Shown: positions 1 to 64,000 of the stretch, piece by piece
Numbering within the stretch: the first letter of the stretch is position 1
How the letters are laid out: every line of letters starts with the position of its first letter
The notes under the pieces: generated by a model
What the model was told of the DNA's origin: nothing
The model's input: only the letters and a program-made list of their open reading frames with translations
The model's database searches: none
Position numbers and translations under genes: made by a program
Assembly (NCBI GenBank): GCA_965216315.1
Contig: CBDCFN010000016.1
Location: 928,001 to 992,000, forward strand
Origin: a bacterium
GTDB taxonomy: Bacteria > UBA10199 > 2-02-FULL-50-16 > JAJFLM01
DNA length: 64,000 nucleotides
Reading direction: 5' to 3'

Positions 1-2
1 CT

Positions 3-1451
3 CTATTCAATTTTACCTTTGGCAACGACGGGGCCCCTATCACGGGCGATGCCTACCGCGCCTTGCTGTTTACCTTGCCGGCTGTAGCCGGCTTAACCGG
101 CGCGACGTTGCGTATTCCCAACTCATTCATGATTGCGATCAGCGGTGGCCGTAACGTCAAGTTTATGACGACGATCTTGTTGATTATTCCCGCGGTTGCG
201 GCGGGCTTTGCTCTCCAGAATCCGAATACGCCGTTCTTTACGTTTATCCTGTTGGCGGCGCTCTCCGGCGTTGGGGGTGGGGCGTTTGCCTCCTCCATGT
301 CCAATATCTCTTTCTTCTTCCCGAAACGCATGCAAGGTCTTTCGTTAGGGTTGAATGCCGGGCTCGGGAATGCCGGGGTCAGTGTCATGCAGTTCCTGAT
401 TCCTTGGGCGATCACCTTCGGGATGTTCGGTGCGATTGGCGGTGAACCCTATGTCTTTGGGGCAAACAATACTCAGCTCTGGGTGCAGAATGCAGCGCTC
501 GTCTGGGTGCCTCCCATGAGCGTGCTGGCTATATTGGCTTTCCTTTTTATGAACAATCTCCCGCAGCATAAGTGCGGGTCGACACCTATTGCGATTGCGA
601 AATACTTATGGCTGACGATACTGGGCTTCGGTGGGGCTGCGATCGGTATCACCCTCTTGTTGATTGATTGGGGTGCCTTCCCGGTTCTCTTGAAAATCTT
701 CGTCGTGCTCGTCATTGCGGTTATTGCAACCTTGTTGTTCATGCGCAACTTGACGCCGAAGGAGACTAAGGAAAACCTGAAAGGGCAGTTCGCGATCTTC
801 CGCAACAAGCATAACTGGATCATGACCTGGCTCTATACAATGACTTTTGGTTCGTTCATTGGTTATGCGAACGCCTTTCCCAAGCTTATTGATGACGTCT
901 TTGGCGTGATTCGAGTGGATGCTTCAGGTAATCCCTTGGCGGAAGCCATAATGAACCCTAATGCGCCTATCTCGTCCAAGTACATTTGGATCGGCGCCGG
1001 TGTCGGTGCGCTGATTCGGCCGCTCGGTGGTTGGCTGTCGGATAAACTCGGCGGTGCGCGGGTGACCTTCTGGGATACCTGGATCATGATCGGTGCAACG
1101 ATTGGGGCAGGATACTTTGTTGCCTTAGCCAACCAATCGCCGACGCCGGAGCAGTTTTTTATTCCTTTTCTGCTATTGTTTATCCTCTTGTTTGCGACGA
1201 CGGGCGTCGGGAATGGATCTACTTTCCGCATGATCCCGATTATTTTCTCGAAAGAGCAGGCGGGGCCTGTCCTCGGATGGACTTCGGCCATTGCCGCCTA
1301 CGGGGCTTTTTTGATTCCGAAAATCTTTGGCACGCAAATCAAGGCGGGGACGCCTGAGTATGCGCTTTATGGATTTGCGGCCTACTATGCGACGTGCATC
1401 GTTGCGTGCTGGTATTGGTATAGCCGTAAGAATGCGGAAATTAAGTGCTAG
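3..1451 (+). CDS. narK: Nitrate/nitrite MFS transporter (NarK2-like), 5' end lies before the window
   Basis: Frame is open from position 3. Multi-TM MFS protein with nitrate-signature regions (TLRIP, GGGAFASSMSNISFFFPK, GLNAGLGNAG, LIRP, GVGNGSTF). Confidence 0.92.
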   Translation, partial: LFNFTFGNDGAPITGDAYRALLFTLPAVAGLTGATLRIPNSFMIAISGGRNVKFMTTILLIIPAVAAGFALQNPNTPFFTFILLAALSGVGGGAFASSMSNISFFFPKRMQGLSLGLNAGLGNAGVSVMQFLIPWAITFGMFGAIGGEPYVFGANNTQLWVQNAALVWVPPMSVLAILAFLFMNNLPQHKCGSTPIAIAKYLWLTILGFGGAAIGITLLLIDWGAFPVLLKIFVVLVIAVIATLLFMRNLTPKETKENLKGQFAIFRNKHNWIMTWLYTMTFGSFIGYANAFPKLIDDVFGVIRVDASGNPLAEAIMNPNAPISSKYIWIGAGVGALIRPLGGWLSDKLGGARVTFWDTWIMIGATIGAGYFVALANQSPTPEQFFIPFLLLFILLFATTGVGNGSTFRMIPIIFSKEQAGPVLGWTSAIAAYGAFLIPKIFGTQIKAGTPEYALYGFAAYYATCIVACWYWYSRKNAEIKC

Positions 1452-1469
1452 TTTGTTGGAGACTATGGG

Positions 1470-2060
1470 ATGGAGCGTTTACGGCCTAAATTCATTACAC
1501 TTGCAGTCATTGTCGCTGTAGTCGTGTTGCTGAGTGTCTTGATAAAAGAATGGTATCGGATCGGGATTAACCAAGGGTATGAGCCCGATCAGCCGATTGA
1601 CTATTCACATAAAATTCATGCGGGCGATCATAAAATAGCCTGTTTGTATTGTCACTTTGGCGCGGAAAAGAGCCGTCATGCCGGGATTCCTCCGACGCAG
1701 GTCTGCATGAATTGCCATAGTGTCATTAAGAAAGATTCGCCGGAGATCGCCAAGATAAAAAAAGCGCTCGCGGAAAAGAAGCCGATTGAGTGGGTGAAGG
1801 TCCACAATTTACCAGATTATGTTTACTTTAATCATAAGCAACATGTGAAGGGCGGTGTTTCCTGTCAAGACTGCCATGGCGCCGTGGAGACAATGTCGCG
1901 GGTCAGACAAGTCGAGCCTTTGACGATGGGCTGGTGCATTGAGTGTCATCGCGAAAAAGGTATTACGCCGCCAGAAGGACATTTTACGGAGATGAAGAAA
2001 GGGACAGTAGAGGCCGGTTTCCGCTTTGGTGGAATGGACTGTGCTAAATGTCATTATTAA
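1470..2060 (+). CDS. actA: Alternative complex III pentaheme cytochrome c subunit
   Basis: N-terminal TM helix, QGYEPDQPIDYSHKIHAG and five CxxCH motifs (CLYCH, CMNCH, CQDCH, CIECH, CAKCH); LPDYVYFNH motif. Confidence 0.92.
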   Translation: MERLRPKFITLAVIVAVVVLLSVLIKEWYRIGINQGYEPDQPIDYSHKIHAGDHKIACLYCHFGAEKSRHAGIPPTQVCMNCHSVIKKDSPEIAKIKKALAEKKPIEWVKVHNLPDYVYFNHKQHVKGGVSCQDCHGAVETMSRVRQVEPLTMGWCIECHREKGITPPEGHFTEMKKGTVEAGFRFGGMDCAKCHY

Positions 2061-2064
2061 GCCA

Positions 2065-5010
2065 ATGAAACGAGACGAAACAAAAAAAACCTATTGGAAG
2101 TCATTAGAGGAGCTGCATCAGGATCCGGAGTTTCTCGAACAATCAAAGGATGAGTTCCCTGAGTCTGCACCGAATCGCCGTGACTTTCTTAAGCTGATGG
2201 GCTTTAGCGTGACGGCGGCGTCTTTGGCCGCCTGTTCCCGGTCACCGGTGTATAAGGCGATCGCATATCTGGATAAGCCCGTCGATACAACGCCGGGCGT
2301 GGCGAATTACTATGCAACGACCTGCGCCGGCTGTGAAGCGGTCTGTGGCTTGTTGGCAAAAACGCGTGATGGTCGGCCTATTAAAATCGAAGGCAATCCC
2401 GAATCTCCGATAAATACAGGGAGTACCTGTGCGACCGGGCAGGCTTCGGTGCTGTCACTCTACGATGGTGCGCGCCTGCAAGGACCGCAGCTAGCTGCGG
2501 CAAAATCAAGTTGGAATTCGATTGATAAGTCGGTGCGCGAGGGTCTTCAAAGTGCTGTCGCGGCGGGAAAGAAAATAGCTTTGCTGACGGGCACGTTGAT
2601 GAGCCCGACGACACGCCAGCTGATAAGTGAGTTTACTGCGCATTATACGAATGCGGAACATATTACTTATGATCCCGTCTCTGTTGATGCGATTTATGCG
2701 GCCAATCAGGAGAATTTTGGTAAGGCCGTTATTCCCAGTTACCTCTTCGATAAGGCCAATGTCATCGTGGGTGTTAACGCTGACTTTCTGAATACTTGGA
2801 TATCACCGGTCGAGTTTACGCAACGATACAGCAAGGGCCGCAAGCTTGGGGATAAGTCAGAGATGTCGCGGCACGTTCAGTTTGAGTCCTATGTTTCGTT
2901 GACGGGGAGTAATGCCGACCAAAGGGTTGGTATCCAGCCATCGCAACAGGGTTTGGTGCTCTGGGGGTTGCTTGCCGAGATAGCCCGCCTTGCCGGTGGT
3001 GCCTCCGTTCCAACTCCGGATCTGAGTGGTTTGGATGCAGCATTTATTAAGAAAACCGCCCATGAATTGTGGAAGAGTCGCGGCGAGTCTTTAGTGGTGT
3101 CCGGGAGTAATGACGTGGCTCATCAACGTCTTTGCAACGCTATCAATGCGCAATTAGGCAATGTTGGCAGGACGATTGACTTAGATAATCCAATTCGTCG
3201 CAATTCGGGGACTTCTAGGTCGATTCAAGAGCTGGTTGCCGATATGCAGAAAGGGGAGGTTGGCGCGCTTATTATTTATGGTGTCAATCCCGCCTATGAC
3301 TACGCGGAGGCTGAGAAGTTTAAGGAAGGCCTTAAAAAGGTCAAATTATCCGTCTCATTGGATCCTTATCGCACCGAAACGGCGGCGTTAAGTAAGGTGT
3401 TGGCGCCTGATCTTCATTATCTGGAGGCCTGGAATGATGCCGAGGCGAAGGCCAACCTCTTTCACTTAACGCAGCCGACAATAGCGCCGCTCTATAATAC
3501 GCGTGCGGCTCAAGACAGTCTCTTGAAGTGGATGGGAAAGAATACGGATTATTATCATTATCTTAAGGACGCTTGGAAAAGTAAGATTTTTTCGCAGCAA
3601 TCGCGTTTTGCTAGCTTTAAGTCTTTTTGGGATCGCGCCCTGCATGATGGCGGAGTGGCCTTTCCTGCACAGACCCCGAGGCACCATGCCTTTTCGGGCA
3701 ATGTCAGTTCATCCATAGCGCAGGTGAAAGGGCAGCAGGGCAAGGGAGGTTATGAGCTTTATCTTTATGAAAAGGTGGGCGTACGAGATGGCCGCCACGC
3801 AAATAATCCCTGGCTTCAAGAGCTGCCGGATCCCGTTAGCAAAGTGACCTGGGATAATTATGCAAACATGGCGCCTGAGGAAGCGAGCCGTCTGGGTCTG
3901 AAACAGGGAGATATGATTCGACTCAGTGTGGGCAATCGCAAAATCAAATTGCCGGTCTATCTGCAGCCCGGACATCCGGTCAAAACAATTTCTGCGGCCC
4001 TTGGTTACGGGCGCAAGCAGGCGGGGAAGGTTGGGAATAATGTCGGTGGCAACCTCTATCCTTTTGTGACACTAACGAAAGAGTCTTTTATTTATCATTC
4101 AGGCGGGTTGGATGTCAGTAAGTCCACTGGACGGCACAAATTAGCTGTCACGCAAACACACAATTCGATGGAAGGTCGGCCGATTATCAAGGAAACGACA
4201 CTTCCGGCCTATCAGGCGAATCCAAAGTCCGGTAACGAAGACAAAGTTCATTTAGTATCGTTGTGGCCTGAGCATAAATACACTGGGCAGCGCTGGGGGA
4301 TGGCGATCGATTTGAATGCCTGTACGGGGTGTTCGAGTTGTGTGGTTAGCTGTCAGGCGGAGAATAATGTTCCGGTCGTTGGGCAAGACGAAGTCTACCG
4401 GCGTCGCGAGATGCATTGGATAAGGATTGATAGGTACTATAGTGGCACTGAAGAGAATCCCGATGTCGCCCATCAGCCAATGATGTGCCAGCATTGTGCG
4501 AATGCTCCTTGCGAAACGGTCTGTCCGGTGCTTGCCACCGTTCACAGCTCGGATGGGCTGAATCAGCAGGTTTATAATCGCTGTGTGGGGACCCGCTATT
4601 GCGCCAATAACTGTCCGTACAAAGTTAGACGCTTCAATTGGTTTAACTATGCGGACAACGACAAGTTTGATTACAACATGAATAGTGAGATCGGTAAGAT
4701 GGTTCTCAATCCCGATATTGTCGTTCGGTCACGCGGCGTGATGGAGAAATGCTCCATGTGTATCCAACGTATCCAGGAAGGGAAGTTGAAGGCACGGGAT
4801 GAGGGTAGGAAGGTGAAAGACGGGGATATCCAGATGGCATGCCAGCAGTCCTGTCCGTCAGATGCTATTGTATTTGGCGACTTGAGCGATCCTAAAAGTC
4901 GCATTTCGAAGCTTGTTAAAAATGATCGTTATTATCGCGTCTTAGAAGAGCTGAATGTACAACCCGTTGTGGGTTATCTGACGAAAGTTAGGAATATTGA
5001 GAAGGGTTAA
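2065..5010 (+). CDS. actB: Alternative complex III subunit B (molybdopterin-oxidoreductase-like domain fused to a 4Fe-4S ferredoxin domain)
   Basis: YWKSLEEL N-terminus, Tat motif RRDFLK, lipobox LAAC, NNPWLQELPDP, and C-terminal Cys clusters (CTGCSSC, CQHC..PCE.VCP, CVGTRYC..NCPY, EKCSMC). ATG 2065 chosen after the actA stop. Confidence 0.93.
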   Translation: MKRDETKKTYWKSLEELHQDPEFLEQSKDEFPESAPNRRDFLKLMGFSVTAASLAACSRSPVYKAIAYLDKPVDTTPGVANYYATTCAGCEAVCGLLAKTRDGRPIKIEGNPESPINTGSTCATGQASVLSLYDGARLQGPQLAAAKSSWNSIDKSVREGLQSAVAAGKKIALLTGTLMSPTTRQLISEFTAHYTNAEHITYDPVSVDAIYAANQENFGKAVIPSYLFDKANVIVGVNADFLNTWISPVEFTQRYSKGRKLGDKSEMSRHVQFESYVSLTGSNADQRVGIQPSQQGLVLWGLLAEIARLAGGASVPTPDLSGLDAAFIKKTAHELWKSRGESLVVSGSNDVAHQRLCNAINAQLGNVGRTIDLDNPIRRNSGTSRSIQELVADMQKGEVGALIIYGVNPAYDYAEAEKFKEGLKKVKLSVSLDPYRTETAALSKVLAPDLHYLEAWNDAEAKANLFHLTQPTIAPLYNTRAAQDSLLKWMGKNTDYYHYLKDAWKSKIFSQQSRFASFKSFWDRALHDGGVAFPAQTPRHHAFSGNVSSSIAQVKGQQGKGGYELYLYEKVGVRDGRHANNPWLQELPDPVSKVTWDNYANMAPEEASRLGLKQGDMIRLSVGNRKIKLPVYLQPGHPVKTISAALGYGRKQAGKVGNNVGGNLYPFVTLTKESFIYHSGGLDVSKSTGRHKLAVTQTHNSMEGRPIIKETTLPAYQANPKSGNEDKVHLVSLWPEHKYTGQRWGMAIDLNACTGCSSCVVSCQAENNVPVVGQDEVYRRREMHWIRIDRYYSGTEENPDVAHQPMMCQHCANAPCETVCPVLATVHSSDGLNQQVYNRCVGTRYCANNCPYKVRRFNWFNYADNDKFDYNMNSEIGKMVLNPDIVVRSRGVMEKCSMCIQRIQEGKLKARDEGRKVKDGDIQMACQQSCPSDAIVFGDLSDPKSRISKLVKNDRYYRVLEELNVQPVVGYLTKVRNIEKG

Positions 5011-6408
5011 GTGATGATATCAGCCGCTGAAAATGAGAGGCCATCAGCTAACGTTGTGCGCGGAGTCAGCAAACTCCGCCAGATTACCGCGGAAGTCTTA
5101 CGTCCATTGGAGACGCGCCCGGGAGCGGCTTGGTGGCTGACCTTTGCGGTCGCGTGCTCGGCCTTAGGAGTGGGGGCCGTAATGATCGCCTATCAGATTG
5201 CCGTTGGTATCGGCGTTTGGGGGCTCAATAAAACGATTGGCTGGGCCTTTGACATCACTAACTTCGTGTTCTGGATTGGTATTGGTCATGCCGGAACCCT
5301 GATTTCGGCTATTCTACTATTATTTAGACAGCGTTGGCGTAATTCGATTAATAGAGCTGCCGAGGCCATGACGATTTTTGCCGTGATGTGCGCCGGTATC
5401 TTTCCCGTCATTCATATGGGACGTCCATGGCTCGCCTATTGGGTCTTTCCCTATCCAAACACGCGTGGTTCGCTGTGGGTCAATTTTCGCTCACCGCTGT
5501 TATGGGATGTCGTCGCGATTAGCACCTATTTCACGATCTCTTTTGTTTTCTGGTATATCGGAATGATCCCCGACCTAGCCTTGATGCGTGATCGGGCTAA
5601 AGCCGGGATCAAGAAGAAGCTCTGCGCCCTATTTAGCATGGGTTGGAATGGTTCACAACGTACCTGGGCACGTTATGAGATGCTCTGTTTGATCTTGGCC
5701 GGTTTGGCCGCGCCGCTTGTAGTCTCGGTTCATACCATTGTGAGTATGGACTTTGCCACGTCCGTTATTCCTGGGTGGCACACGACTATTTTTCCGCCAT
5801 ATTTCGTCGTTGGGGCGGTTTTCTCCGGCTTCGGGATGGTCATGACGCTGATGATCATCACCAGAAAGGTGATGAACTGGGAAAAATACATTACTTTGCA
5901 ACATCTCCAGGCGATGGCCAAGGTTCTGCTTGTAACGGGTTCGATAGTCGGATTTGCGTACTTAACCGAGTTTTTTATGGCTTGGTATAGTGGTAACCAA
6001 TTTGAGCTATTTACCTTTGTTAATCGCGCAACCGGGCCTTATTGGTGGGCCTACTGGATCATGATGAGCTCAAACTTGATTGCGCCCCAGCTTTTTTGGT
6101 TTAGGAAGGTTCGCAACAGCGTTCCGATGATGTTCTTCCTCTCTATCATCGTTAATATCGGGATGTGGTTTGAGCGTTTCGTAATCATCGTAACCTCGCT
6201 TCATCGAGATTACCTGCCGTCGAGTTGGGCGATGTATACGCCGACTGTGATTGAGGTTGGCACGTTGATCGGGAGCTTCGGACTCTTCTTTACCGCGTAT
6301 CTACTTTTTATTCGCGTGCTGCCGGCGATTGCAATCAATGAGGTGAAAGCGATTACCAAGCTGGACACTGATTCGAGTGATTCGGAGGAGGCTGTGTCTC
6401 ATGGTTAA
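5011..6408 (+). CDS. actC: Alternative complex III subunit C (NrfD/PsrC-family quinol-binding membrane protein)
   Basis: [62 protein letters not shown] motifs. Confidence 0.95.
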
Positions 6409-6922
6409 ACGCTATGTCATAGGGTTCTTTGAATCGGACAAGACCATACTTAAGGCTGTTCGGATGCTGAAAAAAGAGGGCGTGAAGATTTATGATGCCT
6501 ATACGCCTTATGCGGTCCATGGACTGGATGAAGCCATGGGGTTGAGACGATCACGCTTAGGAATTGTGACATTTTTTGCCGGGGCGATCGGTTGTGCAAT
6601 TGCGCTTCTATTTCAGGTCTGGACCTCTGCCTTTGACTGGCCGGTGAATGTTGGAGGGAAGCCGGGTAACTCGTGGCCCGCATTTATACCGGTGACATTT
6701 GAATTAACCGTGTTGATAGGGGGCTTGGTGACCGTTGCGGCGTTCTTTATGCGGTCAAAGTTATTGTGGGGGAATAAAATTCATCTTCCGATTGAAGGGG
6801 TGACTGATGATGCCTTTGCTTTAATTCTCGATAATACGGATGGGGGCATTGATATAAGTGCTGCGGAGAGACGCATGCAAGAGCTTGGTGCGACGAAAGT
6901 GATGGAACAGGTGTTGATGTGA
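6401..6922 (+). CDS. actD: Alternative complex III subunit D (DUF3341)
   Basis: [40 protein letters not shown] 6401 follows GGAGGAG and overlaps the actC end. Confidence 0.93.
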
Positions 6923-7536
6923 AGCGTTATACCTTAAAAATCTGTGTTGTGAGCCTGTTAGGTCTGACCCTGTTGGCGTGTGAGCGAGACCATCGTAAGC
7001 CTGCTTTTATGTTTTTCCCGGAAATGGTGGAATCGGTTCCCTATGATAGTTTCGCCCCGAATGCCAACCATAAGGACGGTAAGACGTTGCAGCGTCCTGT
7101 TAAGGGGACAGTCCCTCGAGGATTTCTGCCTTATCCTTTTCCGGAGGACCGAGAGCGGGCTGCCAAAGAGCTCAAGAACATCCTGCCGAATACCAAGGCT
7201 GTTGTGGCGCGTGGCCAGCATTACTATGAGGCCTTTTGTCTTCCGTGTCACGGAGTGATGGGTAAAGGGGATGGGCCGCTGATTCCTAAGTATCCGAATC
7301 CGCCTTCATTTACGGCCAAGAGTATGCGTCATATGCCGGAGGGAGAGATCTATCACGTCATTACAATGGGATCCGGGCAGATGGCGCCCTATGCTACTCA
7401 AATTGACCCCGAGGATCGCTGGGCAATTGTTCGTTATGTACAAGTATTGCAGAAAGCAGGGAGGCCGACCGGACAGCCTGAGGCGCAAGAAGAAGTGAAG
7501 GCTTCTCCTCAAGAAGTCATTGAAGGAGGATTATAA
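6919..7536 (+). CDS. actE: Alternative complex III subunit E (monoheme cytochrome c lipoprotein)
   Basis: Lipobox LLAC, PVKGTVPRG, one CLPCH, distal Met in GQMAPY, DRWAIV. Confidence 0.92.
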   Translation: MKRYTLKICVVSLLGLTLLACERDHRKPAFMFFPEMVESVPYDSFAPNANHKDGKTLQRPVKGTVPRGFLPYPFPEDRERAAKELKNILPNTKAVVARGQHYYEAFCLPCHGVMGKGDGPLIPKYPNPPSFTAKSMRHMPEGEIYHVITMGSGQMAPYATQIDPEDRWAIVRYVQVLQKAGRPTGQPEAQEEVKASPQEVIEGGL

Positions 7537-7540
7537 GACG

Positions 7541-8710
7541 ATGAAACCTATTCCGGCATTTAAAATGAAGCCCCGTTACAATTATATCGCTGGGGCGCTG
7601 ATGGCCTTGGGTCTCATCACCATCGCGGTGGCTTTTTATGTCGATCCTGTTCGCGCATGGGCTAACTTGCTGATTGATAATTTTCTTTTCATGTCATTGG
7701 GTCTCGCCGGAGTGTTGATTATCGCACTTGTGAATGTTGCCAAGGGGAGATGGGCAGGTGTGCTTAAAAGGGTTCCGGAAGCCATGATGTCTTGTTTGCC
7801 TTATGCCTTTATTTTGATGCTACCATTAGGATTGGGCCTGCATTCTATTTATCACTGGACTCATGCGGATGTTGTGGCCAATGACACGCTTCTGCAGCAC
7901 AAGGCACCGTATCTGAATGCAACATTCTTCATGATTCGTATGGTCATTTTCTTTGCTATTTGGATTTTTTTCGCAAAGTTCATGCGAAAGCATTCATTGC
8001 GCCAAGACAATGATGCAGACATGGTTCATTATAAAAGGAGTTATAAGGGGTCCGCTGCCTTCATAGTGGTGTTTGCGGTGACATTTTCTTTTGCCAGTTA
8101 TGATTGGCTCATGTCCGTAGAGCCACATTGGTTTAGTACGATATTTTCGCTTTATACTTTTAGCAGTCTCTTTTTACATGGAATTGCCGCGTTGACGTTG
8201 ATTGTAACGTTGCTCTATGAGCGCAATTATTTAGTCGGTTACGTCAATGAAAACCATCTCCATGACTTAGGTAAGTTGCTTTTCGCTTTCAGTACTTTTT
8301 GGGCTTACATCTGGATTTCACAGTACCTGCTGATTTGGTATTCGAATATTCCCGAGGAGACGACTTATTTTGTGCTTCGTAAGGATGAGGATTGGAACTG
8401 GCTCTTCTGGCTTAACCTCGGGATTAATTGGGTGGTGCCTTTCCTTGTATTGATGCCACGTGCGGCCAAAAGAAACGCTGCCTTGCTGAAACGCGTATCC
8501 ATTACCTTGCTTATCGGCTACTGGCTTGATCTTTTCTTGCGAGTGGCTCCCAACGTGCTTTTGGAAAGGAAAATCGGACTGATTGAGATTTTCATGGCGT
8601 TGGGGTTTGTGGGGCTCTTTTTCTGGGTGACAGGGCGTGCCCTGGGCAAGGCGCCATTAATCGCTCGCAATGATCCTTATTTACAAGAGAGCTTAAATCT
8701 GCATCAATAG
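7541..8710 (+). CDS. actF: Alternative complex III subunit F
   Basis: Polytopic membrane protein with DWLMSVEPHWFSTIF, HLHDLGKLLFAF, QYLLIWYSNIPEET. Confidence 0.93.
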   Translation: MKPIPAFKMKPRYNYIAGALMALGLITIAVAFYVDPVRAWANLLIDNFLFMSLGLAGVLIIALVNVAKGRWAGVLKRVPEAMMSCLPYAFILMLPLGLGLHSIYHWTHADVVANDTLLQHKAPYLNATFFMIRMVIFFAIWIFFAKFMRKHSLRQDNDADMVHYKRSYKGSAAFIVVFAVTFSFASYDWLMSVEPHWFSTIFSLYTFSSLFLHGIAALTLIVTLLYERNYLVGYVNENHLHDLGKLLFAFSTFWAYIWISQYLLIWYSNIPEETTYFVLRKDEDWNWLFWLNLGINWVVPFLVLMPRAAKRNAALLKRVSITLLIGYWLDLFLRVAPNVLLERKIGLIEIFMALGFVGLFFWVTGRALGKAPLIARNDPYLQESLNLHQ

Positions 8711-8717
8711 GGCCATT

Positions 8718-9371
8718 ATGAAAGATGACCCGATCAAGCGCTTTGTTGAACATGATTTGCCCGTGGCTGGCATGCCGCTCTCTCCGATGGAACCACCTGA
8801 GGCCACCGCACCTCCGTCGATTGAAGCCGTTGAATATGCCGACCTAAAAGGGCCGCTCAAGCAGTTATGGGATGAGCATGAAGACTACCTTAAAGTATTG
8901 GCGGTTTTAGATAATGCACTCATAGCCCTGCGAGAAAATAGTTGGCTGATGACGCCGGAGATTTCGACCGGCATTAAACATTTCTTTCAGTATGTCGATG
9001 AAAGGGCGAGTTCTCATAATAATAAGGAAGAGCGGGCTCTTTTTCCCGTGCTACGTGAAAAGTTGATTGAAGCAGGAGAATGCAGTCCGGGAGAAGATAA
9101 GACGACACCCGTTGATGTCATGGAAGAGGAGCATGATAAAGTAGGTCAGTCGGCTGCAATCATGTTTACGCTTCTTGGGCTTGCGCCTCGCGTCGAGGAT
9201 GAGAAAATTAGGAATATGCTATTTGATCACGCTTGCAACTTGGGACAGGAAATCGTTGAGACGATGAAGCTGCATATCTTTCGCGAAAATAATATAATTT
9301 TCCCATTGGCGCAAAAACTTATTGCGGATGAAGATTGGGACAGTATTCACAAGAAAATGAAGCGGTATTAA
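8718..9371 (+). CDS. Hemerythrin (HHE) domain protein
   Basis: Repeated EH ... HxxxEE..LFP and EH ... HxxxEN..IFP patterns; starts 7 nt after actF. Confidence 0.85.
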   Translation: MKDDPIKRFVEHDLPVAGMPLSPMEPPEATAPPSIEAVEYADLKGPLKQLWDEHEDYLKVLAVLDNALIALRENSWLMTPEISTGIKHFFQYVDERASSHNNKEERALFPVLREKLIEAGECSPGEDKTTPVDVMEEEHDKVGQSAAIMFTLLGLAPRVEDEKIRNMLFDHACNLGQEIVETMKLHIFRENNIIFPLAQKLIADEDWDSIHKKMKRY

Positions 9372-9718
9372 TTTGAACGATCTGACGAAGGTTGGTGAGC
9401 GGCATCTTTGATAGCAGCCTTAGGAATGAAAGTAATCTTACAGTCGGTCGCTGCGGAGCAGGTGCAGCAGAACGGTGTTCCATCTAATATGTGATCGACG
9501 CCAACGAGCTGGCCATCGGAGATGCTGAAAACTTTTTCCTCACTGCATTTGCAGTCACTGCTAGAAAAATCAATCGTACCACTGTGGATGACATAGGCCC
9601 CGTACGGCTGGTGCTCTTCATAAAAGAGCACTTGTCCCGCCTTGTAATGGACAAGTTTGCCATGATCGATCAGTTTTTCTATTTGGGAGGTGACTGCCGT
9701 CAACTCATCATTGGTCAT
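9368..9718 (-). CDS. Stand-alone cyclic-nucleotide-binding (Crp-type sensory) domain protein, Cys-rich
   Basis: YKAGQVLFYEE..YVIHSG beta-barrel signature; no HTH; six Cys. Confidence 0.75.
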   Translation of the reverse strand: MTNDELTAVTSQIEKLIDHGKLVHYKAGQVLFYEEHQPYGAYVIHSGTIDFSSSDCKCSEEKVFSISDGQLVGVDHILDGTPFCCTCSAATDCKITFIPKAAIKDAAHQPSSDRSN

Positions 9719-9775
9719 TAAAGCTAAGTTAATTAATCACTTAGCTATTGAAAATGACCAACAACAGTTGCCTGC

Positions 9776-9789
9776 ATGATTTTCATCAT
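9776..9789. promoter_or_regulatory. FNR-like box ATGAT-TTTC-ATCAT
   Basis: Palindrome one mismatch per half from TTGAT-N4-ATCAA, located between the Crp/Fnr gene and the cNMP-domain gene. Confidence 0.5.
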
Positions 9790-9790
9790 G

Positions 9791-10504
9791 TCAGTATTCA
9801 AGTTGTGCCGTTTCTATCAATGCATCAGCATCGAGTATGGTGATGTCGCGATCTTTGACGGCAATGAGCCCATCTTTTCGAAATTCAGAGAGAAGGCGGA
9901 TGGCCGTCTCTTGGGTGGCCCCAATCATTTCAGCCATTTCTTCTCGCGACAATTGAAGGTCGATAAGGGTCCCATTTTCTTTTTGTTTGCCGTAAGATCT
10001 TTTTAAGAGGAGTAAGAGCTCTGCCATGCGTTCTCGTACGCTATGATGAGCCAAGCTGGTGGCTAAGTCTTCAGCCTTGCCTAATTCGCGAGCTAACTTA
10101 ATTAACATGCCTCGGTTAAGTTCCGGGTTTTGGGAGAGAGTCTCGAAAAAAGTTTTCGTATCGATACAACAGATACGGCAGTCTTCAATTGCTTCGGCCG
10201 TGGCATGATAACATTCCTCGGCGACGAGACAGCGATACCCGAGCAAGTCACCGGGGCCTGCAATGCGCACAATCTGCTGGCGGCCGCTTGCAGATGTCTT
10301 GTAGAGCTTTACGCGGCCCGCATTGATGCAATAGAGGCCGTAGGCCTGATTAGCCTCGTAGAAAATGATCTGACCCTTCTTGTAGTTGTTGACGGTCTTG
10401 TGGGCATCAATCTCCTCAAAATCGCCGGAATGCAGGTGGCAGAAGAGCCCACCGGCGCGACTGGAGCAGCTTTCACACTCGATTCTGGATTTTTTGGCAG
10501 TCAT
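9791..10504 (-). CDS. Crp/Fnr family transcriptional regulator with N-terminal Cys cluster
   Basis: CESC..FC N-terminus, cNMP domain, C-terminal HTH LSREEMAEMIGATQETAIRLLS. Confidence 0.92.
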   Translation of the reverse strand: MTAKKSRIECESCSSRAGGLFCHLHSGDFEEIDAHKTVNNYKKGQIIFYEANQAYGLYCINAGRVKLYKTSASGRQQIVRIAGPGDLLGYRCLVAEECYHATAEAIEDCRICCIDTKTFFETLSQNPELNRGMLIKLARELGKAEDLATSLAHHSVRERMAELLLLLKRSYGKQKENGTLIDLQLSREEMAEMIGATQETAIRLLSEFRKDGLIAVKDRDITILDADALIETAQLEY

Positions 10505-10606
10505 CTACCCCTCTCTAAACCATACCGGAGAGGCGTTTTCAAGGCCTTTGCCGGACTTTTTAATGTACACCGATTTGGTATGGATCGCAAATAGACGCTG
10601 GCCGGG

Positions 10607-11389
10607 TCAGGGGAGGGCGGCGATGTAGGCCACCCAAATTGCTGAATCCTCGTCTTCTTCGATCGGTTCGAAATTGCCATCACCTTCGTCATTTTCATCT
10701 TCGCCTTCCATATAGACGATGCTTTGAGAAAATCCGGCCTCGGCTAAAAGTTCGCGGATTTCCGGGATGCTCCAATAACGCCAATGGTATGTGAAGGCGC
10801 GGTACTGTTTCGGTTTGCCTTTTGGTTTGAAATGAATGGAAAAAGTACACTCTCGGTTGATCGGGTTATAACTTTCGCATTCCCAATAGTAAGTGAATTC
10901 ACGAAATTTTTTATCTTCTGTGCCTACCATTACGACTTCGGTCCCGCCTTTGGTATCGAGAAAGAAAATGCTATCTTTGTTCATCGACTTTCGAACGCTA
11001 ATAAAATATTGTCTGAGCGTCTCACGGGTCTTGAAAATCCAATAAGAGAAATTAAACGCAACGATAATGTCGGAGTGGATTCCATCGCTGAGTAGGACAT
11101 CCTGCTTGAGATAGTGGAGACGGGCCTGCTGCTCTTGGGTCAGAGCTGCGCGGTAATATTCCTGGCCGTATCTGAGCGCATCTTCACAGAGATCGATGCC
11201 AATTGCCGTATGCTTGTCACTCTGCTTGACCCACTCACTTGAAAGGTAGCCAGCACCGCAAAAGTCTTCACGGAAGGAGAGCGGCCGGTGACCGATGAGG
11301 CGTTGATATTCATCATTGAGGAATTCGAGGTCAAAGGACGCGTCTTGGACGGCCTGACTATACATCTTGTACTGTTCATGTGTGGGCAT
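10607..11389 (-). CDS. Class I SAM-dependent methyltransferase
   Basis: REDFCGAG motif-I variant, GIDL, DIIVAFNFSY. Start reassigned to MPTHEQ at 11389. Confidence 0.75.
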   Translation of the reverse strand: MPTHEQYKMYSQAVQDASFDLEFLNDEYQRLIGHRPLSFREDFCGAGYLSSEWVKQSDKHTAIGIDLCEDALRYGQEYYRAALTQEQQARLHYLKQDVLLSDGIHSDIIVAFNFSYWIFKTRETLRQYFISVRKSMNKDSIFFLDTKGGTEVVMVGTEDKKFREFTYYWECESYNPINRECTFSIHFKPKGKPKQYRAFTYHWRYWSIPEIRELLAEAGFSQSIVYMEGEDENDEGDGNFEPIEEDEDSAIWVAYIAALP

Positions 11390-11475
11390 AGGAGCGAGTC
11401 TTTGTATATGATTGAGCGAATATTGCAAGAAGTATAGACGATGATTCTGCTTATATGAAGGAAGAAGTTTATTGA

Positions 11476-11802
11476 TTAGTGCCAAATATGTCCGATTGAG
11501 ATGCTGACACCACTTCGTCTTCGTGGGTGATAGTGGCCGCGATAGGTTGGCCCGAAATAGACTCCCGGATACGTTCCGTAATAGTGATGACCGCAATCGT
11601 GACTATGGTAGTGACGATTCGAGTGATGGTATCGGTGCGAATCATGCGGATGATAGTAATGATTTTTGACTTTGCCACGGCTATCATGAGTATGACTCAT
11701 GTGAAAACCGGGTGGGTGTTCTGCCCAAGCGCGCGTCGATGGAATGGCAAAGGCCAAACAAACCACGATGCTCAACAAAGCCCTTAATAAGAAATGTACC
11801 AT
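11476..11802 (-). CDS. Small secreted His/Tyr-rich protein
   Basis: Signal-peptide-like N-terminus ending AWA, GGAGG RBS, about 19 His in the ~80 aa mature part. Confidence 0.65.
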   Translation of the reverse strand: MVHFLLRALLSIVVCLAFAIPSTRAWAEHPPGFHMSHTHDSRGKVKNHYYHPHDSHRYHHSNRHYHSHDCGHHYYGTYPGVYFGPTYRGHYHPRRRSGVSISIGHIWH

Positions 11803-11899
11803 GCCCGACCTCCAGGCTTATTCTATCATGAGTCGCCTCCCTCAAGGCAATGCTTGCTTAAGGGGAAAGGCGTAACATATTGAAATGACGATGAAAATA

Positions 11900-12529
11900 T
11901 TACGGCCCCGTGCGGGATCGGCGCGCGCATCCCTTGTACATGTAGGCGGCAAAGCGCGGGGCTTTATCCATGTAAAAGCGGTCTAATTTTTCCAGCTGAA
12001 AGCCCGCCGTTGTGATCAGGTCCGCCATGTCACGGTTAAAATGACAGCCGTCGCCGATGATTTTTTGAACCGGGGTGAGAATGGTTTGTAGGCGACGCAC
12101 TGAAGGATCCGGGCTGAGTCCATGTTCAATGAAAAGAAAGCTTCCGGAGGGTTTGAGAATGCGCCTTAGTTCTCGCAAGGCACTCTCAACGTGATGGATG
12201 CTACAGAGTGTCCAGGTACTGACAACCGTATCGAAGCTGGCATCCTCAAGGGGGATTGTTTCTCCATTAAGTGTGAGGGCTTCTACTTCATGTGTTGCGT
12301 TGGCAATTCGCTGTTGAGCTTTTTTCATGACTCCCGGATTAATATCGATCGTTGTAATTTTATCGATGCCCTCGGGATAGAAGGGAAGGTTGAGCCCGGT
12401 TCCCAGGCCAATCTCAAACACATTCCCTTGGGCCTCAGTTAATAGATCCCTGCGGAGGGAGGCAAACTCCGGTTGCGACATGATCCATTCAAGGAAATGA
12501 GGGAAGATGTAACGAGAGTAGAGGCCCAT
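11900..12529 (-). CDS. Class I SAM-dependent methyltransferase (METTL7/PmtA-like)
   Basis: EIGLGTGLNL, FDTVVSTWTLCSI, LKPSG, GCHFNR. Confidence 0.85.
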   Translation of the reverse strand: MGLYSRYIFPHFLEWIMSQPEFASLRRDLLTEAQGNVFEIGLGTGLNLPFYPEGIDKITTIDINPGVMKKAQQRIANATHEVEALTLNGETIPLEDASFDTVVSTWTLCSIHHVESALRELRRILKPSGSFLFIEHGLSPDPSVRRLQTILTPVQKIIGDGCHFNRDMADLITTAGFQLEKLDRFYMDKAPRFAAYMYKGCARRSRTGP

Positions 12530-12621
12530 TCACTTCAAATAACCGAAAGAAAAACCCTTGATCAATTGAAAAGAGTTCTAGCCTTGAGAAATGAGAATTG
12601 GCTGTATATAAAGGAAGTTTG

Positions 12622-14397
12622 ATGGAAGTCGCAACCGGATCCACTTATGCACACCGCTTGGTCGATGCCTTTCGACGTTTTGCTGACCAGCCGGCAATGA
12701 AATGGAAGCAAGCCGGTGAGTGGGTACAGCTAAGTTATGCCGAACTTGGCCATCAGGTGTTCAGCTTGGCTGCCGTTCTCATTGAATCAGGGGTCCAAAA
12801 GGGCGATCGTATTGCCATCTATCTGGAAACGAGTCGGCCTTGGATCCTAATGGATTTTGCCTTACAGATCGTCGGGGCGGTAACGACGACGGTCTACCCA
12901 ACCCTTCCTGCCGAACAGGCTAAAAAGATATTACATGATGCTGAGGTCAAAGGATTGCTGACCACGCCGGAGCGTCTCAAGGCGCTTGAAGTGGATTTTG
13001 GTTTGCCGGCCTCGTGTGAGGTAAAGATGATCGTGGCTCACGATGAGCGAGATAGCTTTGAGTCTCTTTTAGGAAAAGGTGCGAAGCTATTGGCAGGTAA
13101 TCCATCGCTGACGAAGCGAGTAGAATCTCCCGACGTTGAGCTGGAAGATCTGTCGGCAATTATCTATACGAGTGGCACAACGGGTGAGCCCAAAGGCGCG
13201 ATGCTCTCGCATCGTAATGCGATTGCCAATGCGGATGCGGGAATTCAATGTTTCGCAATGGCCAGATACTACGTTAATTTTGTTCACCTTCCCTTAGCAC
13301 ATGTTGTCGCGCGCAATATGGTGGTTCCAACGGCGGTCATGACGGGAGATCTCATGGCCATTGCCGAGTCGGACCGTAACAAATGGCCTGCCAACTTTCT
13401 TGAGGTTAGACCAGTTGGAATGGTTACCGTTCCCTATTTGTTAGATAAGATATATGATCGTGTCATGGATAAGATAGCGCACCAGAGCTTGCCGTTGAGG
13501 ATCTTGTCACGATGGGCTCTGGCGGAGGGATATCGTTGCCGCGTGCAGCCATTATTGAAGGGTGGTCCTGTCCGTGAGCGGGCGACGCTTCGGTTGCGAG
13601 TCCTGGATAGTCTGGTCTTAAAAAAAATTCGTGCTATTTTCGGCGGGCGTTTGGTTGTCATTGTAACCGGGGCGGCCCATATTCGACTGGAGACAGTCGC
13701 TTTTTTCTGGGCGCTCGGTATTCAGGTCTATGAGGCCTACGGGATGACCGAAGTAACGACAGCCGGGACCTTTACCTGGCATCAAGATATCAAGTTAGGT
13801 ACGGTTGGAAAAGCTGCGCCGGGCATGCAAGTCAAGCTAGCTGATGACGGAGAAGTATTGTTGAAAGGCCCTAGTGTGATGAAAGGGTATTGGAAGCAAC
13901 CGGAGGCCACAGCTAAAGTGATTGATGCCGATGGTTGGTATCATACGGGTGATATTGGTTCTTTCGATAATGCAGGCTATCTTTCCATCGTTGACCGGAA
14001 GCGTGATCTTTTTGTTCTGGATACTGGGAAGAACGTAGCTCCGCAGGCGGTTGAAAATGCCTTAAAGCGGTCGGCGTGTGTTGAAAATGTCTGCGTCGTG
14101 GGAGACCAGCGACGTTACATCGTCGCCTTAATTGTTCCCGCCTTAGATGTTATTCAGCAGCGCTTGGGTCTTTCCAACCCGCCTGACAAGGAGGATCCTC
14201 GAGTGAAAGCCTTATTGGACGATGAAGTGGCCAAATATTCAGTTGATTTGGCTGTATTCGAACGTGTGAAGCGCTACGAGTTGCTTTCGGAACCATTTTC
14301 TACGGACAATGAGTTATTGACGCCGACATTGAAGCTGCGGCGTAAAAAAATTATCGAACAACACAAGGGTGTCATTGAGGGTCTCTATCGTCATTGA
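12622..14397 (+). CDS. Long-chain fatty acid--CoA ligase (AMP-binding)
   Basis: YTSGTTGEPKG, YGMTE, GWYHTGDIG, LLTPTLKLRR; ATG 12622 follows AAGGA. Confidence 0.9.
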   Translation: MEVATGSTYAHRLVDAFRRFADQPAMKWKQAGEWVQLSYAELGHQVFSLAAVLIESGVQKGDRIAIYLETSRPWILMDFALQIVGAVTTTVYPTLPAEQAKKILHDAEVKGLLTTPERLKALEVDFGLPASCEVKMIVAHDERDSFESLLGKGAKLLAGNPSLTKRVESPDVELEDLSAIIYTSGTTGEPKGAMLSHRNAIANADAGIQCFAMARYYVNFVHLPLAHVVARNMVVPTAVMTGDLMAIAESDRNKWPANFLEVRPVGMVTVPYLLDKIYDRVMDKIAHQSLPLRILSRWALAEGYRCRVQPLLKGGPVRERATLRLRVLDSLVLKKIRAIFGGRLVVIVTGAAHIRLETVAFFWALGIQVYEAYGMTEVTTAGTFTWHQDIKLGTVGKAAPGMQVKLADDGEVLLKGPSVMKGYWKQPEATAKVIDADGWYHTGDIGSFDNAGYLSIVDRKRDLFVLDTGKNVAPQAVENALKRSACVENVCVVGDQRRYIVALIVPALDVIQQRLGLSNPPDKEDPRVKALLDDEVAKYSVDLAVFERVKRYELLSEPFSTDNELLTPTLKLRRKKIIEQHKGVIEGLYRH

Positions 14398-15484
14398 TTG
14401 ACTCGGAAGCAGTCGGTTGCGTGCGAGCCTGTAGTTCGTCTTGCAACGTGGCTGTTCGTTTTTCATTGCCGAGATGTTGGTAGACGCCGATCAGTGCGTG
14501 GTAGGCGGCAACAAAAGGGCGTTGACCGCGGCCGCGATTACGTGCGATGCCGCGTTCGAGGAGTTGGCGTCCTTCTTCCATGTAAGGGCCACCCATTTCA
14601 CTCAGGATAATTCCTTTGGTGCTCATGTTGCGTGAATGGCCATTGATGGCTAAGGCATCATTCACGGCCTCTAAGGCGTCTCTGTAGTAGTTCATCGCCT
14701 CTTGCCAATCGTTTTCGACCCGTTCGAGGCGGGCCATTTCGAGCAAGATGAGCGCTTCTTCGCAATAATGCCGTGCGACTTTTGGATTCAGCTCTTCAGC
14801 GACGCAGATAGCGCGATTGGCTTCATCAAAGTATTGATCCGCCCGTTCGACATTGTCGGGAATAAATTGTACCGCGCGTTGGCGCAGGGTGACGGCCAAT
14901 TCACACCAACTGCGGGCGTGATGATTGAGGGTCACCAATTGGCGGAAATGACTTTCAGCTGGCGCTAATTTGCCGAGCTCGCGATAGCTGAGTCCGAGGT
15001 GGAGTAGTGCGCTTTTTGAAGGTTCGCCACGTTGACGCGAACGTTGCAGGATTTCATGCCAGTAAGTTACCGCGTCATCGTAGCGTCGCTGCGCTGAGGC
15101 CCAATGAGCTTGTTCAATGAGTGAGGTCGGTTCGGTTGTACTCGTAGTCATTGTGGCTTCGGTGCCAGGGGCTGAACGCTTGTCATTGCCTGCGAACTGC
15201 GTCCCGTCATTTTCGCCAGGCATAGCGGGGATGCGTTCTAACTGCAGCTCAGGCAAGTCGACAGCAAAGAGGCGGGCATTGCGCGTGAAGCTGTCGGTCC
15301 ATGAAATCGCCCAAGGGGCTTGAGTGAGGGGGGTTGCCTCGGCACGGTCGGCCGCCGTCGTGGCCCGCCATCCGCTGATACCGCTATGATCGAATAGAAC
15401 GGTCGTTCCGTTAGGTAAAAGGGGCATGATATTCAGTCCGCCATTGGGCATGAGCAGGCGCAATTGGAGGGCAGAGATAGTCAT
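14372..15484 (-). CDS. Orphan tetratricopeptide-repeat protein
   Basis: Several TPR-like helical repeats (LHLGLSYRELG..AE..F, KGIILSEMG, LIGVYQHLG) after an unrecognised N-terminal region; start uncertain. Confidence 0.65.
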   Translation of the reverse strand: MTISALQLRLLMPNGGLNIMPLLPNGTTVLFDHSGISGWRATTAADRAEATPLTQAPWAISWTDSFTRNARLFAVDLPELQLERIPAMPGENDGTQFAGNDKRSAPGTEATMTTSTTEPTSLIEQAHWASAQRRYDDAVTYWHEILQRSRQRGEPSKSALLHLGLSYRELGKLAPAESHFRQLVTLNHHARSWCELAVTLRQRAVQFIPDNVERADQYFDEANRAICVAEELNPKVARHYCEEALILLEMARLERVENDWQEAMNYYRDALEAVNDALAINGHSRNMSTKGIILSEMGGPYMEEGRQLLERGIARNRGRGQRPFVAAYHALIGVYQHLGNEKRTATLQDELQARTQPTASESINDDRDPQ

Positions 15485-15548
15485 TGTAGCCGCTCTATCG
15501 ACGCTGGGCCTATTTAGTTGCTTGTGATTGCAGGGGGCTTTGGGGCGC

Positions 15549-16205
15549 TTACTCTCTTTGATACAGGATGCGATGATAAACCGCCGTTTCGGTTCCTGTC
15601 TCATGGTTGGTCTCAAAACGGATCTCCTTGAGGCCACATTGATTGAATGAGTTTAGTTCCGAGCGTGCTAGTGGCCAAGGTGGGCCTGGTGGGTCCCTAT
15701 CCGATTCATCACGGCCATGACATACAACGAGGATGTGTCCACCCGCTTTGACGAAGCCGGCAACGGCTTCAATCGTTTGGGTGCGCACAGAAATAGGTAA
15801 CGCTTGGACCGTATAGACCTCCAAGATGAAATCAAATGCCGCTTGCCATTCCCGCGGTGCTTGAAACAAATCAGCGACTTGGTAGTTAACGGGAGAGCTG
15901 GGAAAGCGCTGTTGAGACCATTGGATGGCGGTTGGCGAAATATCAAAGGCTGTCACCTCAAAATTCCGCGCGGCCAAGGCCTCCGCATCATCGCCCAGGC
16001 CACATCCGACAACTAAGGCCTTTCGTCCGGCCCCCTGAATCTCATTCTGTTGGAGCCACTCAAGAACCTCAGGGTGGGTGGCGTTGCGGGCCCAAGGAAC
16101 GCTTTCTATCTTGCCGGCTGCCTCACGATAAAGAGGCTCAAACCAGTCAGACGGGTGAGCGGCGCGTTGCGCTAATTCTTGGGCTTTCTTGGTGGCATCG
16201 GTCAT
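15549..16205 (-). CDS. Class I SAM-dependent methyltransferase (thiopurine/thiol MT-like)
   Basis: VPWA, LVVGCGLGDDAE, AFDISPTAI, GPPWPL. Confidence 0.85.
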   Translation of the reverse strand: MTDATKKAQELAQRAAHPSDWFEPLYREAAGKIESVPWARNATHPEVLEWLQQNEIQGAGRKALVVGCGLGDDAEALAARNFEVTAFDISPTAIQWSQQRFPSSPVNYQVADLFQAPREWQAAFDFILEVYTVQALPISVRTQTIEAVAGFVKAGGHILVVCHGRDESDRDPPGPPWPLARSELNSFNQCGLKEIRFETNHETGTETAVYHRILYQRE

Positions 16206-16224
16206 GATTGATTCTTTCGGGTCT

Positions 16225-16265
16225 TTGATCTAGATCATAGGGGTCCGAGGTATTTTCTGTAAAGT
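16225..16265 (+). promoter_or_regulatory. FNR-type box (TTGAT-CTAG-ATCAT) with a -10 element at class II spacing
   Basis: Box at 16225-16238; TAAAGT at 16260-16265 would place the box centre near -41. Confidence 0.6.
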
Positions 16266-16288
16266 AGAGACGAAGGGGAGGGCATTTT

Positions 16289-16717
16289 ATGCGACATATA
16301 TATATTCTCATCCTTGGCGTATTGCTGTGCGGAGCGGGGCTGACCAGTGCATTAGCTGGTAAGGCGTCTCATCAGCATGGGCCGGTGATGCCCTTGGAGG
16401 TCGTTCCGGAAACGAAGCGCTACATGAACCAGATGGAAGCGGCTTATTTGCGGTTGCAGATGCTCAGTCATAAGGACATGGCCGATTTCAAATCAATTGC
16501 AGCTGAACTAAAGAATATGGATCAAGCGGCCCGGAAGGTGGTAAAGATAAATAAAAATATCAAGCTCAACGAATTAATTAAAGGGCTACGCAAGCAGATC
16601 GAGGATGTCATGGAGGCGAACGAGAAGAAGCATCAAGAAGGCGTCGTGATGCACTTGGATGTCTTGCACGTGACCTGTTTTGCGTGTCACACGACCCATG
16701 CAAAACCAATTGATTGA
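16289..16717 (+). CDS. Periplasmic class II (c'/c556-like) cytochrome c
   Basis: Signal peptide, helical body, single C-terminal CFACH. Confidence 0.75.
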   Translation: MRHIYILILGVLLCGAGLTSALAGKASHQHGPVMPLEVVPETKRYMNQMEAAYLRLQMLSHKDMADFKSIAAELKNMDQAARKVVKINKNIKLNELIKGLRKQIEDVMEANEKKHQEGVVMHLDVLHVTCFACHTTHAKPID

Positions 16718-16721
16718 TCAA

Positions 16722-16988
16722 CTAGGTTGATGAACTCTGTTTTTTCTTGATCCAATCCTCATAGGACTTGCCGGCGGCTTCATCAACGCCGCTTAATTCA
16801 ATGGTGCTTAAGTCGGCAATGGGGAACTTCTTTTTTTCAGCGCTCCCTTCGAGAATAAGTTCAACAAACTCATCATTGCGGTTGAACAGATATCCGACCA
16901 CGTGACGCTTATCGGTGAACATAAGCGTCACGTGGCCGCGATAGTCAAATGCGGCTTCAATTTGTTCTTTGAGCGTCCGCGCTGTCAT
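16722..16988 (-). CDS. Small hypothetical protein coupled to fadE
   Basis: Start overlaps the fadE stop (TGATG); AFDYRGHVT motif, predicted beta-rich. Confidence 0.7.
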   Translation of the reverse strand: MTARTLKEQIEAAFDYRGHVTLMFTDKRHVVGYLFNRNDEFVELILEGSAEKKKFPIADLSTIELSGVDEAAGKSYEDWIKKKQSSST

Positions 16989-19471
16989 CAGCCCGCTGCT
17001 TTGAGATGCTCTCCAGGCTGAGCGCCCGCGCGGCCGACATACTCTTCTTGAGAAAAGTCATCGACCGTAATGGCGTCATAGCGCAGCTCTTCGGCCGTCT
17101 TGAGGACGGCCGCTTCTTCCTGGTTGATGACATTGGCCTTAATCGCCGCTTCGACCCGAGCTGCACCTTTGATTTTTGGCATCTGCTTGGTCTTGATCGC
17201 CTTACGGATCTTGCGGTCGACGGCCGCAGCCTCTTGAATGGCCTTGAAGGCCCGCTCTTGCCTAATTAAGGCTTCCTCAACGTTCTCCATCGGCGGGAAG
17301 TACATGCCTTCCGCGAAACGATCACGTTGTTCACCATCTCGTTGGCTGAGATCGGCGATAATATGGGTGATCTTATCGGCGACTTCAAAGCCTAAGGAGT
17401 TCATGCGTGACCAGGTACGAATGACGCGTTTGAACAAGAACTTGATCGGAAAAGGTCCTCCGATATTCTTAAAGATCCCATCGAATGCCTTTTGGATCTC
17501 AAAGCAGGCATGTTTCAGGCAGAAGTGCACGAAGGGGAGATCTTCCTTGCGTCGGCCTTCCGCCTCGAAACGACGAAGGACGGCAAAGCCTAAATACATC
17601 CAGGATAGAATATCGGCAAAACGTCCGGTAATCATCTGGCGTGCCTTCAATGTGCCACCGAGCATGCCCATGGCGACATCCGCCATGATTGCAAAGGTGG
17701 CCGAGGCCCACGCCAGTTTTCGATAGTATTGAGCGGTGGGACCACTGACGGGGGAGGCAACCAAACGTCCACGGGTTACGCTCAGCAGCACTGAGCGGAA
17801 CAAGTTGCGACTCACGTGACCGACATGGCCCCAGAAGGCCTTGTCAAAGCCGGCGAGATCCTTGTTCTCGAGCGTAGCCACTTCCTGATAGGCGTAAGGG
17901 TGAGCCCGTAACGCCCCTTGACCAAAGATCATCAAGGTTCGGGTCAGGATGTTAGCCCCTTCGACTGTGATGCCAATCGGTGCGGCGATGTAGTTGTTCG
18001 CTAAGAGATTGCGGGGTCCACGCGAAATAGCCGCACCGGCCACGACATCCATCGAGTCGGTGAGGGCCTTACGCATCAGCTCCGTCGATTGATATTTGAG
18101 CATGGCGGTGATGACAGGAGGCTTAATGCCCTTGTCTAGGGCCCCGCAGGTAAACTTACGGGCGGCTTCGAGGAGGTAGTTGTAACCGGCAATTCGCGAG
18201 AGAGGTTCTTCGATGCCCTCGAACTTACCGATCGACATGCCGAACTGCTTTCGAATGGTTGCATGATTGGATGCCGTTCGATTGCAGAGCTTGCCGACAC
18301 CGGCGCTTTGTGCGGGTAGCGAGATGCCGCGCCCGGCTGACAGACAATCCATCAACATGCTCCAGCCTTTGCCGGCGTTTTTGACGCCACCTACGATGCA
18401 TTGTTCGGCATCGACGATGACATCATGTCCTTCTGTCGGGCAATTATAGAAGGGAACACCAAGAGGATCGTGACGGCGGCCCAAGACAACACCCTTTGTG
18501 CTACCCGGGATGAGGGCGCAGGTAATGCCGAGGTTTTCACCCTTGCCGAGGAGATTATCTGGATCGCGGAGTTTGAACGCGAGTCCAACTGTCGTCGAGA
18601 TCGCAGCCAAGGTGATCCAGCGCTTCTTCCAGTTCAGGTTAATCTTAAGGCGTCCGTCATCTCCTTTAAAGAGAATGCCGTTAGAGGTGATCGCGCCCGC
18701 GTCACTCCCGGCCGTTGGTTCGGTCAGGGCAAAGCAAGGAATCTCTTCGCCAGTTGCCAGCTTGGGCAGTAAATCTTTTTTCTGTTCATCCGTACCATAA
18801 TGGATCAGCAACTCTGCAGGTCCAAGTGAGTTGGGGACCATGACCGTTACGCAGGCCGCCGTCGAGCGCGAAGCGAGTTTCATAATGACCTGACTATGAG
18901 CCAGGGCGGAAAAACCAAGCCCGCCGTATTCCTTCGGGATGATCATGCCGAAGAATTTTTCGCGGCGGATGATATCCCAGGCTTCATCCGATAATTCACG
19001 GGTCTTCCAGATCTTCCAATCATCGCATGCGTTACAGAGTTCGTTCACGGGGCCTTCCATAAAGGCATTTTCTTCGGCAGTAAGATCCGGATAGGGTTCT
19101 TTTAACATGTTCTTGAAATTGGGTTTTCCGGAGAAGAGATCTTTCTCAACCCAAACAACGCCTGCTTCAAGTGCCGTACGTTCCGTCTCCGAAATGCGCG
19201 GCATGATGGGCTTCATGATTTTTGCGACCCAGGAGGTAACTAAGAGGCGTCGTAGTGGGGTCACATTGAATATGAACGCAAGGCCGAGAAACGCATAGAT
19301 GATCGGTAATGGCGTACCAAAACCAATCAGCATGGCCGTGATGGCGATGCTCCAAAGAATCAGTCGTGCTCCAGTATAACCTAGAATTAGCACGACAAGC
19401 GCTGAACCGACGGCATACCAAACGGTATGCGCTTGTAGAAACCAGCCATGATAGGGATTAAGAAACTCCAC
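16988..19471 (-). CDS. fadE: Acyl-CoA dehydrogenase (FadE type)
   Basis: N-terminal TM, VMVPNSLGPAELL, CFALTEPTAGSDA, ITVEGANILTR, C-terminal DUF1974-like region; GTG start with GGAGG. Confidence 0.93.
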   Translation of the reverse strand: MEFLNPYHGWFLQAHTVWYAVGSALVVLILGYTGARLILWSIAITAMLIGFGTPLPIIYAFLGLAFIFNVTPLRRLLVTSWVAKIMKPIMPRISETERTALEAGVVWVEKDLFSGKPNFKNMLKEPYPDLTAEENAFMEGPVNELCNACDDWKIWKTRELSDEAWDIIRREKFFGMIIPKEYGGLGFSALAHSQVIMKLASRSTAACVTVMVPNSLGPAELLIHYGTDEQKKDLLPKLATGEEIPCFALTEPTAGSDAGAITSNGILFKGDDGRLKINLNWKKRWITLAAISTTVGLAFKLRDPDNLLGKGENLGITCALIPGSTKGVVLGRRHDPLGVPFYNCPTEGHDVIVDAEQCIVGGVKNAGKGWSMLMDCLSAGRGISLPAQSAGVGKLCNRTASNHATIRKQFGMSIGKFEGIEEPLSRIAGYNYLLEAARKFTCGALDKGIKPPVITAMLKYQSTELMRKALTDSMDVVAGAAISRGPRNLLANNYIAAPIGITVEGANILTRTLMIFGQGALRAHPYAYQEVATLENKDLAGFDKAFWGHVGHVSRNLFRSVLLSVTRGRLVASPVSGPTAQYYRKLAWASATFAIMADVAMGMLGGTLKARQMITGRFADILSWMYLGFAVLRRFEAEGRRKEDLPFVHFCLKHACFEIQKAFDGIFKNIGGPFPIKFLFKRVIRTWSRMNSLGFEVADKITHIIADLSQRDGEQRDRFAEGMYFPPMENVEEALIRQERAFKAIQEAAAVDRKIRKAIKTKQMPKIKGAARVEAAIKANVINQEEAAVLKTAEELRYDAITVDDFSQEEYVGRAGAQPGEHLKAAG

Positions 19472-19550
19472 GATCGACCTCCTGGGATGACGTTATGCGT
19501 TAATTCCATCTCTACAACTAAACTAAAGCGTCGAAAATGGGAAGAAAAAA

Positions 19551-19568
19551 TGAATGAGCATTCATTCT
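19551..19568. promoter_or_regulatory. TetR/FadR-type operator TGAATGA-N4-TCATTC upstream of fadE
   Basis: Inverted repeat GAATGA-GCAT-TCATTC about 80 nt upstream of the fadE start. Confidence 0.6.
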
Positions 19569-19672
19569 TTTACGGCTAACCTATATTTATTAAATAATTA
19601 CAATGAGTTAAAAATTAAAGTGTGACTGAGATCAGGGCGCAACATTATCCTGATCAGGTCGACAATCAAATT

Positions 19673-20083
19673 ATGTCGGGTCCATCTGGGTCAATAGGGC
19701 GCCTTACTGCCAGCGCGATTCCCCTGCTTCTGGAGGCCAGTTCTGACCTGCGGGAGTTTGCGGTGCAGCGATGGCTCTTTACTTCATCCTTTGTCGAAGA
19801 CCGGCAAACAGTGATTCACAATTTGGCCCGCCTTGCCGGTGCCACCACCGCTGTCAATCTTCACTCCCTCTCGGCCCAGGCACGCCGTATCTGGAGCTGC
19901 TTGAGAAGCCAAGACGCCGATGCGCGTTCTTTTATTCGTATTTCTCAGCATTTATTCAGTGCCGTCTTAGATGATGCGGAAACTGTCAGGCAGATAGCCA
20001 ATTCCGAGCGGGCGCTCAGTTGGTTCAGTCAGAGTTTCCTCGAAGAGGCAGTGCATTCCTTTAATGTTGTTCCAAGAAACTAA
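19673..20083 (+). CDS. Orphan hypothetical protein (helical)
   Basis: Only ORF filling the gap; ATG 19673 follows a GCAAC-N14-GTCGA motif. Confidence 0.5.
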   Translation: MSGPSGSIGRLTASAIPLLLEASSDLREFAVQRWLFTSSFVEDRQTVIHNLARLAGATTAVNLHSLSAQARRIWSCLRSQDADARSFIRISQHLFSAVLDDAETVRQIANSERALSWFSQSFLEEAVHSFNVVPRN

Positions 20084-20933
20084 GGATGGCCTGCGCCAAT
20101 GCGTCCGGTTGCTCGTGATGGATCATATGACCTGCGTCTTTAATGACGATATGTTTGGCTGATGAAGGAAAATGTTTCAGTCTTTGCTCGATTTCCTCCT
20201 CTAAGTTATCACCTTGATACATGGAAGCTCCAAAACGACTGAGCTGGCCGGTTACGAGTAGGCATTGTGCAGTAATGCGTTCCCAAAACGGATAGATATT
20301 ATTCAATTGGAATAGGTATGGGTGGAGCCATTTGTGCCGTGGATCCGCGGCTATCTGCAACCCTTCGCTGGTTTGCGAGGTGATATGTTGCGCGAGAAAA
20401 AGAGCTCGATCTAACGGTAGCCGGGGGTTGGTCTTGCGCAGCCTAGCGGCGACACTCTCGATATCGGGATAGATGCGAAAAGCATGCGCTTCCATTGTTT
20501 CAATCCATCGCCGGATCCGTTCGGGCCCTTCGGATGCCGGCATATCTTTAATGCCAAAACCTTCAATGTTGGTGAAGTGGCTTATGCGTTCCGGAAAAGA
20601 GCCGGCATATAATGAAAGGATGTTGCCACCCATCGAGTGACCTATGAGTTTGAGTGTCTCGCCCGGGGCCAGAGACTCGAAGAGGGTGTGGGCATCGGCG
20701 ATATACTCATAGAAAAAATAACCGAGTGCCGAAGGGGTATGTTCCGTGTGACCCATGCCTCGAAGGTCGGGCGCAATGCAGTAATAATGTTCCTGGAGCT
20801 GCCGGCAGACGAAATCAAAGCTGGCTCCCATATCCATCCAACCATGAAAAAGAAAGAGTTTAGGCTTGTCGCTTTGACCCCATGTGTGGATGCGATGCTG
20901 CAAACCATTTATTTCGATCTCCATTATATCCAT
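20061..20933 (-). CDS. Alpha/beta hydrolase
   Basis: HGWMD, PDLRGMG, GHSMG nucleophile elbow, AGHMIHHEQP. Confidence 0.9.
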   Translation of the reverse strand: MDIMEIEINGLQHRIHTWGQSDKPKLFLFHGWMDMGASFDFVCRQLQEHYYCIAPDLRGMGHTEHTPSALGYFFYEYIADAHTLFESLAPGETLKLIGHSMGGNILSLYAGSFPERISHFTNIEGFGIKDMPASEGPERIRRWIETMEAHAFRIYPDIESVAARLRKTNPRLPLDRALFLAQHITSQTSEGLQIAADPRHKWLHPYLFQLNNIYPFWERITAQCLLVTGQLSRFGASMYQGDNLEEEIEQRLKHFPSSAKHIVIKDAGHMIHHEQPDALAQAILSFLEQH

Positions 20934-21002
20934 GGCTTTTGTGACTCCATAGGCAAGCATTTCTTGATTTGTAAACCGATATTAAAGTAAAGTAGCTCCC
21001 TT

Positions 21003-22058
21003 ATGGACTTGTCTAAACTGATTAATACGAATGTGACCGGGTATGTGGATGTCCCGTCTCCGGATGATCTTCATGCCGAATTGCCGGCTCCAGACGAGAG
21101 TTTGCAGACGACTCTGGATGCCCGCAACGCCATTCAGAATATCCTGGATGATCAAGATAAGCGCCTTTTTATCGTTGTCGGCCCGTGTTCTATTCATGAC
21201 GTCGAAGCGGCCCTCGATTATGCGGGTCGACTCAAGAAAGTGGCGGATCAGGTTCAAGAGACCTTAATTCCAGTCATGCGGGTTTATTTTGAGAAGCCAC
21301 GAACGACTGTTGGATGGAAGGGACTGATTAACGACCCGTTTATGGATGACTCGTTTCACATTGAAGAGGGGCTGAAAATCGCGCGCCAACTCTTAATCGA
21401 TGTGACGAAGACAGGACTGCCGACGGCGATTGAAGCGCTGGATCCGGTCACTCCGCAATATTTTGCAGAACTGATCAGCTGGTCGGCCATTGGCGCCCGC
21501 ACCACGGAATCACAAACGCATCGTGAAATGGCGAGCGGGCTTTCGATGCCGGTTGGATTTAAGAATGGCACGGATGGGAAGATTGAGGTGGCGATTAATG
21601 CGATGAAATCGGCCTTAAGCTCACATCATTTTCTCGGCTTTGATTCAGGGGGGCACATTGCCAAATACGCGACGCGCGGGAATGCCTACAGTCATATTGT
21701 TTTAAGGGGTGGCGATGACGGACCTAATTACAGTGCTGAGAATATAAGCGAATGTGAAGCCGCCCTGCAGAAAGCCGGTTTGCGCGACAAAATCATGGTG
21801 GATTGCAGCCACGGCAATTCCCGTAAGGATTTTAAGAATCAACCGCAAGTCTTCAGGGATGTTATTGATCAGGTGCTTAACGGCAATCGAGCTATTTGTT
21901 CGATGATGGTTGAGAGCAACATTCATGAAGGTAATCAGAAAATTACCCAGGATCTTAAGCAACTCAAGTATGGAGTTTCAGTCACGGATTCGTGTATTGG
22001 TTGGGAAACGACTGAAGAGCTCTTGCTTGAGGCACATGAGCGGCTCAAATCAAGATAA
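21003..22058 (+). CDS. 3-deoxy-7-phosphoheptulonate (DAHP) synthase, class I alpha (AroF/G/H family)
   Basis: GPCSIHD, RVYFEKPRTTVGWKG, IGARTTESQTHRE, DCSHGNS; feedback type cannot be assigned. Confidence 0.95.
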   Translation: MDLSKLINTNVTGYVDVPSPDDLHAELPAPDESLQTTLDARNAIQNILDDQDKRLFIVVGPCSIHDVEAALDYAGRLKKVADQVQETLIPVMRVYFEKPRTTVGWKGLINDPFMDDSFHIEEGLKIARQLLIDVTKTGLPTAIEALDPVTPQYFAELISWSAIGARTTESQTHREMASGLSMPVGFKNGTDGKIEVAINAMKSALSSHHFLGFDSGGHIAKYATRGNAYSHIVLRGGDDGPNYSAENISECEAALQKAGLRDKIMVDCSHGNSRKDFKNQPQVFRDVIDQVLNGNRAICSMMVESNIHEGNQKITQDLKQLKYGVSVTDSCIGWETTEELLLEAHERLKSR

Positions 22059-22060
22059 AA

Positions 22061-23311
22061 TTATTGTGGTCGAATTAGCTGAGCCATGTCTGTGCCCGTT
22101 GGGTTCTGGAATACTTTGAGTCCAAATTCACCTGTAACCGCCAACAGATGATCAAAGATATCCGCCTGGATATTTTCATAGTTGGACCAGGCGGTATCAT
22201 TACTAAAGCAGTAGATTTCGATTGGAAGCCCGGTGGGTTCCGGTTTTAAGTGGCGGACGATCAGCGTCATGTTCTGGTGAATTTTGGCGTGGTTTTTCAA
22301 GAAATTTAAGATGTACGCGCGAAAAACACCAATGTTTGTCATCTTGCGTCCATTCACTGGTTCAGCTGTATTGATTTGGTGAGTTTTATTGTATTCGGCG
22401 ATCTCTTGTTTTCTCTTTTGAATATGCGTTTGGAGGTAATCAATCCTGGTAAAGCGCTCGATTTCCTCAGGAGTGCAGAATCGTATGCTGTTCATATCGA
22501 TATGAAAAGATCGTTTGATGCGTCGGCTACGAGATTCAGACATTCCCCGCCAGTTTTTAAAGGAATCCGCGACGAGCGAGTAAGTGGGGATGGTCGTTAT
22601 GGTTTTGTCCCAGTTTTGAATTTTGATGGTCGTCAACGAAATGTCTAGTATCTCGCCGTCGGCACCGAACTTGCTCATCTCAATCCAGTCACCTTTACGC
22701 ACCATATCATTGGCCGCGAGCTGAATGCCGGCGACGAATCCTAAGATGCTGTCTTTGAAGACCAAGATGATAATGGCGGTCATGGCACCGAGTCCCCCGA
22801 GGATACCGAGGGCGGACCTATTGAGTAAGGTTGCTAGGACGAGAATAGCGCCAACGACCGTCGTGATTATTTTCAATACTTGAGCATAGCTCTTGAGTGG
22901 TTTTTGCCGGGAGATATCGGTTGTTTGATAAATGCTAAGACATGCACTGATGATGGCATTGATGACCAATAAGCCAACCAGGACCATGTAGGCGATAGCG
23001 GCTCGCTTGATCCAGTCAACGATGTCTGGAGATTTAGGAAAGGGGAGGGGGGCGAGCGAGTAGATCAAGAGTGCAGGGACGATGTGGGCCAGGCGTGCAA
23101 AGACATTATGATTAATGAAGGCATCATCCCAATGAGTCTTGGTCCGACGCACAACAGCGCGTATGGATCGAACCATGATGCGATTTGTAACAATATCAGC
23201 GATGATCGCGACGATCAGGATGCCAACGACGACAGTCAGCACGCTGATTTCGTGTCCGAGTTTCGCAGGAAGGCCCAACGCCAGTAATTTCGTTTCAATA
23301 TACTTCAACAT
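22061..23311 (-). CDS. Mechanosensitive channel, MscS family (YbdG/MscM-like)
   Basis: VFKDSILGFVAGIQL, GDWIEM, NWDKTITTIP, FKNWRGM, GLPIEIYCF. Confidence 0.9.
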   Translation of the reverse strand: MLKYIETKLLALGLPAKLGHEISVLTVVVGILIVAIIADIVTNRIMVRSIRAVVRRTKTHWDDAFINHNVFARLAHIVPALLIYSLAPLPFPKSPDIVDWIKRAAIAYMVLVGLLVINAIISACLSIYQTTDISRQKPLKSYAQVLKIITTVVGAILVLATLLNRSALGILGGLGAMTAIIILVFKDSILGFVAGIQLAANDMVRKGDWIEMSKFGADGEILDISLTTIKIQNWDKTITTIPTYSLVADSFKNWRGMSESRSRRIKRSFHIDMNSIRFCTPEEIERFTRIDYLQTHIQKRKQEIAEYNKTHQINTAEPVNGRKMTNIGVFRAYILNFLKNHAKIHQNMTLIVRHLKPEPTGLPIEIYCFSNDTAWSNYENIQADIFDHLLAVTGEFGLKVFQNPTGTDMAQLIRPQ

Positions 23312-23371
23312 GAGTCGGGGGGTCTTCTAGCATATTTCTTTCGAGGGAGGGAAGTGCGAATTGCGGTAACG

Positions 23372-23608
23372 CTAATCGTCACCGGTTTGCTCTTTGTCAA
23401 TCATGCGTTTGGCGCGACGTAGTAAGAATTGATTGGCGGCATCTTCGCTTTCGAAATCGCCCACTTTGACGGTGCCGACGTTTTTTCTTTTGGTATCCGG
23501 GCCTTCATTGCGGGGGCCCCACTCGCATTTGAGGACGCCGGCACGGGATTCGTAGAGAAAAATGCGGTTTTCACGATAGATTGTTACCGGTTCTTGTTCA
23601 GATGACAT
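23372..23608 (-). CDS. Small hypothetical protein, possibly WGR-like
   Basis: GGGAG RBS; EWGPR ... FESEDAA pattern loosely resembles WGR domains. Confidence 0.5.
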   Translation of the reverse strand: MSSEQEPVTIYRENRIFLYESRAGVLKCEWGPRNEGPDTKRKNVGTVKVGDFESEDAANQFLLRRAKRMIDKEQTGDD

Positions 23609-23838
23609 CGTAGTGCTTCTCCCTCTCAGGTCATGAAAAAAGCAATTTATACTAGTGAGGCGCTAGGATCTATCAAATTATTTGTCTTTCACGCTGCGTT
23701 AGTGCACTGCGTAAAATCGTTGATATAACTGGGTATTATCAATGACGCACCCGCGAATCCCTATAAATAAAGGCTTTGCTGTTTGTAGGGGTTGTAAAAT
23801 AGCGTAAAATAAGGACAAACGCGTTTAAGGAGGTAACT

Positions 23839-24249
23839 ATGAATGCTGCCGCATTTAAAAAAGCGTTCCTGTTTGGGCTCGCTGGTACGGCCGTCCTGAC
23901 GGCTTTCACTTATCTGGCAGGTTTCATGAAGCTTCCACATCCCGACTATCATGGCATGATTGCCGGCTGGTTTAGCACCGGCGCCACCTTATCTTGGGTG
24001 GTCTATTTTGCCTTTGGGATCGTGTTGGCTTACGTCTACAAAGGCTTCCTCGCCGCCCACTTACCCGCTGATTCCTGGAAGAATGGAATTGTCTATGGCG
24101 TGTTGCTGTGGGGACTCGTTCAGTTCGTGTTGATGCCTGTGTTTGGAATGGGCTTCTTCTCGGGCGGGATGCTCACTGCCTTTGGAATGTTGCTAGGCAA
24201 TGCCTTTTATGGGGCCATTGTCGGCTATCTTTACGCGCACTCGAAGTAG
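23839..24249 (+). CDS. Four-TM membrane protein of unknown function
   Basis: Strong AAGGAGG RBS, four hydrophobic helices, followed by a terminator. Confidence 0.8.
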   Translation: MNAAAFKKAFLFGLAGTAVLTAFTYLAGFMKLPHPDYHGMIAGWFSTGATLSWVVYFAFGIVLAYVYKGFLAAHLPADSWKNGIVYGVLLWGLVQFVLMPVFGMGFFSGGMLTAFGMLLGNAFYGAIVGYLYAHSK

Positions 24250-24268
24250 CGTGTTGCGTTCCCAACTC

Positions 24269-24305
24269 AATCGAGTCGGTCACCTTAGGGGCCGGCTCGA
24301 TTTTT
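24269..24305 (+). terminator. Intrinsic terminator
   Basis: AATCGAGTCGGTC...GGCCGGCTCGATT stem followed by a T run. Confidence 0.7.
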
Positions 24306-25080
24306 ATGTATCAACTCCATCGACATGATGATCCAAGACGGGGATAGCGCTGCGCATTTTGTTGACCAGTTCAATCTTCAGAGTACTTCCTAACACAACC
24401 TCTCGATCCGCAGCATTACAAAGCTGGGTTCCATCGGGCGCCCAGATGCCTGATTGCCCGCCGAAGAAAATATCGTCAGTAGCGGGACCAATCCGATTAC
24501 ACAAAACGACATAGGCTTGGTTTTCAATAGCGCGCGCTTTCGCAAGATCGATCATGTGGTGACAACGCTCACGAGGCCATTGGGCCGAGATAAGAAACAG
24601 AGTCGCGCCTTCAAGGGCACTTTGACGATACATGCCTGGAAAGCGGAGATCATAACAGATACTGAGATTCGTGCACCACGTTCCGATTTGCGCATTAACG
24701 CGTTGCTTGCCGGCGCAGAAGCGTTTGTCTTCGTCCATAGAGGCAAAGAGGTGGACCTTGTCGTAATGGATCGGTTGTGACCCGTCAGGGGACAGTAATA
24801 GGAAGCGGTTGAAATAACCGCCATGACCATCACGGACCACATAGCTCCCACCAATCCAGGCGCTGAGTTGCTGACTCAGCTCCTGGATCTGGCGAACAAT
24901 ACGGTCATGGTGCTGACTCACATAGCTGGGCCAGGATTCATGATGATAACCGGTCGTCCAGAGTTCGGGGAGGAGGTAGAGTTGGGCTTTGCCATGGGAC
25001 CGGATGAGTTCCTCGGCGTGGATCTGGTTGGCCTCAGGGTCACCGTCTTGACCCTTCATCTGGACAATGGCGACATGCAT
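24304..25080 (-). CDS. Carbon-nitrogen hydrolase (omega-amidase, MtnU/YafV-like)
   Basis: LPELW, YDKVHLF, ICYDLRFP (E-K-C triad), RAIENQ. Confidence 0.88.
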   Translation of the reverse strand: MHVAIVQMKGQDGDPEANQIHAEELIRSHGKAQLYLLPELWTTGYHHESWPSYVSQHHDRIVRQIQELSQQLSAWIGGSYVVRDGHGGYFNRFLLLSPDGSQPIHYDKVHLFASMDEDKRFCAGKQRVNAQIGTWCTNLSICYDLRFPGMYRQSALEGATLFLISAQWPRERCHHMIDLAKARAIENQAYVVLCNRIGPATDDIFFGGQSGIWAPDGTQLCNAADREVVLGSTLKIELVNKMRSAIPVLDHHVDGVDT

Positions 25081-25200
25081 GGTCTAGCTGTAACGTAAAA
25101 GATCAAGCGTTACAATTAGAAATAAGTGCTAATGCGCTGATAAATATCGTGATTTGCGCCATTGACGCATTAGTCCGGATAGACCATAACCACAACCATT

Positions 25201-25746
25201 ATGCGGCGAATGGACCTTGTTAAACAGCTTGAAACTCACCCATCTTTTGATGCCACTGAGGCGAAGAGTGTTCAACGGGCAAAAAATTTTGTAATGGCTC
25301 ATAAAGATTGTTTTGAGCGGTCTCACGCCGAAGGACACGTAACCGGCTCTGCTTGGTTGCTTGATCCTAGCGGAACGCGTGTCCTGCTGACGCATCATAA
25401 GAAACTCAATAAATGGATCCAGCTTGGCGGGCATGCGGATGGCAATCCCAATATATTGCAAGTCGCCTCGCGAGAAGCTCATGAAGAATCGGGGCTTGCT
25501 GATATCATCCCCTTGTCGGAGCAGATCTATGATGTCGATGTTCATTGGATTCCGGAGCGCCCTGGAGAGTCTGGTCATTATCACTATGATATTAGATTCA
25601 TTCTACAAGCCAAGTCTTCGGATTCTTTTCGCGTAAGTGATGAATCCCATGATTTGGCATGGATACACCAAGACGATATGAAGGGCCTTGAGTTGGAAGA
25701 GTCGATTATGCGTATGTATCGCAAATGGTTGCGTTGGAATCCCTAG
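25201..25746 (+). CDS. NUDIX hydrolase
   Basis: GHVTGSA, GGHADG...REAHEESG Nudix box, HYHYDIRF. Confidence 0.9.
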   Translation: MRRMDLVKQLETHPSFDATEAKSVQRAKNFVMAHKDCFERSHAEGHVTGSAWLLDPSGTRVLLTHHKKLNKWIQLGGHADGNPNILQVASREAHEESGLADIIPLSEQIYDVDVHWIPERPGESGHYHYDIRFILQAKSSDSFRVSDESHDLAWIHQDDMKGLELEESIMRMYRKWLRWNP

Positions 25747-25760
25747 TTTAAGGAGTGGGT

Positions 25761-26414
25761 ATGCAGCGAGGACATGGAGTGATGTCGGATCAAGAGACAC
25801 GTGAGCTCATATGCGAGCTATGCCGCGATTTTTATCGGCTCGGTTGGGCGAGCGGAACAGGCGGTGGCATTTCGATTAAACGAAGTGGGCAGATTTATAT
25901 GGCATCGAGTGGCGTCCAAAAAGAGCGCTTGAGTGTCGATGATATTTTTGTCTTGGATGAAGAAGGTGTCATTATGCAGCCGGCGCGGGCAGGTCTCGAG
26001 CTTTCTGAGTGTCACCCCCTCTTTATGAATGCCTATCAGATAAGAGGTGCGGGGGCCGTGTTGCACAGTCATTCCATTAATGCCGTTCTTGTGACTTTGC
26101 TTTATGAGGATGCTTTTAAAGTAACGAATCTTGAGATGATGAAGGGGATCGACGGGGTCGGTGTATTTGATACGCATGAAGTTCCGATTATTCCCAATGC
26201 GGCGCGGGAAGGGGAGCTTTCAGGTGCGATGGCGGCCGCAATGCGCGATTATCCAAAGGCGCAGGCTGTGCTCGTGAAGGGCCATGGGGTCTACGTGTGG
26301 GGTAAAGATTGGGTGCAGGCAAAGACGCAGGCGGAGTGTTATGATTATTTGTTTCAGGCGGCGGTGATGATGAAGCGGCTGGGACTTGATCCTTCATCAG
26401 GAGGTCAGTCATGA
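25761..26414 (+). CDS. mtnB: Methylthioribulose-1-phosphate dehydratase
   Basis: GWASGTGGGISI, SGVQKE, HSHS, GHGVYVWG class II aldolase motifs; start 25761 or 25782. Confidence 0.93.
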   Translation: MQRGHGVMSDQETRELICELCRDFYRLGWASGTGGGISIKRSGQIYMASSGVQKERLSVDDIFVLDEEGVIMQPARAGLELSECHPLFMNAYQIRGAGAVLHSHSINAVLVTLLYEDAFKVTNLEMMKGIDGVGVFDTHEVPIIPNAAREGELSGAMAAAMRDYPKAQAVLVKGHGVYVWGKDWVQAKTQAECYDYLFQAAVMMKRLGLDPSSGGQS

Positions 26415-26848
26415 AAATCAGTTGGCTGAGTGATGGTAGCGAAGTGATATCCGATGAACTGAAGAAAGTCGGTATTGTTGCGGACTGGATTGATCCTAAT
26501 CTGGGCGTGTATTTGGACGTGATAGAAGGCTGGAAGCAAAAACGCGATTATGCGGCCCATGACGAAGTGAAACTAACTTCTGATACACCTAATTTGGCAA
26601 CAATACTAGATAATTTCAAGCGGGAGCATCGGCATACGGATGATGAAGCCCGCTATATTGTCTCCGGTGCCGGCATTTTTGATATTCGTTCGGCTGATGA
26701 TCGGTGGATAAGGGTTGAGGTCGAGTCAGGAGACTTTGTCATCGTTCCCGCAAATGTGTATCATCGTTTTAAATTAACAGCTAGCCAGCAGATCCATGCG
26801 GTAAGGCTTTTTAAAGAAAATCCGTCTTGGCAAGCGATATTTCGATGA
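26411..26848 (+). CDS. mtnD: Acireductone dioxygenase
   Basis: EHRHTDDEAR...HRF cupin metal ligands; ATGA overlap with mtnB. Confidence 0.9.
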   Translation: MKISWLSDGSEVISDELKKVGIVADWIDPNLGVYLDVIEGWKQKRDYAAHDEVKLTSDTPNLATILDNFKREHRHTDDEARYIVSGAGIFDIRSADDRWIRVEVESGDFVIVPANVYHRFKLTASQQIHAVRLFKENPSWQAIFR

Positions 26849-27486
26849 GGGTAGACGTGAATACGGAGCAGGAAGAAGCGAAGGCAAAAAAAACCGAGAT
26901 AGAAGAAAAGCCCCTAAAGAAACTAAGTCGTGACGAGATTAACGAGTTGCCTCTGGGCCGCTACGAAGGGGACATACAACTTATTAACTCTGATGCAGAT
27001 TTGAAGTCAGCGCTAGCAAGCATACGGAGTGAATCGCTGTTGGGGTTTGATACGGAAACGCGCCCGGTTTTCAAGAAAGGACAGTCCTATCCGCCGGCAC
27101 TGTTGCAATTGGCAACGAGTGACTGCGTCTTTATTTTTCAGCTGAAAAAATTGGGTTATCCGAATGCGTTGATCGATATTTTGTCCTCGGCCGAGCATAT
27201 GAAGAGCGGCGTGGCGTTGGATTTCGATGTGAAGGAACTACAAAAGGTCATGACTTTTGAACCCTCCGGTTTTATTGAGCTCAGCCACTTAGCCAAGGAA
27301 AAGGGGATTGGCAACAATGGTCTTCGCGGGCTCACGGCGTACCTGCTGGGTTTTCGTATTTCAAAGCGAGTAAAGACATCAAATTGGGATCGGGAGGAGC
27401 TAAGTGAGTCGCAGATCATTTATGCGGCAACAGATGCATGGGTGAGCCGTGAGATTTATTTAAAACTCTTGCAAATCGATCCGTGA
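26845..27486 (+). CDS. 3'-5' exonuclease (DEDDy, WRN/RNase D-like)
   Basis: GFDTE, LLQLA, SNW, YAATDA; ATGA overlap with mtnD. Confidence 0.88.
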   Translation: MRVDVNTEQEEAKAKKTEIEEKPLKKLSRDEINELPLGRYEGDIQLINSDADLKSALASIRSESLLGFDTETRPVFKKGQSYPPALLQLATSDCVFIFQLKKLGYPNALIDILSSAEHMKSGVALDFDVKELQKVMTFEPSGFIELSHLAKEKGIGNNGLRGLTAYLLGFRISKRVKTSNWDREELSESQIIYAATDAWVSREIYLKLLQIDP

Positions 27487-27490
27487 CCTA

Positions 27491-28507
27491 TCACGGAGTT
27501 AGTAACACCTTCCCAAAATTTTTGTGATCCTGGATGTACTGGTGCGCGGCAGCGGCCTGATCGAAGGGAAATGTCTTGTCGACGATCGGGTCAAAGGTTT
27601 TTGTTGCGGCGAGATCGATGATTTCTCGCAGTGTTTCACCGAGGAGGGTGCGGTGCTCCCATAGATGACCGAGGTTGACGCCAAAGACACCTTTATTCTC
27701 ATTCATCAGTGAGATCGGCTTAAAAGTTGGCATCGAGAGTAAGCCTTTAATTGCGGAGGTGAGACTTCTTTTGTTGCCTGTACTAAAGCTGGAAACTCCA
27801 AACATAAAAAGCCGGCCCAAAGGTGCGAGACTTCGGTATCCCTTGCGAAAGGAGTCGCCACCCACGGCGTCGATAATAATATCGACGCCTCGTCCCGCTG
27901 TGATGCGTTTGATTTCCGCTTCAAAGTCCTGTGTGTGGTAGTCAATGCAGTGAGTGACGCCTAATTTTTTGAGTCTTTCATGTTTTCCGGCACTAGCAGT
28001 GCCAAACACTTCGGCATGGCGCCACTTGCACATTTGTAGGGCCGCCTGGCCAACACCTCCTGCGACGGCATGGATCAGGACCTTGTCGCCAGCTCTTACA
28101 TTGCCAAGATGGAGGAGCATTATCCAAGCTGTCAGGTAGTTGACGGGAATAGCGGCGGCTTGCTCAGCGGAAAGATCTTGAGGTAAAGGGAGGACGCTCG
28201 CTTCAGGGACGCAGACGACATCGCTATAGCCGCCAAATCGCGTCAGGGCGACAACGCGATCGCCTTCTTTGAATTCAGTAACGTTCGTGCCGATTTGGTC
28301 GATGATGCCGGCGACTTCGTAGCCGACGACAGCGGGGAGTTTAGGGGCATCAGGATAGAGGCCCATGCGCGCGAGGATGTCCGCGAAGTTGATGCCCGCC
28401 GCATCGACGCGAATGCGGACCTCACCCATTTTTGCCTCAGGATCCGGGGCCTCGCGAATTTCGAGGACTTCCGGCTTGCCAATTTTAGGGATCCAGACTT
28501 GCCTCAC
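27491..28507 (-). CDS. MDR-family NAD(P)H quinone oxidoreductase (VAT-1-like)
   Basis: GINFADILARMGLYP, PVNYLTAW, HAVAGGVG, KNFGKVLL. Confidence 0.88.
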   Translation of the reverse strand: MRQVWIPKIGKPEVLEIREAPDPEAKMGEVRIRVDAAGINFADILARMGLYPDAPKLPAVVGYEVAGIIDQIGTNVTEFKEGDRVVALTRFGGYSDVVCVPEASVLPLPQDLSAEQAAAIPVNYLTAWIMLLHLGNVRAGDKVLIHAVAGGVGQAALQMCKWRHAEVFGTASAGKHERLKKLGVTHCIDYHTQDFEAEIKRITAGRGVDIIIDAVGGDSFRKGYRSLAPLGRLFMFGVSSFSTGNKRSLTSAIKGLLSMPTFKPISLMNENKGVFGVNLGHLWEHRTLLGETLREIIDLAATKTFDPIVDKTFPFDQAAAAHQYIQDHKNFGKVLLTP

Positions 28508-30738
28508 TTCGTCTTGTAATCAAACGCAAGCTTGTCTTTTTTGCAACGAATAATCACGTCACCTCCGTCACCGAGTTGTCCAAAGAGGATCTCGCTGGAG
28601 AGGGCATGTGAGATCTCGGTCTCGATAAGCCGACGGATGGGGCGCGCACCGAATTGAGGGTCGAAACCTTTTTTGGCAATATAGGCCCGCGCACTGGGAT
28701 CAAGTGTCAGCGTAATTCCTTTGGCTTTTAAGCGATCCTCAAGTTCCGCCACCATTTTCTCGACAATTTGCTCGATCACTTCCGTCGGGAGCGAGTCAAA
28801 CTGGACAATCCCGGTGAGTCGGTTGCGAAATTCAGGGGTAAAGGCCTTTTCAATGGCCTTCTTGCTCTTGTCTTCGTATTCGGCCTTGCCAAAGCCAACG
28901 GTTCTCGTGCTGCTTTCCCGCGCGCCAATGTTGGTCGTCATGATGAGTATGACCTGACGAAAATCCGATTTGCGACCGTTATTGTCAGTTAAAGTTGCGT
29001 AATCCATAATCTGTAGCAGGATATTAAAAAGATCTTCATGCGCTTTTTCAATTTCGTCTAAGAGGAGGACCGTATGAGGGTTGCGATGGATGGCGTCGGT
29101 TAAGAGTCCCCCTTGGTCAAAGCCGACATAACCGGGCGGTGCGCCAATGAGACGTGAGACCGTGTGCTTCTCCATATACTCACTCATGTCAAAACGCGTG
29201 AATTCGACTCCCATGACTTCTGCAAGCTGACGGGCGAGTTCGGTTTTTCCTACGCCGGTTGGTCCTGCAAAGAGAAAAGACCCAATGGGTTTTTGGGGTT
29301 CACCCAGGCCGGCACGCGCCAGACGAATGGATTTAGTGATTTGATCGATGGCGTCATCTTGTCCGTAAATAAGTAACTTGAGGTCACGGTCCAGGTGCTC
29401 CAATTTAGCTTTGTCATCAACTTTGACCGTTTGGGTTGGTACCTTCGCAATGCGCGAGACGACGTCTTCGATATCTTTAGGGCTGACGCGTGGGTTTTCT
29501 TTTTTGCTCTTCAGTTTGACGTTCGCTCCGGCTTCATCCATCACATCGATGGCCTTATCCGGGAGAAAACGGTCATTGATGTATTTAGCCGATAGTTCAA
29601 CGGCTGCTTTCAGGGTGGCAGGACTGTAACGGACTCCATGAAACTCTTCATAGTATTGCTTGATGCCCTTAAGAATTTTAATCGACTCGTCTATTGACGG
29701 TTCATCGATTTCGACTTTTTGAAAACGACGCGAGAGCCCATGATCTTTTTCGATGAGATTTCGATACTCTTTGTAAGTTGTGCTGCCGATGCAATTAATT
29801 TCACCATTGGCCAGGGCCGGCTTAAGCAGGTTCGATGCATCCAGGCTTCCCCCGGATACAGCGCCAGCACCAATTATCGTGTGAAGTTCATCGATAAATA
29901 GAATATTGTTTTCATCTTGCTTGATAGTTTGAATGACGGCCTTGAGACGCTCTTCAAATTCACCGCGAAACTTGGTGCCGGCCAGCAATGAGGCCATATC
30001 GAGAGAATAGATCTGGGCCTTTTGTAAGTGATCAGGGACTTTCTTATTAACGATATTGAGTGCGAGTCCTTCAACGAGGGCGGTCTTGCCGACCCCGGCA
30101 TCCCCGACAAAGATGGGATTGTTTTTGCGACGCCTTGCGAGGATATGAACGGTGCGATCCAGTTCTTGTTCTCGCCCAATAAGCGGATCAATTTTGCCAA
30201 GGCGCGCCTTCTCATTGAGGTTGATGCAGAATTGTTCCAAGGGGCTCTTGGGCTGCGGGGTCCCTTCACTCGATTCGGCTTCGGGAAGGGGAATAGAGGT
30301 CTGCGGGTGAACTTTGGAGATATGGTGTGAGATATAACGTATCAGGTCATAGCGGCGGATATTGTGTTTGGAGAGAAAATAAACCGCATTCGATTGGGCT
30401 TCACGAAAGAGAGCGACGAGTACGTTGCCGCCATCAAGTTCTTTTTTTCCTGAGGATTGCACCTGAGCTGCCGCCAATTGAAGTACAAGCTGCACGCCCA
30501 CGGAATAAGGAGTTTCTTCCTGTTGCTCTGGAAGCGCTTCTAAGTGATTTTCAAAAAAACCTTCAAGATCATGTCTTAGGTCATCGAGGCGCGCGCCGCA
30601 ATGATAGAGGATATCAGAGGCGACTTGGTCATGGGTCAGCGCATAAAGCAGATGCTCGAGGGTGACATACTCATGTTTTCTGTTGCGAGCTTCTTCCTGA
30701 GCGCGTTGTAATGTTTTTTCGAGGCCTTCGGTGATCAG
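28504..30738 (-). CDS. clpA: ATP-dependent Clp protease ATP-binding subunit ClpA (744 aa, inferred CTG start)
   Basis: Two AAA+ modules ([16 protein letters not shown]). Frame stays open 79 codons upstream of the track ORF and encodes the Clp-N domain ([13 protein letters not shown]) back to a CTG at 30738. Confidence 0.93.
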
Positions 30739-31109
30739 TTTTTATCTCCTTTGTCTTCTTCCATGATGCATTCCAACGGGTGCTCATGTTTTTTGGCGAG
30801 ACCTTTGACGTGAAAAATTTTAGTACGCGCGACATCATAGGGATAAATACCACATATCGCGCTTCCTTGTTTGTGAACTTGAAGCATGAGGGCGACGCTT
30901 TCTTCTTTTGATTTATGAAAGACGCTCTCTAAAAGCCAGACGACAAAATCCATGGGGGTATAATCATCGTTTAAGAGAATAATGCGATACATCGGCGGCG
31001 GGCGGACATCGACGCGCTCCTCCGTCAGTATCTGGGCATCACCCTCGGAACGGTCGTCTCCAGGGTTCCAATCGTCACCCGCCATGGCGGTAATCTTCAT
31101 GAAATCCAT
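30735..31109 (-). CDS. clpS: Clp protease adaptor ClpS
   Basis: PPMYRIILLNDDYTPMDFVV, MLQVHKQG, HPLEC; start may be 31085. Confidence 0.95.
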   Translation of the reverse strand: MDFMKITAMAGDDWNPGDDRSEGDAQILTEERVDVRPPPMYRIILLNDDYTPMDFVVWLLESVFHKSKEESVALMLQVHKQGSAICGIYPYDVARTKIFHVKGLAKKHEHPLECIMEEDKGDKN

Positions 31110-31179
31110 AAAATTATTCGCAACTTCCTTCTCTAACTACCTAAAATAATTCATAATACACAATTTTTCACGTCAAAAA

Positions 31180-31854
31180 TCATTCACGGAGTGTTTCCCG
31201 TAATTTATGCATGAAATCAGCTCGATCAAGCTCTTTGGCCCCCAAACTGGCGAGCAGCGGCGTGAGTAGCTGGACGTCCATCCACGTGCTGCCTTGAGTT
31301 TTCAACTGTTCGACGGTCTTAATAAAGGCATATTTAGAGGCATGGCTTACGGTATGAAACATGCTTTCTCCGCAGAACATTTTGCCCATTTTGACGCCAT
31401 AAAGACCACCGACAAGGTGATCGGATGAGTCTAGGACTTCGAAGCTGTGTGCAAAGCCTGCCTTATGAAAGGCGAGGTAGGCCGTGATAATTTCTTCCGT
31501 AATCCAGGTGCCCGGCTGGCCTTTTCTGGGTGTCATTGCGCATGCTTGGATGACTTCCAGAAAACGTGTGTTGGTTCGAAATTGGAAATGAGTCTTTTTA
31601 AAGTAACGGAGCAGCCGTTTCGTAACCTTTAAGTCATCGAATTCCAGTATGGCTCGCTTGGGTGGGGCAAACCAGAGCAAGGGGTAGCCTTGGTGGGGCC
31701 ATGGGAAAATGCCGTTGCGGTAAGCGAGTTCAAGTGTCGGGACCTCGAGGTCGCCGCCAATGGCGACGATTCCGTTCGAGTCTGCGGTTTCGACGGGAGG
31801 AAAGGCACTTACGACCATGACCCTATTAAGCCTGACAGAGGGCATTCCGGTCAA
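31180..31854 (-). CDS. aat: Leucyl/phenylalanyl-tRNA--protein transferase
   Basis: GGDL, AYRNGIFPW, TWIT, GGLYG, FCGESMF; exact start uncertain. Confidence 0.93.
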   Translation of the reverse strand: MTGMPSVRLNRVMVVSAFPPVETADSNGIVAIGGDLEVPTLELAYRNGIFPWPHQGYPLLWFAPPKRAILEFDDLKVTKRLLRYFKKTHFQFRTNTRFLEVIQACAMTPRKGQPGTWITEEIITAYLAFHKAGFAHSFEVLDSSDHLVGGLYGVKMGKMFCGESMFHTVSHASKYAFIKTVEQLKTQGSTWMDVQLLTPLLASLGAKELDRADFMHKLRETLRE

Positions 31855-31904
31855 TCATCGGGTTGCTCTTGACTCTTAGAGCGTTTCGCGTCACCCTTTC
31901 GGCT

Positions 31905-32381
31905 ATGCGTAGCAATAGGAAACTTATACCGTTAGCCATCTGTGTCATGACTTCGTTTGTTTTCTTTTCGTCGACAAGTGGGTTGGCTGAATATGAAGAG
32001 AAGAAAGGTAAGCCGCGGGTTAAGTGCCGGATGAAATTCGATCTGAGTTCTTGGTCGGTTTTTTATAAGTCTGGTAAGGGGCAGGGCCGCATCACCTGCA
32101 GTAATGGACAAAGTTCCAATGTTAAAATACGCACCCATGGTGGCGGAGTGACCTTCGGTAAGATGAAAATTGAAGATGGTAATGCAACCTTCACGAAGGT
32201 GTACGATATCTCAGATCTCTATGGTAGTTATGCCAGATCTGAAGCTCATGCGGGTGCGGCCAAGCATGCGGAAGCCGTTGCGATGACCAAGGGAAATATC
32301 TCGATGTCCCTTTCTGGAACAGGTCATGGATTTAATCTGGGTATTGCCTTCGGTAGCTTTAAGATCAAGCCTGTTCGTTAA
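31905..32381 (+). CDS. Secreted hypothetical protein (Gly-rich beta protein)
   Basis: Signal peptide, two Cys, GxGxI..GGGVTFG pattern. Confidence 0.65.
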   Translation: MRSNRKLIPLAICVMTSFVFFSSTSGLAEYEEKKGKPRVKCRMKFDLSSWSVFYKSGKGQGRITCSNGQSSNVKIRTHGGGVTFGKMKIEDGNATFTKVYDISDLYGSYARSEAHAGAAKHAEAVAMTKGNISMSLSGTGHGFNLGIAFGSFKIKPVR

Positions 32382-32399
32382 TATTTCAGCAATATTTTC

Positions 32400-33602
32400 T
32401 TAATTCTTATTGGTATGTAATCCCTGATAAAGCTGTTGGGCGAGCCGGAATTTATAGTCATGGGGGACTGGGGAATTGACCATGATAGCAAAACGAATGA
32501 GGCGCCCGTCTTGATGTTTGAAGTAGCCTGCGTAGGTATTCACTCCTGTCAGCGTCCCTGTTTTGGCCTGAAAGCGGTTTTTTTCCACCGGGAGTAAATG
32601 GCGATAAGGTTCAAATTTTTTGAGCAGAGTCATCAGTTGCCGGGGCGAGACCCGGTTTTTTCGAGAGAGTCCCGCACCTTCCATCGCCGTAAAATCGGAC
32701 CAACCAATATGTTCCCGAAGGCAGCTAGCGAGCACACGTTGACTTTTTTCATTGCTTGCGGGTGCCCCATGTTGCTTGGCCCCTAAGACGAGGAATAATT
32801 GGTTGGCCATGAAATTGGTTGAATACTTTAGAAGCCCCTTTATCACGTCGGCAAGTGATTTGGAGGAGCGATGGCGATAAATGAGCTTGGCATGAGGGGG
32901 GCTAGCGCCGATTTTGATTGGAAGCTGATTGCTAATGCTGGCACCGTGTTTGTTCAGAAAAGCGACAAGAAGTTCGCCAAAGTAGCGCGTATTTTTTTGC
33001 GAATCTTTGCCCAGATTGACTCGATGTTTTCCATTTCGATAAGAGCTGCTGATCTCGTGGGCAATGGGAGTTAACGGCGTCTGTGGCTCAGCGCTTTCGA
33101 TTTTGTTGCCTGTCTTGCGAAAGTAAACGGTATTAAAGTTGGCGACCAAGGCCCCGTTGATGGCGTCGTAAGGGTTTGAAGAGCGAGATTGCCCGTCAAC
33201 CGTGAAACTTTCAAAAAAAGACGTATCGAGGATGAGGCCGGAGATTGTTTTGAGTCCTTTTTTGATTAAGGCTTGTGCAATTAAGTCGAATTCTTCCGAA
33301 ACAAGAAAGGGGTCACCATAACCGCGGACGACAAGTTCATTGTTTGAAGTGAGGGAGAAGTCCGTTGGAAAGTGATAATCAATGCCGAGCTCTTTGATGG
33401 CGCAAGCGGCTGTGGCCACTTTCATCGTTGAGGCGGGGATAAAATGCTCATTGCTACGGTGATCGATGAGAACCTCACCCTTATCGGATTCGACGTAGGC
33501 CCCTCCATTTTTGAGCGCCCCGATAAAGTTTTGTTTCCATGCAGCCGCGGCCAGGTTAGGCAGGGCGCTCGCAATGAAAATGAGGAGGCAAAGGAAACGC
33601 AT
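32400..33602 (-). CDS. dacB: D-Ala-D-Ala carboxypeptidase/endopeptidase (PBP4, peptidase S13)
   Basis: PASTMK (SxxK), GYGDP, STN (SxN), GAGLSR, AKTGTL. Confidence 0.88.
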   Translation of the reverse strand: MRFLCLLIFIASALPNLAAAAWKQNFIGALKNGGAYVESDKGEVLIDHRSNEHFIPASTMKVATAACAIKELGIDYHFPTDFSLTSNNELVVRGYGDPFLVSEEFDLIAQALIKKGLKTISGLILDTSFFESFTVDGQSRSSNPYDAINGALVANFNTVYFRKTGNKIESAEPQTPLTPIAHEISSSYRNGKHRVNLGKDSQKNTRYFGELLVAFLNKHGASISNQLPIKIGASPPHAKLIYRHRSSKSLADVIKGLLKYSTNFMANQLFLVLGAKQHGAPASNEKSQRVLASCLREHIGWSDFTAMEGAGLSRKNRVSPRQLMTLLKKFEPYRHLLPVEKNRFQAKTGTLTGVNTYAGYFKHQDGRLIRFAIMVNSPVPHDYKFRLAQQLYQGLHTNKN

Positions 33603-34426
33603 TAGGCATCAATATAAAAGTCGGGTAAGAGTTCATTGCCTGGCGCGTAGGCATAAGGGTCAAAGTCGGTAATGCCGTGCTCTTTAAGGACGGTTTCGTC
33701 AATGAGCGCCTGACCGGTTATTTTACGGTCAGTTGTTGTCAGGATGAAGTAAGCGGCATCCGCCATGATTTTGGGCTTACGACTTTGCGTCATACCCTCT
33801 TCGCCCATAATATTTTCGATGGCCGCCGTTGCGATGGTTGTGCGTGGCCAGAGAGAGTTGACGGCTATGCCATAAGGTTCAAATTCGGCCGACATGCCCA
33901 GGGTGCAGATCGTCATCCCATATTTTGATATTGTATAGGCGACGTTGTTTTGGAGCCATTTATCCTTTAATGAAATTGGTGGTGAAAGATTGAGTATGTG
34001 CGGGTTGTCCGCTTTCTTTAGAAAGGGGAGTGCTGCTTGGCTACACGCAAAAACAGCTCGGGTATTAATCGATTGCATCAGATCATAACGTTTCATCGGC
34101 GTGTTTTCCGTATTCGTCAGGCTGATGGCGCCCGCATTGTTGATGAGTATGTCGATTCCCCCAAATTTCTCCGCACTTTGCTGAATAACAGCTTCAATAT
34201 TTTGATCATCACGTACGTCTAATTGAAGGGGGAGGGCCTGCCCGCCGCGATCCTCGATTTCCTGTGCGACGGTATGGATAGTGCCTGGCAACTTGGGGTG
34301 CGGCTCGGATGTCTTGGAGGCAACGACAATGTTGGCGCCGTCTTCAGCGCATTTTAGTGCAATGGCACGACCAATGCCACGGCTTGCGCCTGTAATAATA
34401 ATGGTTTTGTTTTTTAACGAGGCCAT
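33602..34426 (-). CDS. Short-chain dehydrogenase (HSDL2-like)
   Basis: TGASRGIG, HPKLPGTI, NNAG, YTISK, NSLWP. Confidence 0.9.
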   Translation of the reverse strand: MASLKNKTIIITGASRGIGRAIALKCAEDGANIVVASKTSEPHPKLPGTIHTVAQEIEDRGGQALPLQLDVRDDQNIEAVIQQSAEKFGGIDILINNAGAISLTNTENTPMKRYDLMQSINTRAVFACSQAALPFLKKADNPHILNLSPPISLKDKWLQNNVAYTISKYGMTICTLGMSAEFEPYGIAVNSLWPRTTIATAAIENIMGEEGMTQSRKPKIMADAAYFILTTTDRKITGQALIDETVLKEHGITDFDPYAYAPGNELLPDFYIDA

Positions 34427-34481
34427 AGTGTGAGTCCCTCATTTTTATGCGACAGATCGAACAAGATGACAATGGAATAAT

Positions 34482-34895
34482 TCAACCATCTATAGCGGGA
34501 GGTTTTCGCAATGATTTTTTTTCGCTCTGTTGTCTCTTCTCTTTAAGTAGTTTTTCTTTGGCGCGTTTGCTGCGTTTTCTTTTCTGGCGCCGAATTTTTT
34601 CAATGCGCTTCTGTTCGGCACTTTCATGTTCTTCTAAGCCTGCGGCAATTTTTTCCGCGAGGCGACGTCGGGCGTAAAAGCGATTGAGTGCCTGGCTGCG
34701 GCTTTCTTGGCAGCGAACTTCCACTCCGCTGGGTTTGTGGAGGAGTCGTACGGCCACAGAGGTTTTGTTGACCTTTTGGCCCCCTGCGCCTGAAGCGCGA
34801 ATAAAATCTTCCTCGAGGTCCTCTTCCTCGATTCCGAGCTCTTGCATTCGGGCGGCCAGTGCCGCTTGCTTCTGTTTCGTAACAGGACCCTGCAT
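34482..34895 (-). CDS. GGQ peptidyl-tRNA hydrolase / ribosome rescue factor (ArfB/C12orf65-like)
   Basis: SGAGGQKVNKT, RSQALNR, highly basic C-terminal tail. Confidence 0.88.
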   Translation of the reverse strand: MQGPVTKQKQAALAARMQELGIEEEDLEEDFIRASGAGGQKVNKTSVAVRLLHKPSGVEVRCQESRSQALNRFYARRRLAEKIAAGLEEHESAEQKRIEKIRRQKRKRSKRAKEKLLKEKRQQSEKKSLRKPPAIDG

Positions 34896-35049
34896 GGGCG
34901 CCAGCCTACCTTAAAGGGGATTCTCTTGCCAATAGGCCCGTCGCATGATAGCAGATCGCCTCTCCCCCTTGACAATCCCGTATCAAGGCTGGAATTATTG
35001 AATAAATCGGCGCATCTGTGTAAACTGCGCAATTTCAAAGGAGATTTGT

Positions 35050-35271
35050 TTGGCTCGAGACGATTTAATAAAGCTTGAAGGTGAGATCACGGACGTGACG
35101 GGCGGAGGTATGTATGCCGTCACCCTGGAGAACGGAGCCACGGTGAGCACCAAGCTCTGTGGTAAGATGAAGCGCTTTAAGATCCGCGTGGTTGTTGGTG
35201 ATAAGGTGACCGTTGGAGTCTCGCCCTATGACCTCACCCATGGCTTCATCATGTATCGCCATAAGAATTGA
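35050..35271 (+). CDS. infA: Translation initiation factor IF-1
   Basis: GKMKRFKIRVVVGDKVTVGVSPYDLTHG; TTG start with AGGAG RBS. Confidence 0.95.
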   Translation: MARDDLIKLEGEITDVTGGGMYAVTLENGATVSTKLCGKMKRFKIRVVVGDKVTVGVSPYDLTHGFIMYRHKN

Positions 35272-35335
35272 TCCTTATATCCCCTGACAATTCATTGACT
35301 TAGCCGCCATTCCACATTAAAACCGATTGAATTTC

Positions 35336-35419
35336 GCCGCCCTGGTGGAATTGGTAGACACGCCAGACTCAAAATCTGGTGGGGGCGACCCCGTCCCGGT
35401 TCGAGTCCGGGGGGCGGCA
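35336..35419 (+). tRNA. tRNA-Leu(CAA)
   Basis: Acceptor GCCGCCC/GGGCGGC, anticodon arm CCAGA-CTCAAAA-TCTGG, long variable arm, GTTCGAG T-loop; no encoded CCA. Confidence 0.95.
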
Positions 35420-35420
35420 C

Positions 35421-35493
35421 GCCGACGTAGCTCAGGTGGTAGAGCAGCACATTCGTAATGTGCGGGTCAGCGGTTCGAGTCCGCTCGTCGGCT
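35421..35493 (+). tRNA. tRNA-Thr(CGT)
   Basis: Acceptor GCCGACG/CGTCGGC, anticodon arm GCACA-TTCGTAA-TGTGC, GTTCGAG T-loop; no encoded CCA. Confidence 0.95.
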
Positions 35494-35563
35494 CATTTCG
35501 TATAGTAAGGGGGAAGAAAAACTCTCTCCCCCCTTACAACCCCCCCATCGTGAGGGAATCCTA

Positions 35564-36184
35564 ATGGAACTGTTTTTTGATCAGTATAGTGGAGTAGCGC
35601 TTTATATTGTCATGCTCGTGGCCTTATTGGCGACGGGATTCGGGCTGCCCCTCTCAGAAGACTTCCTCCTCATGGTTATCGGCTACATGATCCAGTCAGG
35701 ACGTATGGAGGTTATTCCTGGGCTTTTCACGGCTTATATCGGGAGCGTCGGCAGTGATCTCATCATGTTTAATATCGGTTATCATTATGGGGCCGCCGTT
35801 CGAAAGCACCGCTTCATCCTCCGGGTTATGTCGCATGGGCGTCAGGAGAAAATACTCCAGAAATTTCGTAAATACGGGGACAAATTTATTATGTTTGCCC
35901 GTTTTATTTCAGGTGTTCGTGCGCCGACGTTCTTGACAGCGGGGATTAGTCACATGAAACCGCTGCGTTTTTTTGCGCTCGATGGCTTTGCGGCACTTTT
36001 TAGTATGCCGTTATTTGTCGGTCTCGGTTATGCCTTTGGCGACCATCTGGAGAGCATAAAGGCGGATTTTGATGAGATTCGGAAAATTATTACCGTTTTG
36101 GTTATTGGTGCTGTCGGTGTCTTTATTGTGATGAGCTATCTTAAGTTGTTTAAAGACAAGCCGGAATCTCCCAATGATCTATAA
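35564..36184 (+). CDS. DedA family membrane protein
   Basis: GLPLSED, GSD...IGY.YG, ARFISGVR. Confidence 0.9.
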   Translation: MELFFDQYSGVALYIVMLVALLATGFGLPLSEDFLLMVIGYMIQSGRMEVIPGLFTAYIGSVGSDLIMFNIGYHYGAAVRKHRFILRVMSHGRQEKILQKFRKYGDKFIMFARFISGVRAPTFLTAGISHMKPLRFFALDGFAALFSMPLFVGLGYAFGDHLESIKADFDEIRKIITVLVIGAVGVFIVMSYLKLFKDKPESPNDL

Positions 36185-36220
36185 AAAAACCCCATTCGCG
36201 CGAGGCGAATGGGGTTTTTT
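36183..36220. terminator. Bidirectional intrinsic terminator
   Basis: AAAAAAACCCCATTCGC-GCGAG-GCGAATGGGGTTTTTT between convergent genes. Confidence 0.9.
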
Positions 36221-36241
36221 GTAGAATCCTTGAAACGATCC

Positions 36242-37363
36242 TTAGAACTTGTACAGGACTTCCAAAGAAACGGTGTCTTGGAACTTCTTAAGCGTTCCGT
36301 TGGACTTTGCAAAGAAAGCCCGATCGCTGTGATCATGACGGAATTCAAGACGTCCTTCGAAGCCATCGTTCATGTAAAAGTGGCCCGTAAGAGTTCCTTC
36401 GAAGAGGTTGTGATTGGCACCACCTCCGAAACGGAATCCTGCGTTATCGTCGAACATCTCACCGCGGAAAGTAAGCCCAAACCATTCATTAAAGTCATAA
36501 TGAAGTAGTAAGGCGGCTCCCCACCAATCGGCAAACTTGCTTCCGAAATCCTGCTGATTCGCCCAGTCAAAGTTGATCTGGAGCAGGAAGTCTTCGATTG
36601 GACGCCAGTTTAAGACGAAATCAACCAGCGCTGTCCAGTCGCTGTCGTTTGCAGCCACACCAACAGCCGCATCGGCATCCGGGCCCATCGTTCCCTGAAA
36701 CGAGAAGTCAATGGTTTCAGCCGGAGTAAATGCTAACTGCCAGAGGACCGTCTTCGCCTTGTTGAGATCGGTGATCGTGTCCCAGCCGTTGACGATACCC
36801 AGCGATGCTGAGAACCAGTCATTAAACGGATAGGTCATGTAGAATCCCGTGTGTGTAAACGGAATTGCAAAACCGAAGAGAAAAGAGCGTGACGTGTTGT
36901 AGTTGTACGCACTCTCAATCACTTCAGCCCCGATCAAGGTGGCAAAGTGACCTAAGGTAAAGGTCAGACCATTGCCAACCGGCGCCGTCAAAGCCACATA
37001 GGCTTGTTGGATGCCAAATTCATCAGCCCCAATGACACCACCTTTTAAACCATCGACGACGGCGACATCTTCACCGAATGCGAGGTCTAAACGAAAGGTG
37101 GCCCACTCAGCCGGCGAATTCTCGATTTCAAGTTCGGCACGGTTGAAGTCGAAATCATTGTGGCGAACATCAAAGACGCGCCCCGTGTTTCCGACCCCAA
37201 GTGGTGGGTTGTTGAAGTTGTAGTTATACGTAGTATTAAAGTTGCCCGTCAGACGTGTCTTTTCCCACCATGAGATCGAATCGCCATCATCTGCCTGAGC
37301 AGTTGAGACGACCCCCATGGAAAGAAGACTGAGCCCGACAAGACCCAAGATGAGTTTTCTCAT
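36242..37363 (-). CDS. Outer-membrane beta-barrel porin (BBP2/DUF1597-like)
   Basis: Signal peptide, YNYNFN, GHFATLIGAEVI, NYNTSRS, PFTHTG, NGWD, EFRHD, terminal Phe. Confidence 0.85.
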   Translation of the reverse strand: MRKLILGLVGLSLLSMGVVSTAQADDGDSISWWEKTRLTGNFNTTYNYNFNNPPLGVGNTGRVFDVRHNDFDFNRAELEIENSPAEWATFRLDLAFGEDVAVVDGLKGGVIGADEFGIQQAYVALTAPVGNGLTFTLGHFATLIGAEVIESAYNYNTSRSFLFGFAIPFTHTGFYMTYPFNDWFSASLGIVNGWDTITDLNKAKTVLWQLAFTPAETIDFSFQGTMGPDADAAVGVAANDSDWTALVDFVLNWRPIEDFLLQINFDWANQQDFGSKFADWWGAALLLHYDFNEWFGLTFRGEMFDDNAGFRFGGGANHNLFEGTLTGHFYMNDGFEGRLEFRHDHSDRAFFAKSNGTLKKFQDTVSLEVLYKF

Positions 37364-37540
37364 TCCATTCTCCTTCTAGAAGGTGGCACGTAGGTGCCTG
37401 ATTCATGTCCGTGCCCACGCGAAGGCTGTAGGCACGATGACTAGATGGCCGCCCCTTAGGGCGAGCACCCAAATTCAAAAAAAACTAATTGGAAAAGCTG
37501 AAATTCCCCCTTTGTCAGCGCGACTGACGCGACGTGTTAG

Positions 37541-37557
37541 TGCAAGGGTTGTACCAA
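37541..37557 (-). promoter_or_regulatory. Sigma54 promoter for the porin gene
   Basis: Minus strand TTGGTAC-AACCC-TTGCA gives -24 GG / -12 GC with correct 10-nt spacing; AT-rich tract upstream. Confidence 0.75.
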
Positions 37558-37693
37558 GTCAAGAAATTAGCTAAATTATTAATATTACTCTTTATTTTAT
37601 AGATACTTAAGGCGTGTCTCAGGCAGACAGAATGAGTATTTTAGCGCGTCAATGCCATGCGCTAATTGTCAGTGGTTTACAAAATTGTCGACA

Positions 37694-38662
37694 TTAGCGG
37701 GATACAAATTCCCACAGGCGCGCTGGGGTGATGGGTGTTTCCGTCTCCCCCCGACAGGCGAGCCAGCACTCATCGCAGGGGTTGGGGCTTTCGACTTCCC
37801 CGGTGTCATATTCGGTCCAATGGCAGAACGGTTCCATCTCGGAGCAGCGCTTCACCATTCCATCCGGTGTGATCTGGATGAAGTTGAGGCCTGCCTGGCA
37901 GTCGGCCATGTTGCCTTGGCGGAAATATTGCGGGATGCGGCTTAAATAGTGACTCGAGGTTAGAATATGATTGGATTTGCCCTTTAACTCGATCAGCTCA
38001 GCAATCACCTCGTCTAACTGCTTCATGCGTTCTTCTCGGACGTGATATTGCTCTTTATCGTTTTTAAGTGCGCTATAGGAACTGAACGAAATCTTGGCGC
38101 CCCATTCCTTCGCCCGGCGGGCGAGGGGAATAATGTGGTCTAGATTCTGTTCCATAATTACCGTATTGAAGGCGATATTGTCATAGCCTTGCCCCGTGAG
38201 TTTGGGGACCAGCTCAGAAAAATGTTTGTATAATCCTGGGAGCTTGCGTTCTTCATCGTGAAGCTCGCTATCGTAATTAAGTGAGATGGAAAGCTGGTCG
38301 AGCCCTCGGTCCCAAAGCTGCTTATACTTATCTTCAGTCAGCAATTGGCCATGAGTTATCATTGTTAAGTAGATGCAATAGGGGCGAACGGACTCAACAA
38401 TATCGAAGATATCTTTACGCAATAGCGGTTCGCCGCCATTAAGAGAGAGGACGATAGGGCGGAATTTCTTGATGATTGGCGTAAAGTCCTTGAGTTGAGG
38501 ATATCCTTTTAATGTCCAGCAGGGGCAAAAATCACACTGGGCGTTGCAATACTTGGTGACTTCCAAATTGATGAGGCGGGGACGTTTATGTATCGTTTTC
38601 ATGCCGAGGTAACGGTACATCCCTTTAACTTTTCGGCCCATGCCTAGATTGCGTGAGAGCAT
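37694..38662 (-). CDS. Radical SAM enzyme with C-terminal SPASM/twitch-like domain
   Basis: CNAQCDFC, GGEPLL, C-terminal CQAG..ITPDG.V..C and CDECWLAC. Confidence 0.9.
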   Translation of the reverse strand: MLSRNLGMGRKVKGMYRYLGMKTIHKRPRLINLEVTKYCNAQCDFCPCWTLKGYPQLKDFTPIIKKFRPIVLSLNGGEPLLRKDIFDIVESVRPYCIYLTMITHGQLLTEDKYKQLWDRGLDQLSISLNYDSELHDEERKLPGLYKHFSELVPKLTGQGYDNIAFNTVIMEQNLDHIIPLARRAKEWGAKISFSSYSALKNDKEQYHVREERMKQLDEVIAELIELKGKSNHILTSSHYLSRIPQYFRQGNMADCQAGLNFIQITPDGMVKRCSEMEPFCHWTEYDTGEVESPNPCDECWLACRGETETPITPARLWEFVSR

Positions 38663-38678
38663 TGCTGTTCCTTGCTAG

Positions 38679-40103
38679 TTATTGAGCTGAAGGGTCGGCG
38701 ATTTTCTTAGTCGTTGGTGACAGTCGAAAGAGACCGAAACGCATATTAAGCATCACCATCCACGCAGCATTGGTTCCAATCAAACAGAGCCAGAGAATGG
38801 CACGTGACTGGCCAAAAGCTGCCAACCCTAAGAAGAAAAGGGCGAAAAAATCCCTTTTCACTAAAAAGCTGATTTTGCTTAGTATACGTTTTCCCAGCGT
38901 AGGGCGCTCCGGAGTTTGAATTTCTTTCTGAATGGCCAGCAGGCTGCCGGAGTCAGTAAAGCGGAGCAGATACGTAAACGAAACGAGGAGGCAAAGGCCT
39001 AATCCGGCTAAGGTGAAGATTCCTGCCAGTTGAACCCCTGGTCCGGCGATACGGGATGTTCCAATGACGAGCCCGATAATAAAGCTCACGTAGCTTAAAT
39101 TGTCGCTGATCGTATCGAGCCATTGCCCGACCTTGGATGAGGTGAATTTCAAACGCGACATTTCTCCATCGACGCCGTCTAGAATGGAGGCCCACTGAAA
39201 CAGAAAAGCGCCTAAGAGAACATTCCAGTAGTCACCGCGGGCCATAAAGACACCGGATGCAATACCGACCAGCGAAGTAATGCCGGTCATGTGATGGGCC
39301 GATAGATTGGTCCGCGTGAGCCACCGGGTGATCCAGAGTGAGATAGGTCGGTTGAGGTGGCGCGAAAAGAATCCATCCGTTGATTTGCGGCAGTCATTGA
39401 GCAAGAGCTTTTCGGCGTGTCGGAGCGCGGGTTTTGTATCGACATCCTGCCAGAAGGCGTCGCCGATATCGTAAGTGCCGGCTTTCTTTTGAGCGGCGAG
39501 ATGGCGTATTCCGTCAGATAAGGAACAGTCGCCATCCTTGGACACTTCACGTAAGGCCGTAAAGAGGGCCGGACTTACTAAGAACATTCCCGTGTCGACC
39601 GATGTGTATTGATCGAGTTCTTTTGCGATGGCAACAATACGATTGTCTTCAACCTGTACGACCGTCGCATCATCCATGTCGAAGATCTGATCTAACTTGT
39701 TGTCAATCGCGAGCAGGACATCCTGATCACCAAGCGGCTGCTTGGCGAACTTACGCAAAGTCTCCGCCTGGAAGATATGATCCGACATTAAAAGAACAAA
39801 ATTTTCGTGGAGAACTTTTTCGGCCGCTAAGACAGAGAGGCCGTTGGATTTTTGCCAGTCCTTGTTTTCAACGAATTCAACTTTGACGTCCAGGTCATAG
39901 GAGCGAACCGCCTCAATAATGCGTTCTTTGCGATAACCGACGACGATGACAAATTCTTTGATGCCGGCCTGTTGAGCGGTAAGCATGATCCGCTTGAGGA
40001 GCGGAATGCCTCCAACGCGCCGTAGGGGCTTCGGGATGTCATTCTCACCGCGCTTGAGTCGGCTGCCGTTGCCCGCTGCTATGATGAGTGCCTTTTTGAC
40101 CAT
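38679..40103 (-). CDS. Bifunctional NTP-transferase / CDP-alcohol phosphotransferase (IPCT/DIPPS-like)
   Basis: AAGNGSRL..PKPL, NGLS, MSDH, DTGMF, WQDVDT; membrane domain with DGVDGEMSR...G..LD...D and DGFFSRHLNRPIS. Confidence 0.88.
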   Translation of the reverse strand: MVKKALIIAAGNGSRLKRGENDIPKPLRRVGGIPLLKRIMLTAQQAGIKEFVIVVGYRKERIIEAVRSYDLDVKVEFVENKDWQKSNGLSVLAAEKVLHENFVLLMSDHIFQAETLRKFAKQPLGDQDVLLAIDNKLDQIFDMDDATVVQVEDNRIVAIAKELDQYTSVDTGMFLVSPALFTALREVSKDGDCSLSDGIRHLAAQKKAGTYDIGDAFWQDVDTKPALRHAEKLLLNDCRKSTDGFFSRHLNRPISLWITRWLTRTNLSAHHMTGITSLVGIASGVFMARGDYWNVLLGAFLFQWASILDGVDGEMSRLKFTSSKVGQWLDTISDNLSYVSFIIGLVIGTSRIAGPGVQLAGIFTLAGLGLCLLVSFTYLLRFTDSGSLLAIQKEIQTPERPTLGKRILSKISFLVKRDFFALFFLGLAAFGQSRAILWLCLIGTNAAWMVMLNMRFGLFRLSPTTKKIADPSAQ

Positions 40104-40312
40104 ATTGACGCCTGGCGTTATCGGTTCAGATTATAGGCCTCCGCAAAAGTCTCAACTAGAGTCCCACTCGCATCTCCCCACTGTCCTGGAATTAGTCGTT
40201 GTTAATAAGGCATTTTGCCCTAAAAAGTCAATTTTTTAAAGGTTTTAGACCTTTTCCTTGAAATGGAGCTCCAATGGCCGGTCTGGGTGGATGGAATGGC
40301 TTTTTAGCGAGC

Positions 40313-40346
40313 AAAAAAAACGAGCGGCCTCCAGGGGAGGCCGCTC
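40313..40346 (-). terminator. Intrinsic terminator with no coding gene directly upstream
   Basis: GAGCGGCCTCC/GGAGGCCGCTC stem followed by T8 on the minus strand. Confidence 0.85.
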
Positions 40347-40425
40347 TCGGGTTGGGTCACGCTGGGTTACAGGAACCCAGCATATAGGGTCATCGGGCAT
40401 GGGTCTGATATGTGCGTCTCGTTAC
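40313..40425 (-). ncRNA. Candidate small RNA (~110 nt)
   Basis: GATAAT -10 at 40437-40432, internal 8-bp hairpin 40361-40381, and the terminator; no credible ORF. Confidence 0.45.
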
Positions 40426-40657
40426 ATTCAGATTATCGTTAAGCATTGCGAAAAGTTGCTATCCGAGTTTGCGAAAGTTTTCATGTCTTTGAAATTATTA
40501 GGGATTATCGGAACAACTCCCGCGTGGAGCTCATTAAAATGGGGGTTTTTCGAATGGATTCGGATTCAATTTTTAAAAAATCACACAACATTTTCGGATT
40601 TTCCCCGATCCACTCTAGGTAAGAGGGGAACTTTATTTACCTAGGAGGGAATCTATA

Positions 40658-41428
40658 ATGCAGGCTACATGCTTATACGTCGATGACGACACCACTCAAC
40701 TTTCATTAATGGCTAAGACTCTTTGTCATGAATATCGAGTTTTGACCGCTTCATCTCCCGAACGTGCCTTAGATATATTAAAGGAATCTGACGTTCACGT
40801 GATCATGGTTGATTACATGATGCCGGAGATGACCGGGATAGACTTGGTTGAAAAGGCGCGAGAAATTCGTCCTGAGTCAATATATGTAGTCATTAGTGCC
40901 TATTCCGATCGCGAATATATTCTTGATGCGCTTAAAAGAGGCCATGTTTTTGATTATATCTTGAAGCCTTGGCGTCGCAGTGAGCTGATCAAGGTGATCG
41001 AAGAGGCTTTTAGCGTTTATCAGGAACGCCAGCTTAAGGCTGAAAAGCTTCGCACCTTGCAGGCGGAACGTGACGCTCTGGCCGAAAAGGCGAATGAGCT
41101 GGACGAGGTCCGTGACGAAAAGGACAAGCTTTCGATGGCGCTTCAAGGCTATCTCAGCCCGGAGGATCCGGAGGAAGATGGTCGTGTTCTGCTTGAAAAT
41201 ATTGAGCGAGCGAAAAAGCTCTCACTTAAAGAGACGCTCAAAAAGGCAGAAGGCAACATTTCGGAAGCGGCTCGTATGCTCGATCTTCCGGTATCGACCC
41301 TGTATTATCGCCTTAAGAAATATGGTTTGTTGCAAGCCAAGCCGGGCGAACAGCACGCGAGTTCAGGCAACGGACATCCCCAGTATGCGGATATCGTTTC
41401 TGGTGGTGTTGCTGAAGGAAGCGCCTAA
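40658..41428 (+). CDS. Response regulator: REC + coiled coil + Fis-type HTH, no AAA+ domain
   Basis: VDDD, VDYMMP, KPW; C-terminal [25 protein letters not shown]. Confidence 0.88.
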
Positions 41429-41637
41429 GACGTTTGCTTCGCTTCGTCTTCTTGGTGATGATGGCCGACGAGTCCAGCGGCTATTTCGCGAAGTGACGTG
41501 ACCACTTCACGGTTTTTGCTGCGCACGAGTGGGTAGGAACCCTTAAAAAGTTCCTTCGCACGTTGGGCGGCAACATGGACCAGGATGAATCGGTTATCGA
41601 CGTGTTCGAGGCAATCTTCAACGGTAACGCGTGCCAT
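41425..41637 (-). CDS. rpoZ: RNA polymerase omega subunit
   Basis: [22 protein letters not shown]...LREIAAG. Confidence 0.97.
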
Positions 41638-41787
41638 ATAAGTTTCTCTCTTTTGTAGCTAAAAAGCGGTTCTAGCCTTGAGGCTGGGACCGTTTTTTTT
41701 GTCCATTGGTTGGGCGTTAGCCTACACTTCATGAGTGCACTGCGTCAAGGTTTCTACACAAATCCTGAGCATTTTCAATCGGTTAAA

Positions 41788-41816
41788 TTGACACGCCTCC
41801 GAGGGGAGCATACAAC
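41788..41816 (+). promoter_or_regulatory. Sigma70-type promoter of the histidine kinase
   Basis: TTGACA-N17-TACAAC, 11 nt before ATG 41828. Confidence 0.55.
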
Positions 41817-41827
41817 AGAGGGCGGCA

Positions 41828-43768
41828 ATGAATCAGGCCCTCCAACATTTGATGGATTTTCGCTACGCGGATTTCAACGCGCGGCATGTTTTTACGACGA
41901 AGCTTCGTCTGGTCATCTATGTTGGCTATTGGGTCCTGGTGATGGCCTTCTTTCCAGATCTTCTCTGGGCGGATAAGCCCATCATGTTCTGGATCAGCCT
42001 TACTTTTGTCGTGACGACGGTCTGTTACCATTTCATTCTGAACGAGCGCATCCCCTATATTCTGTTTATTGTGGAGCTGATGGCGGATGTCGCCGCGCAT
42101 ACGATCCTCATCTACATCACGGGTGGGGTGTCTTCTAAGTTGTTTGTCATTTACATTTTGTACTGCCTGGCGGGAGGGCTCATCTACAACTGGCGCGTAT
42201 CCGCTATTATTGCGACGCTCGCCGTTCTCTTTTATTCAGGTTTGATCCTCTCCCTTAAATTAGAGTGGGTCGAGCCGTTTACTTTCTTTATCGGTGTCGC
42301 CTGGTTTGGGCAGCCGGGTTATCAATGGTTGCTCAATTTTATTCTTTTAGTCGCCAGCCTGGGAGTGGCGGTCTACGGGAATAGTATTGCGACTTATTTT
42401 AACAAGCAGCGTGAAAGGGCTATTGAGGCACGTAACGTCGAGCTCATGGCGCTTAACCGGATTTCTTCAACCATACGGATGGTTGTTGATTTTCAGCGGG
42501 TGGTTGATGAGATTCTCCGCAATCTGACGCGGTCGCTGGGTTATCGTGCGGCATTGATGTTGATAGTCGATGAAGCCGCGAGCTGCGTGCGTATTTATGT
42601 CGAAAATCGTCGCTTAGCCAAAGAGGTCAGCGCCACGATGGGGTTTGACTTGCAGCAACTGAGGTTGCCTATCGATGACGAGGAAAACCCGGTCTATCAG
42701 GCGATGAAGCAACATAAACGTGTTTTGCGATCCGACCTTAAAGATATTGTCGGAGGTCTCGTCCCGAGCATTAAGCCGGAATTGGCCGCTCAAATTCAGG
42801 AAAAATACGGCTTTCAAAAACTCATCGCCGTGCCGCTGATTGCCGAGCAAAGCCTGGTCGGTGCGTTAATCGGTTTAACCGCGGCCGAATGGCTGTCGGA
42901 TGAAGATATTGCTGTGTTTGAACGCTATGCCGATCAAGCCGCCGTTGTATTGGATAACGCCGCCTTGATTGAAAAGTTACGTAAACAGAATGTTGAATTA
43001 GAACGAGTAAGCCAAGTGAAATCGGAATTCTTGGCCACGATGAGTCACGAGCTTAGGACGCCACTAACGGCGATTATTGGGTTCTCTGAATTGCTCCTGG
43101 AAGAGGTTTTGGGCCGGCTTTCGTCGGATCAAAAGGACAGTCTGACGGAAGTCCTCACCAATGCCGAAAATCTGCTCCAATTAATCAATAGCCTTTTAGA
43201 CCTCGCGAAGATTGAAGCTGGTAAGATGGATCTCAGTATCATGCCGGTTCATTTAGGGGATATTGCGGAGCGGGTTCATCGCACGGTATCCCCCTTGTTG
43301 CTGAAAAAGGGGCATCAGCTTGAAGTGGAGGTGCCGGCTGAACTCCCCATTCTATACGGGGATGAGCGCAAGATTCAGCAGACCCTGCTCAATCTGGTCT
43401 CGAATGCAATCAAGTTTACCGGCGAATTGGGGCAGATTCGCATTGAAGTGCGTCATTATGATAATATTGAGGGGTTAGATCGTTGGGCCGATGTGACCGA
43501 TATGCGCTTCCGGCACGGGGCCTTTGAGATTCTGGTCAAGGATACCGGCATCGGGATTGCGGAGAAGGATCTTTCTCACATTTTTGAATCGTTTCGCCAG
43601 GTCGACAGCTCATTCACGCGGAACTATCAAGGGACTGGGCTGGGCTTGGGTCTTTCGCAGCAGTTCGTGCAGATGCATCATGGGGTGATCAAGGCCGAGA
43701 GTGAGTTAGGCAAAGGGTCGACATTTTGCGTCCTCTTACCGCAGGGCCAGCCCCCGAGTGGCGATTGA
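41828..43768 (+). CDS. Membrane sensor histidine kinase (multi-TM, GAF, HisKA, HATPase)
   Basis: MSHELRTPL, NLVSNAIKF, DTGIGI, GTGLGL; GAF-like region with AVPL...VG. Confidence 0.93.
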   Translation: MNQALQHLMDFRYADFNARHVFTTKLRLVIYVGYWVLVMAFFPDLLWADKPIMFWISLTFVVTTVCYHFILNERIPYILFIVELMADVAAHTILIYITGGVSSKLFVIYILYCLAGGLIYNWRVSAIIATLAVLFYSGLILSLKLEWVEPFTFFIGVAWFGQPGYQWLLNFILLVASLGVAVYGNSIATYFNKQRERAIEARNVELMALNRISSTIRMVVDFQRVVDEILRNLTRSLGYRAALMLIVDEAASCVRIYVENRRLAKEVSATMGFDLQQLRLPIDDEENPVYQAMKQHKRVLRSDLKDIVGGLVPSIKPELAAQIQEKYGFQKLIAVPLIAEQSLVGALIGLTAAEWLSDEDIAVFERYADQAAVVLDNAALIEKLRKQNVELERVSQVKSEFLATMSHELRTPLTAIIGFSELLLEEVLGRLSSDQKDSLTEVLTNAENLLQLINSLLDLAKIEAGKMDLSIMPVHLGDIAERVHRTVSPLLLKKGHQLEVEVPAELPILYGDERKIQQTLLNLVSNAIKFTGELGQIRIEVRHYDNIEGLDRWADVTDMRFRHGAFEILVKDTGIGIAEKDLSHIFESFRQVDSSFTRNYQGTGLGLGLSQQFVQMHHGVIKAESELGKGSTFCVLLPQGQPPSGD

Positions 43769-43851
43769 AATCATGTAAAAAAGCTTTGAAAGTTGCATAA
43801 TTGATGGTAAAATTAGATATAATTAATGATAAGAGAGGTAGGTGAGGAGTC

Positions 43852-44814
43852 GTGGCTACCATTAAGAAATACCTGTGGGTGGCCCACCTCTTTGCGATCG
43901 CGGTCTGTGCGTATTTTGTCGCCCAGACGGTCACGACCTATTTATCGATGTTTCTCGTGGAGGAGACGGGGCGAACGGCGACAGCACGGCCTAAGAGCCC
44001 TGAAGAAAGTCGCATTCTACTGGGGCAGGTAAGTGGGTATGACCCGGTAATCGAACGGAATGTCTTTAATTCGGCAAAAATTCCCGTCAACGTGGAATTG
44101 CCAAAGGAGGACATAAAAAAGACAGCTGTCGATCTTGAGGGACCAGCTGTAAAAACTTCTTTGAATATTAAGGTGTTAGGGACTTTAGTCGTTGATGGGG
44201 GCAAGGATAGGCGTTCCTCGGCGACGATCGTAGGCGGAAAAAGCCGCAAACCCGGTGTTTATTTTGTACTCGGGGACGAGGTCTTTGAGGATGGCGTTGA
44301 GCTCGTCCGGGTCAAAAAACATCGCATCGAGTTTACGAATAAAGGGCGGCTTGAATATGCCATGCTCGAGGGGATTTCGGAGGATATCACCCTCTTTGCC
44401 CGTGCAGAGGATGTGCATGGCAAGTCAGATGGCAAGAAGCATCCGAGTAAGAGGAAAACGCCGAAAAGCCGGGAGAGCGCACCGAAGGCCTCAGGCGATA
44501 AACATTTTGTAATCGACCAGCGCGAAGTGGATGAAGCGCTGGCCAATTTAGATCGCTTATATACCGAAGTCAGGATTGTTCCTAACTTCAGAGATGGGCA
44601 GCCGGCCGGGATGAAAATTCTAGCGGTTAAGCCGGGCAGTATTTTTAGTAAGTTGGGACTGCGCAGGGGTGACGTATTGGAAAGAATCAATGGGATGGAA
44701 TTAGACATCAAACGGGGCATGGAGCTGTTTGCTCAACTGAGGGATCAGAAAAACCTCAAGATCGACCTCGTTCGTCGTGGCAAAAACGAAACGCTAGAAT
44801 ATGAAATCAAATAA
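43852..44814 (+). CDS. gspC: Type II secretion protein C (with PDZ domain)
   Basis: N-terminal TM, IERNVFNS, PDZ-like LGLRRGDVLERING; first gene of the operon. Confidence 0.88.
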   Translation: MATIKKYLWVAHLFAIAVCAYFVAQTVTTYLSMFLVEETGRTATARPKSPEESRILLGQVSGYDPVIERNVFNSAKIPVNVELPKEDIKKTAVDLEGPAVKTSLNIKVLGTLVVDGGKDRRSSATIVGGKSRKPGVYFVLGDEVFEDGVELVRVKKHRIEFTNKGRLEYAMLEGISEDITLFARAEDVHGKSDGKKHPSKRKTPKSRESAPKASGDKHFVIDQREVDEALANLDRLYTEVRIVPNFRDGQPAGMKILAVKPGSIFSKLGLRRGDVLERINGMELDIKRGMELFAQLRDQKNLKIDLVRRGKNETLEYEIK

Positions 44815-47767
44815 ATTTTACTTTAGTGTACTGACAGGATTGTTGAGCCTGCTGCTTCAGATTAACTTAATCTCGGCAGCGGAATTGACACCCAATGTAA
44901 CGAATCCTGCGCAAAAGACACCACCGGAGGCGGGATCTGATGTCGGTGGTATCAAGGTTCCGCCAGCGGTTCCGCTGGATAAATTATCTTCACCAAGTAA
45001 GGCGCCAAGTGTGGCGGCTAAGAAAAGCGGTGAAACCCCGGCGGTAAAGACAACGACTCCACCGCCTGCCCCCAAACCGGTAGAGAAGGCGGAGAGGCAA
45101 ACCATTAAGGCCTCCGGCCAAGCGGCGGGTGCCACAACAGATGAGGGTGGGACGACGACCGCAACAACGCCACAGCCAGCACCATCCGCTGAAACCGCCG
45201 AGAAAGCGGTGGCGGCTCCGGATACGGCTCCTTTAGAAAAACTCGTTGGAAGCATTGAAGATGAAGGGGGGCCTGCTGGTAGTGCGACCTCGACCGTATC
45301 GCAACCCTTGCGCGCGGCGGATGAGAAGACGGTCGAAACCGCCGAGAAAAAGCGCGAAGAAGAAGGCGTCTTCTTTAACGTTGCCGGTGAGGATATACGA
45401 GAAATTATTAAGCAAATTAGCCGGGTGACGGGGACGAATTTTATCTTAGATGACAAAATCCGCGGTGAAGTCACCATTATCAGCGAAAAGAAAATGACCA
45501 AAGAAGAGGTCTATGAGGCCTTCTTGTCGGCCTTGGATGTCGCGGGCTATACGACCGTTCCCGGACCGGCGGGTTTGACTAAGATTGTTAAAAAACGGGA
45601 TGCCCTTACGCGGCCGATCCCTATTTACACCGACAAAACGCCCTACACCGATAAGTTTATCACTCGATTGGTCACGCTGAAAAATATCAGTGCCATCGAT
45701 ATGGCGAATGCCATTAAGGGCCTGGTTTCTAAAGAAGGGAATCTGTTTGCGTATCCGGCGACAAATACCCTGATTATTACGGATACAGGGACCAATATTG
45801 AGCGGATTGTGCGCATGGTGCAGGAATTGGATACGGAGGGTCCACAAGAAGTCCTCGAAATCATTCATATCGAATACGCCGATGTCAAAGACATGGCGGA
45901 TAAGATTTCCAAGCTTTTTGGCGGGACTCAACAGACCACGTCTCGCCGGACGAGCCGACGACGTGGCAAAGCGGCAACGCAGACTCAAGAAGCCCTGCCG
46001 ACCGTCAATAAGATTATTTCGGATGAGCGGACGAACTCGCTGATCGTGTTGGCTTCCAAAATTACGATTGCCAAGGTTAAAGATATTATTCGGCGCCTCG
46101 ATCGTCCCCTGATAGGTCCGGAAGAAGGCGATATCCACGTCTTGTATCTTAAAAATGCAAAAGCGAGTGAGATGGCGGAAGTTTTAACCGGCGTGACTCA
46201 GGCGGCCAAGAAGGCCAAGCAAGAGACTAAAAAGACGACGACGAGAGCTAAGCGGCCAAGTGTCCCGCAGGCGGAATTTGAAGGTCTGTTTGGGAGTATT
46301 AAGTCCATCAAAGCGGATGATAATACGAATTCACTGATAGTCCAGGCGAACGCCAAAGACTTTCGCCTCTTGGTGGACCGTATTATTGCCAAGCTCGATA
46401 TCCCCAGGCGTCAGGTTTATATCGAAGCTAACATCATGGAGATCGGTTTAAGGCAGGGGCGAGAGCTGGGAACCGGTATTCTTGGGGGGAAAACGTTTAG
46501 TGTCGGTGGGAATGAATTGGCACTCTTCGGAAATACCTTTCCGTTTATTCCGGACATAACTTCAACTTCTGGAGTGGGAGGCGCAACGACTCAGAACCCG
46601 ATTTCACTAACGCCGCCGTTCTCGGATAATCCGATTAATTTCCCCAAGTTTTTCGCCGCATTTATTGCCCAGTCCGATGAAGCCGAGCTGAATATCCTGT
46701 CGTCACCCAATATCCTCACGCTGGACAACACGGAAGCTCGCATCAAGGTCGGTGATACGATTCCATTCTTGACCGGGAGCGCTTTAACGACGGGAGGCGT
46801 GCAAACGTCCAATATTCAACGTGAAGATGTCGCTCTTGAGCTGAAGGTGAAGCCACAGATAACGGAAGGTGACAACGTTCGTCTGGAAATAAAACAGAAG
46901 ATAGAAGATTTTAGTGAAGCTTCCAATCCGCTTGAGGCGACCGCAGGGCCTGCAACCAGTATTCGTGAGATCGAATCGGAGATTGTTGTGCCCGATAAAC
47001 GGACGATAGTCTTGGGTGGTCTGATGCAAGATAGGGAGTCGTCTAGAAAAACGAAGATCCCACTGCTGGGCGATATTCCTATCCTTGGTTACTTATTTAA
47101 AGGGACCTCGCATTCGAAGACTAAAATTAATTTGCTCATCTTTCTGACGCCGACGATTATCCGCGAGCCCGGTGATTTTCTTGCCGTGTTGAAACAGCGT
47201 ATCGAGCAAAGAAATCGCTTTATTGATGATCATTTTGGAGAGCGGGCACGTAAGAGAATACGCGGGACCATCGAACGACATAATACGGCGCTATTGAACT
47301 TTCAAACGGCGACTTCGCCTTTGAGTGAACCTGGCATATTGCCAACGGATCCTCTCGTGGGCTCTCCGGAGCTGCAGATGGATGCTGGCGATGCGGCACC
47401 GCCGAGTTCCGACCTGAGTATCGATGGGGAACTGACCGCGCTTCCGCCGGCAGCAGAAGCCGGTTACGATGAAGAGCCAACTACAAGTCGTCGCCAGGTG
47501 CAAAAGGGCAGGCGTTCGAAGTTGAAAAAAGGGCGCGTATCGAGATCCGGTCCGGATACGTCAGTCCAGCAACCCTCACCGCCACCGCCGGCGCCGCCGG
47601 CCCCTCGGATTGCTACGGAGCCTCCGGTGACGAATGGTGTCTCCAACGGGGCTGCCTCCTCACCGCCGCCGACCGCCGCTCCCACGCCGCCACCCCCGGC
47701 ACCTCAGCAGGAAGCGGCGGCTCCCAACGGCTCAGGCATGCCCAATGATATAGATCTTGCCTTCTAG
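44801..47767 (+). CDS. gspD: Type II secretion secretin
   Basis: N0-N3 domains (TGTNFILD, DERTNSLIV), RRQVYIEA, SSPNILTLDN, VLGGLM, KIPLLGDIPILGYLF. Confidence 0.95.
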   Translation: MKSNKFYFSVLTGLLSLLLQINLISAAELTPNVTNPAQKTPPEAGSDVGGIKVPPAVPLDKLSSPSKAPSVAAKKSGETPAVKTTTPPPAPKPVEKAERQTIKASGQAAGATTDEGGTTTATTPQPAPSAETAEKAVAAPDTAPLEKLVGSIEDEGGPAGSATSTVSQPLRAADEKTVETAEKKREEEGVFFNVAGEDIREIIKQISRVTGTNFILDDKIRGEVTIISEKKMTKEEVYEAFLSALDVAGYTTVPGPAGLTKIVKKRDALTRPIPIYTDKTPYTDKFITRLVTLKNISAIDMANAIKGLVSKEGNLFAYPATNTLIITDTGTNIERIVRMVQELDTEGPQEVLEIIHIEYADVKDMADKISKLFGGTQQTTSRRTSRRRGKAATQTQEALPTVNKIISDERTNSLIVLASKITIAKVKDIIRRLDRPLIGPEEGDIHVLYLKNAKASEMAEVLTGVTQAAKKAKQETKKTTTRAKRPSVPQAEFEGLFGSIKSIKADDNTNSLIVQANAKDFRLLVDRIIAKLDIPRRQVYIEANIMEIGLRQGRELGTGILGGKTFSVGGNELALFGNTFPFIPDITSTSGVGGATTQNPISLTPPFSDNPINFPKFFAAFIAQSDEAELNILSSPNILTLDNTEARIKVGDTIPFLTGSALTTGGVQTSNIQREDVALELKVKPQITEGDNVRLEIKQKIEDFSEASNPLEATAGPATSIREIESEIVVPDKRTIVLGGLMQDRESSRKTKIPLLGDIPILGYLFKGTSHSKTKINLLIFLTPTIIREPGDFLAVLKQRIEQRNRFIDDHFGERARKRIRGTIERHNTALLNFQTATSPLSEPGILPTDPLVGSPELQMDAGDAAPPSSDLSIDGELTALPPAAEAGYDEEPTTSRRQVQKGRRSKLKKGRVSRSGPDTSVQQPSPPPPAPPAPRIATEPPVTNGVSNGAASSPPPTAAPTPPPPAPQQEAAAPNGSGMPNDIDLAF

Positions 47768-47815
47768 CGTTGATGCAATAAACTGAATGATCCAGAGCAG
47801 TTACGGCGTATTCAA

Positions 47816-47844
47816 TTGTCGGCATTGCGCGGATCTGTTATACT
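47816..47844 (+). promoter_or_regulatory. Possible internal sigma70 promoter before gspE
   Basis: TTGTCG-N17-TATACT with an extended -10 TG. Confidence 0.5.
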
Positions 47845-47871
47845 GGCCGATGGTGTGCAGAGGGCATAATA

Positions 47872-49602
47872 ATGGAAGATAGAAGCCTGGGAGCAATCCT
47901 GCTTGAAAACAGCAGTCTGAGCCAAGAACAGCTCGATGAAGCCCTGAAAGTTCAGAAAGAAAAGGGCTTTCGCTTGGGTGATGCGCTCATTCAATTAAAA
48001 TATCTGCGTTCGGAGGATATTCTTAAGGCCCTTTCGATCCAGTTAGGCATGCCTTATGCCAATAAAATTGAAGCCGACGAAATTCCTTTAGAGCTCGCTT
48101 CTCAGGTTTCTCTGAATTACGCGAAAAATCATGAGGTGATTCCGCTGGAAAGAACAGCCGCTAAAGTGCGCGTCGCGATGGCGGACCCCTTTGACCACTA
48201 CACTATTGACGACTTGCGGGTTCTCTTTGGCTGCACGATCGAGCCGAAGATCGCGAGCTCGTATGAAATTATTTCTGCCATCAACGTTGTTTACAATAAA
48301 ATCTCTGAGGTCCAGGGCGAAGGCGTCAACGAACTCCAGGATGAAAACTTGGATAGTATTGGGCAGGAGATGGAGGAAGTGCAGGATTTACTGGAATCGG
48401 GGGATGAAGCGCCTATTATCCGCCTCGTCAACTCGTTGCTGTTTAGGGCCGTTAAACAGCAAGCCTCTGATATGCATATCGAACCATTCGAAAAAGAACT
48501 GCTCGTGCGATTCCGCGTTGACGGCGTACTCTATGATATTATGCGCCCCCCCAAGAAGGCGATGGCGGCGATTATCTCGCGTATTAAAATCATGGCAAAT
48601 TTGAATATTGCGGAAAAACGTTTGCCGCAAGATGGACGTATTCGAATCAAAGTGGCTGGTAAGGATGTTGATATTCGTGTTTCTTCAGTGCCAACAGCGT
48701 ATGGAGAATCCATCGTCATGCGTTTATTAGATAAGAGTAAGGGCATACTCGACCTTGACAAAATTGGGATTTCGGAGCGCGTGCTTGATAAGCTTAAAGA
48801 ACTTATTACGCGCCCTCATGGAATCATCCTCGTGACCGGTCCGACGGGTAGTGGTAAAACGACAACTCTTTATGCTGCTTTATCTCGAATCAATACGATT
48901 GATAAAAAGATTCTGACGACCGAAGACCCTGTCGAATATCAGATCGATGGGATTAATCAAATACCCGTTAATGCCTCCATAGGTTTGACGTTTGCAGCTG
49001 GTTTGAGGTCAATCTTACGCCAAGACCCTGACGTGGTCATGGTTGGTGAGATTCGTGATGCGGAGACTGCCGAAATCGCCGTGCAAGCATCGCTGACCGG
49101 TCATTTGGTTTTTTCAACTTTGCATACTAACGATGCTCCCTCGAGTGCGACACGAATTTGCGATATGGGTATCGAACCGTTCCTGGTTTCTTCATCGGTT
49201 ATTGCCATAATTGCTCAACGTCTGGTGCGTACTGTCTGTAAAGATTGTGCCAAAAAATATACGCCGACGGAGGAACAGTTGGCGGAAATGGGGAAGACAT
49301 TAAAGGATTTAAAGGGAAGGCAGCTCTATAAAGCTGTAGGGTGCTCAAATTGTATTGAGACCGGATATGTAGGTCGAACCGGTATTCATGAGCTCATGAT
49401 CATGGATGACGCGCTCAGGGCGCAACTTATGAAGAGTACAGAAGCGACGCAGCTCAAGAAATTAGCCGTGGAACGTGGTATGTGGACACTGCGTGATGAT
49501 GGAGTTGATAAGGCCATCCGGGGAGAGACAACCTTAGAAGAAGTCTTCCGAGTCACCGCCGAAGAAGCTGTGGAAGAAGATCCTTCGATAACGGCGGCTT
49601 AG
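47872..49602 (+). CDS. gspE: Type II secretion ATPase
   Basis: ASDMHIEP, GPTGSGKTT, RQDPDVVMVGEIRD, TLHTN, tetra-Cys; N-terminal LGAILL/RLGDAL MshEN-like motifs. Confidence 0.95.
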   Translation: MEDRSLGAILLENSSLSQEQLDEALKVQKEKGFRLGDALIQLKYLRSEDILKALSIQLGMPYANKIEADEIPLELASQVSLNYAKNHEVIPLERTAAKVRVAMADPFDHYTIDDLRVLFGCTIEPKIASSYEIISAINVVYNKISEVQGEGVNELQDENLDSIGQEMEEVQDLLESGDEAPIIRLVNSLLFRAVKQQASDMHIEPFEKELLVRFRVDGVLYDIMRPPKKAMAAIISRIKIMANLNIAEKRLPQDGRIRIKVAGKDVDIRVSSVPTAYGESIVMRLLDKSKGILDLDKIGISERVLDKLKELITRPHGIILVTGPTGSGKTTTLYAALSRINTIDKKILTTEDPVEYQIDGINQIPVNASIGLTFAAGLRSILRQDPDVVMVGEIRDAETAEIAVQASLTGHLVFSTLHTNDAPSSATRICDMGIEPFLVSSSVIAIIAQRLVRTVCKDCAKKYTPTEEQLAEMGKTLKDLKGRQLYKAVGCSNCIETGYVGRTGIHELMIMDDALRAQLMKSTEATQLKKLAVERGMWTLRDDGVDKAIRGETTLEEVFRVTAEEAVEEDPSITAA

Positions 49603-49637
49603 CTTGGGTCTATCAGTCACTGATATAATTCATTTAT

Positions 49638-50867
49638 ATGGCAGTCTATAATTATAAGGGCATGGATAAGGCTGGCAAGAAGGCCAGCGGTGTGATTGAG
49701 GCTGATTCGGTCAAATCGGCACGAATGAAATTGCGTCGTACGGGTGTCTTTCCAACCGACATTGTGCCAGAAGGAGCTAAAGGTGCTGGATTTAGCCTTT
49801 CTGCCGATGTTGATATCGGTAAATACTTCGAGAGAGTAAAAACCAAAGATTTGGCCGTCATGACGCGCCAACTCTCTACGCTTATTTCGGCGAATGTCCC
49901 GCTGGTTGAATCACTGAGTGCTTTGGTTGATCAAACGGCTAACTCCAAACTTAAGAAAGTTATTGCGGACATTAAAAGTAAAGTGATGGAGGGCGAGAGG
50001 CTTTCCGATGCTTGCAAGACTCATTCTAAGGTGTTTCCCGAGATATTTGTGCATATGATTTCCGCTGGTGAGGCTTCGGGTGCGTTGGATACGGTTTTGG
50101 ACCGTTTGGCAGGTTTTATGGAGAGTCAGGCCGCGCTAAAGAGCAAGATAATGGGTGCGATGATGTACCCCATTATTATGACAGTGGTTGGCTTAGGCCT
50201 GATTGGATTTCTGGTCGCCTATGTTGTCCCCAAAATTACCAAAATATTTGAGGACGTTGAGGCCACATTGCCGCTGCCAACGCGCTTTCTGATTTGGCTC
50301 AGCGATGCCCTGACTAATTACTGGTATTTATTTATTCTTCTAGCCGTTCTCCTGTTTTTCGCCTTTAAGAAAGTAGTGAAGACGACGCGCGGGCGTGAGC
50401 TATATGATCGCTTTCGCTTGAAGTTGCCATTGTTTGGCAGTTTGAATCGAATGGTCGCATTATCACGTTTTTCTCGGACGCTATCGACCTTGATGACGAG
50501 CGGGGTTCAGCTGTTGAGTGCGCTCGATATCGTTAAAAATATTGTTGAAAATGTTATGCTTGTAAGGGCGGTCGAAGATACGAAAAATAGCGTCCGCGAA
50601 GGTGAGTCCATTGCGGTCCCTTTGCAACGAAGCGGCCAATTTCCACCCCTGGTGGTCCATATGGTGGGGATTGGTGAAAAAACGGGGAATCTTGAAGTCA
50701 TGTTAGAGCGAGTGGCGGATACTTATGATATGGAAGTTGATAATACAGTCTCGTCTTTAACGACGCTCTTAGAGCCACTCATGATACTTGTGATGGGTGG
50801 AATTGTGGCTTTTATCGTTATGTCGATCTTGCTGCCAATCCTTCAGCTGAATGAGTTGGGAGCTTAA
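49638..50867 (+). CDS. gspF: Type II secretion inner-membrane platform protein
   Basis: TRQLSTL, AGEASGAL, MMYP, LPLPT, GEKTGNL, LLEP. Confidence 0.95.
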   Translation: MAVYNYKGMDKAGKKASGVIEADSVKSARMKLRRTGVFPTDIVPEGAKGAGFSLSADVDIGKYFERVKTKDLAVMTRQLSTLISANVPLVESLSALVDQTANSKLKKVIADIKSKVMEGERLSDACKTHSKVFPEIFVHMISAGEASGALDTVLDRLAGFMESQAALKSKIMGAMMYPIIMTVVGLGLIGFLVAYVVPKITKIFEDVEATLPLPTRFLIWLSDALTNYWYLFILLAVLLFFAFKKVVKTTRGRELYDRFRLKLPLFGSLNRMVALSRFSRTLSTLMTSGVQLLSALDIVKNIVENVMLVRAVEDTKNSVREGESIAVPLQRSGQFPPLVVHMVGIGEKTGNLEVMLERVADTYDMEVDNTVSSLTTLLEPLMILVMGGIVAFIVMSILLPILQLNELGA

Positions 50868-50907
50868 AAGGTTTGGGTGTAATTATTAAATACGGAGGTA
50901 AGTAAGC

Positions 50908-51357
50908 ATGAAGCACCGAAGCACTAAAAGAGAATTGGGTATGACCCTGATCGAAATTATGGTCGTGGTCACAATTCTGGGAATTCTCGCGACCATTGTA
51001 ACCGTCAATGTTCTCGATCGTCTGGATCAAGCCAAGGTAAGTGCCGCGGTGACGCAGATGAAAAATCTTGAGGGTGCACTTGATGAGTTCAGGCGAGATA
51101 ACGGGTTTTATCCATCGACCGAGCAGGGTTTGAAATCCTTGATTGAGAAACCGACTGTCGGTCGTGAGGCAAAACGTTATCCCCGCAATGGTTATCTTAA
51201 AGGGAACGAGGTTCCACGTGATCCCTGGGACTGTGACTTTATTTATAATAGTCCTGGTCTTCAAGGGAACCCTTACGAAATCACTTCGCTGGGCTCTGAT
51301 TGCGCCGAGGGGGGTGAGGATGCCGATGCCGACATCAAGAGCTGGGAGTCTCAGTAA
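50908..51357 (+). CDS. gspG: Major pseudopilin
   Basis: G|MTLIEIMVV, YPSTEQGL, DPW, SLGSD. Confidence 0.95.
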   Translation: MKHRSTKRELGMTLIEIMVVVTILGILATIVTVNVLDRLDQAKVSAAVTQMKNLEGALDEFRRDNGFYPSTEQGLKSLIEKPTVGREAKRYPRNGYLKGNEVPRDPWDCDFIYNSPGLQGNPYEITSLGSDCAEGGEDADADIKSWESQ

Positions 51358-52033
51358 GAAGAAGCGACGCTTTCAGTCCGCGCCCGGCATGACTCTGATC
51401 GAGTTGATGGTGGGGATGTTCATCGTGGGAATCATCCTCGCCATTGCCGTCGTGGGTTCACGTGGTTTTACGGATGCCGAGATGAAGAAGGAATCAAATC
51501 GCCTCGCATCTACGATTCGCTATCTCTACAATAAGTCAGCGACAGAACGCTTATACCTCAGAATCGTTTATGACTTTGGTGAGCATAGCTACCATGTTGA
51601 ATCAACATCGGAGCCTTTTGTGATCACGCCGCCTGACCCTGAGGCGGAAGAAAAGGCGAAGCAGGCAGAGCCGGAAGCAGCGGAGGATGGCGGCCAAGGT
51701 GAGTCCGGTGAAGGTGCTGGCGAGGCGGAAGAGGGCGCCGCGCAGATGCCTGATGCCAGTGGGTTTGCCGAGACCGAATCGTATTTGCTGAAACCCGTCC
51801 AGTTAGCCGGTGATGTTCTCTTTAAGGATATTCAGGTATCCTATGCTAAAGAGAAAATTGAGGCCGGTAAGGCCTACACCTACTTCTTTCCAAACGGGTA
51901 TGCGACACCGACGATGATCAACCTCCAAGATGAGGATGATGAAACTAATTATTCATTGCAAGTGCTCCCACTCTCGGGACGCGTTCGGATTGAGAGCCGA
52001 TATCGTGAATTGGGAACAACTGAAGAACAATAA
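51326..52033 (+). CDS. gspH: Minor pseudopilin H
   Basis: Basic leader then G|MTLIELM, FFPNG; start 51320 or 51326. Confidence 0.8.
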   Translation: MPTSRAGSLSKKKRRFQSAPGMTLIELMVGMFIVGIILAIAVVGSRGFTDAEMKKESNRLASTIRYLYNKSATERLYLRIVYDFGEHSYHVESTSEPFVITPPDPEAEEKAKQAEPEAAEDGGQGESGEGAGEAEEGAAQMPDASGFAETESYLLKPVQLAGDVLFKDIQVSYAKEKIEAGKAYTYFFPNGYATPTMINLQDEDDETNYSLQVLPLSGRVRIESRYRELGTTEEQ

Positions 52034-52514
52034 AGGTTTTTCTTTATTGGAGGTCATGATCGCTGTGGGGATCTTGGCGACTTCTTTGGTGGCAATTCTT
52101 AATTTCCAGTCACGGGCTATTATTTCATCGGGCCGTGCGCAAAGTATTAGCGTCGCGACGGCGTTGGCGCGGCATCAAATGGCCCAATTAATCCTCGAAT
52201 TGGATGCTGAGATCGCCAAGGGACGTCTGCCGGATGATAAGTCAGAGGAAGGCGACTTTTCGGATTTGGGTTTTCCAGACTATCGGTGGGAAATGGCTAT
52301 TCGTAAAGTTGAGATTCCCGCACCGCCTCTGCCGGAGGAGGCAGGTGGAGATCTCGTGAACAAAATTATCCAAAGTATTACGGATCAGATTAGTAAGGCC
52401 ACACGCGAAATGAAACTTGTTGTCACCTGGAAGGAACTGGAAGACGAACAATCGATTGATATCACGACCCATTTAGTCGGTTTAAAGGGCACATCATTTG
52501 GAGTGTCACGATGA
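52005..52514 (+). CDS. gspI: Minor pseudopilin I
   Basis: KG|FSLLEVMIA; GTG start 52005 inferred. Confidence 0.8.
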   Translation: MNWEQLKNNKGFSLLEVMIAVGILATSLVAILNFQSRAIISSGRAQSISVATALARHQMAQLILELDAEIAKGRLPDDKSEEGDFSDLGFPDYRWEMAIRKVEIPAPPLPEEAGGDLVNKIIQSITDQISKATREMKLVVTWKELEDEQSIDITTHLVGLKGTSFGVSR

Positions 52515-53212
52515 GGACGAAATTGCGGCTAGAATCAGGTTTTACTTTGATTGAAATCATGGTGTCGGTTGCCATCTTGGCGATTATTAGCCTTATTTTG
52601 TGGCAATCCTCGGCTGTGATGATGAATGCCAAACAACGCTATGAAGCGGAAGACATCCGTTTTCATGAAGTTTTGATGGCGCTAACGCGAATCTCAGACG
52701 ATCTCTCTATGTCTTTTTTGTATCAGTCCGCGGATCACTTGGGTAAAACAGGACGAGGCGACCCACAACGTAATATTCGTTTTTATGGCAAAGATAATGG
52801 CAATCGTGATGAGCTCAATTTCGCTACTTTTTCAAACCTACGCATCATCAAGGACAGCAAGGAGAATGAACAGGCAGAGGTCGCCTATTTATTAAAGGCG
52901 GAAGAACGTGACGGGGGCCAGGCTTGGAATTTAGTCAAACGCATCCAGTCGCCTCCAGATAGCGATCCGGAGCAGGGTGGACAGGAATTTACAGTTTTGG
53001 AGGATGTTCAAGAGCTAAAATTTCAATATTACGACCAGGGCAGAAAGGAGTGGCGACCGGAGTGGGACAGTTCTTCCCTGGACTTCAATAAGCGGCTGCC
53101 GCGGGCGGTAGAAATAACGCTTGTGATCGAGGATCCGGTTATACCCGACGAAACAAGAACTTTCTCAACGACGGCCTTACTTGAAATGGCACCGGGGCCG
53201 AATGATTTTTAG
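52511..53212 (+). CDS. gspJ: Minor pseudopilin J
   Basis: G|FTLIEIMV, W..EWDS, LPRAVEI. Confidence 0.88.
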   Translation: MRTKLRLESGFTLIEIMVSVAILAIISLILWQSSAVMMNAKQRYEAEDIRFHEVLMALTRISDDLSMSFLYQSADHLGKTGRGDPQRNIRFYGKDNGNRDELNFATFSNLRIIKDSKENEQAEVAYLLKAEERDGGQAWNLVKRIQSPPDSDPEQGGQEFTVLEDVQELKFQYYDQGRKEWRPEWDSSSLDFNKRLPRAVEITLVIEDPVIPDETRTFSTTALLEMAPGPNDF

Positions 53213-54585
53213 TGATGAGACAACAGTCAGATAAAATAAGGAAAAAGATCGCTGAAGCGGGCGTCGCTCTGATGATGGTCTTAGGGTCCGTTGCATTGTT
53301 GACGGCATTGGTGGTCGAATTTGCGTACAACAGCCATATTACCTACACCATGTCGATGAATAATCTCGATCGCCTCAAGGCATACTATCTGGCGCGTTCG
53401 GCAGTAGGGTTTGCTAAGCTTCAGGTCAAGATAGAAAAGGATATTCGAAAACAGTTAGCCAACTACTCTAAGTATCTGACCGGCGTTATCGGTTCAGAAC
53501 CGGTCTGTAAGATTATGCCCTTTTCTACTGATTTATTGCGAGGCGGGCTAGGGTTGTTGACTGGAGCTGGTGAAGAGAACCCGGAAGAGGGTGGTTCTGA
53601 AGAAAAAAGCGAAGCAGATACCGGTGAGAAGCAGCCGGCGGAATTCGAAGGGATCATGGCGGCTGCCGCGGCAGGTGATTTCTTGAGTTTTGAAGGCAAT
53701 TTTTCCGTTGGCTGTGACGTGGAAGATCGAAAAATTAATATTAATTATTTCTATAGTCTAAATCCTCAAGATCCGGTTCAGGAAAATGTTGAGGTCAATG
53801 TGTACGAGTATCATAAGCGACTTGTGGAGTCTCTACTCGTTAGCTCTGATTTTGATAAACATTTTGAAGATAGTGATCCGACGGCACGCCGTGAGTTGGT
53901 GAACAATATTGCCGATTGGGTGGATCAGAATAACGTCGTGGATGAATCCCCCGGCTTTCAGGCAGGATACGAAGAACAGCGCTATCCCGAAAACAGTTAT
54001 CCGGTCAAAAACGGTAAGTTCAGCACGCCCGGTGAATTGCTGCTGGTCGCCGGGATGGGGGATGATATCTACCGGCAACTTTTGCCGAATATCACCATTT
54101 ACGGGGATGACAAACTTAATTTATGCCTGGCTGAGGAGCCTATGATTAAGGCTTTTGTCATCCGTTATTCCAATGTCACTCAAGATGTTGATCCCATCTT
54201 GCCGGATAATAATGAGTTATTGGATGAAATTGTTGCCGCAGTGCAGCAAGCATGCTTGACGCCGACTCCGAAGGCCTTGGAAGTGGCGAATGCGATTCGA
54301 ACCGTGCTGAATCTGGAACCGGAAGCGGCGACGAACTCGTCGAAAGGCAAAAAGACCACGAAAACGGCGGAAAGCACCAGCAAAAGCGGATTTGCCGGGA
54401 ATGAGGAGGGCAAAGCGAAAGCCGTCCCGACTAAGTTAAGTGACCAAATCTCGACTGAAAATCGCTTCTATAGTTTCGACTTAACAGGAAGTTCAGGAGA
54501 TATTATACTGAGTATTAAGGCAGTTCTTCATACTGAGGACAAGGATCCCAACAAGTGGAAAATGCTTTTTTATCGGGTGGAGTAA
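53212..54585 (+). CDS. gspK: Minor pseudopilin K
   Basis: G|VALMMVL, KININ, IADWVD, KNG, ELLLVAGM. Confidence 0.88.
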   Translation: MMRQQSDKIRKKIAEAGVALMMVLGSVALLTALVVEFAYNSHITYTMSMNNLDRLKAYYLARSAVGFAKLQVKIEKDIRKQLANYSKYLTGVIGSEPVCKIMPFSTDLLRGGLGLLTGAGEENPEEGGSEEKSEADTGEKQPAEFEGIMAAAAAGDFLSFEGNFSVGCDVEDRKININYFYSLNPQDPVQENVEVNVYEYHKRLVESLLVSSDFDKHFEDSDPTARRELVNNIADWVDQNNVVDESPGFQAGYEEQRYPENSYPVKNGKFSTPGELLLVAGMGDDIYRQLLPNITIYGDDKLNLCLAEEPMIKAFVIRYSNVTQDVDPILPDNNELLDEIVAAVQQACLTPTPKALEVANAIRTVLNLEPEAATNSSKGKKTTKTAESTSKSGFAGNEEGKAKAVPTKLSDQISTENRFYSFDLTGSSGDIILSIKAVLHTEDKDPNKWKMLFYRVE

Positions 54586-54588
54586 TAT

Positions 54589-56211
54589 ATGGCGCATAAA
54601 ATATATGGTGTCGATATCGGTAGCTATTCGATTAAGGTTGCCGAGTTAGAACGGACATTTAAGACGTTCGAGTTGGTCAGTTTCTATGAGCACCCGATTG
54701 TTTATAATGAGGTTCTCTCAACAGAAGAGGCGATGTCGGCAACGCTCGAAAAAATGGCCGAAGATTATGGTTTGGCTGAAGGTCAAACCTACACAGCCCT
54801 GCCGGGCAACTATACGTCCACGCGCCTGATTGAAATGCCCTTTGGGAATGCCAAAAAGATCGATCAGACTATTGAGTTTGAGATTGAAGGGGCGGTTCCT
54901 TTTGATATCGAAGATATTGTTGTCGACTATCATATTGTCGAGTCGAGCAAGACAGAGTCGACTTGTATGCTCTCTTATGCACAGAATGCCGATATGGTGA
55001 AGTTCCTGAATGTTTTTTCAGGAACTGAAATTGAGCCGCGCTGGATAGGTTGCGAACCCGTTGAATTAGCCAGCGTTATGAATCTAGGGGTTATTCAACC
55101 TGAAGGGGCTTACGCCATTCTTGATCTGGGTCATACCAAGTCAAATCTTTGTATATTTATCGGTCCAAAGCTCTATTTTGCCCGCACCTTGTCATTCGGC
55201 GGTTTGCATCTCACCAAGGCGATTGCGGAGAAGCTGCAAGTGCCGCTTGAAGAAGCCGAGCGATTTAAGATTGAAATTGGTCAGGTTGCCGGCGAGGGAC
55301 AAGACGATATGAGTCGACGAGTCTCGCAGGCTATTCAGGAAGTGTTGGGTCAATTGCTTATAGAAGTGAAGCAGACTTTTATGAATATTCAAGAAAACGA
55401 AGGCCAGGTGATTCAGGCGATTTATTTATGTGGTGGCACCTCGCGCTTGAATGGCATTGATCATTACTTTTCTTATGAGCTGCGAAAGAATGTCAGTCAT
55501 TTAGATTGTTTGGATTTTCCTTTCAATAAACTGGCGGATTCAAACTGGTGCCGACCGATTATACCGATGTCATTAGCACTCGCCTACCGTGGAGCGGTGG
55601 GGACAAAATTGCCGGATGTACAGTTTCGTCGCGGAGAATTCGCTTATAAAGGCGACCTGGACCAGCTGGGTGGTCTTGCCAAACAGGTCGGTTTGTTGGC
55701 GGGCGCCATCGCTTTTTTTGTTATGATAAGCTTTGGTGTGAACTACTTTGTTCTAAACTCAAGGATTGATAAATTAAAAAAGTCAGTTGCTAAGGTTGCG
55801 GGTGAAGTCTTAACGACAACGCCTCAACGAATGCTTAAGAACCCTGATTCCGTTCTCTCTATATTGAATGGGAAAATTTTGGAAAGTAAGGAAAAAAAGA
55901 AGGCGCTGGACGAGAAATTTGCGATATCCTATCTGAATGCCATGTTAGAACTATCGAAGAATCTGCCGCCTCGGGACAAACTTAAGGTTGATATGGACGA
56001 GGTTAAGATAGCTGGCAACCGAGTTCGGATGGAGGGACGCACTAATTCATTTGAGAATGTGGATATCATTAAACAGTCTATAGCTAAATCTTCGATGTTT
56101 AAAAATGTCAGTATGGGCAATGTTAAAAAGGGTGCGGGAGATGTCGTCAAATTTGATCTGACGATGCAAATTGCACTTGAAGGGGATGATGAACAAGTGG
56201 GGATGAGATAA
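54589..56211 (+). CDS. gspL: Type II secretion protein L with PilM-like actin-fold domain
   Basis: GVDIGSYSIK, LDLG, GG.HLT, LCGGTS, then TM and a PilN-like periplasmic domain. Confidence 0.85.
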   Translation: MAHKIYGVDIGSYSIKVAELERTFKTFELVSFYEHPIVYNEVLSTEEAMSATLEKMAEDYGLAEGQTYTALPGNYTSTRLIEMPFGNAKKIDQTIEFEIEGAVPFDIEDIVVDYHIVESSKTESTCMLSYAQNADMVKFLNVFSGTEIEPRWIGCEPVELASVMNLGVIQPEGAYAILDLGHTKSNLCIFIGPKLYFARTLSFGGLHLTKAIAEKLQVPLEEAERFKIEIGQVAGEGQDDMSRRVSQAIQEVLGQLLIEVKQTFMNIQENEGQVIQAIYLCGGTSRLNGIDHYFSYELRKNVSHLDCLDFPFNKLADSNWCRPIIPMSLALAYRGAVGTKLPDVQFRRGEFAYKGDLDQLGGLAKQVGLLAGAIAFFVMISFGVNYFVLNSRIDKLKKSVAKVAGEVLTTTPQRMLKNPDSVLSILNGKILESKEKKKALDEKFAISYLNAMLELSKNLPPRDKLKVDMDEVKIAGNRVRMEGRTNSFENVDIIKQSIAKSSMFKNVSMGNVKKGAGDVVKFDLTMQIALEGDDEQVGMR

Positions 56212-56801
56212 TGGCACTGAAATCACGCTATTCACCGCTAACAAAACCAAGCTTTGAGAATATTTACCATGCCTTTACGGGCTTGAACCCTCGCGATCAG
56301 TTAATTGCGATGATCGTCGGAGCGGTTGTTTTAGTTATAGTCGTGATCCTGCCTCTTTCCGTCGTGTCGGGTAAAGTATCGAGCCTTAAGACCGGGATTT
56401 CAAAATCACAGGCGAAGCTCAATGACGTCTTGAACAAAGTAGAAGAGTATAAAGCGGTTCAAACGGAAATTAGGACGCTCGAAAAAAAATATGGTCGTGG
56501 TGTGTCTTCAATGACCTCGACCATTGAAACGATGGCTCGCAACGTCGGCCTGGCAGGTGCGATTCAGGGCTTGAAAGAGAAGCCGCAAATTCCAGGCGAT
56601 CAATTTGTTGAGCTGCCTGTCGAGCTGAAACTTAAAAATACGACCCTTAAGGCCCTTGTAGAGCTCATGTACAAAATTGAGACGTATCCGAATGCACTGC
56701 TGCGGATTAAAAACCTCTATATCAAACCTCGTTTTTCGAATCGCGCCTTTTTGGAGGTGACGATGGATATCGCTAACATCAAACTGAAAGCGGAGGGTTA
56801 A
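56211..56801 (+). CDS. gspM: Type II secretion protein M
   Basis: LNPRDQ before a TM helix, coiled coil, operon position. Confidence 0.75.
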   Translation: MALKSRYSPLTKPSFENIYHAFTGLNPRDQLIAMIVGAVVLVIVVILPLSVVSGKVSSLKTGISKSQAKLNDVLNKVEEYKAVQTEIRTLEKKYGRGVSSMTSTIETMARNVGLAGAIQGLKEKPQIPGDQFVELPVELKLKNTTLKALVELMYKIETYPNALLRIKNLYIKPRFSNRAFLEVTMDIANIKLKAEG

Positions 56802-56802
56802 G

Positions 56803-57705
56803 GTGCCGACGGCCTTAAGGATAATTATTTATCCAATCTTTGCATTGCTTTCCTTTATCGTTTTCTTTGTGATGCTGTTTCCGTTTGAGAGCATTAAAGG
56901 GCGTATTGAAACCGAAGTAGAGCGCGGTCTAGGCGGACAGTATGAGGTGAAGATTAAAGAACTCGCAATGGCTCCGCTCACGGGGGTCGCGATTGACAAC
57001 GTCGTCGTCTCAGAGAAGCGTGGCAAGCGCGAGCCGGTTTTTACGCTCGATAAGGCCACGGTTCACGTTGATATCCTCCCTCTTATCTGGGGAGCGTTGA
57101 AGGTCGGCTATGATCTCAGATCGACGGGAGGGCGCATCTATGGGCGTCTGGAGCGGTCTGGTGATCAGATGAAAGTCGAGGCGACGCTCAAGGACCTTAA
57201 TTTGGCTGCTGTTCCCCTGCTTAAGACGAAATGGGGTGTCGGGCTCTCGAGTGATGTCGATGGGACCGTTGATTTAGAATTATATCCACGGGCCCCGCTA
57301 CGCAATAACGGGACCATTCAACTCAAGATACCGAAATTAAAGGTCGGTGAGTCCAATATCATGAATATGATGACGCTGCCGCCCATGGATTTGGCGGCGG
57401 CAAAAGGCCAATCTCAGGTGGATATCATCATGAATCGGGGGAGCATTGAAATTCGTAGCTTCGACTTAAAGGGTGGGGATCTTACTTTGGCGCTCGGGGG
57501 CAAGGTCTATTTGGCACAGCGTGTCAGCAATTTCCGTTTTAATATCAGGGGAAAGCTTGGCTTTAACGATAAAGTTATGAAGGCCATCCCGCTGTTGATG
57601 GTCGTTGAAAAGCAAAAAGGCCCTGACGGGCTCTACCCGTTGACGGTTACGGGACAAATTCGCAAGCCGAACATTCGTGTCGGCGATTTTCGCATCCCCA
57701 TATAG
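56803..57705 (+). CDS. gspN: Type II secretion protein N
   Basis: N-terminal TM then FP motif, beta-rich body, last gene of the operon. Confidence 0.75.
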   Translation: MPTALRIIIYPIFALLSFIVFFVMLFPFESIKGRIETEVERGLGGQYEVKIKELAMAPLTGVAIDNVVVSEKRGKREPVFTLDKATVHVDILPLIWGALKVGYDLRSTGGRIYGRLERSGDQMKVEATLKDLNLAAVPLLKTKWGVGLSSDVDGTVDLELYPRAPLRNNGTIQLKIPKLKVGESNIMNMMTLPPMDLAAAKGQSQVDIIMNRGSIEIRSFDLKGGDLTLALGGKVYLAQRVSNFRFNIRGKLGFNDKVMKAIPLLMVVEKQKGPDGLYPLTVTGQIRKPNIRVGDFRIPI

Positions 57706-57752
57706 CCGATAGGGACTTGACAGTCCCTCACTATCTCGCTTAGCTGACTGCG

Positions 57753-59009
57753 ATGGCTCAGCTCTTTTTCTATCGTGACGGGCGTGAAGTTCTTCGTTTT
57801 CCACTCAACTCAGATGAGGTCCGACTCGGGCGTCATTCCGACAATGACATCAGCTTACCCGATCCCGAGATCAGTCGTTTTCACGCACGTGTTTTTAAAG
57901 AGAATGGGACCTATTGTTTGGAAAATCTGAGTCGAGTCGGTACGTCGATGTCGGGTAAAAACATTGACCTAGTGAAACTTAGCGATCAGGACGTTTTTGA
58001 TTTAGGCGCTTGGCGCATTCTTTTTGAGATGAGCTGCGCTTCTGACGAGGCGGAGACGGCGATCTACTCAGGGAGCAACGGGAAGAAAAAACTTCCCCAG
58101 TTTTGTGGAATTATTGGAAAGAGCCCGTTGATGCAACAGGTCTTCACCTTGATTGAAAAGGGTTCGGAGTGTGATTTGCCGGTGATGATCCAAGGCGAAA
58201 CCGGAACGGGTAAGGAGTTGGTTGCACAGGCTTTGCATAAACTGTCAGGTCGTAAAGGCAGTTTCGTCGCGCTTAATTGTGGGGCGATATCACCCAATCT
58301 CATTGAAAGTGAGTTGTTCGGTCATGAAAGAGGAGCCTTTACCGGGGCGGTGCAGCAGCATCGCGGGGCCTTTGAGCAAGCACGCGGCGGGACGCTTTTT
58401 TTAGATGAAATAGGTGAGTTGCCATTAGAGCTCCAGCCCAAGCTGTTGCGCGTCTTGGAAGAAGGTACGTTTAAGCGCGTTGGGGGTGTTGCTGAGATGC
58501 ATGCGGATGTTCGTATTGTCGGGGCGACACATCGCGATCTCCATGAAGAGATCGGAGCGGGGCGCTTTAGAGAAGACCTTTTTTACCGGCTCATGGGACT
58601 TCCGATTCAATTACCGGCCTTGCGGGAGCGTTCTGAAGATATTCCCATTCTGGCACGCTACTTTGTTCAGACAGCCTCACCGACAAAACTCCAAAAGGAT
58701 GTTTCAGCCGCGGCATTAAAGAGGTTATCTGAGCATCCATGGCGGGGTAATGTGCGGGAACTTAAAAATGTCTTAGCTCGGAGTCTATTGCTCAGTTCGG
58801 ACGCTGTCTTGACTGAAGCCGAATTAATTTTTTTAGAAATGCCGGCGGATGCCGATGATACGACACTTGAGAGCCTTGAAAAGGATGCTATTTTGACTGC
58901 CCTTAAGTTGACGGATGGAAATAGAAAACGTGCTGCTGAGCGCTTAGGGATCGCCAAGTCGACTTTATTTCGTAAGCTTAAAGAATATGGTCTTGATGAT
59001 GAGGCTTAG
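57753..59009 (+). CDS. FHA-domain sigma54-dependent enhancer-binding protein
   Basis: FHA (LGRH..NDI...ISRFHA), GETGTGKE, GAFTGA, FLDEIGE, WRGNVREL, Fis HTH. Confidence 0.93.
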   Translation: MAQLFFYRDGREVLRFPLNSDEVRLGRHSDNDISLPDPEISRFHARVFKENGTYCLENLSRVGTSMSGKNIDLVKLSDQDVFDLGAWRILFEMSCASDEAETAIYSGSNGKKKLPQFCGIIGKSPLMQQVFTLIEKGSECDLPVMIQGETGTGKELVAQALHKLSGRKGSFVALNCGAISPNLIESELFGHERGAFTGAVQQHRGAFEQARGGTLFLDEIGELPLELQPKLLRVLEEGTFKRVGGVAEMHADVRIVGATHRDLHEEIGAGRFREDLFYRLMGLPIQLPALRERSEDIPILARYFVQTASPTKLQKDVSAAALKRLSEHPWRGNVRELKNVLARSLLLSSDAVLTEAELIFLEMPADADDTTLESLEKDAILTALKLTDGNRKRAAERLGIAKSTLFRKLKEYGLDDEA

Positions 59010-59476
59010 AGCTCTTTAATTGAGTCGGGGGTAATCAACCACTGGAGTCGAGCCGATCCCGGTTCAAACTGATCTAAAATTAAATGCGCCGCAGCGCCGC
59101 GGGCCATGACGATTTCTTTGACTGGAGTTCCCCAGACCAGGGTTCCCAGGAGTAAGCCTAGATTAGGGAGATGACCGACAAGTGCGCAGTCTTGTCCTTC
59201 AAAGGCTTGGAGTGCCGCGAGTACCTCCGTTGGGCGGGCGGTGGGGAGCAACCATTCCTGAATGGATATTGGGGCTAACCAAGCGTCGAATAGTTCCGCT
59301 GTTTGCTGCGCTCTCCGGAGCGGGCTCACAAAAACTTGCTGAGGAGGGGAAACTCGCGCCGTCATGTGTTGAGCGACTTTGCGTACATCATTTATTCCTT
59401 GACTGGTTAGCTGTCGGTCTGCGTCAGGTTTTTCCATTCCTTCACACTCACCATGTCGGATCAAATAGAAGTGCAT
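59006..59476 (-). CDS. sixA: Phosphohistidine phosphatase SixA
   Basis: LIRHG, DRQLT..G, SPLRRAQQTA, VGHLP. Confidence 0.85.
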   Translation of the reverse strand: MHFYLIRHGECEGMEKPDADRQLTSQGINDVRKVAQHMTARVSPPQQVFVSPLRRAQQTAELFDAWLAPISIQEWLLPTARPTEVLAALQAFEGQDCALVGHLPNLGLLLGTLVWGTPVKEIVMARGAAAHLILDQFEPGSARLQWLITPDSIKEL

Positions 59477-59544
59477 GGCTACTTAGTATCATTCTCTTTT
59501 TATTTTGAAAAGCCCAATGATTCTAGGTAGTATAGCCATACTTC

Positions 59545-62061
59545 ATGGGATTGTTATCGAAGTTGCTCGCGCGAGCTGCCGGGTTGTCATCACGACATCC
59601 CTATTGGGTTGTAGGGATTGCCTTGCTGATAACGGGGCTCAGTCTCACGGGGGCATTTCGTCTGCAAGTTGACGTTAGGGCCAGTAGTTTGCTCCCGCAA
59701 GATCTGCCGGCGCTTGAATCCTATCGACAGCAGGTCAAGGATTTCGGTCGCGCCGAGTTTCTCATCGTAATCATCGAGCCGCCGCCGAAGGTGCCGATGC
59801 AGCGTTATCGACGGTTTATTTCAGCGTATAAAAAAGCTCTCCACAATCTCAAGGTCGCTCAGGCAGAACACCTCAACCTGTCAGAGGAACTGCTTGCTAA
59901 TATAGGTGAATACGTTATCCGCCATGGCATTTATTTGTTGAGAGAGGATCAATTACGCGAATTAAGCACATATTTTCAGCCTGATTTTATGCAGGCTCAA
60001 CTTCTTGAGCAGTATAATCAAGAACCGACTTCAATGAGTAGGGGATACTTTGATCCATTGGGGCTTGTGAAAGTGATCGAGCAGTATTTCTTGCCGTCTG
60101 AAAATATCAGGCCTGATGGATCAGGAGAGTACTTTGTAACGCGCGACCACAAACTCGCTTTTTTTATTTTTGGGAGCACAGCGGCTGCGGGCAAAACAGA
60201 ACAGACGGAGCAATTATTGCAAGAGGCTGAAAAATTGTCGCGAGAAATGTGGAAGCAATATAATCCTCATCTCAGCGGGGAATTGGCAACGGCTTTTCCC
60301 CCGCCGCGTATCTCTTGGACAGGGCTTCCCGTGACCTTATTAGAGGACCTTGCGACGCTAAAGTCTGCGGCGTGGCAGTCGAGCTGGCTCAGTTTAGGCG
60401 GCATTATTTTGTTGTTCCTGTGTTTCTTTAGAGGCCTCAAAGCAACCTTTTTAGCCTTTATACCCGTTCTGGTGGGGATCTGTGCCGCTTTCGGCATGGC
60501 AGGTTTTACGCTCGGCTCTCTCAATATTGCGACTGCGGGAATTGGTGCGATACTCATTGGACTTGGAATCGATTTTCCAGCTTATTTGCTTAATGCCTAT
60601 TGGCGGGAACGGCATGCCGGTAGCGGGCACTCGGAGTCGCTTCAAAAGACGTGGAGTGGGACAGGGAGGTCTGTATGTTTTGGAGCGTTTACAACGAGTG
60701 CGGCCTTTCTTATGTTTCTGTTTACACGTTTGGTTGCCTTTCGTGAACTGGGGTTTATTGCCGGATTAGGTCTTTTGTTTGCTTTGTTGGCGGTCATTTT
60801 TTTATTGCCGGCGTTACTTTCTATCTTGACCGCATCACCAAAAGTTGGACAAACGCGTGACCTTTCACGCATTTTCTTCGTAGGACAGGGGAAATATGCC
60901 AAGTTTGTATTCCTGGGAAGCCTGGCGCTTTTTGCCTTTTTTAGCAGTTTTTTGTGGCAATTTCGGCTCGAGATGAATCTCAGCGAGACCCATGCGGCGG
61001 GAACTTCGTCACAACAGGCCTTTCAACGTTTGACCCAAGCGCTTGATAATCCTTTGTATCCGTTTCGTATTATTGTTTCCGGTTCAGATTGGGAAAGTGT
61101 GCTGAGAAGGACCGAGCAACTCGCCATGCTTGCCGGGCAATACAAGGAGCAAGGGAAAATAAGTCACTTTGATAGCCTAGTACATTGGGTTCCGAGTGCC
61201 GAAAAAAGGCGTCAGACAAAGCAGTGGCTATTGACACATGCCGAACTGGACCCTCAGCGTTTCGAAGATAATTACATCAAGGCGCTCCCGAGCGTTCATT
61301 TGCTTAAAGGAACGAAGTATAAAGAGTATATGAAGGCGATTAAAAGAGCGCTCTCATCACGTCAGGAGCCCTATTTGGCCAACTTGAAGCGAGAAGGGAT
61401 GGAGATTTTATTAAGTCGTTATTCAAAGCAAGAAGAATACAGGATTCGACTGGTGAATTATTTGTATCCTGCCACGGAGATGAGTGAGGGGTCAAAGCGA
61501 ATGCAGCTCGTCGACCAGCTGATGAGTGAGAGCCTACTAAAGGAAGGGTGGGCCAGTATACTTTCTGAAGACTTGATATTGAAGGAAATGGCATCATTGA
61601 TTCGCGCGGACCTTGTTAAGATTGCTGCGGCAATGTTGGCTATAATTCTCATCGTTCTTTGGATTTCCTTTCGATCCCTACCATGGGCTTGTGTTGCTAT
61701 GACTCCTATGCTGTTGGGTTTGGGAGCCATGTTAGGTTCGTATACATTGTGTCGGGACTATTTGAGTGGTGTCAATTTGCTTTTTATACCACTCTATGTG
61801 GGTTTAGCGATTGACGATGCGATTCATTTAATAAGTCATATTCGCCAGCCTAACGGCAGTATCCGCGCCGCGCTCGAAAAAACAGGCATGCCGATATTAT
61901 TCACCTCACTGACAACGATGATCGGATTTGGGACCCTGGCAATGAGTCCGTTTCCGATAATGCAACAGGCGGGTCTGCTTGTTGCCTTGGCGATGGGGTG
62001 GGAACTTATCGCTTCATTGCTTTTTTTGCCGGCGCTGGTCAGGCTGTGGCGGCACGATTAA
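59545..62061 (+). CDS. MMPL/RND-family lipid transporter
   Basis: Two repeats with GLGIDF and GLAIDDAIH, about 12 TMs, two large periplasmic loops; TTGAAA-N17-TAGTAT promoter at 59505-59533. Confidence 0.88.
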   Translation: MGLLSKLLARAAGLSSRHPYWVVGIALLITGLSLTGAFRLQVDVRASSLLPQDLPALESYRQQVKDFGRAEFLIVIIEPPPKVPMQRYRRFISAYKKALHNLKVAQAEHLNLSEELLANIGEYVIRHGIYLLREDQLRELSTYFQPDFMQAQLLEQYNQEPTSMSRGYFDPLGLVKVIEQYFLPSENIRPDGSGEYFVTRDHKLAFFIFGSTAAAGKTEQTEQLLQEAEKLSREMWKQYNPHLSGELATAFPPPRISWTGLPVTLLEDLATLKSAAWQSSWLSLGGIILLFLCFFRGLKATFLAFIPVLVGICAAFGMAGFTLGSLNIATAGIGAILIGLGIDFPAYLLNAYWRERHAGSGHSESLQKTWSGTGRSVCFGAFTTSAAFLMFLFTRLVAFRELGFIAGLGLLFALLAVIFLLPALLSILTASPKVGQTRDLSRIFFVGQGKYAKFVFLGSLALFAFFSSFLWQFRLEMNLSETHAAGTSSQQAFQRLTQALDNPLYPFRIIVSGSDWESVLRRTEQLAMLAGQYKEQGKISHFDSLVHWVPSAEKRRQTKQWLLTHAELDPQRFEDNYIKALPSVHLLKGTKYKEYMKAIKRALSSRQEPYLANLKREGMEILLSRYSKQEEYRIRLVNYLYPATEMSEGSKRMQLVDQLMSESLLKEGWASILSEDLILKEMASLIRADLVKIAAAMLAIILIVLWISFRSLPWACVAMTPMLLGLGAMLGSYTLCRDYLSGVNLLFIPLYVGLAIDDAIHLISHIRQPNGSIRAALEKTGMPILFTSLTTMIGFGTLAMSPFPIMQQAGLLVALAMGWELIASLLFLPALVRLWRHD

Positions 62062-62433
62062 GTCAGGATAAACTTCTAGAGTCGATTTCATCAGAAAATC
62101 ACGCCGGTAAAGATCATTGTCGATCACTTTTTCATTCCAAATGATAATATCAAGGTCAACAGTACGTGGGGCATAGCGGTTATCCGTATGGTTGCGCCCT
62201 AGTAAGGATTCAATCTCTTTGAGCTCTGCTTTTAATGCGGGGAGTGAAAGGCTGGTCTGGATTAGGAATACGCCATTAATGAAATCAGGTTGGTTAATGT
62301 CTCCAATCGGCTCGGTCTTAATGAATTGCGACTCTTTGAGCAGGGAATAGCGTTCACGGAGCAAGAGGCGTGCTTTGTCCAAATGTTTCATCGGCTCAAT
62401 GTTAGAACCAAAACCTACGACGGCTTTATTCAT
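62014..62433 (-). CDS. folK: 2-amino-4-hydroxy-6-hydroxymethyldihydropteridine pyrophosphokinase
   Basis: GFGSNI, TEP, QPDFIN, IE..LGR, PRTVDLDI. Confidence 0.93.
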   Translation of the reverse strand: MNKAVVGFGSNIEPMKHLDKARLLLRERYSLLKESQFIKTEPIGDINQPDFINGVFLIQTSLSLPALKAELKEIESLLGRNHTDNRYAPRTVDLDIIIWNEKVIDNDLYRRDFLMKSTLEVYPDLIVPPQPDQRRQKKQ

Positions 62434-62783
62434 GATTGGCGCGTGGCGGAGCAGGAGACTGAAACGGACTCAGAAAATCGAAGTGCCTGTGGTTTATCGA
62501 CTTCGACCTCCGCCCATTCAACGAGTGGGTGATCCATGATTAGCTGCAGAATAGCATTGGATAGCTTTTCAATAAGAAAATACTGTGAAGTCTCGACGAG
62601 GTGAATAATACGTTTGGTGACCGTTTTATAATCAAACGTCTCTTTAATATCATCAGTCTCAGCGGCCCTTTGCCCATCAAATTTTATCTGTGCATTAATC
62701 AGTATCTCTTGTTTGTTCTGACGTTCCCAGTCAAAAACGCCGATAATCGTGCGGAGACGTAGGTTTTTTATGCGTATAGTCAT
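62430..62783 (-). CDS. folB: Dihydroneopterin aldolase/epimerase (FolB/FolX family)
   Basis: IIGVFDWER...Q, DY, LIE, KPQA; ATGA overlap with folK. Confidence 0.85.
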   Translation of the reverse strand: MTIRIKNLRLRTIIGVFDWERQNKQEILINAQIKFDGQRAAETDDIKETFDYKTVTKRIIHLVETSQYFLIEKLSNAILQLIMDHPLVEWAEVEVDKPQALRFSESVSVSCSATRQS

Positions 62784-62928
62784 GATGAGTGAAAGATTTG
62801 CTTAAATAATGAGTTCAGACAAGAAAAAATGATCCGGGATTGCAAGGTTCCATTGAAATTATTAGTGTTTCCAGGCTTTCCAAGTTGGTAAAAATCACAT
62901 AGAATCACGGACCAAAGGTTGAACTGAC

Positions 62929-63312
62929 GTGGTTGATGCGATTAGTAACGGAATTCGAGTTCAAGTGCAGAGCGAATATCGTGAGGAGGGTTCATCTCCG
63001 GAAGACGGTGTTTATATTTTTTCTTATAAGGTGACGATCAGTAATCACAGTGATCGAGACGTTCAATTAATGACGCGGCACTGGATTATTACCGACGCGG
63101 ATGGAAAAAAAGAAGAAGTTCGCGGGCCTGGTGTTGTAGGCATCCAACCAGTTATCGAACCGGGACACGCTTTTTCATATTCGAGTTTTTGCCCCTTAAA
63201 AACGCCTGTCGGCTCAATGCATGGAACCTATCAAATGGTGACGCGAGAGGGGAATGATTTTGAAGCGGTGATTGCCCCGTTTACCTTAGCAGTTCCCGGA
63301 ACTCTGCAGTAA
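62929..63312 (+). CDS. apaG: ApaG protein
   Basis: QLMTRHWIITD, VRGPGVVG.QP, F.YSS.CPL.TP.GSM.G. Confidence 0.95.
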   Translation: MVDAISNGIRVQVQSEYREEGSSPEDGVYIFSYKVTISNHSDRDVQLMTRHWIITDADGKKEEVRGPGVVGIQPVIEPGHAFSYSSFCPLKTPVGSMHGTYQMVTREGNDFEAVIAPFTLAVPGTLQ

Positions 63313-63973
63313 GCAGGTCCAGGTGGTCCGTATGGGTCCGCGTTTCGGGGTGTTCATCTCCCGCGATTCTTTCCTTAAATTCACGCATTCTGGCCTCGGC
63401 TTCACTGGCCTGTCCGTTGTGGCTTAAGGCTGTCGCGAGTAAGAGATGGGTGGCGGGGAAAAATCGATCGCTGACGCTATCCAGATAAACACTCAGGCTG
63501 AGGCTGTTAATGGCTGCGGGCCAATTGTTGAGGTGCATATAGCTAATGCCTAATTCAGCTTGAGGAAGGCTGTTGTCCCCCATATTGCGGCTGGCTTGTT
63601 TGAGTGCCTGAATAGAAAGATGTATTCTTTGTTGGCTACGCCAGAGTATGCCTAATTGAGTCCACACATACGAATGCGGTCGTTGCCATAAGGACCAACG
63701 TAAGAAATTTTCGGCTTCATCGGTATGGCCCAGGGCGCTGAGCGCGAGTGCCAGCTTGGTTGTCTGTCCGGGTTGGGGCCCGTCCTCTATGGAGGTTGAG
63801 TGTTCTGCGGCGCGGACAAAGTTGGCGATGGAAGTCGCATGATCTCCTGCACCGGCATCGGCATGAGCCATGCGAAACAGTGTGCTCGGATTGTCGGTTG
63901 CGAGGCAGGGTTTTCCGCCGGTTTCACGGAGCAGCGGCTTCAGCTTTTTGATGTCACTCCACAGCGTTGCCAT
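63281..63973 (-). CDS. Orphan tetratricopeptide-repeat protein
   Basis: TPR-like repeats (LALALSALG...EA, WTQLGILW, ELGISY, LATALSHNG...EA). Confidence 0.65.
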   Translation of the reverse strand: MATLWSDIKKLKPLLRETGGKPCLATDNPSTLFRMAHADAGAGDHATSIANFVRAAEHSTSIEDGPQPGQTTKLALALSALGHTDEAENFLRWSLWQRPHSYVWTQLGILWRSQQRIHLSIQALKQASRNMGDNSLPQAELGISYMHLNNWPAAINSLSLSVYLDSVSDRFFPATHLLLATALSHNGQASEAEARMREFKERIAGDEHPETRTHTDHLDLLTAEFRELLR

Positions 63974-64000
63974 ATTTTCCGGATAAAGAACGTCGACGCG

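Follow-up and report, generated by a model that had tools for sequence, protein, structure and literature searches.

The alternative complex III (ACIII) genes at the start of the window (the whole stretch of 64,000 nucleotides analysed here) lie directly behind a complete set of nitrate reductase genes, and we propose, with a probability of roughly 45%, that this is a dedicated ACIII delivering electrons from menaquinol to nitrate by way of NarC and NarI. That this ACIII is dedicated to nitrate respiration is probable; the specific route from ACIII to NarC to NarI is more tentative, a little short of even odds. The sequences establish the gene content, its dense packing, a broad conservation, a distinct ACIII lineage, and the fusions of the NarC-type domain; the physical association, the direction of electron flow, and its path are what we infer.

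The nar-act array and its recurrence

By open reading frames and family calls, positions 1 to 9371 of the window hold narK2, actABCDEF, and a hemerythrin gene, packed with gaps of at most 18 nt (Table 1): 18 nt at narK2-actA, 13 nt at actA-actB if actB starts at the ATG at 2074, 0 nt at actB-actC, and 7 nt at actF-hemerythrin, with overlaps at actC-actD, actD-actE, and actE-actF. No actG, SCO, or haem-copper oxidase gene follows the array within the window. This bears out the compact narK-act-hemerythrin unit of a preliminary description, and the convergent Crp/Fnr pair that it placed at the end is present as a cNMP-binding-only gene and an Fnr gene, both on the minus strand. The downstream end at these convergent genes stands, but upstream the unit continues: the window start cuts the operon, the first half of which (narC, narGHJI, and narK1) occupies the 10 kb before the window. 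The whole unit comprises 15 same-strand genes over ~18.7 kb (largest gap 45 nt) in the order narC-narG-narH-narJ-narI-narK1-narK2-actA-actB-actC-actD-actE-actF-hemerythrin, the first 9.4 kb of the window being its 3′ half. The likely ATG of narK2 lies 180 nt before the first base of the window and 11 nt past the narK1 stop, and its product scores 242.6 bits on TIGR00886 (below the cut-off of 311.7) and 236.9 bits on NarU. Scans of the array for promoters, terminators, and FNR boxes returned matches at chance level. On sequence grounds we read the array as a single operon and infer co-transcription.

Table 1. Genes of the array and the convergent genes beside it (window positions)
Gene	Position	Strand	Product and features
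narK2	1..1451	+	NarK-type nitrate/nitrite MFS transporter, second of two; 5′-cut by window
actA	1470..2060	+	Membrane-anchored pentahaem cytochrome c of ACIII
actB	2074..5010 (ORF opens TTG 2026)	+	B1-B2 fusion subunit (B1 molybdopterin-oxidoreductase-like, B2 iron-sulfur)
actC	5011..6408	+	NrfD-like quinol-binding membrane subunit; Pfam NrfD 83.3 bits
actD	6377..6922	+	PF11821, 182.6 bits
actE	6919..7536	+	Monohaem cytochrome c lipoprotein; one CxxCH, LLAC lipobox
actF	7520..8710	+	Second NrfD-like membrane subunit
hemerythrin-domain gene	8718..9371	+	PF01814, 49 bits; last gene of array
cNMP-binding-domain-only gene	9368..9718	-	PF00027; convergent, 4-nt overlap with hemerythrin gene
Crp/Fnr-family regulator	9791..10504	-	Pfam cNMP_binding and HTH_Crp_2; convergent

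ActA (196 aa) has an N-terminal transmembrane helix, five CxxCH motifs, and zero CxxCK, and matches 6btm_A (1.8e-46) and 6f0k_A (1.1e-45). ActB (6btm_B, 1.7e-215; 6lod_B, 1.1e-207) carries a TAT-variant signal, a lipobox Cys, a Molybdop_Fe4S4 domain, and a four-cluster ferredoxin domain; the full set of conserved B2 Cys is present, and a four-Cys FS0-like motif is retained. ActE matches 6btm_E (1.4e-25), and ActF, with zero Pfam matches, was identified from PDB chains (6btm_F, 2e-68; 6f0k_F, 2.9e-67). ActC is 52-73% identical to the ActC of other ACIII loci, among the best 80 of at least 591 candidates.

The array occurs in at least 10 of 93 genomes of the phylum. In nine of the 93 (five families), narG and the ActD gene are on the same strand of one contig at a distance of 10-11 kb, and the complete gene order was verified in those nine; the array of G057 is cut within actC and that of G024 within narK2. 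Among the best 80 ActC loci (of at least 591 candidates), 16 have narH/narI upstream of actA, and these belong to Myxococcota, Planctomycetota, Acidobacteriota, Bacteroidota, Ignavibacteriota, and one Zhuqueibacter MAG (at least five named phyla). narC was immediately 5′ of narG in all five loci tested outside the phylum. narG was present in 26 of 301 sampled Acidobacteriota genomes, 22 of which carry narC-narGHJI-(narK)-actABCDEF, the remaining four being cut by contig ends. In 23 of 26 nar-linked loci, no more than ~30 nt are projected to separate actA from the nar gene before it. The narK/nar-act adjacency is thus conserved, as the preliminary description expected. NarC-type nar operons lacking ACIII exist in four genomes of the phylum and in two Acidobacteriota (G130 and G180); together with that of Thermus, they count against an ACIII-NarC-NarI route. 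The hemerythrin gene lies directly 3′ of actF in 9/9 complete arrays of the phylum and directly 3′ of narI in its four ACIII-less nar operons, and by position is part of the nar portion, not the ACIII portion.

Nitrate reductase, ACIII lineage, and other respiratory genes

The nitrate reductase is a Thermus-type enzyme: its fourth subunit, NarC, is a membrane-anchored periplasmic cytochrome c carrying two haems. The narG equivalog model gives NarG 1538 bits, and there is no room for the Tat leader once envisaged for it because the model aligns from protein residue 11; two NarK transporters are encoded. The proposal of a NarGH/Nxr-type enzyme lacking NarI is contradicted, since narI is present and its product canonical (TIGR00351, 130.7 bits vs. 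a cut-off of 105.55), with all four haem-ligand His kept and an Arg where E. coli has Lys86, which we take to bear on quinol oxidation. Because NarI looks capable of oxidising quinol alone, ACIII would not be needed for feeding Nar, which counts against the proposed route. The hemerythrin protein reaches only 39 bits on RIC/YtfE models (cut-offs 204-254). The Crp/Fnr regulator has an N-terminal Cys cluster, C-x2-C-x9-C, scores 99-102 bits on FNR/FnrL models (under their cut-offs), and is probably an oxygen-sensing activator that turns the array on under anoxia; the Fnr-cNMP gene pair adjoins the nar array in at least six further genomes of the phylum.

On the ActC tree (112 rows: 25 nar-linked and 61 other, with 26 rows of unknown context omitted from the change count), nar-linked vs. 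rest takes two changes, and one branch (96*, SH-aLRT 96%) sets the nar-linked rows apart from those rows of the phylum whose ACIII is oxidase-linked or truncated (22 rows). ACIII-linked vs. ACIII-less takes two changes on the NarH tree as well (45 vs. 6). A NarC-like partner accompanies 52/77 rows in the ActC clade holding the nar-linked forms vs. 1/35 in the other clade, and the FS0-like motif of ActB is also found in 16/24 oxidase-linked ActB of that other clade. By its ActC, the nar-linked ACIII is a lineage separate from the phylum's oxidase-linked forms, the outcome that the preliminary description had anticipated.

Rieske-type cytochrome b is encoded in 12/12 nar-ACIII genomes of the phylum (in G000, the genome of the window, within a Rieske/b6/subunit IV/octahaem-c cluster), and 18/22 Acidobacteriota carriers have at least two ActD matches; the nar-linked ACIII is not the only complex III of its carriers. 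In G000, actD is the sole ActD match. A nitrite or NO reductase had been expected upstream, but none was found within 20 kb, nor were NirK, real NirS, NrfA, or NosZ found in the G000 genome, which also lacks Nor because its only haem-copper oxidases are two, both A-type. Among the 12 carriers of the phylum, NosZ and canonical NirK were found in none (0/12 each) and HAO-like octahaem cytochromes only in G000 (1/12); a NirK-like gene under the cut-off (205-224 bits) occurs in 5/12, sharing a contig with the array in G033, G053, and G039. The nearest nitrite-handling candidates in G000 are two octahaem HAO-like cytochromes ~37-40 kb upstream, which come with a tetrahaem/FeS/NrfD quinol module of their own; G000 also encodes a MauG/peroxidase-like dihaem protein. 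This lack of a consistent periplasmic acceptor counts for an ACIII dedicated to nitrate, and the preliminary link of the ACIII to nitrate respiration, with no adjoining oxidase, is supported. MqnA/D-family genes are present, and menaquinone is the likely quinone. G000 also has an SCO-COX2(cyt c)-COX1-COX3 (caa3) operon with no adjoining ACIII, whereas relatives have actABCDEF-SCO-caa3; because this operon lacks an ACIII of its own, the nar-linked ACIII of G000 could serve oxygen respiration too. Of 31 non-nar ACIII loci in the phylum, 23 have COX1 within 12 kb, seven are truncated, and one is without.

Proposed electron route and its alternatives

We suggest that the ACIII is a specialised paralogue serving this nitrate reductase rather than a general complex III. 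ActC would oxidise menaquinol, with protons released outside, and electrons would pass through the ActB iron-sulfur clusters and then the ActA/ActE haems to NarC, cross the membrane via the two b haems of NarI, and reach NarH and NarG, where nitrate would be reduced in the cytoplasm. If electrons do run from ACIII through NarC to NarI, NarC would thus equal in role the mobile N-terminal haem domain with which Flavobacterium ActA acts towards cytochrome aa3. NarC residues 65-153 resemble residues 58-145 of F. johnsoniae ActA (6btm_A, E = 7.4e-9, 38.6 bits, second-best PDB match), a region which, according to the available text of PMC8552683, is a mobile, unresolved domain holding the sixth haem and delivering electrons to aa3. 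The likeness is modest, the best PDB match being an SCO1-fused cytochrome c (2l4d_A, 55.8 bits), and the domain may simply be of a common oxidase-associated type. The first haem domain of NarC is fused to ActA in 27 loci; at one locus (L072) a NarC-type haem domain is fused to a NarI-like protein immediately 5′ of actA, and at another (L074) such a domain and a NarI-like gene precede actABCDEF without narGH. In Thermus, NarC binds NarI by two-hybrid and is thought to be an electron exit towards nitrite and NO reductases, not an entry (PMC7694296, available portion). Electron transfer from a c haem to a NarI b haem would work against the membrane potential and may be unfavourable. If ACIII pumps protons, the route would give more charge per electron than a plain NarGHI redox loop.

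One chance in four or so must be left to an ACIII that works anaerobically as a quinol:cytochrome c oxidoreductase, is produced alongside Nar, and supplies other periplasmic acceptors acting on the products of nitrate reduction (nitrite, NO, hydroxylamine, or peroxide reductases), with no direct flow from ACIII to Nar and with NarC a parallel outlet or merely structural. ACIII is known for such a function, as is NarC in Thermus (PMC7694296, available portion); ACIII feeding N2O reduction (Refojo 2012, as cited in the accessible part of PMC9270275) and the proposed ACIII to epsilon-Hao transfer in Caldithrix (PMC5317091) agree with it, as do the NirK-like genes of 5/12 carriers, in three cases on the contig of the array, and the two HAO-like cytochromes and the MauG/peroxidase-like protein of G000. 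The carriers, however, share no acceptor, the HAO-like genes have a quinol module of their own, and both the placement of ACIII in narC-type operons and the NarC-like/NarI-like/ACIII clusters without narGH would be left unexplained. It is distinctly unlikely that this ACIII is the usual complex III serving the caa3 oxidase encoded elsewhere, and adjoins nar only through shared low-oxygen regulation or history: the single ActD of G000, its SCO-caa3 operon without ACIII, and the same oxidase type directly 3′ of actABCDEF in relatives (COX1 within 12 kb in 23/31) would fit, but the cytochrome b of all 12 carriers, the extra ActD copies in Acidobacteriota, the fixed order with its short gap repeated across phyla, and the distinct ActC lineage argue otherwise.

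A reversal of the whole system is more doubtful still. The enzyme would then be, at least at times, a Nitrobacter-type nitrite oxidoreductase, with electrons leaving via NarI and NarC and the ACIII either oxidase-linked or running from cytochrome c to quinone for reverse electron flow. Nitrobacter has a closely similar gene cluster that includes a homologue of NarC (PMC7694296, available portion), Qrc, an ACIII homologue, reduces quinone from periplasmic cytochromes (PMC8076601), and all nitrite-oxidiser genomes in a Gallionellaceae pangenome have ACIII genes (PMC10734462). Against this stand the NarG equivalog score, an anaerobic nitrate-reduction setting (Cys-cluster Fnr-type regulator, two NarK, Moco genes, and hemerythrins), and heterotroph-like hosts, the sole RuBisCO-family match in G000 being weak (145.6 bits). 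Least credible of all is a new membrane-bound nitrite reductase instead of ACIII, as put forward by Suarez et al. (2023) from HHpred results and the upstream nar genes (PMC10732223, available text). The FS0-like motif, missing in the solved Flavobacterium and Roseiflexus ActB, might favour it, but the motif is not nar-specific; ActA, ActB, ActE, and ActF match solved ACIII chains at 1e-25 to 1e-215, ActD matches PF11821, ActC is close to ordinary-ACIII ActC, and the ActA haem motifs include zero CxxCK.

Comparison with known systems

The oxidase-linked ACIII of Flavobacterium johnsoniae (6BTM), Rhodothermus marinus (6F0K), and Roseiflexus castenholzii (6LOD) has the same six subunits, ActA-F, in the same order, with strong matches between its solved chains and the subunits of the window, and the lipobox Cys of ActB and ActE and the full B2 Cys set are common to both. 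It precedes SCO and a caa3/aa3 oxidase, whereas the ACIII here follows narCGHJI-narK, and within the phylum its ActC lies on a different branch. Flavobacterium ActA has an extra N-terminal monohaem (sixth-haem) domain, which the ActA of the window lacks and to which a domain of NarC is homologous, whereas the four-Cys FS0-like motif of our ActB is absent from 6btm_B and 6lod_B. The narCGHJIKT operon of Thermus thermophilus (heterotetrameric NarCGHI), as described in the accessible portion of PMC7694296, likewise has narC first, then narGHJI, two NarK-type transporters, and an adjoining Crp-family regulator, and its NarC, likened here by description, is also periplasmic, two-haem, and membrane-anchored; it has no ACIII in the operon and an Nrc NADH dehydrogenase nearby, in place of six act genes and a hemerythrin gene.

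The architecture was first taken for undescribed, but its adjacency had been noted in 2023, without recognition of ACIII: the “novel NrfD-containing complex” of Suarez et al., in Planctomycetota and KSB1 MAGs, is the same six-gene cluster, listed as a five-haem cytochrome, an FeS/molybdopterin oxidoreductase fusion, NrfD, actD, ‘ccoP’, and ‘quinol:cytochrome c oxidoreductase subunit 2’, with 13 occurrences downstream of Nar genes (PMC10732223, available text). The same text guesses at a nitrite reductase or part of an electron transport chain and does not identify ACIII, nor does it report NarC, the breadth over phyla, or a separate ActC lineage. A nar operon with a complete ACIII is common in several bacterial phyla and almost undescribed. 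In Thermogutta terrifontis, a complex-III-type enzyme beside narGHI was suggested by its authors to have a role in nitrate respiration (PMC5673643, accessible part); that neighbour is a Rieske/cytochrome b (bc1) complex, with NarC not found, whereas here the place beside the nitrate reductase is taken by an ACIII, together with NarC.

Composition of the nar-ACIII array

The genes for alternative complex III (ACIII; ActABCDEF) at the start of the window continue an array whose nar half lies in the 20 kb upstream (locus L001), and no gap in the whole 15-gene array exceeds 45 nt. Within the window, narK2 and actA are separated by 18 nt, followed by gaps of 13 and 0 nt, three overlaps, and 7 nt between actF and the hemerythrin gene. 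The 3′ end faces a convergent pair: a gene with a cNMP-binding domain only, and a Crp/Fnr gene (cNMP-like and HTH domains, an N-terminus with C-x2-C-x9-C, and 99–102 bits against FNR/FnrL models, below their cut-offs of 228–300). Nothing resembling actG, SCO, or an oxidase was found in the remaining 54 kb of the window after the array. The preliminary description of a tightly packed narK2-actABCDEF-hemerythrin unit with no oxidase after it is therefore confirmed by ORFs, families, gaps, and the convergent pair.

Genes of the nar-ACIII array in L001 (20 kb upstream of the window) and in the window; 6btm and 6f0k are the solved ACIII of Flavobacterium johnsoniae and Rhodothermus marinus
Gene	Position	Strand	Evidence
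narC, two-haem cytochrome c	L001	same as array	307 aa; overlaps narG start by 4 nt
narG	L001	same as array	TIGR01580, 1538.2 bits (cut-off 1084)
narH	L001	same as array	685.8 bits (cut-off 524)
narJ	L001	same as array	50.9 bits (slightly under cut-off 59.35)
narI	L001	same as array	130.7 bits (cut-off 105.6)
narK1	L001	same as array	595 aa; narK2 begins 11 nt later and continues into the window
narK2, narK-type transporter	1..1451	+	5′ end cut by window start
actA	1470..2060	+	6btm_A 1.8e-46; 6f0k_A 1.1e-45
actB	ORF from 2026, likely ATG 2074, end 5010	+	6btm_B 1.7e-215
actC	5011..6408	+	Pfam NrfD, 83 bits
actD	6377..6922	+	PF11821, 182.6 bits (cut-off 25.7)
actE	6919..7536	+	6btm_E 1.4e-25
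actF	7520..8710	+	6btm_F 2e-68; 6f0k_F 2.9e-67
hemerythrin-domain gene	8718..9371	+	PF01814

Four act products (ActA, ActB, ActE, and ActF) match chains of solved ACIII. ActA, with an N-terminal TM helix and five CxxCH motifs, is a membrane-anchored pentahaem cytochrome c, and ActE is monohaem (one CxxCH, plus a lipobox). ActB fuses a molybdopterin-oxidoreductase-like domain (PF04879) to a multi-cluster FeS part (Fer4) and carries a TAT-variant signal (TIGR04519); its B2 Cys columns are all kept in 100/100 aligned ActB. ActC and ActF are the two NrfD-like membrane subunits.

The preliminary description had guessed either a NarGH/Nxr-type enzyme lacking NarI or a nitrite or NO reductase just upstream. 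We rejected the first, since narI scores above its cut-off and NarI retains all four haem His ligands (with Arg at the position of E. coli Lys86), and the second, since no such reductase occurs in the 20 kb upstream. Nor is there space for a Tat leader on NarG, because the narG model aligns from residue 11. The signal peptide of NarC, its two CxxCH motifs, and its C-terminal TM helix, which is followed by a basic tail, recur in 14/14 aligned homologues. By description rather than by sequence, NarC fits what the accessible text of PMC7694296 says of Thermus NarC.

Scans of the array for sigma-70-like promoters and terminators stayed at the shuffled expectation and give no verdict either way on a promoter before actA; a search for the FNR box TTGAT-N4-ATCAA in the upstream locus and the window likewise gave nothing beyond shuffled expectation. 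Sequencing runs matching window positions 1–9400 comprised four DNA runs from one study, with no RNA run listed. The hemerythrin gene could not be assigned to RIC, YtfE, or DnrN (39.2, 38.8, and 22 bits against cut-offs of 204.7, 254, and 300) and belongs to the general PF01814 family only.

Divergent from the nar genes, and upstream of them, are mobA, moaA, moaCB, a TauE-like exporter gene, a second hemerythrin gene, moeA, and moaE. The TauE/SafE-family gene (L001:6990-7742, minus strand) lies within this Moco biosynthesis cluster adjoining the nar operon and stands beside moaCB again in at least six other nar-ACIII genomes of the phylum; its product might be an exporter of nitrite or some other anion. 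A bacterial truncated globin of 160 aa (L001:3009-3491), encoded beside an unannotated 372-aa ORF some 7 kb upstream of narC, may have a role in NO or oxygen handling.

Conservation within and outside the phylum

We searched 93 species genomes of the phylum UBA10199, all of one class, and found ActD in 37 and narG (E ≤ 1e-30) in 19. Nine genomes from five families have narG and ActD on one contig and strand, with ActD 10–11 kb past narG, and the fetched DNA has the order narC-narGHJI-narK(s)-actABCDEF-hemerythrin in 9/9. Two more arrays end at contig edges (inside actC in G057 and in narK2 in G024), and G039 contains fragments that would fit such an array. In most arrays of the phylum, an Fnr/cNMP pair and Moco genes are close by. 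The array of the single-contig genome G055 (G055:C1:688000-703000; L110/L111) has narG, narH, actB, fnr, moaA, and moaCB each in two pieces and an internal stop in narC, which could reflect operon decay or assembly indel errors.

The 31 other ACIII loci of the phylum are of the conventional kind: COX1 lies no farther than 12 kb away at 23 of them, seven are truncated, and the last lacks nar and cox genes alike. The usual order at the oxidase-linked loci is actABCDEF-SCO-COX2-COX1-COX3-cytochrome c. Four genomes of the phylum carry an ACIII-less nar operon, narC-narGHJI-hemerythrin-narK1-narK2. These operons imply that NarC and hemerythrin go with the nar part, with ACIII as an extra in operons of narC type. 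We accordingly dropped the idea of hemerythrin as an ACIII accessory, since its gene comes after narI where ACIII is missing.

The adjacency that the preliminary description proposed to look for recurs in other phyla as well. ActC is strongly conserved, and we judged the context of the best 80 of at least 591 ActC relatives: 16 are nar-linked, 32 have COX1 nearby, eight have neither, and 24 are too short to judge. The MAGs of the 16 nar-linked loci bear the labels Myxococcota, Planctomycetota, Acidobacteriota, Bacteroidota, Ignavibacteriota, and Candidatus Zhuqueibacter. Each of these loci has narH/narI upstream of actA on the same strand, and narG too if the flank is long enough; narC immediately precedes narG in 5/5 nar-linked loci checked. 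In 23/26 nar-linked loci, actA is projected to begin no more than about 30 nt after the last nar gene.

For the Acidobacteriota (a sample of 301 species genomes) we fetched the DNA around every narG place, plus the loci L028 and L052. narG is present in 26/301 genomes, and narC-narGHJI-(narK)-actABCDEF in 22 of these 26, the other four being limited by contig ends; two of the 22 (G130 and G180) also have an ACIII-less narCGHJI. ActD occurs in 201/301 genomes, a tally that takes in three genomes flagged unpublished, which no other claim uses. We settled the linkage from the DNA around each narG because 150 of the 251 ActD matches were listed. Among those listed matches, 18/22 carriers have at least two ActD, so the nar-linked ACIII there is an extra copy.

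Phylogeny of ActC and NarH, and relatives of NarC

A branch with 96% SH-aLRT divides the ActC tree (112 rows, quick search, LG+G4, no outgroup) into a side with the phylum's oxidase-linked ACIII and oxidase-linked forms of other phyla (35 rows) and a side with all nar-linked ActC and a Bacteroidota oxidase-linked clade. Separating nar-linked ActC from the rest takes two changes (25 vs. 61 rows; 26 context-unknown rows omitted), and in a four-label count ‘nar’ takes nine changes against a shuffled mean of 22.8. On the question whether nar-linked ActC form a clade, they lie apart from the phylum's oxidase-linked ACIII, but a single clade was not obtained, the Bacteroidota oxidase-linked clade nesting beside the nar-linked groups. 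In the NarH tree (55 rows), separating ACIII-linked from ACIII-less forms takes two changes (45 vs. 6), and the phylum's NarH make up one starred group (support ≥95%) with the ACIII-less members nested within it. This pattern is consistent with the two having long been inherited together and now and then lost or gained.

We also considered an FS0-like four-Cys motif in ActB (Cys 103, 106, 110, and 138, numbered from the ORF start) as a mark of nar-linked ACIII. It is absent from the Flavobacterium and Roseiflexus ActB chains, present in 23/25 nar-linked ActB, and lost in 23/23 oxidase-linked ActB of the Bacteroidota-type clade. This mark is only partly true, and the motif is ancestral rather than nar-specific, because 16/24 oxidase-linked ActB of the other ActC clade retain it.

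NarC itself resembles a part of ACIII. Residues 65–153 of NarC, its first haem domain, match residues 58–145 of F. johnsoniae ActA (E = 7.4e-9, second rank in the PDB). According to the available part of PMC8552683, the N-terminal part of Flavobacterium ActA is a mobile, membrane-anchored, structurally unresolved sixth-haem domain; it has been proposed as the shuttle by which ACIII delivers electrons to cytochrome aa3. The nar-linked ActA of the window, in contrast, is short and lacks that domain. A NarC-like domain is fused to ActA at 27 loci (26 Bacteroidota-type, and G041 of the phylum), and 52/77 rows of the ActC clade with the nar-linked forms have a NarC-like partner, compared with 1/35 rows of the other clade.

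Several loci combine these domains. The G041 ActA (L122:13881-14960, 359-aa ORF) has an N-terminal NarC-like cytochrome c domain as in Flavobacterium; its ACIII branches basally in the ActC clade containing the nar-linked forms, its contig stops 200 nt upstream of actA, and its ACIII-less narCGHJI is on a different contig. On one Acidobacteriota MAG contig, a 506-aa ORF fusing NarC-like and NarI-like parts (L072:1932-3452) directly precedes actA, with no narGH. On another, separate genes for NarC-like and NarI-like dihaem b proteins (L074:3618-5122) precede actABCDEF, again with no narGH, and a 951-aa cytochrome c/Big_5 protein gene follows actF.

Proposed electron route and comparison with known complexes

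The window spans G000:C16:928001-992000, and its genome, 98.3% complete, has a single ActD. Of the two A-type haem-copper oxidases, one is encoded by an SCO-COX2(cyt c)-COX1-COX3 operon and the other is an aa3 accompanied by ctaA and ctaB; no ACIII lies beside either. A genome search gave no cytochrome bd, NirK, NrfA, or NosZ, and no convincing NirS. MqnA/D-family genes suggest that menaquinone is made.

The nar-linked ACIII could be the general complex III of its hosts or a dedicated module for nitrate reductase. The clues speak against the general role. Cytochrome b is also present in 12/12 carriers of the phylum, and acidobacterial carriers mostly retain another ACIII (among the ActD matches listed), so extra copies are common there; no periplasmic acceptor is shared among the 12 carriers of the phylum for which NosZ (0/12), canonical NirK (0/12), sub-cut-off NirK-like proteins (5/12), and HAO-like proteins (1/12) were sought. 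Because the carriers' complement argues against a general complex III, and because of the clues to NarC, we favor, at somewhat under even odds and from gene content, a dedicated ACIII that would send menaquinol electrons through NarC and NarI to NarGH. ACIII would take electrons from menaquinol and pass them from ActA/ActE to NarC, from where they would reach NarGH by way of the NarI haems. The charge yield would be the scalar separation of the Nar loop plus any pumping by ACIII, for which the accessible text of PMC8076601 describes putative ion paths in ActC and ActF, and that of PMC7439408 a coupling to proton translocation. Two-hybrid assays showed an interaction of NarC with NarI in Thermus, according to the part of PMC7694296 available. 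The same part has the Thermus workers regarding NarC as an electron outlet, which weakens the NarC route, as do three other points: NarI alone looks competent to oxidise quinol, ACIII-less narC-type operons work, and the caa3 operon of the window's genome has no ACIII of its own.

Other redox genes were noted in the carriers. In the window's genome, L013:5341-10419 (G000:C16:1616341-1621419) encodes a Rieske protein, split cytochrome b6-like and subunit IV-like proteins, and an 897-aa cytochrome c with eight CxxCH motifs, and is a second quinol-oxidising complex. Tandem octahaem cytochromes resembling HAO/HDH (hydrazine dehydrogenase), of 484 and 494 aa and mutually 75% identical, are encoded 37–40 kb upstream of narC (L014:10258-15916; G000:C16:878258-883916), with a CcsB-type biogenesis gene upstream and a tetrahaem cytochrome (174 aa), a DsrO-like FeS protein, and a DsrP/NrfD-like membrane protein following. 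This cluster may encode a quinol-linked reductase of nitrite or hydroxylamine; within the phylum, HAO-like octahaem proteins occur in this genome and G084 only. NirK-like multicopper proteins (205–224 bits against a 296-bit cut-off) are encoded at G033:C43:36401-37222, G053:C27:26266-27084, and G039:C255:386-1213, in each case on a contig shared with the nar-ACIII array. Canonical NirK (≥354 bits) occurs in array-less genomes of the phylum only, twice adjoining an oxidase-linked ACIII (G087 and G002).

A RuBisCO-large-subunit family match of just 145.6 bits (G000:C16:235833-236594, 406-aa ORF) is probably a RuBisCO-like protein and not the carbon-fixing enzyme; class II aldolase and ARD genes of methionine salvage are at 25755-26848 of the window. 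Positions 43852-57705 hold a complete type II secretion/type IV pilus-like set (GspC, D, E, F, pseudopilins, K, and a PilM-like protein) after a GAF histidine kinase and a response regulator.

Membrane nitrate reductase is among the best-studied respiratory enzymes, and textbooks describe its energy yield as that of a simple two-proton loop. To our knowledge, ACIII has been known solely as a partner of oxygen reductases or photosynthetic carriers. In the openly readable literature (main texts, subscription journals aside), as far as its text was accessible, the nar-ACIII linkage appears in PMC10732223 alone, which reports Nar genes upstream of the same six-gene cluster in 13 instances from Planctomycetota and KSB1 MAGs, finds no described complex that the cluster would fit, and suggests as a guess a nitrite reductase or part of an electron transport chain. 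The accessible text of the NrfD-family review (PMC8076601) does not mention ‘nitrate reductase’.

The nitrate-reductase-plus-ACIII operon is real, conserved, and widespread, and is a variant of known machines. Its span (Acidobacteriota, Planctomycetota, Myxococcota, Bacteroidota, Ignavibacteriota, and the phylum of the window) suggests that many uncultured bacteria of soil, sediment, and groundwater wire nitrate respiration differently. If ACIII feeds Nar through NarC, the nitrate growth yield of these groups would be above what current models assume, and NarC, whose role in Thermus stayed undefined, would gain a concrete function. We go further only tentatively, at a probability of about 0.3, in proposing that NarCGHI and ACIII form a proton-pumping, nitrate-respiring supercomplex in which NarC relays electrons to NarI. 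If so, each electron passed to nitrate would conserve more energy than in the textbook Nar redox loop. Acidobacteriota would then mostly have membrane nitrate reductase in this form, which would also be common among several further phyla of soils and sediments. NarC would there replace the mobile haem domain of Flavobacterium ActA, and NarI would carry electrons across the membrane to NarGH. The proposed NarCGHI-ACIII assembly would thus be the anaerobic counterpart of the ACIII-aa3 supercomplex.
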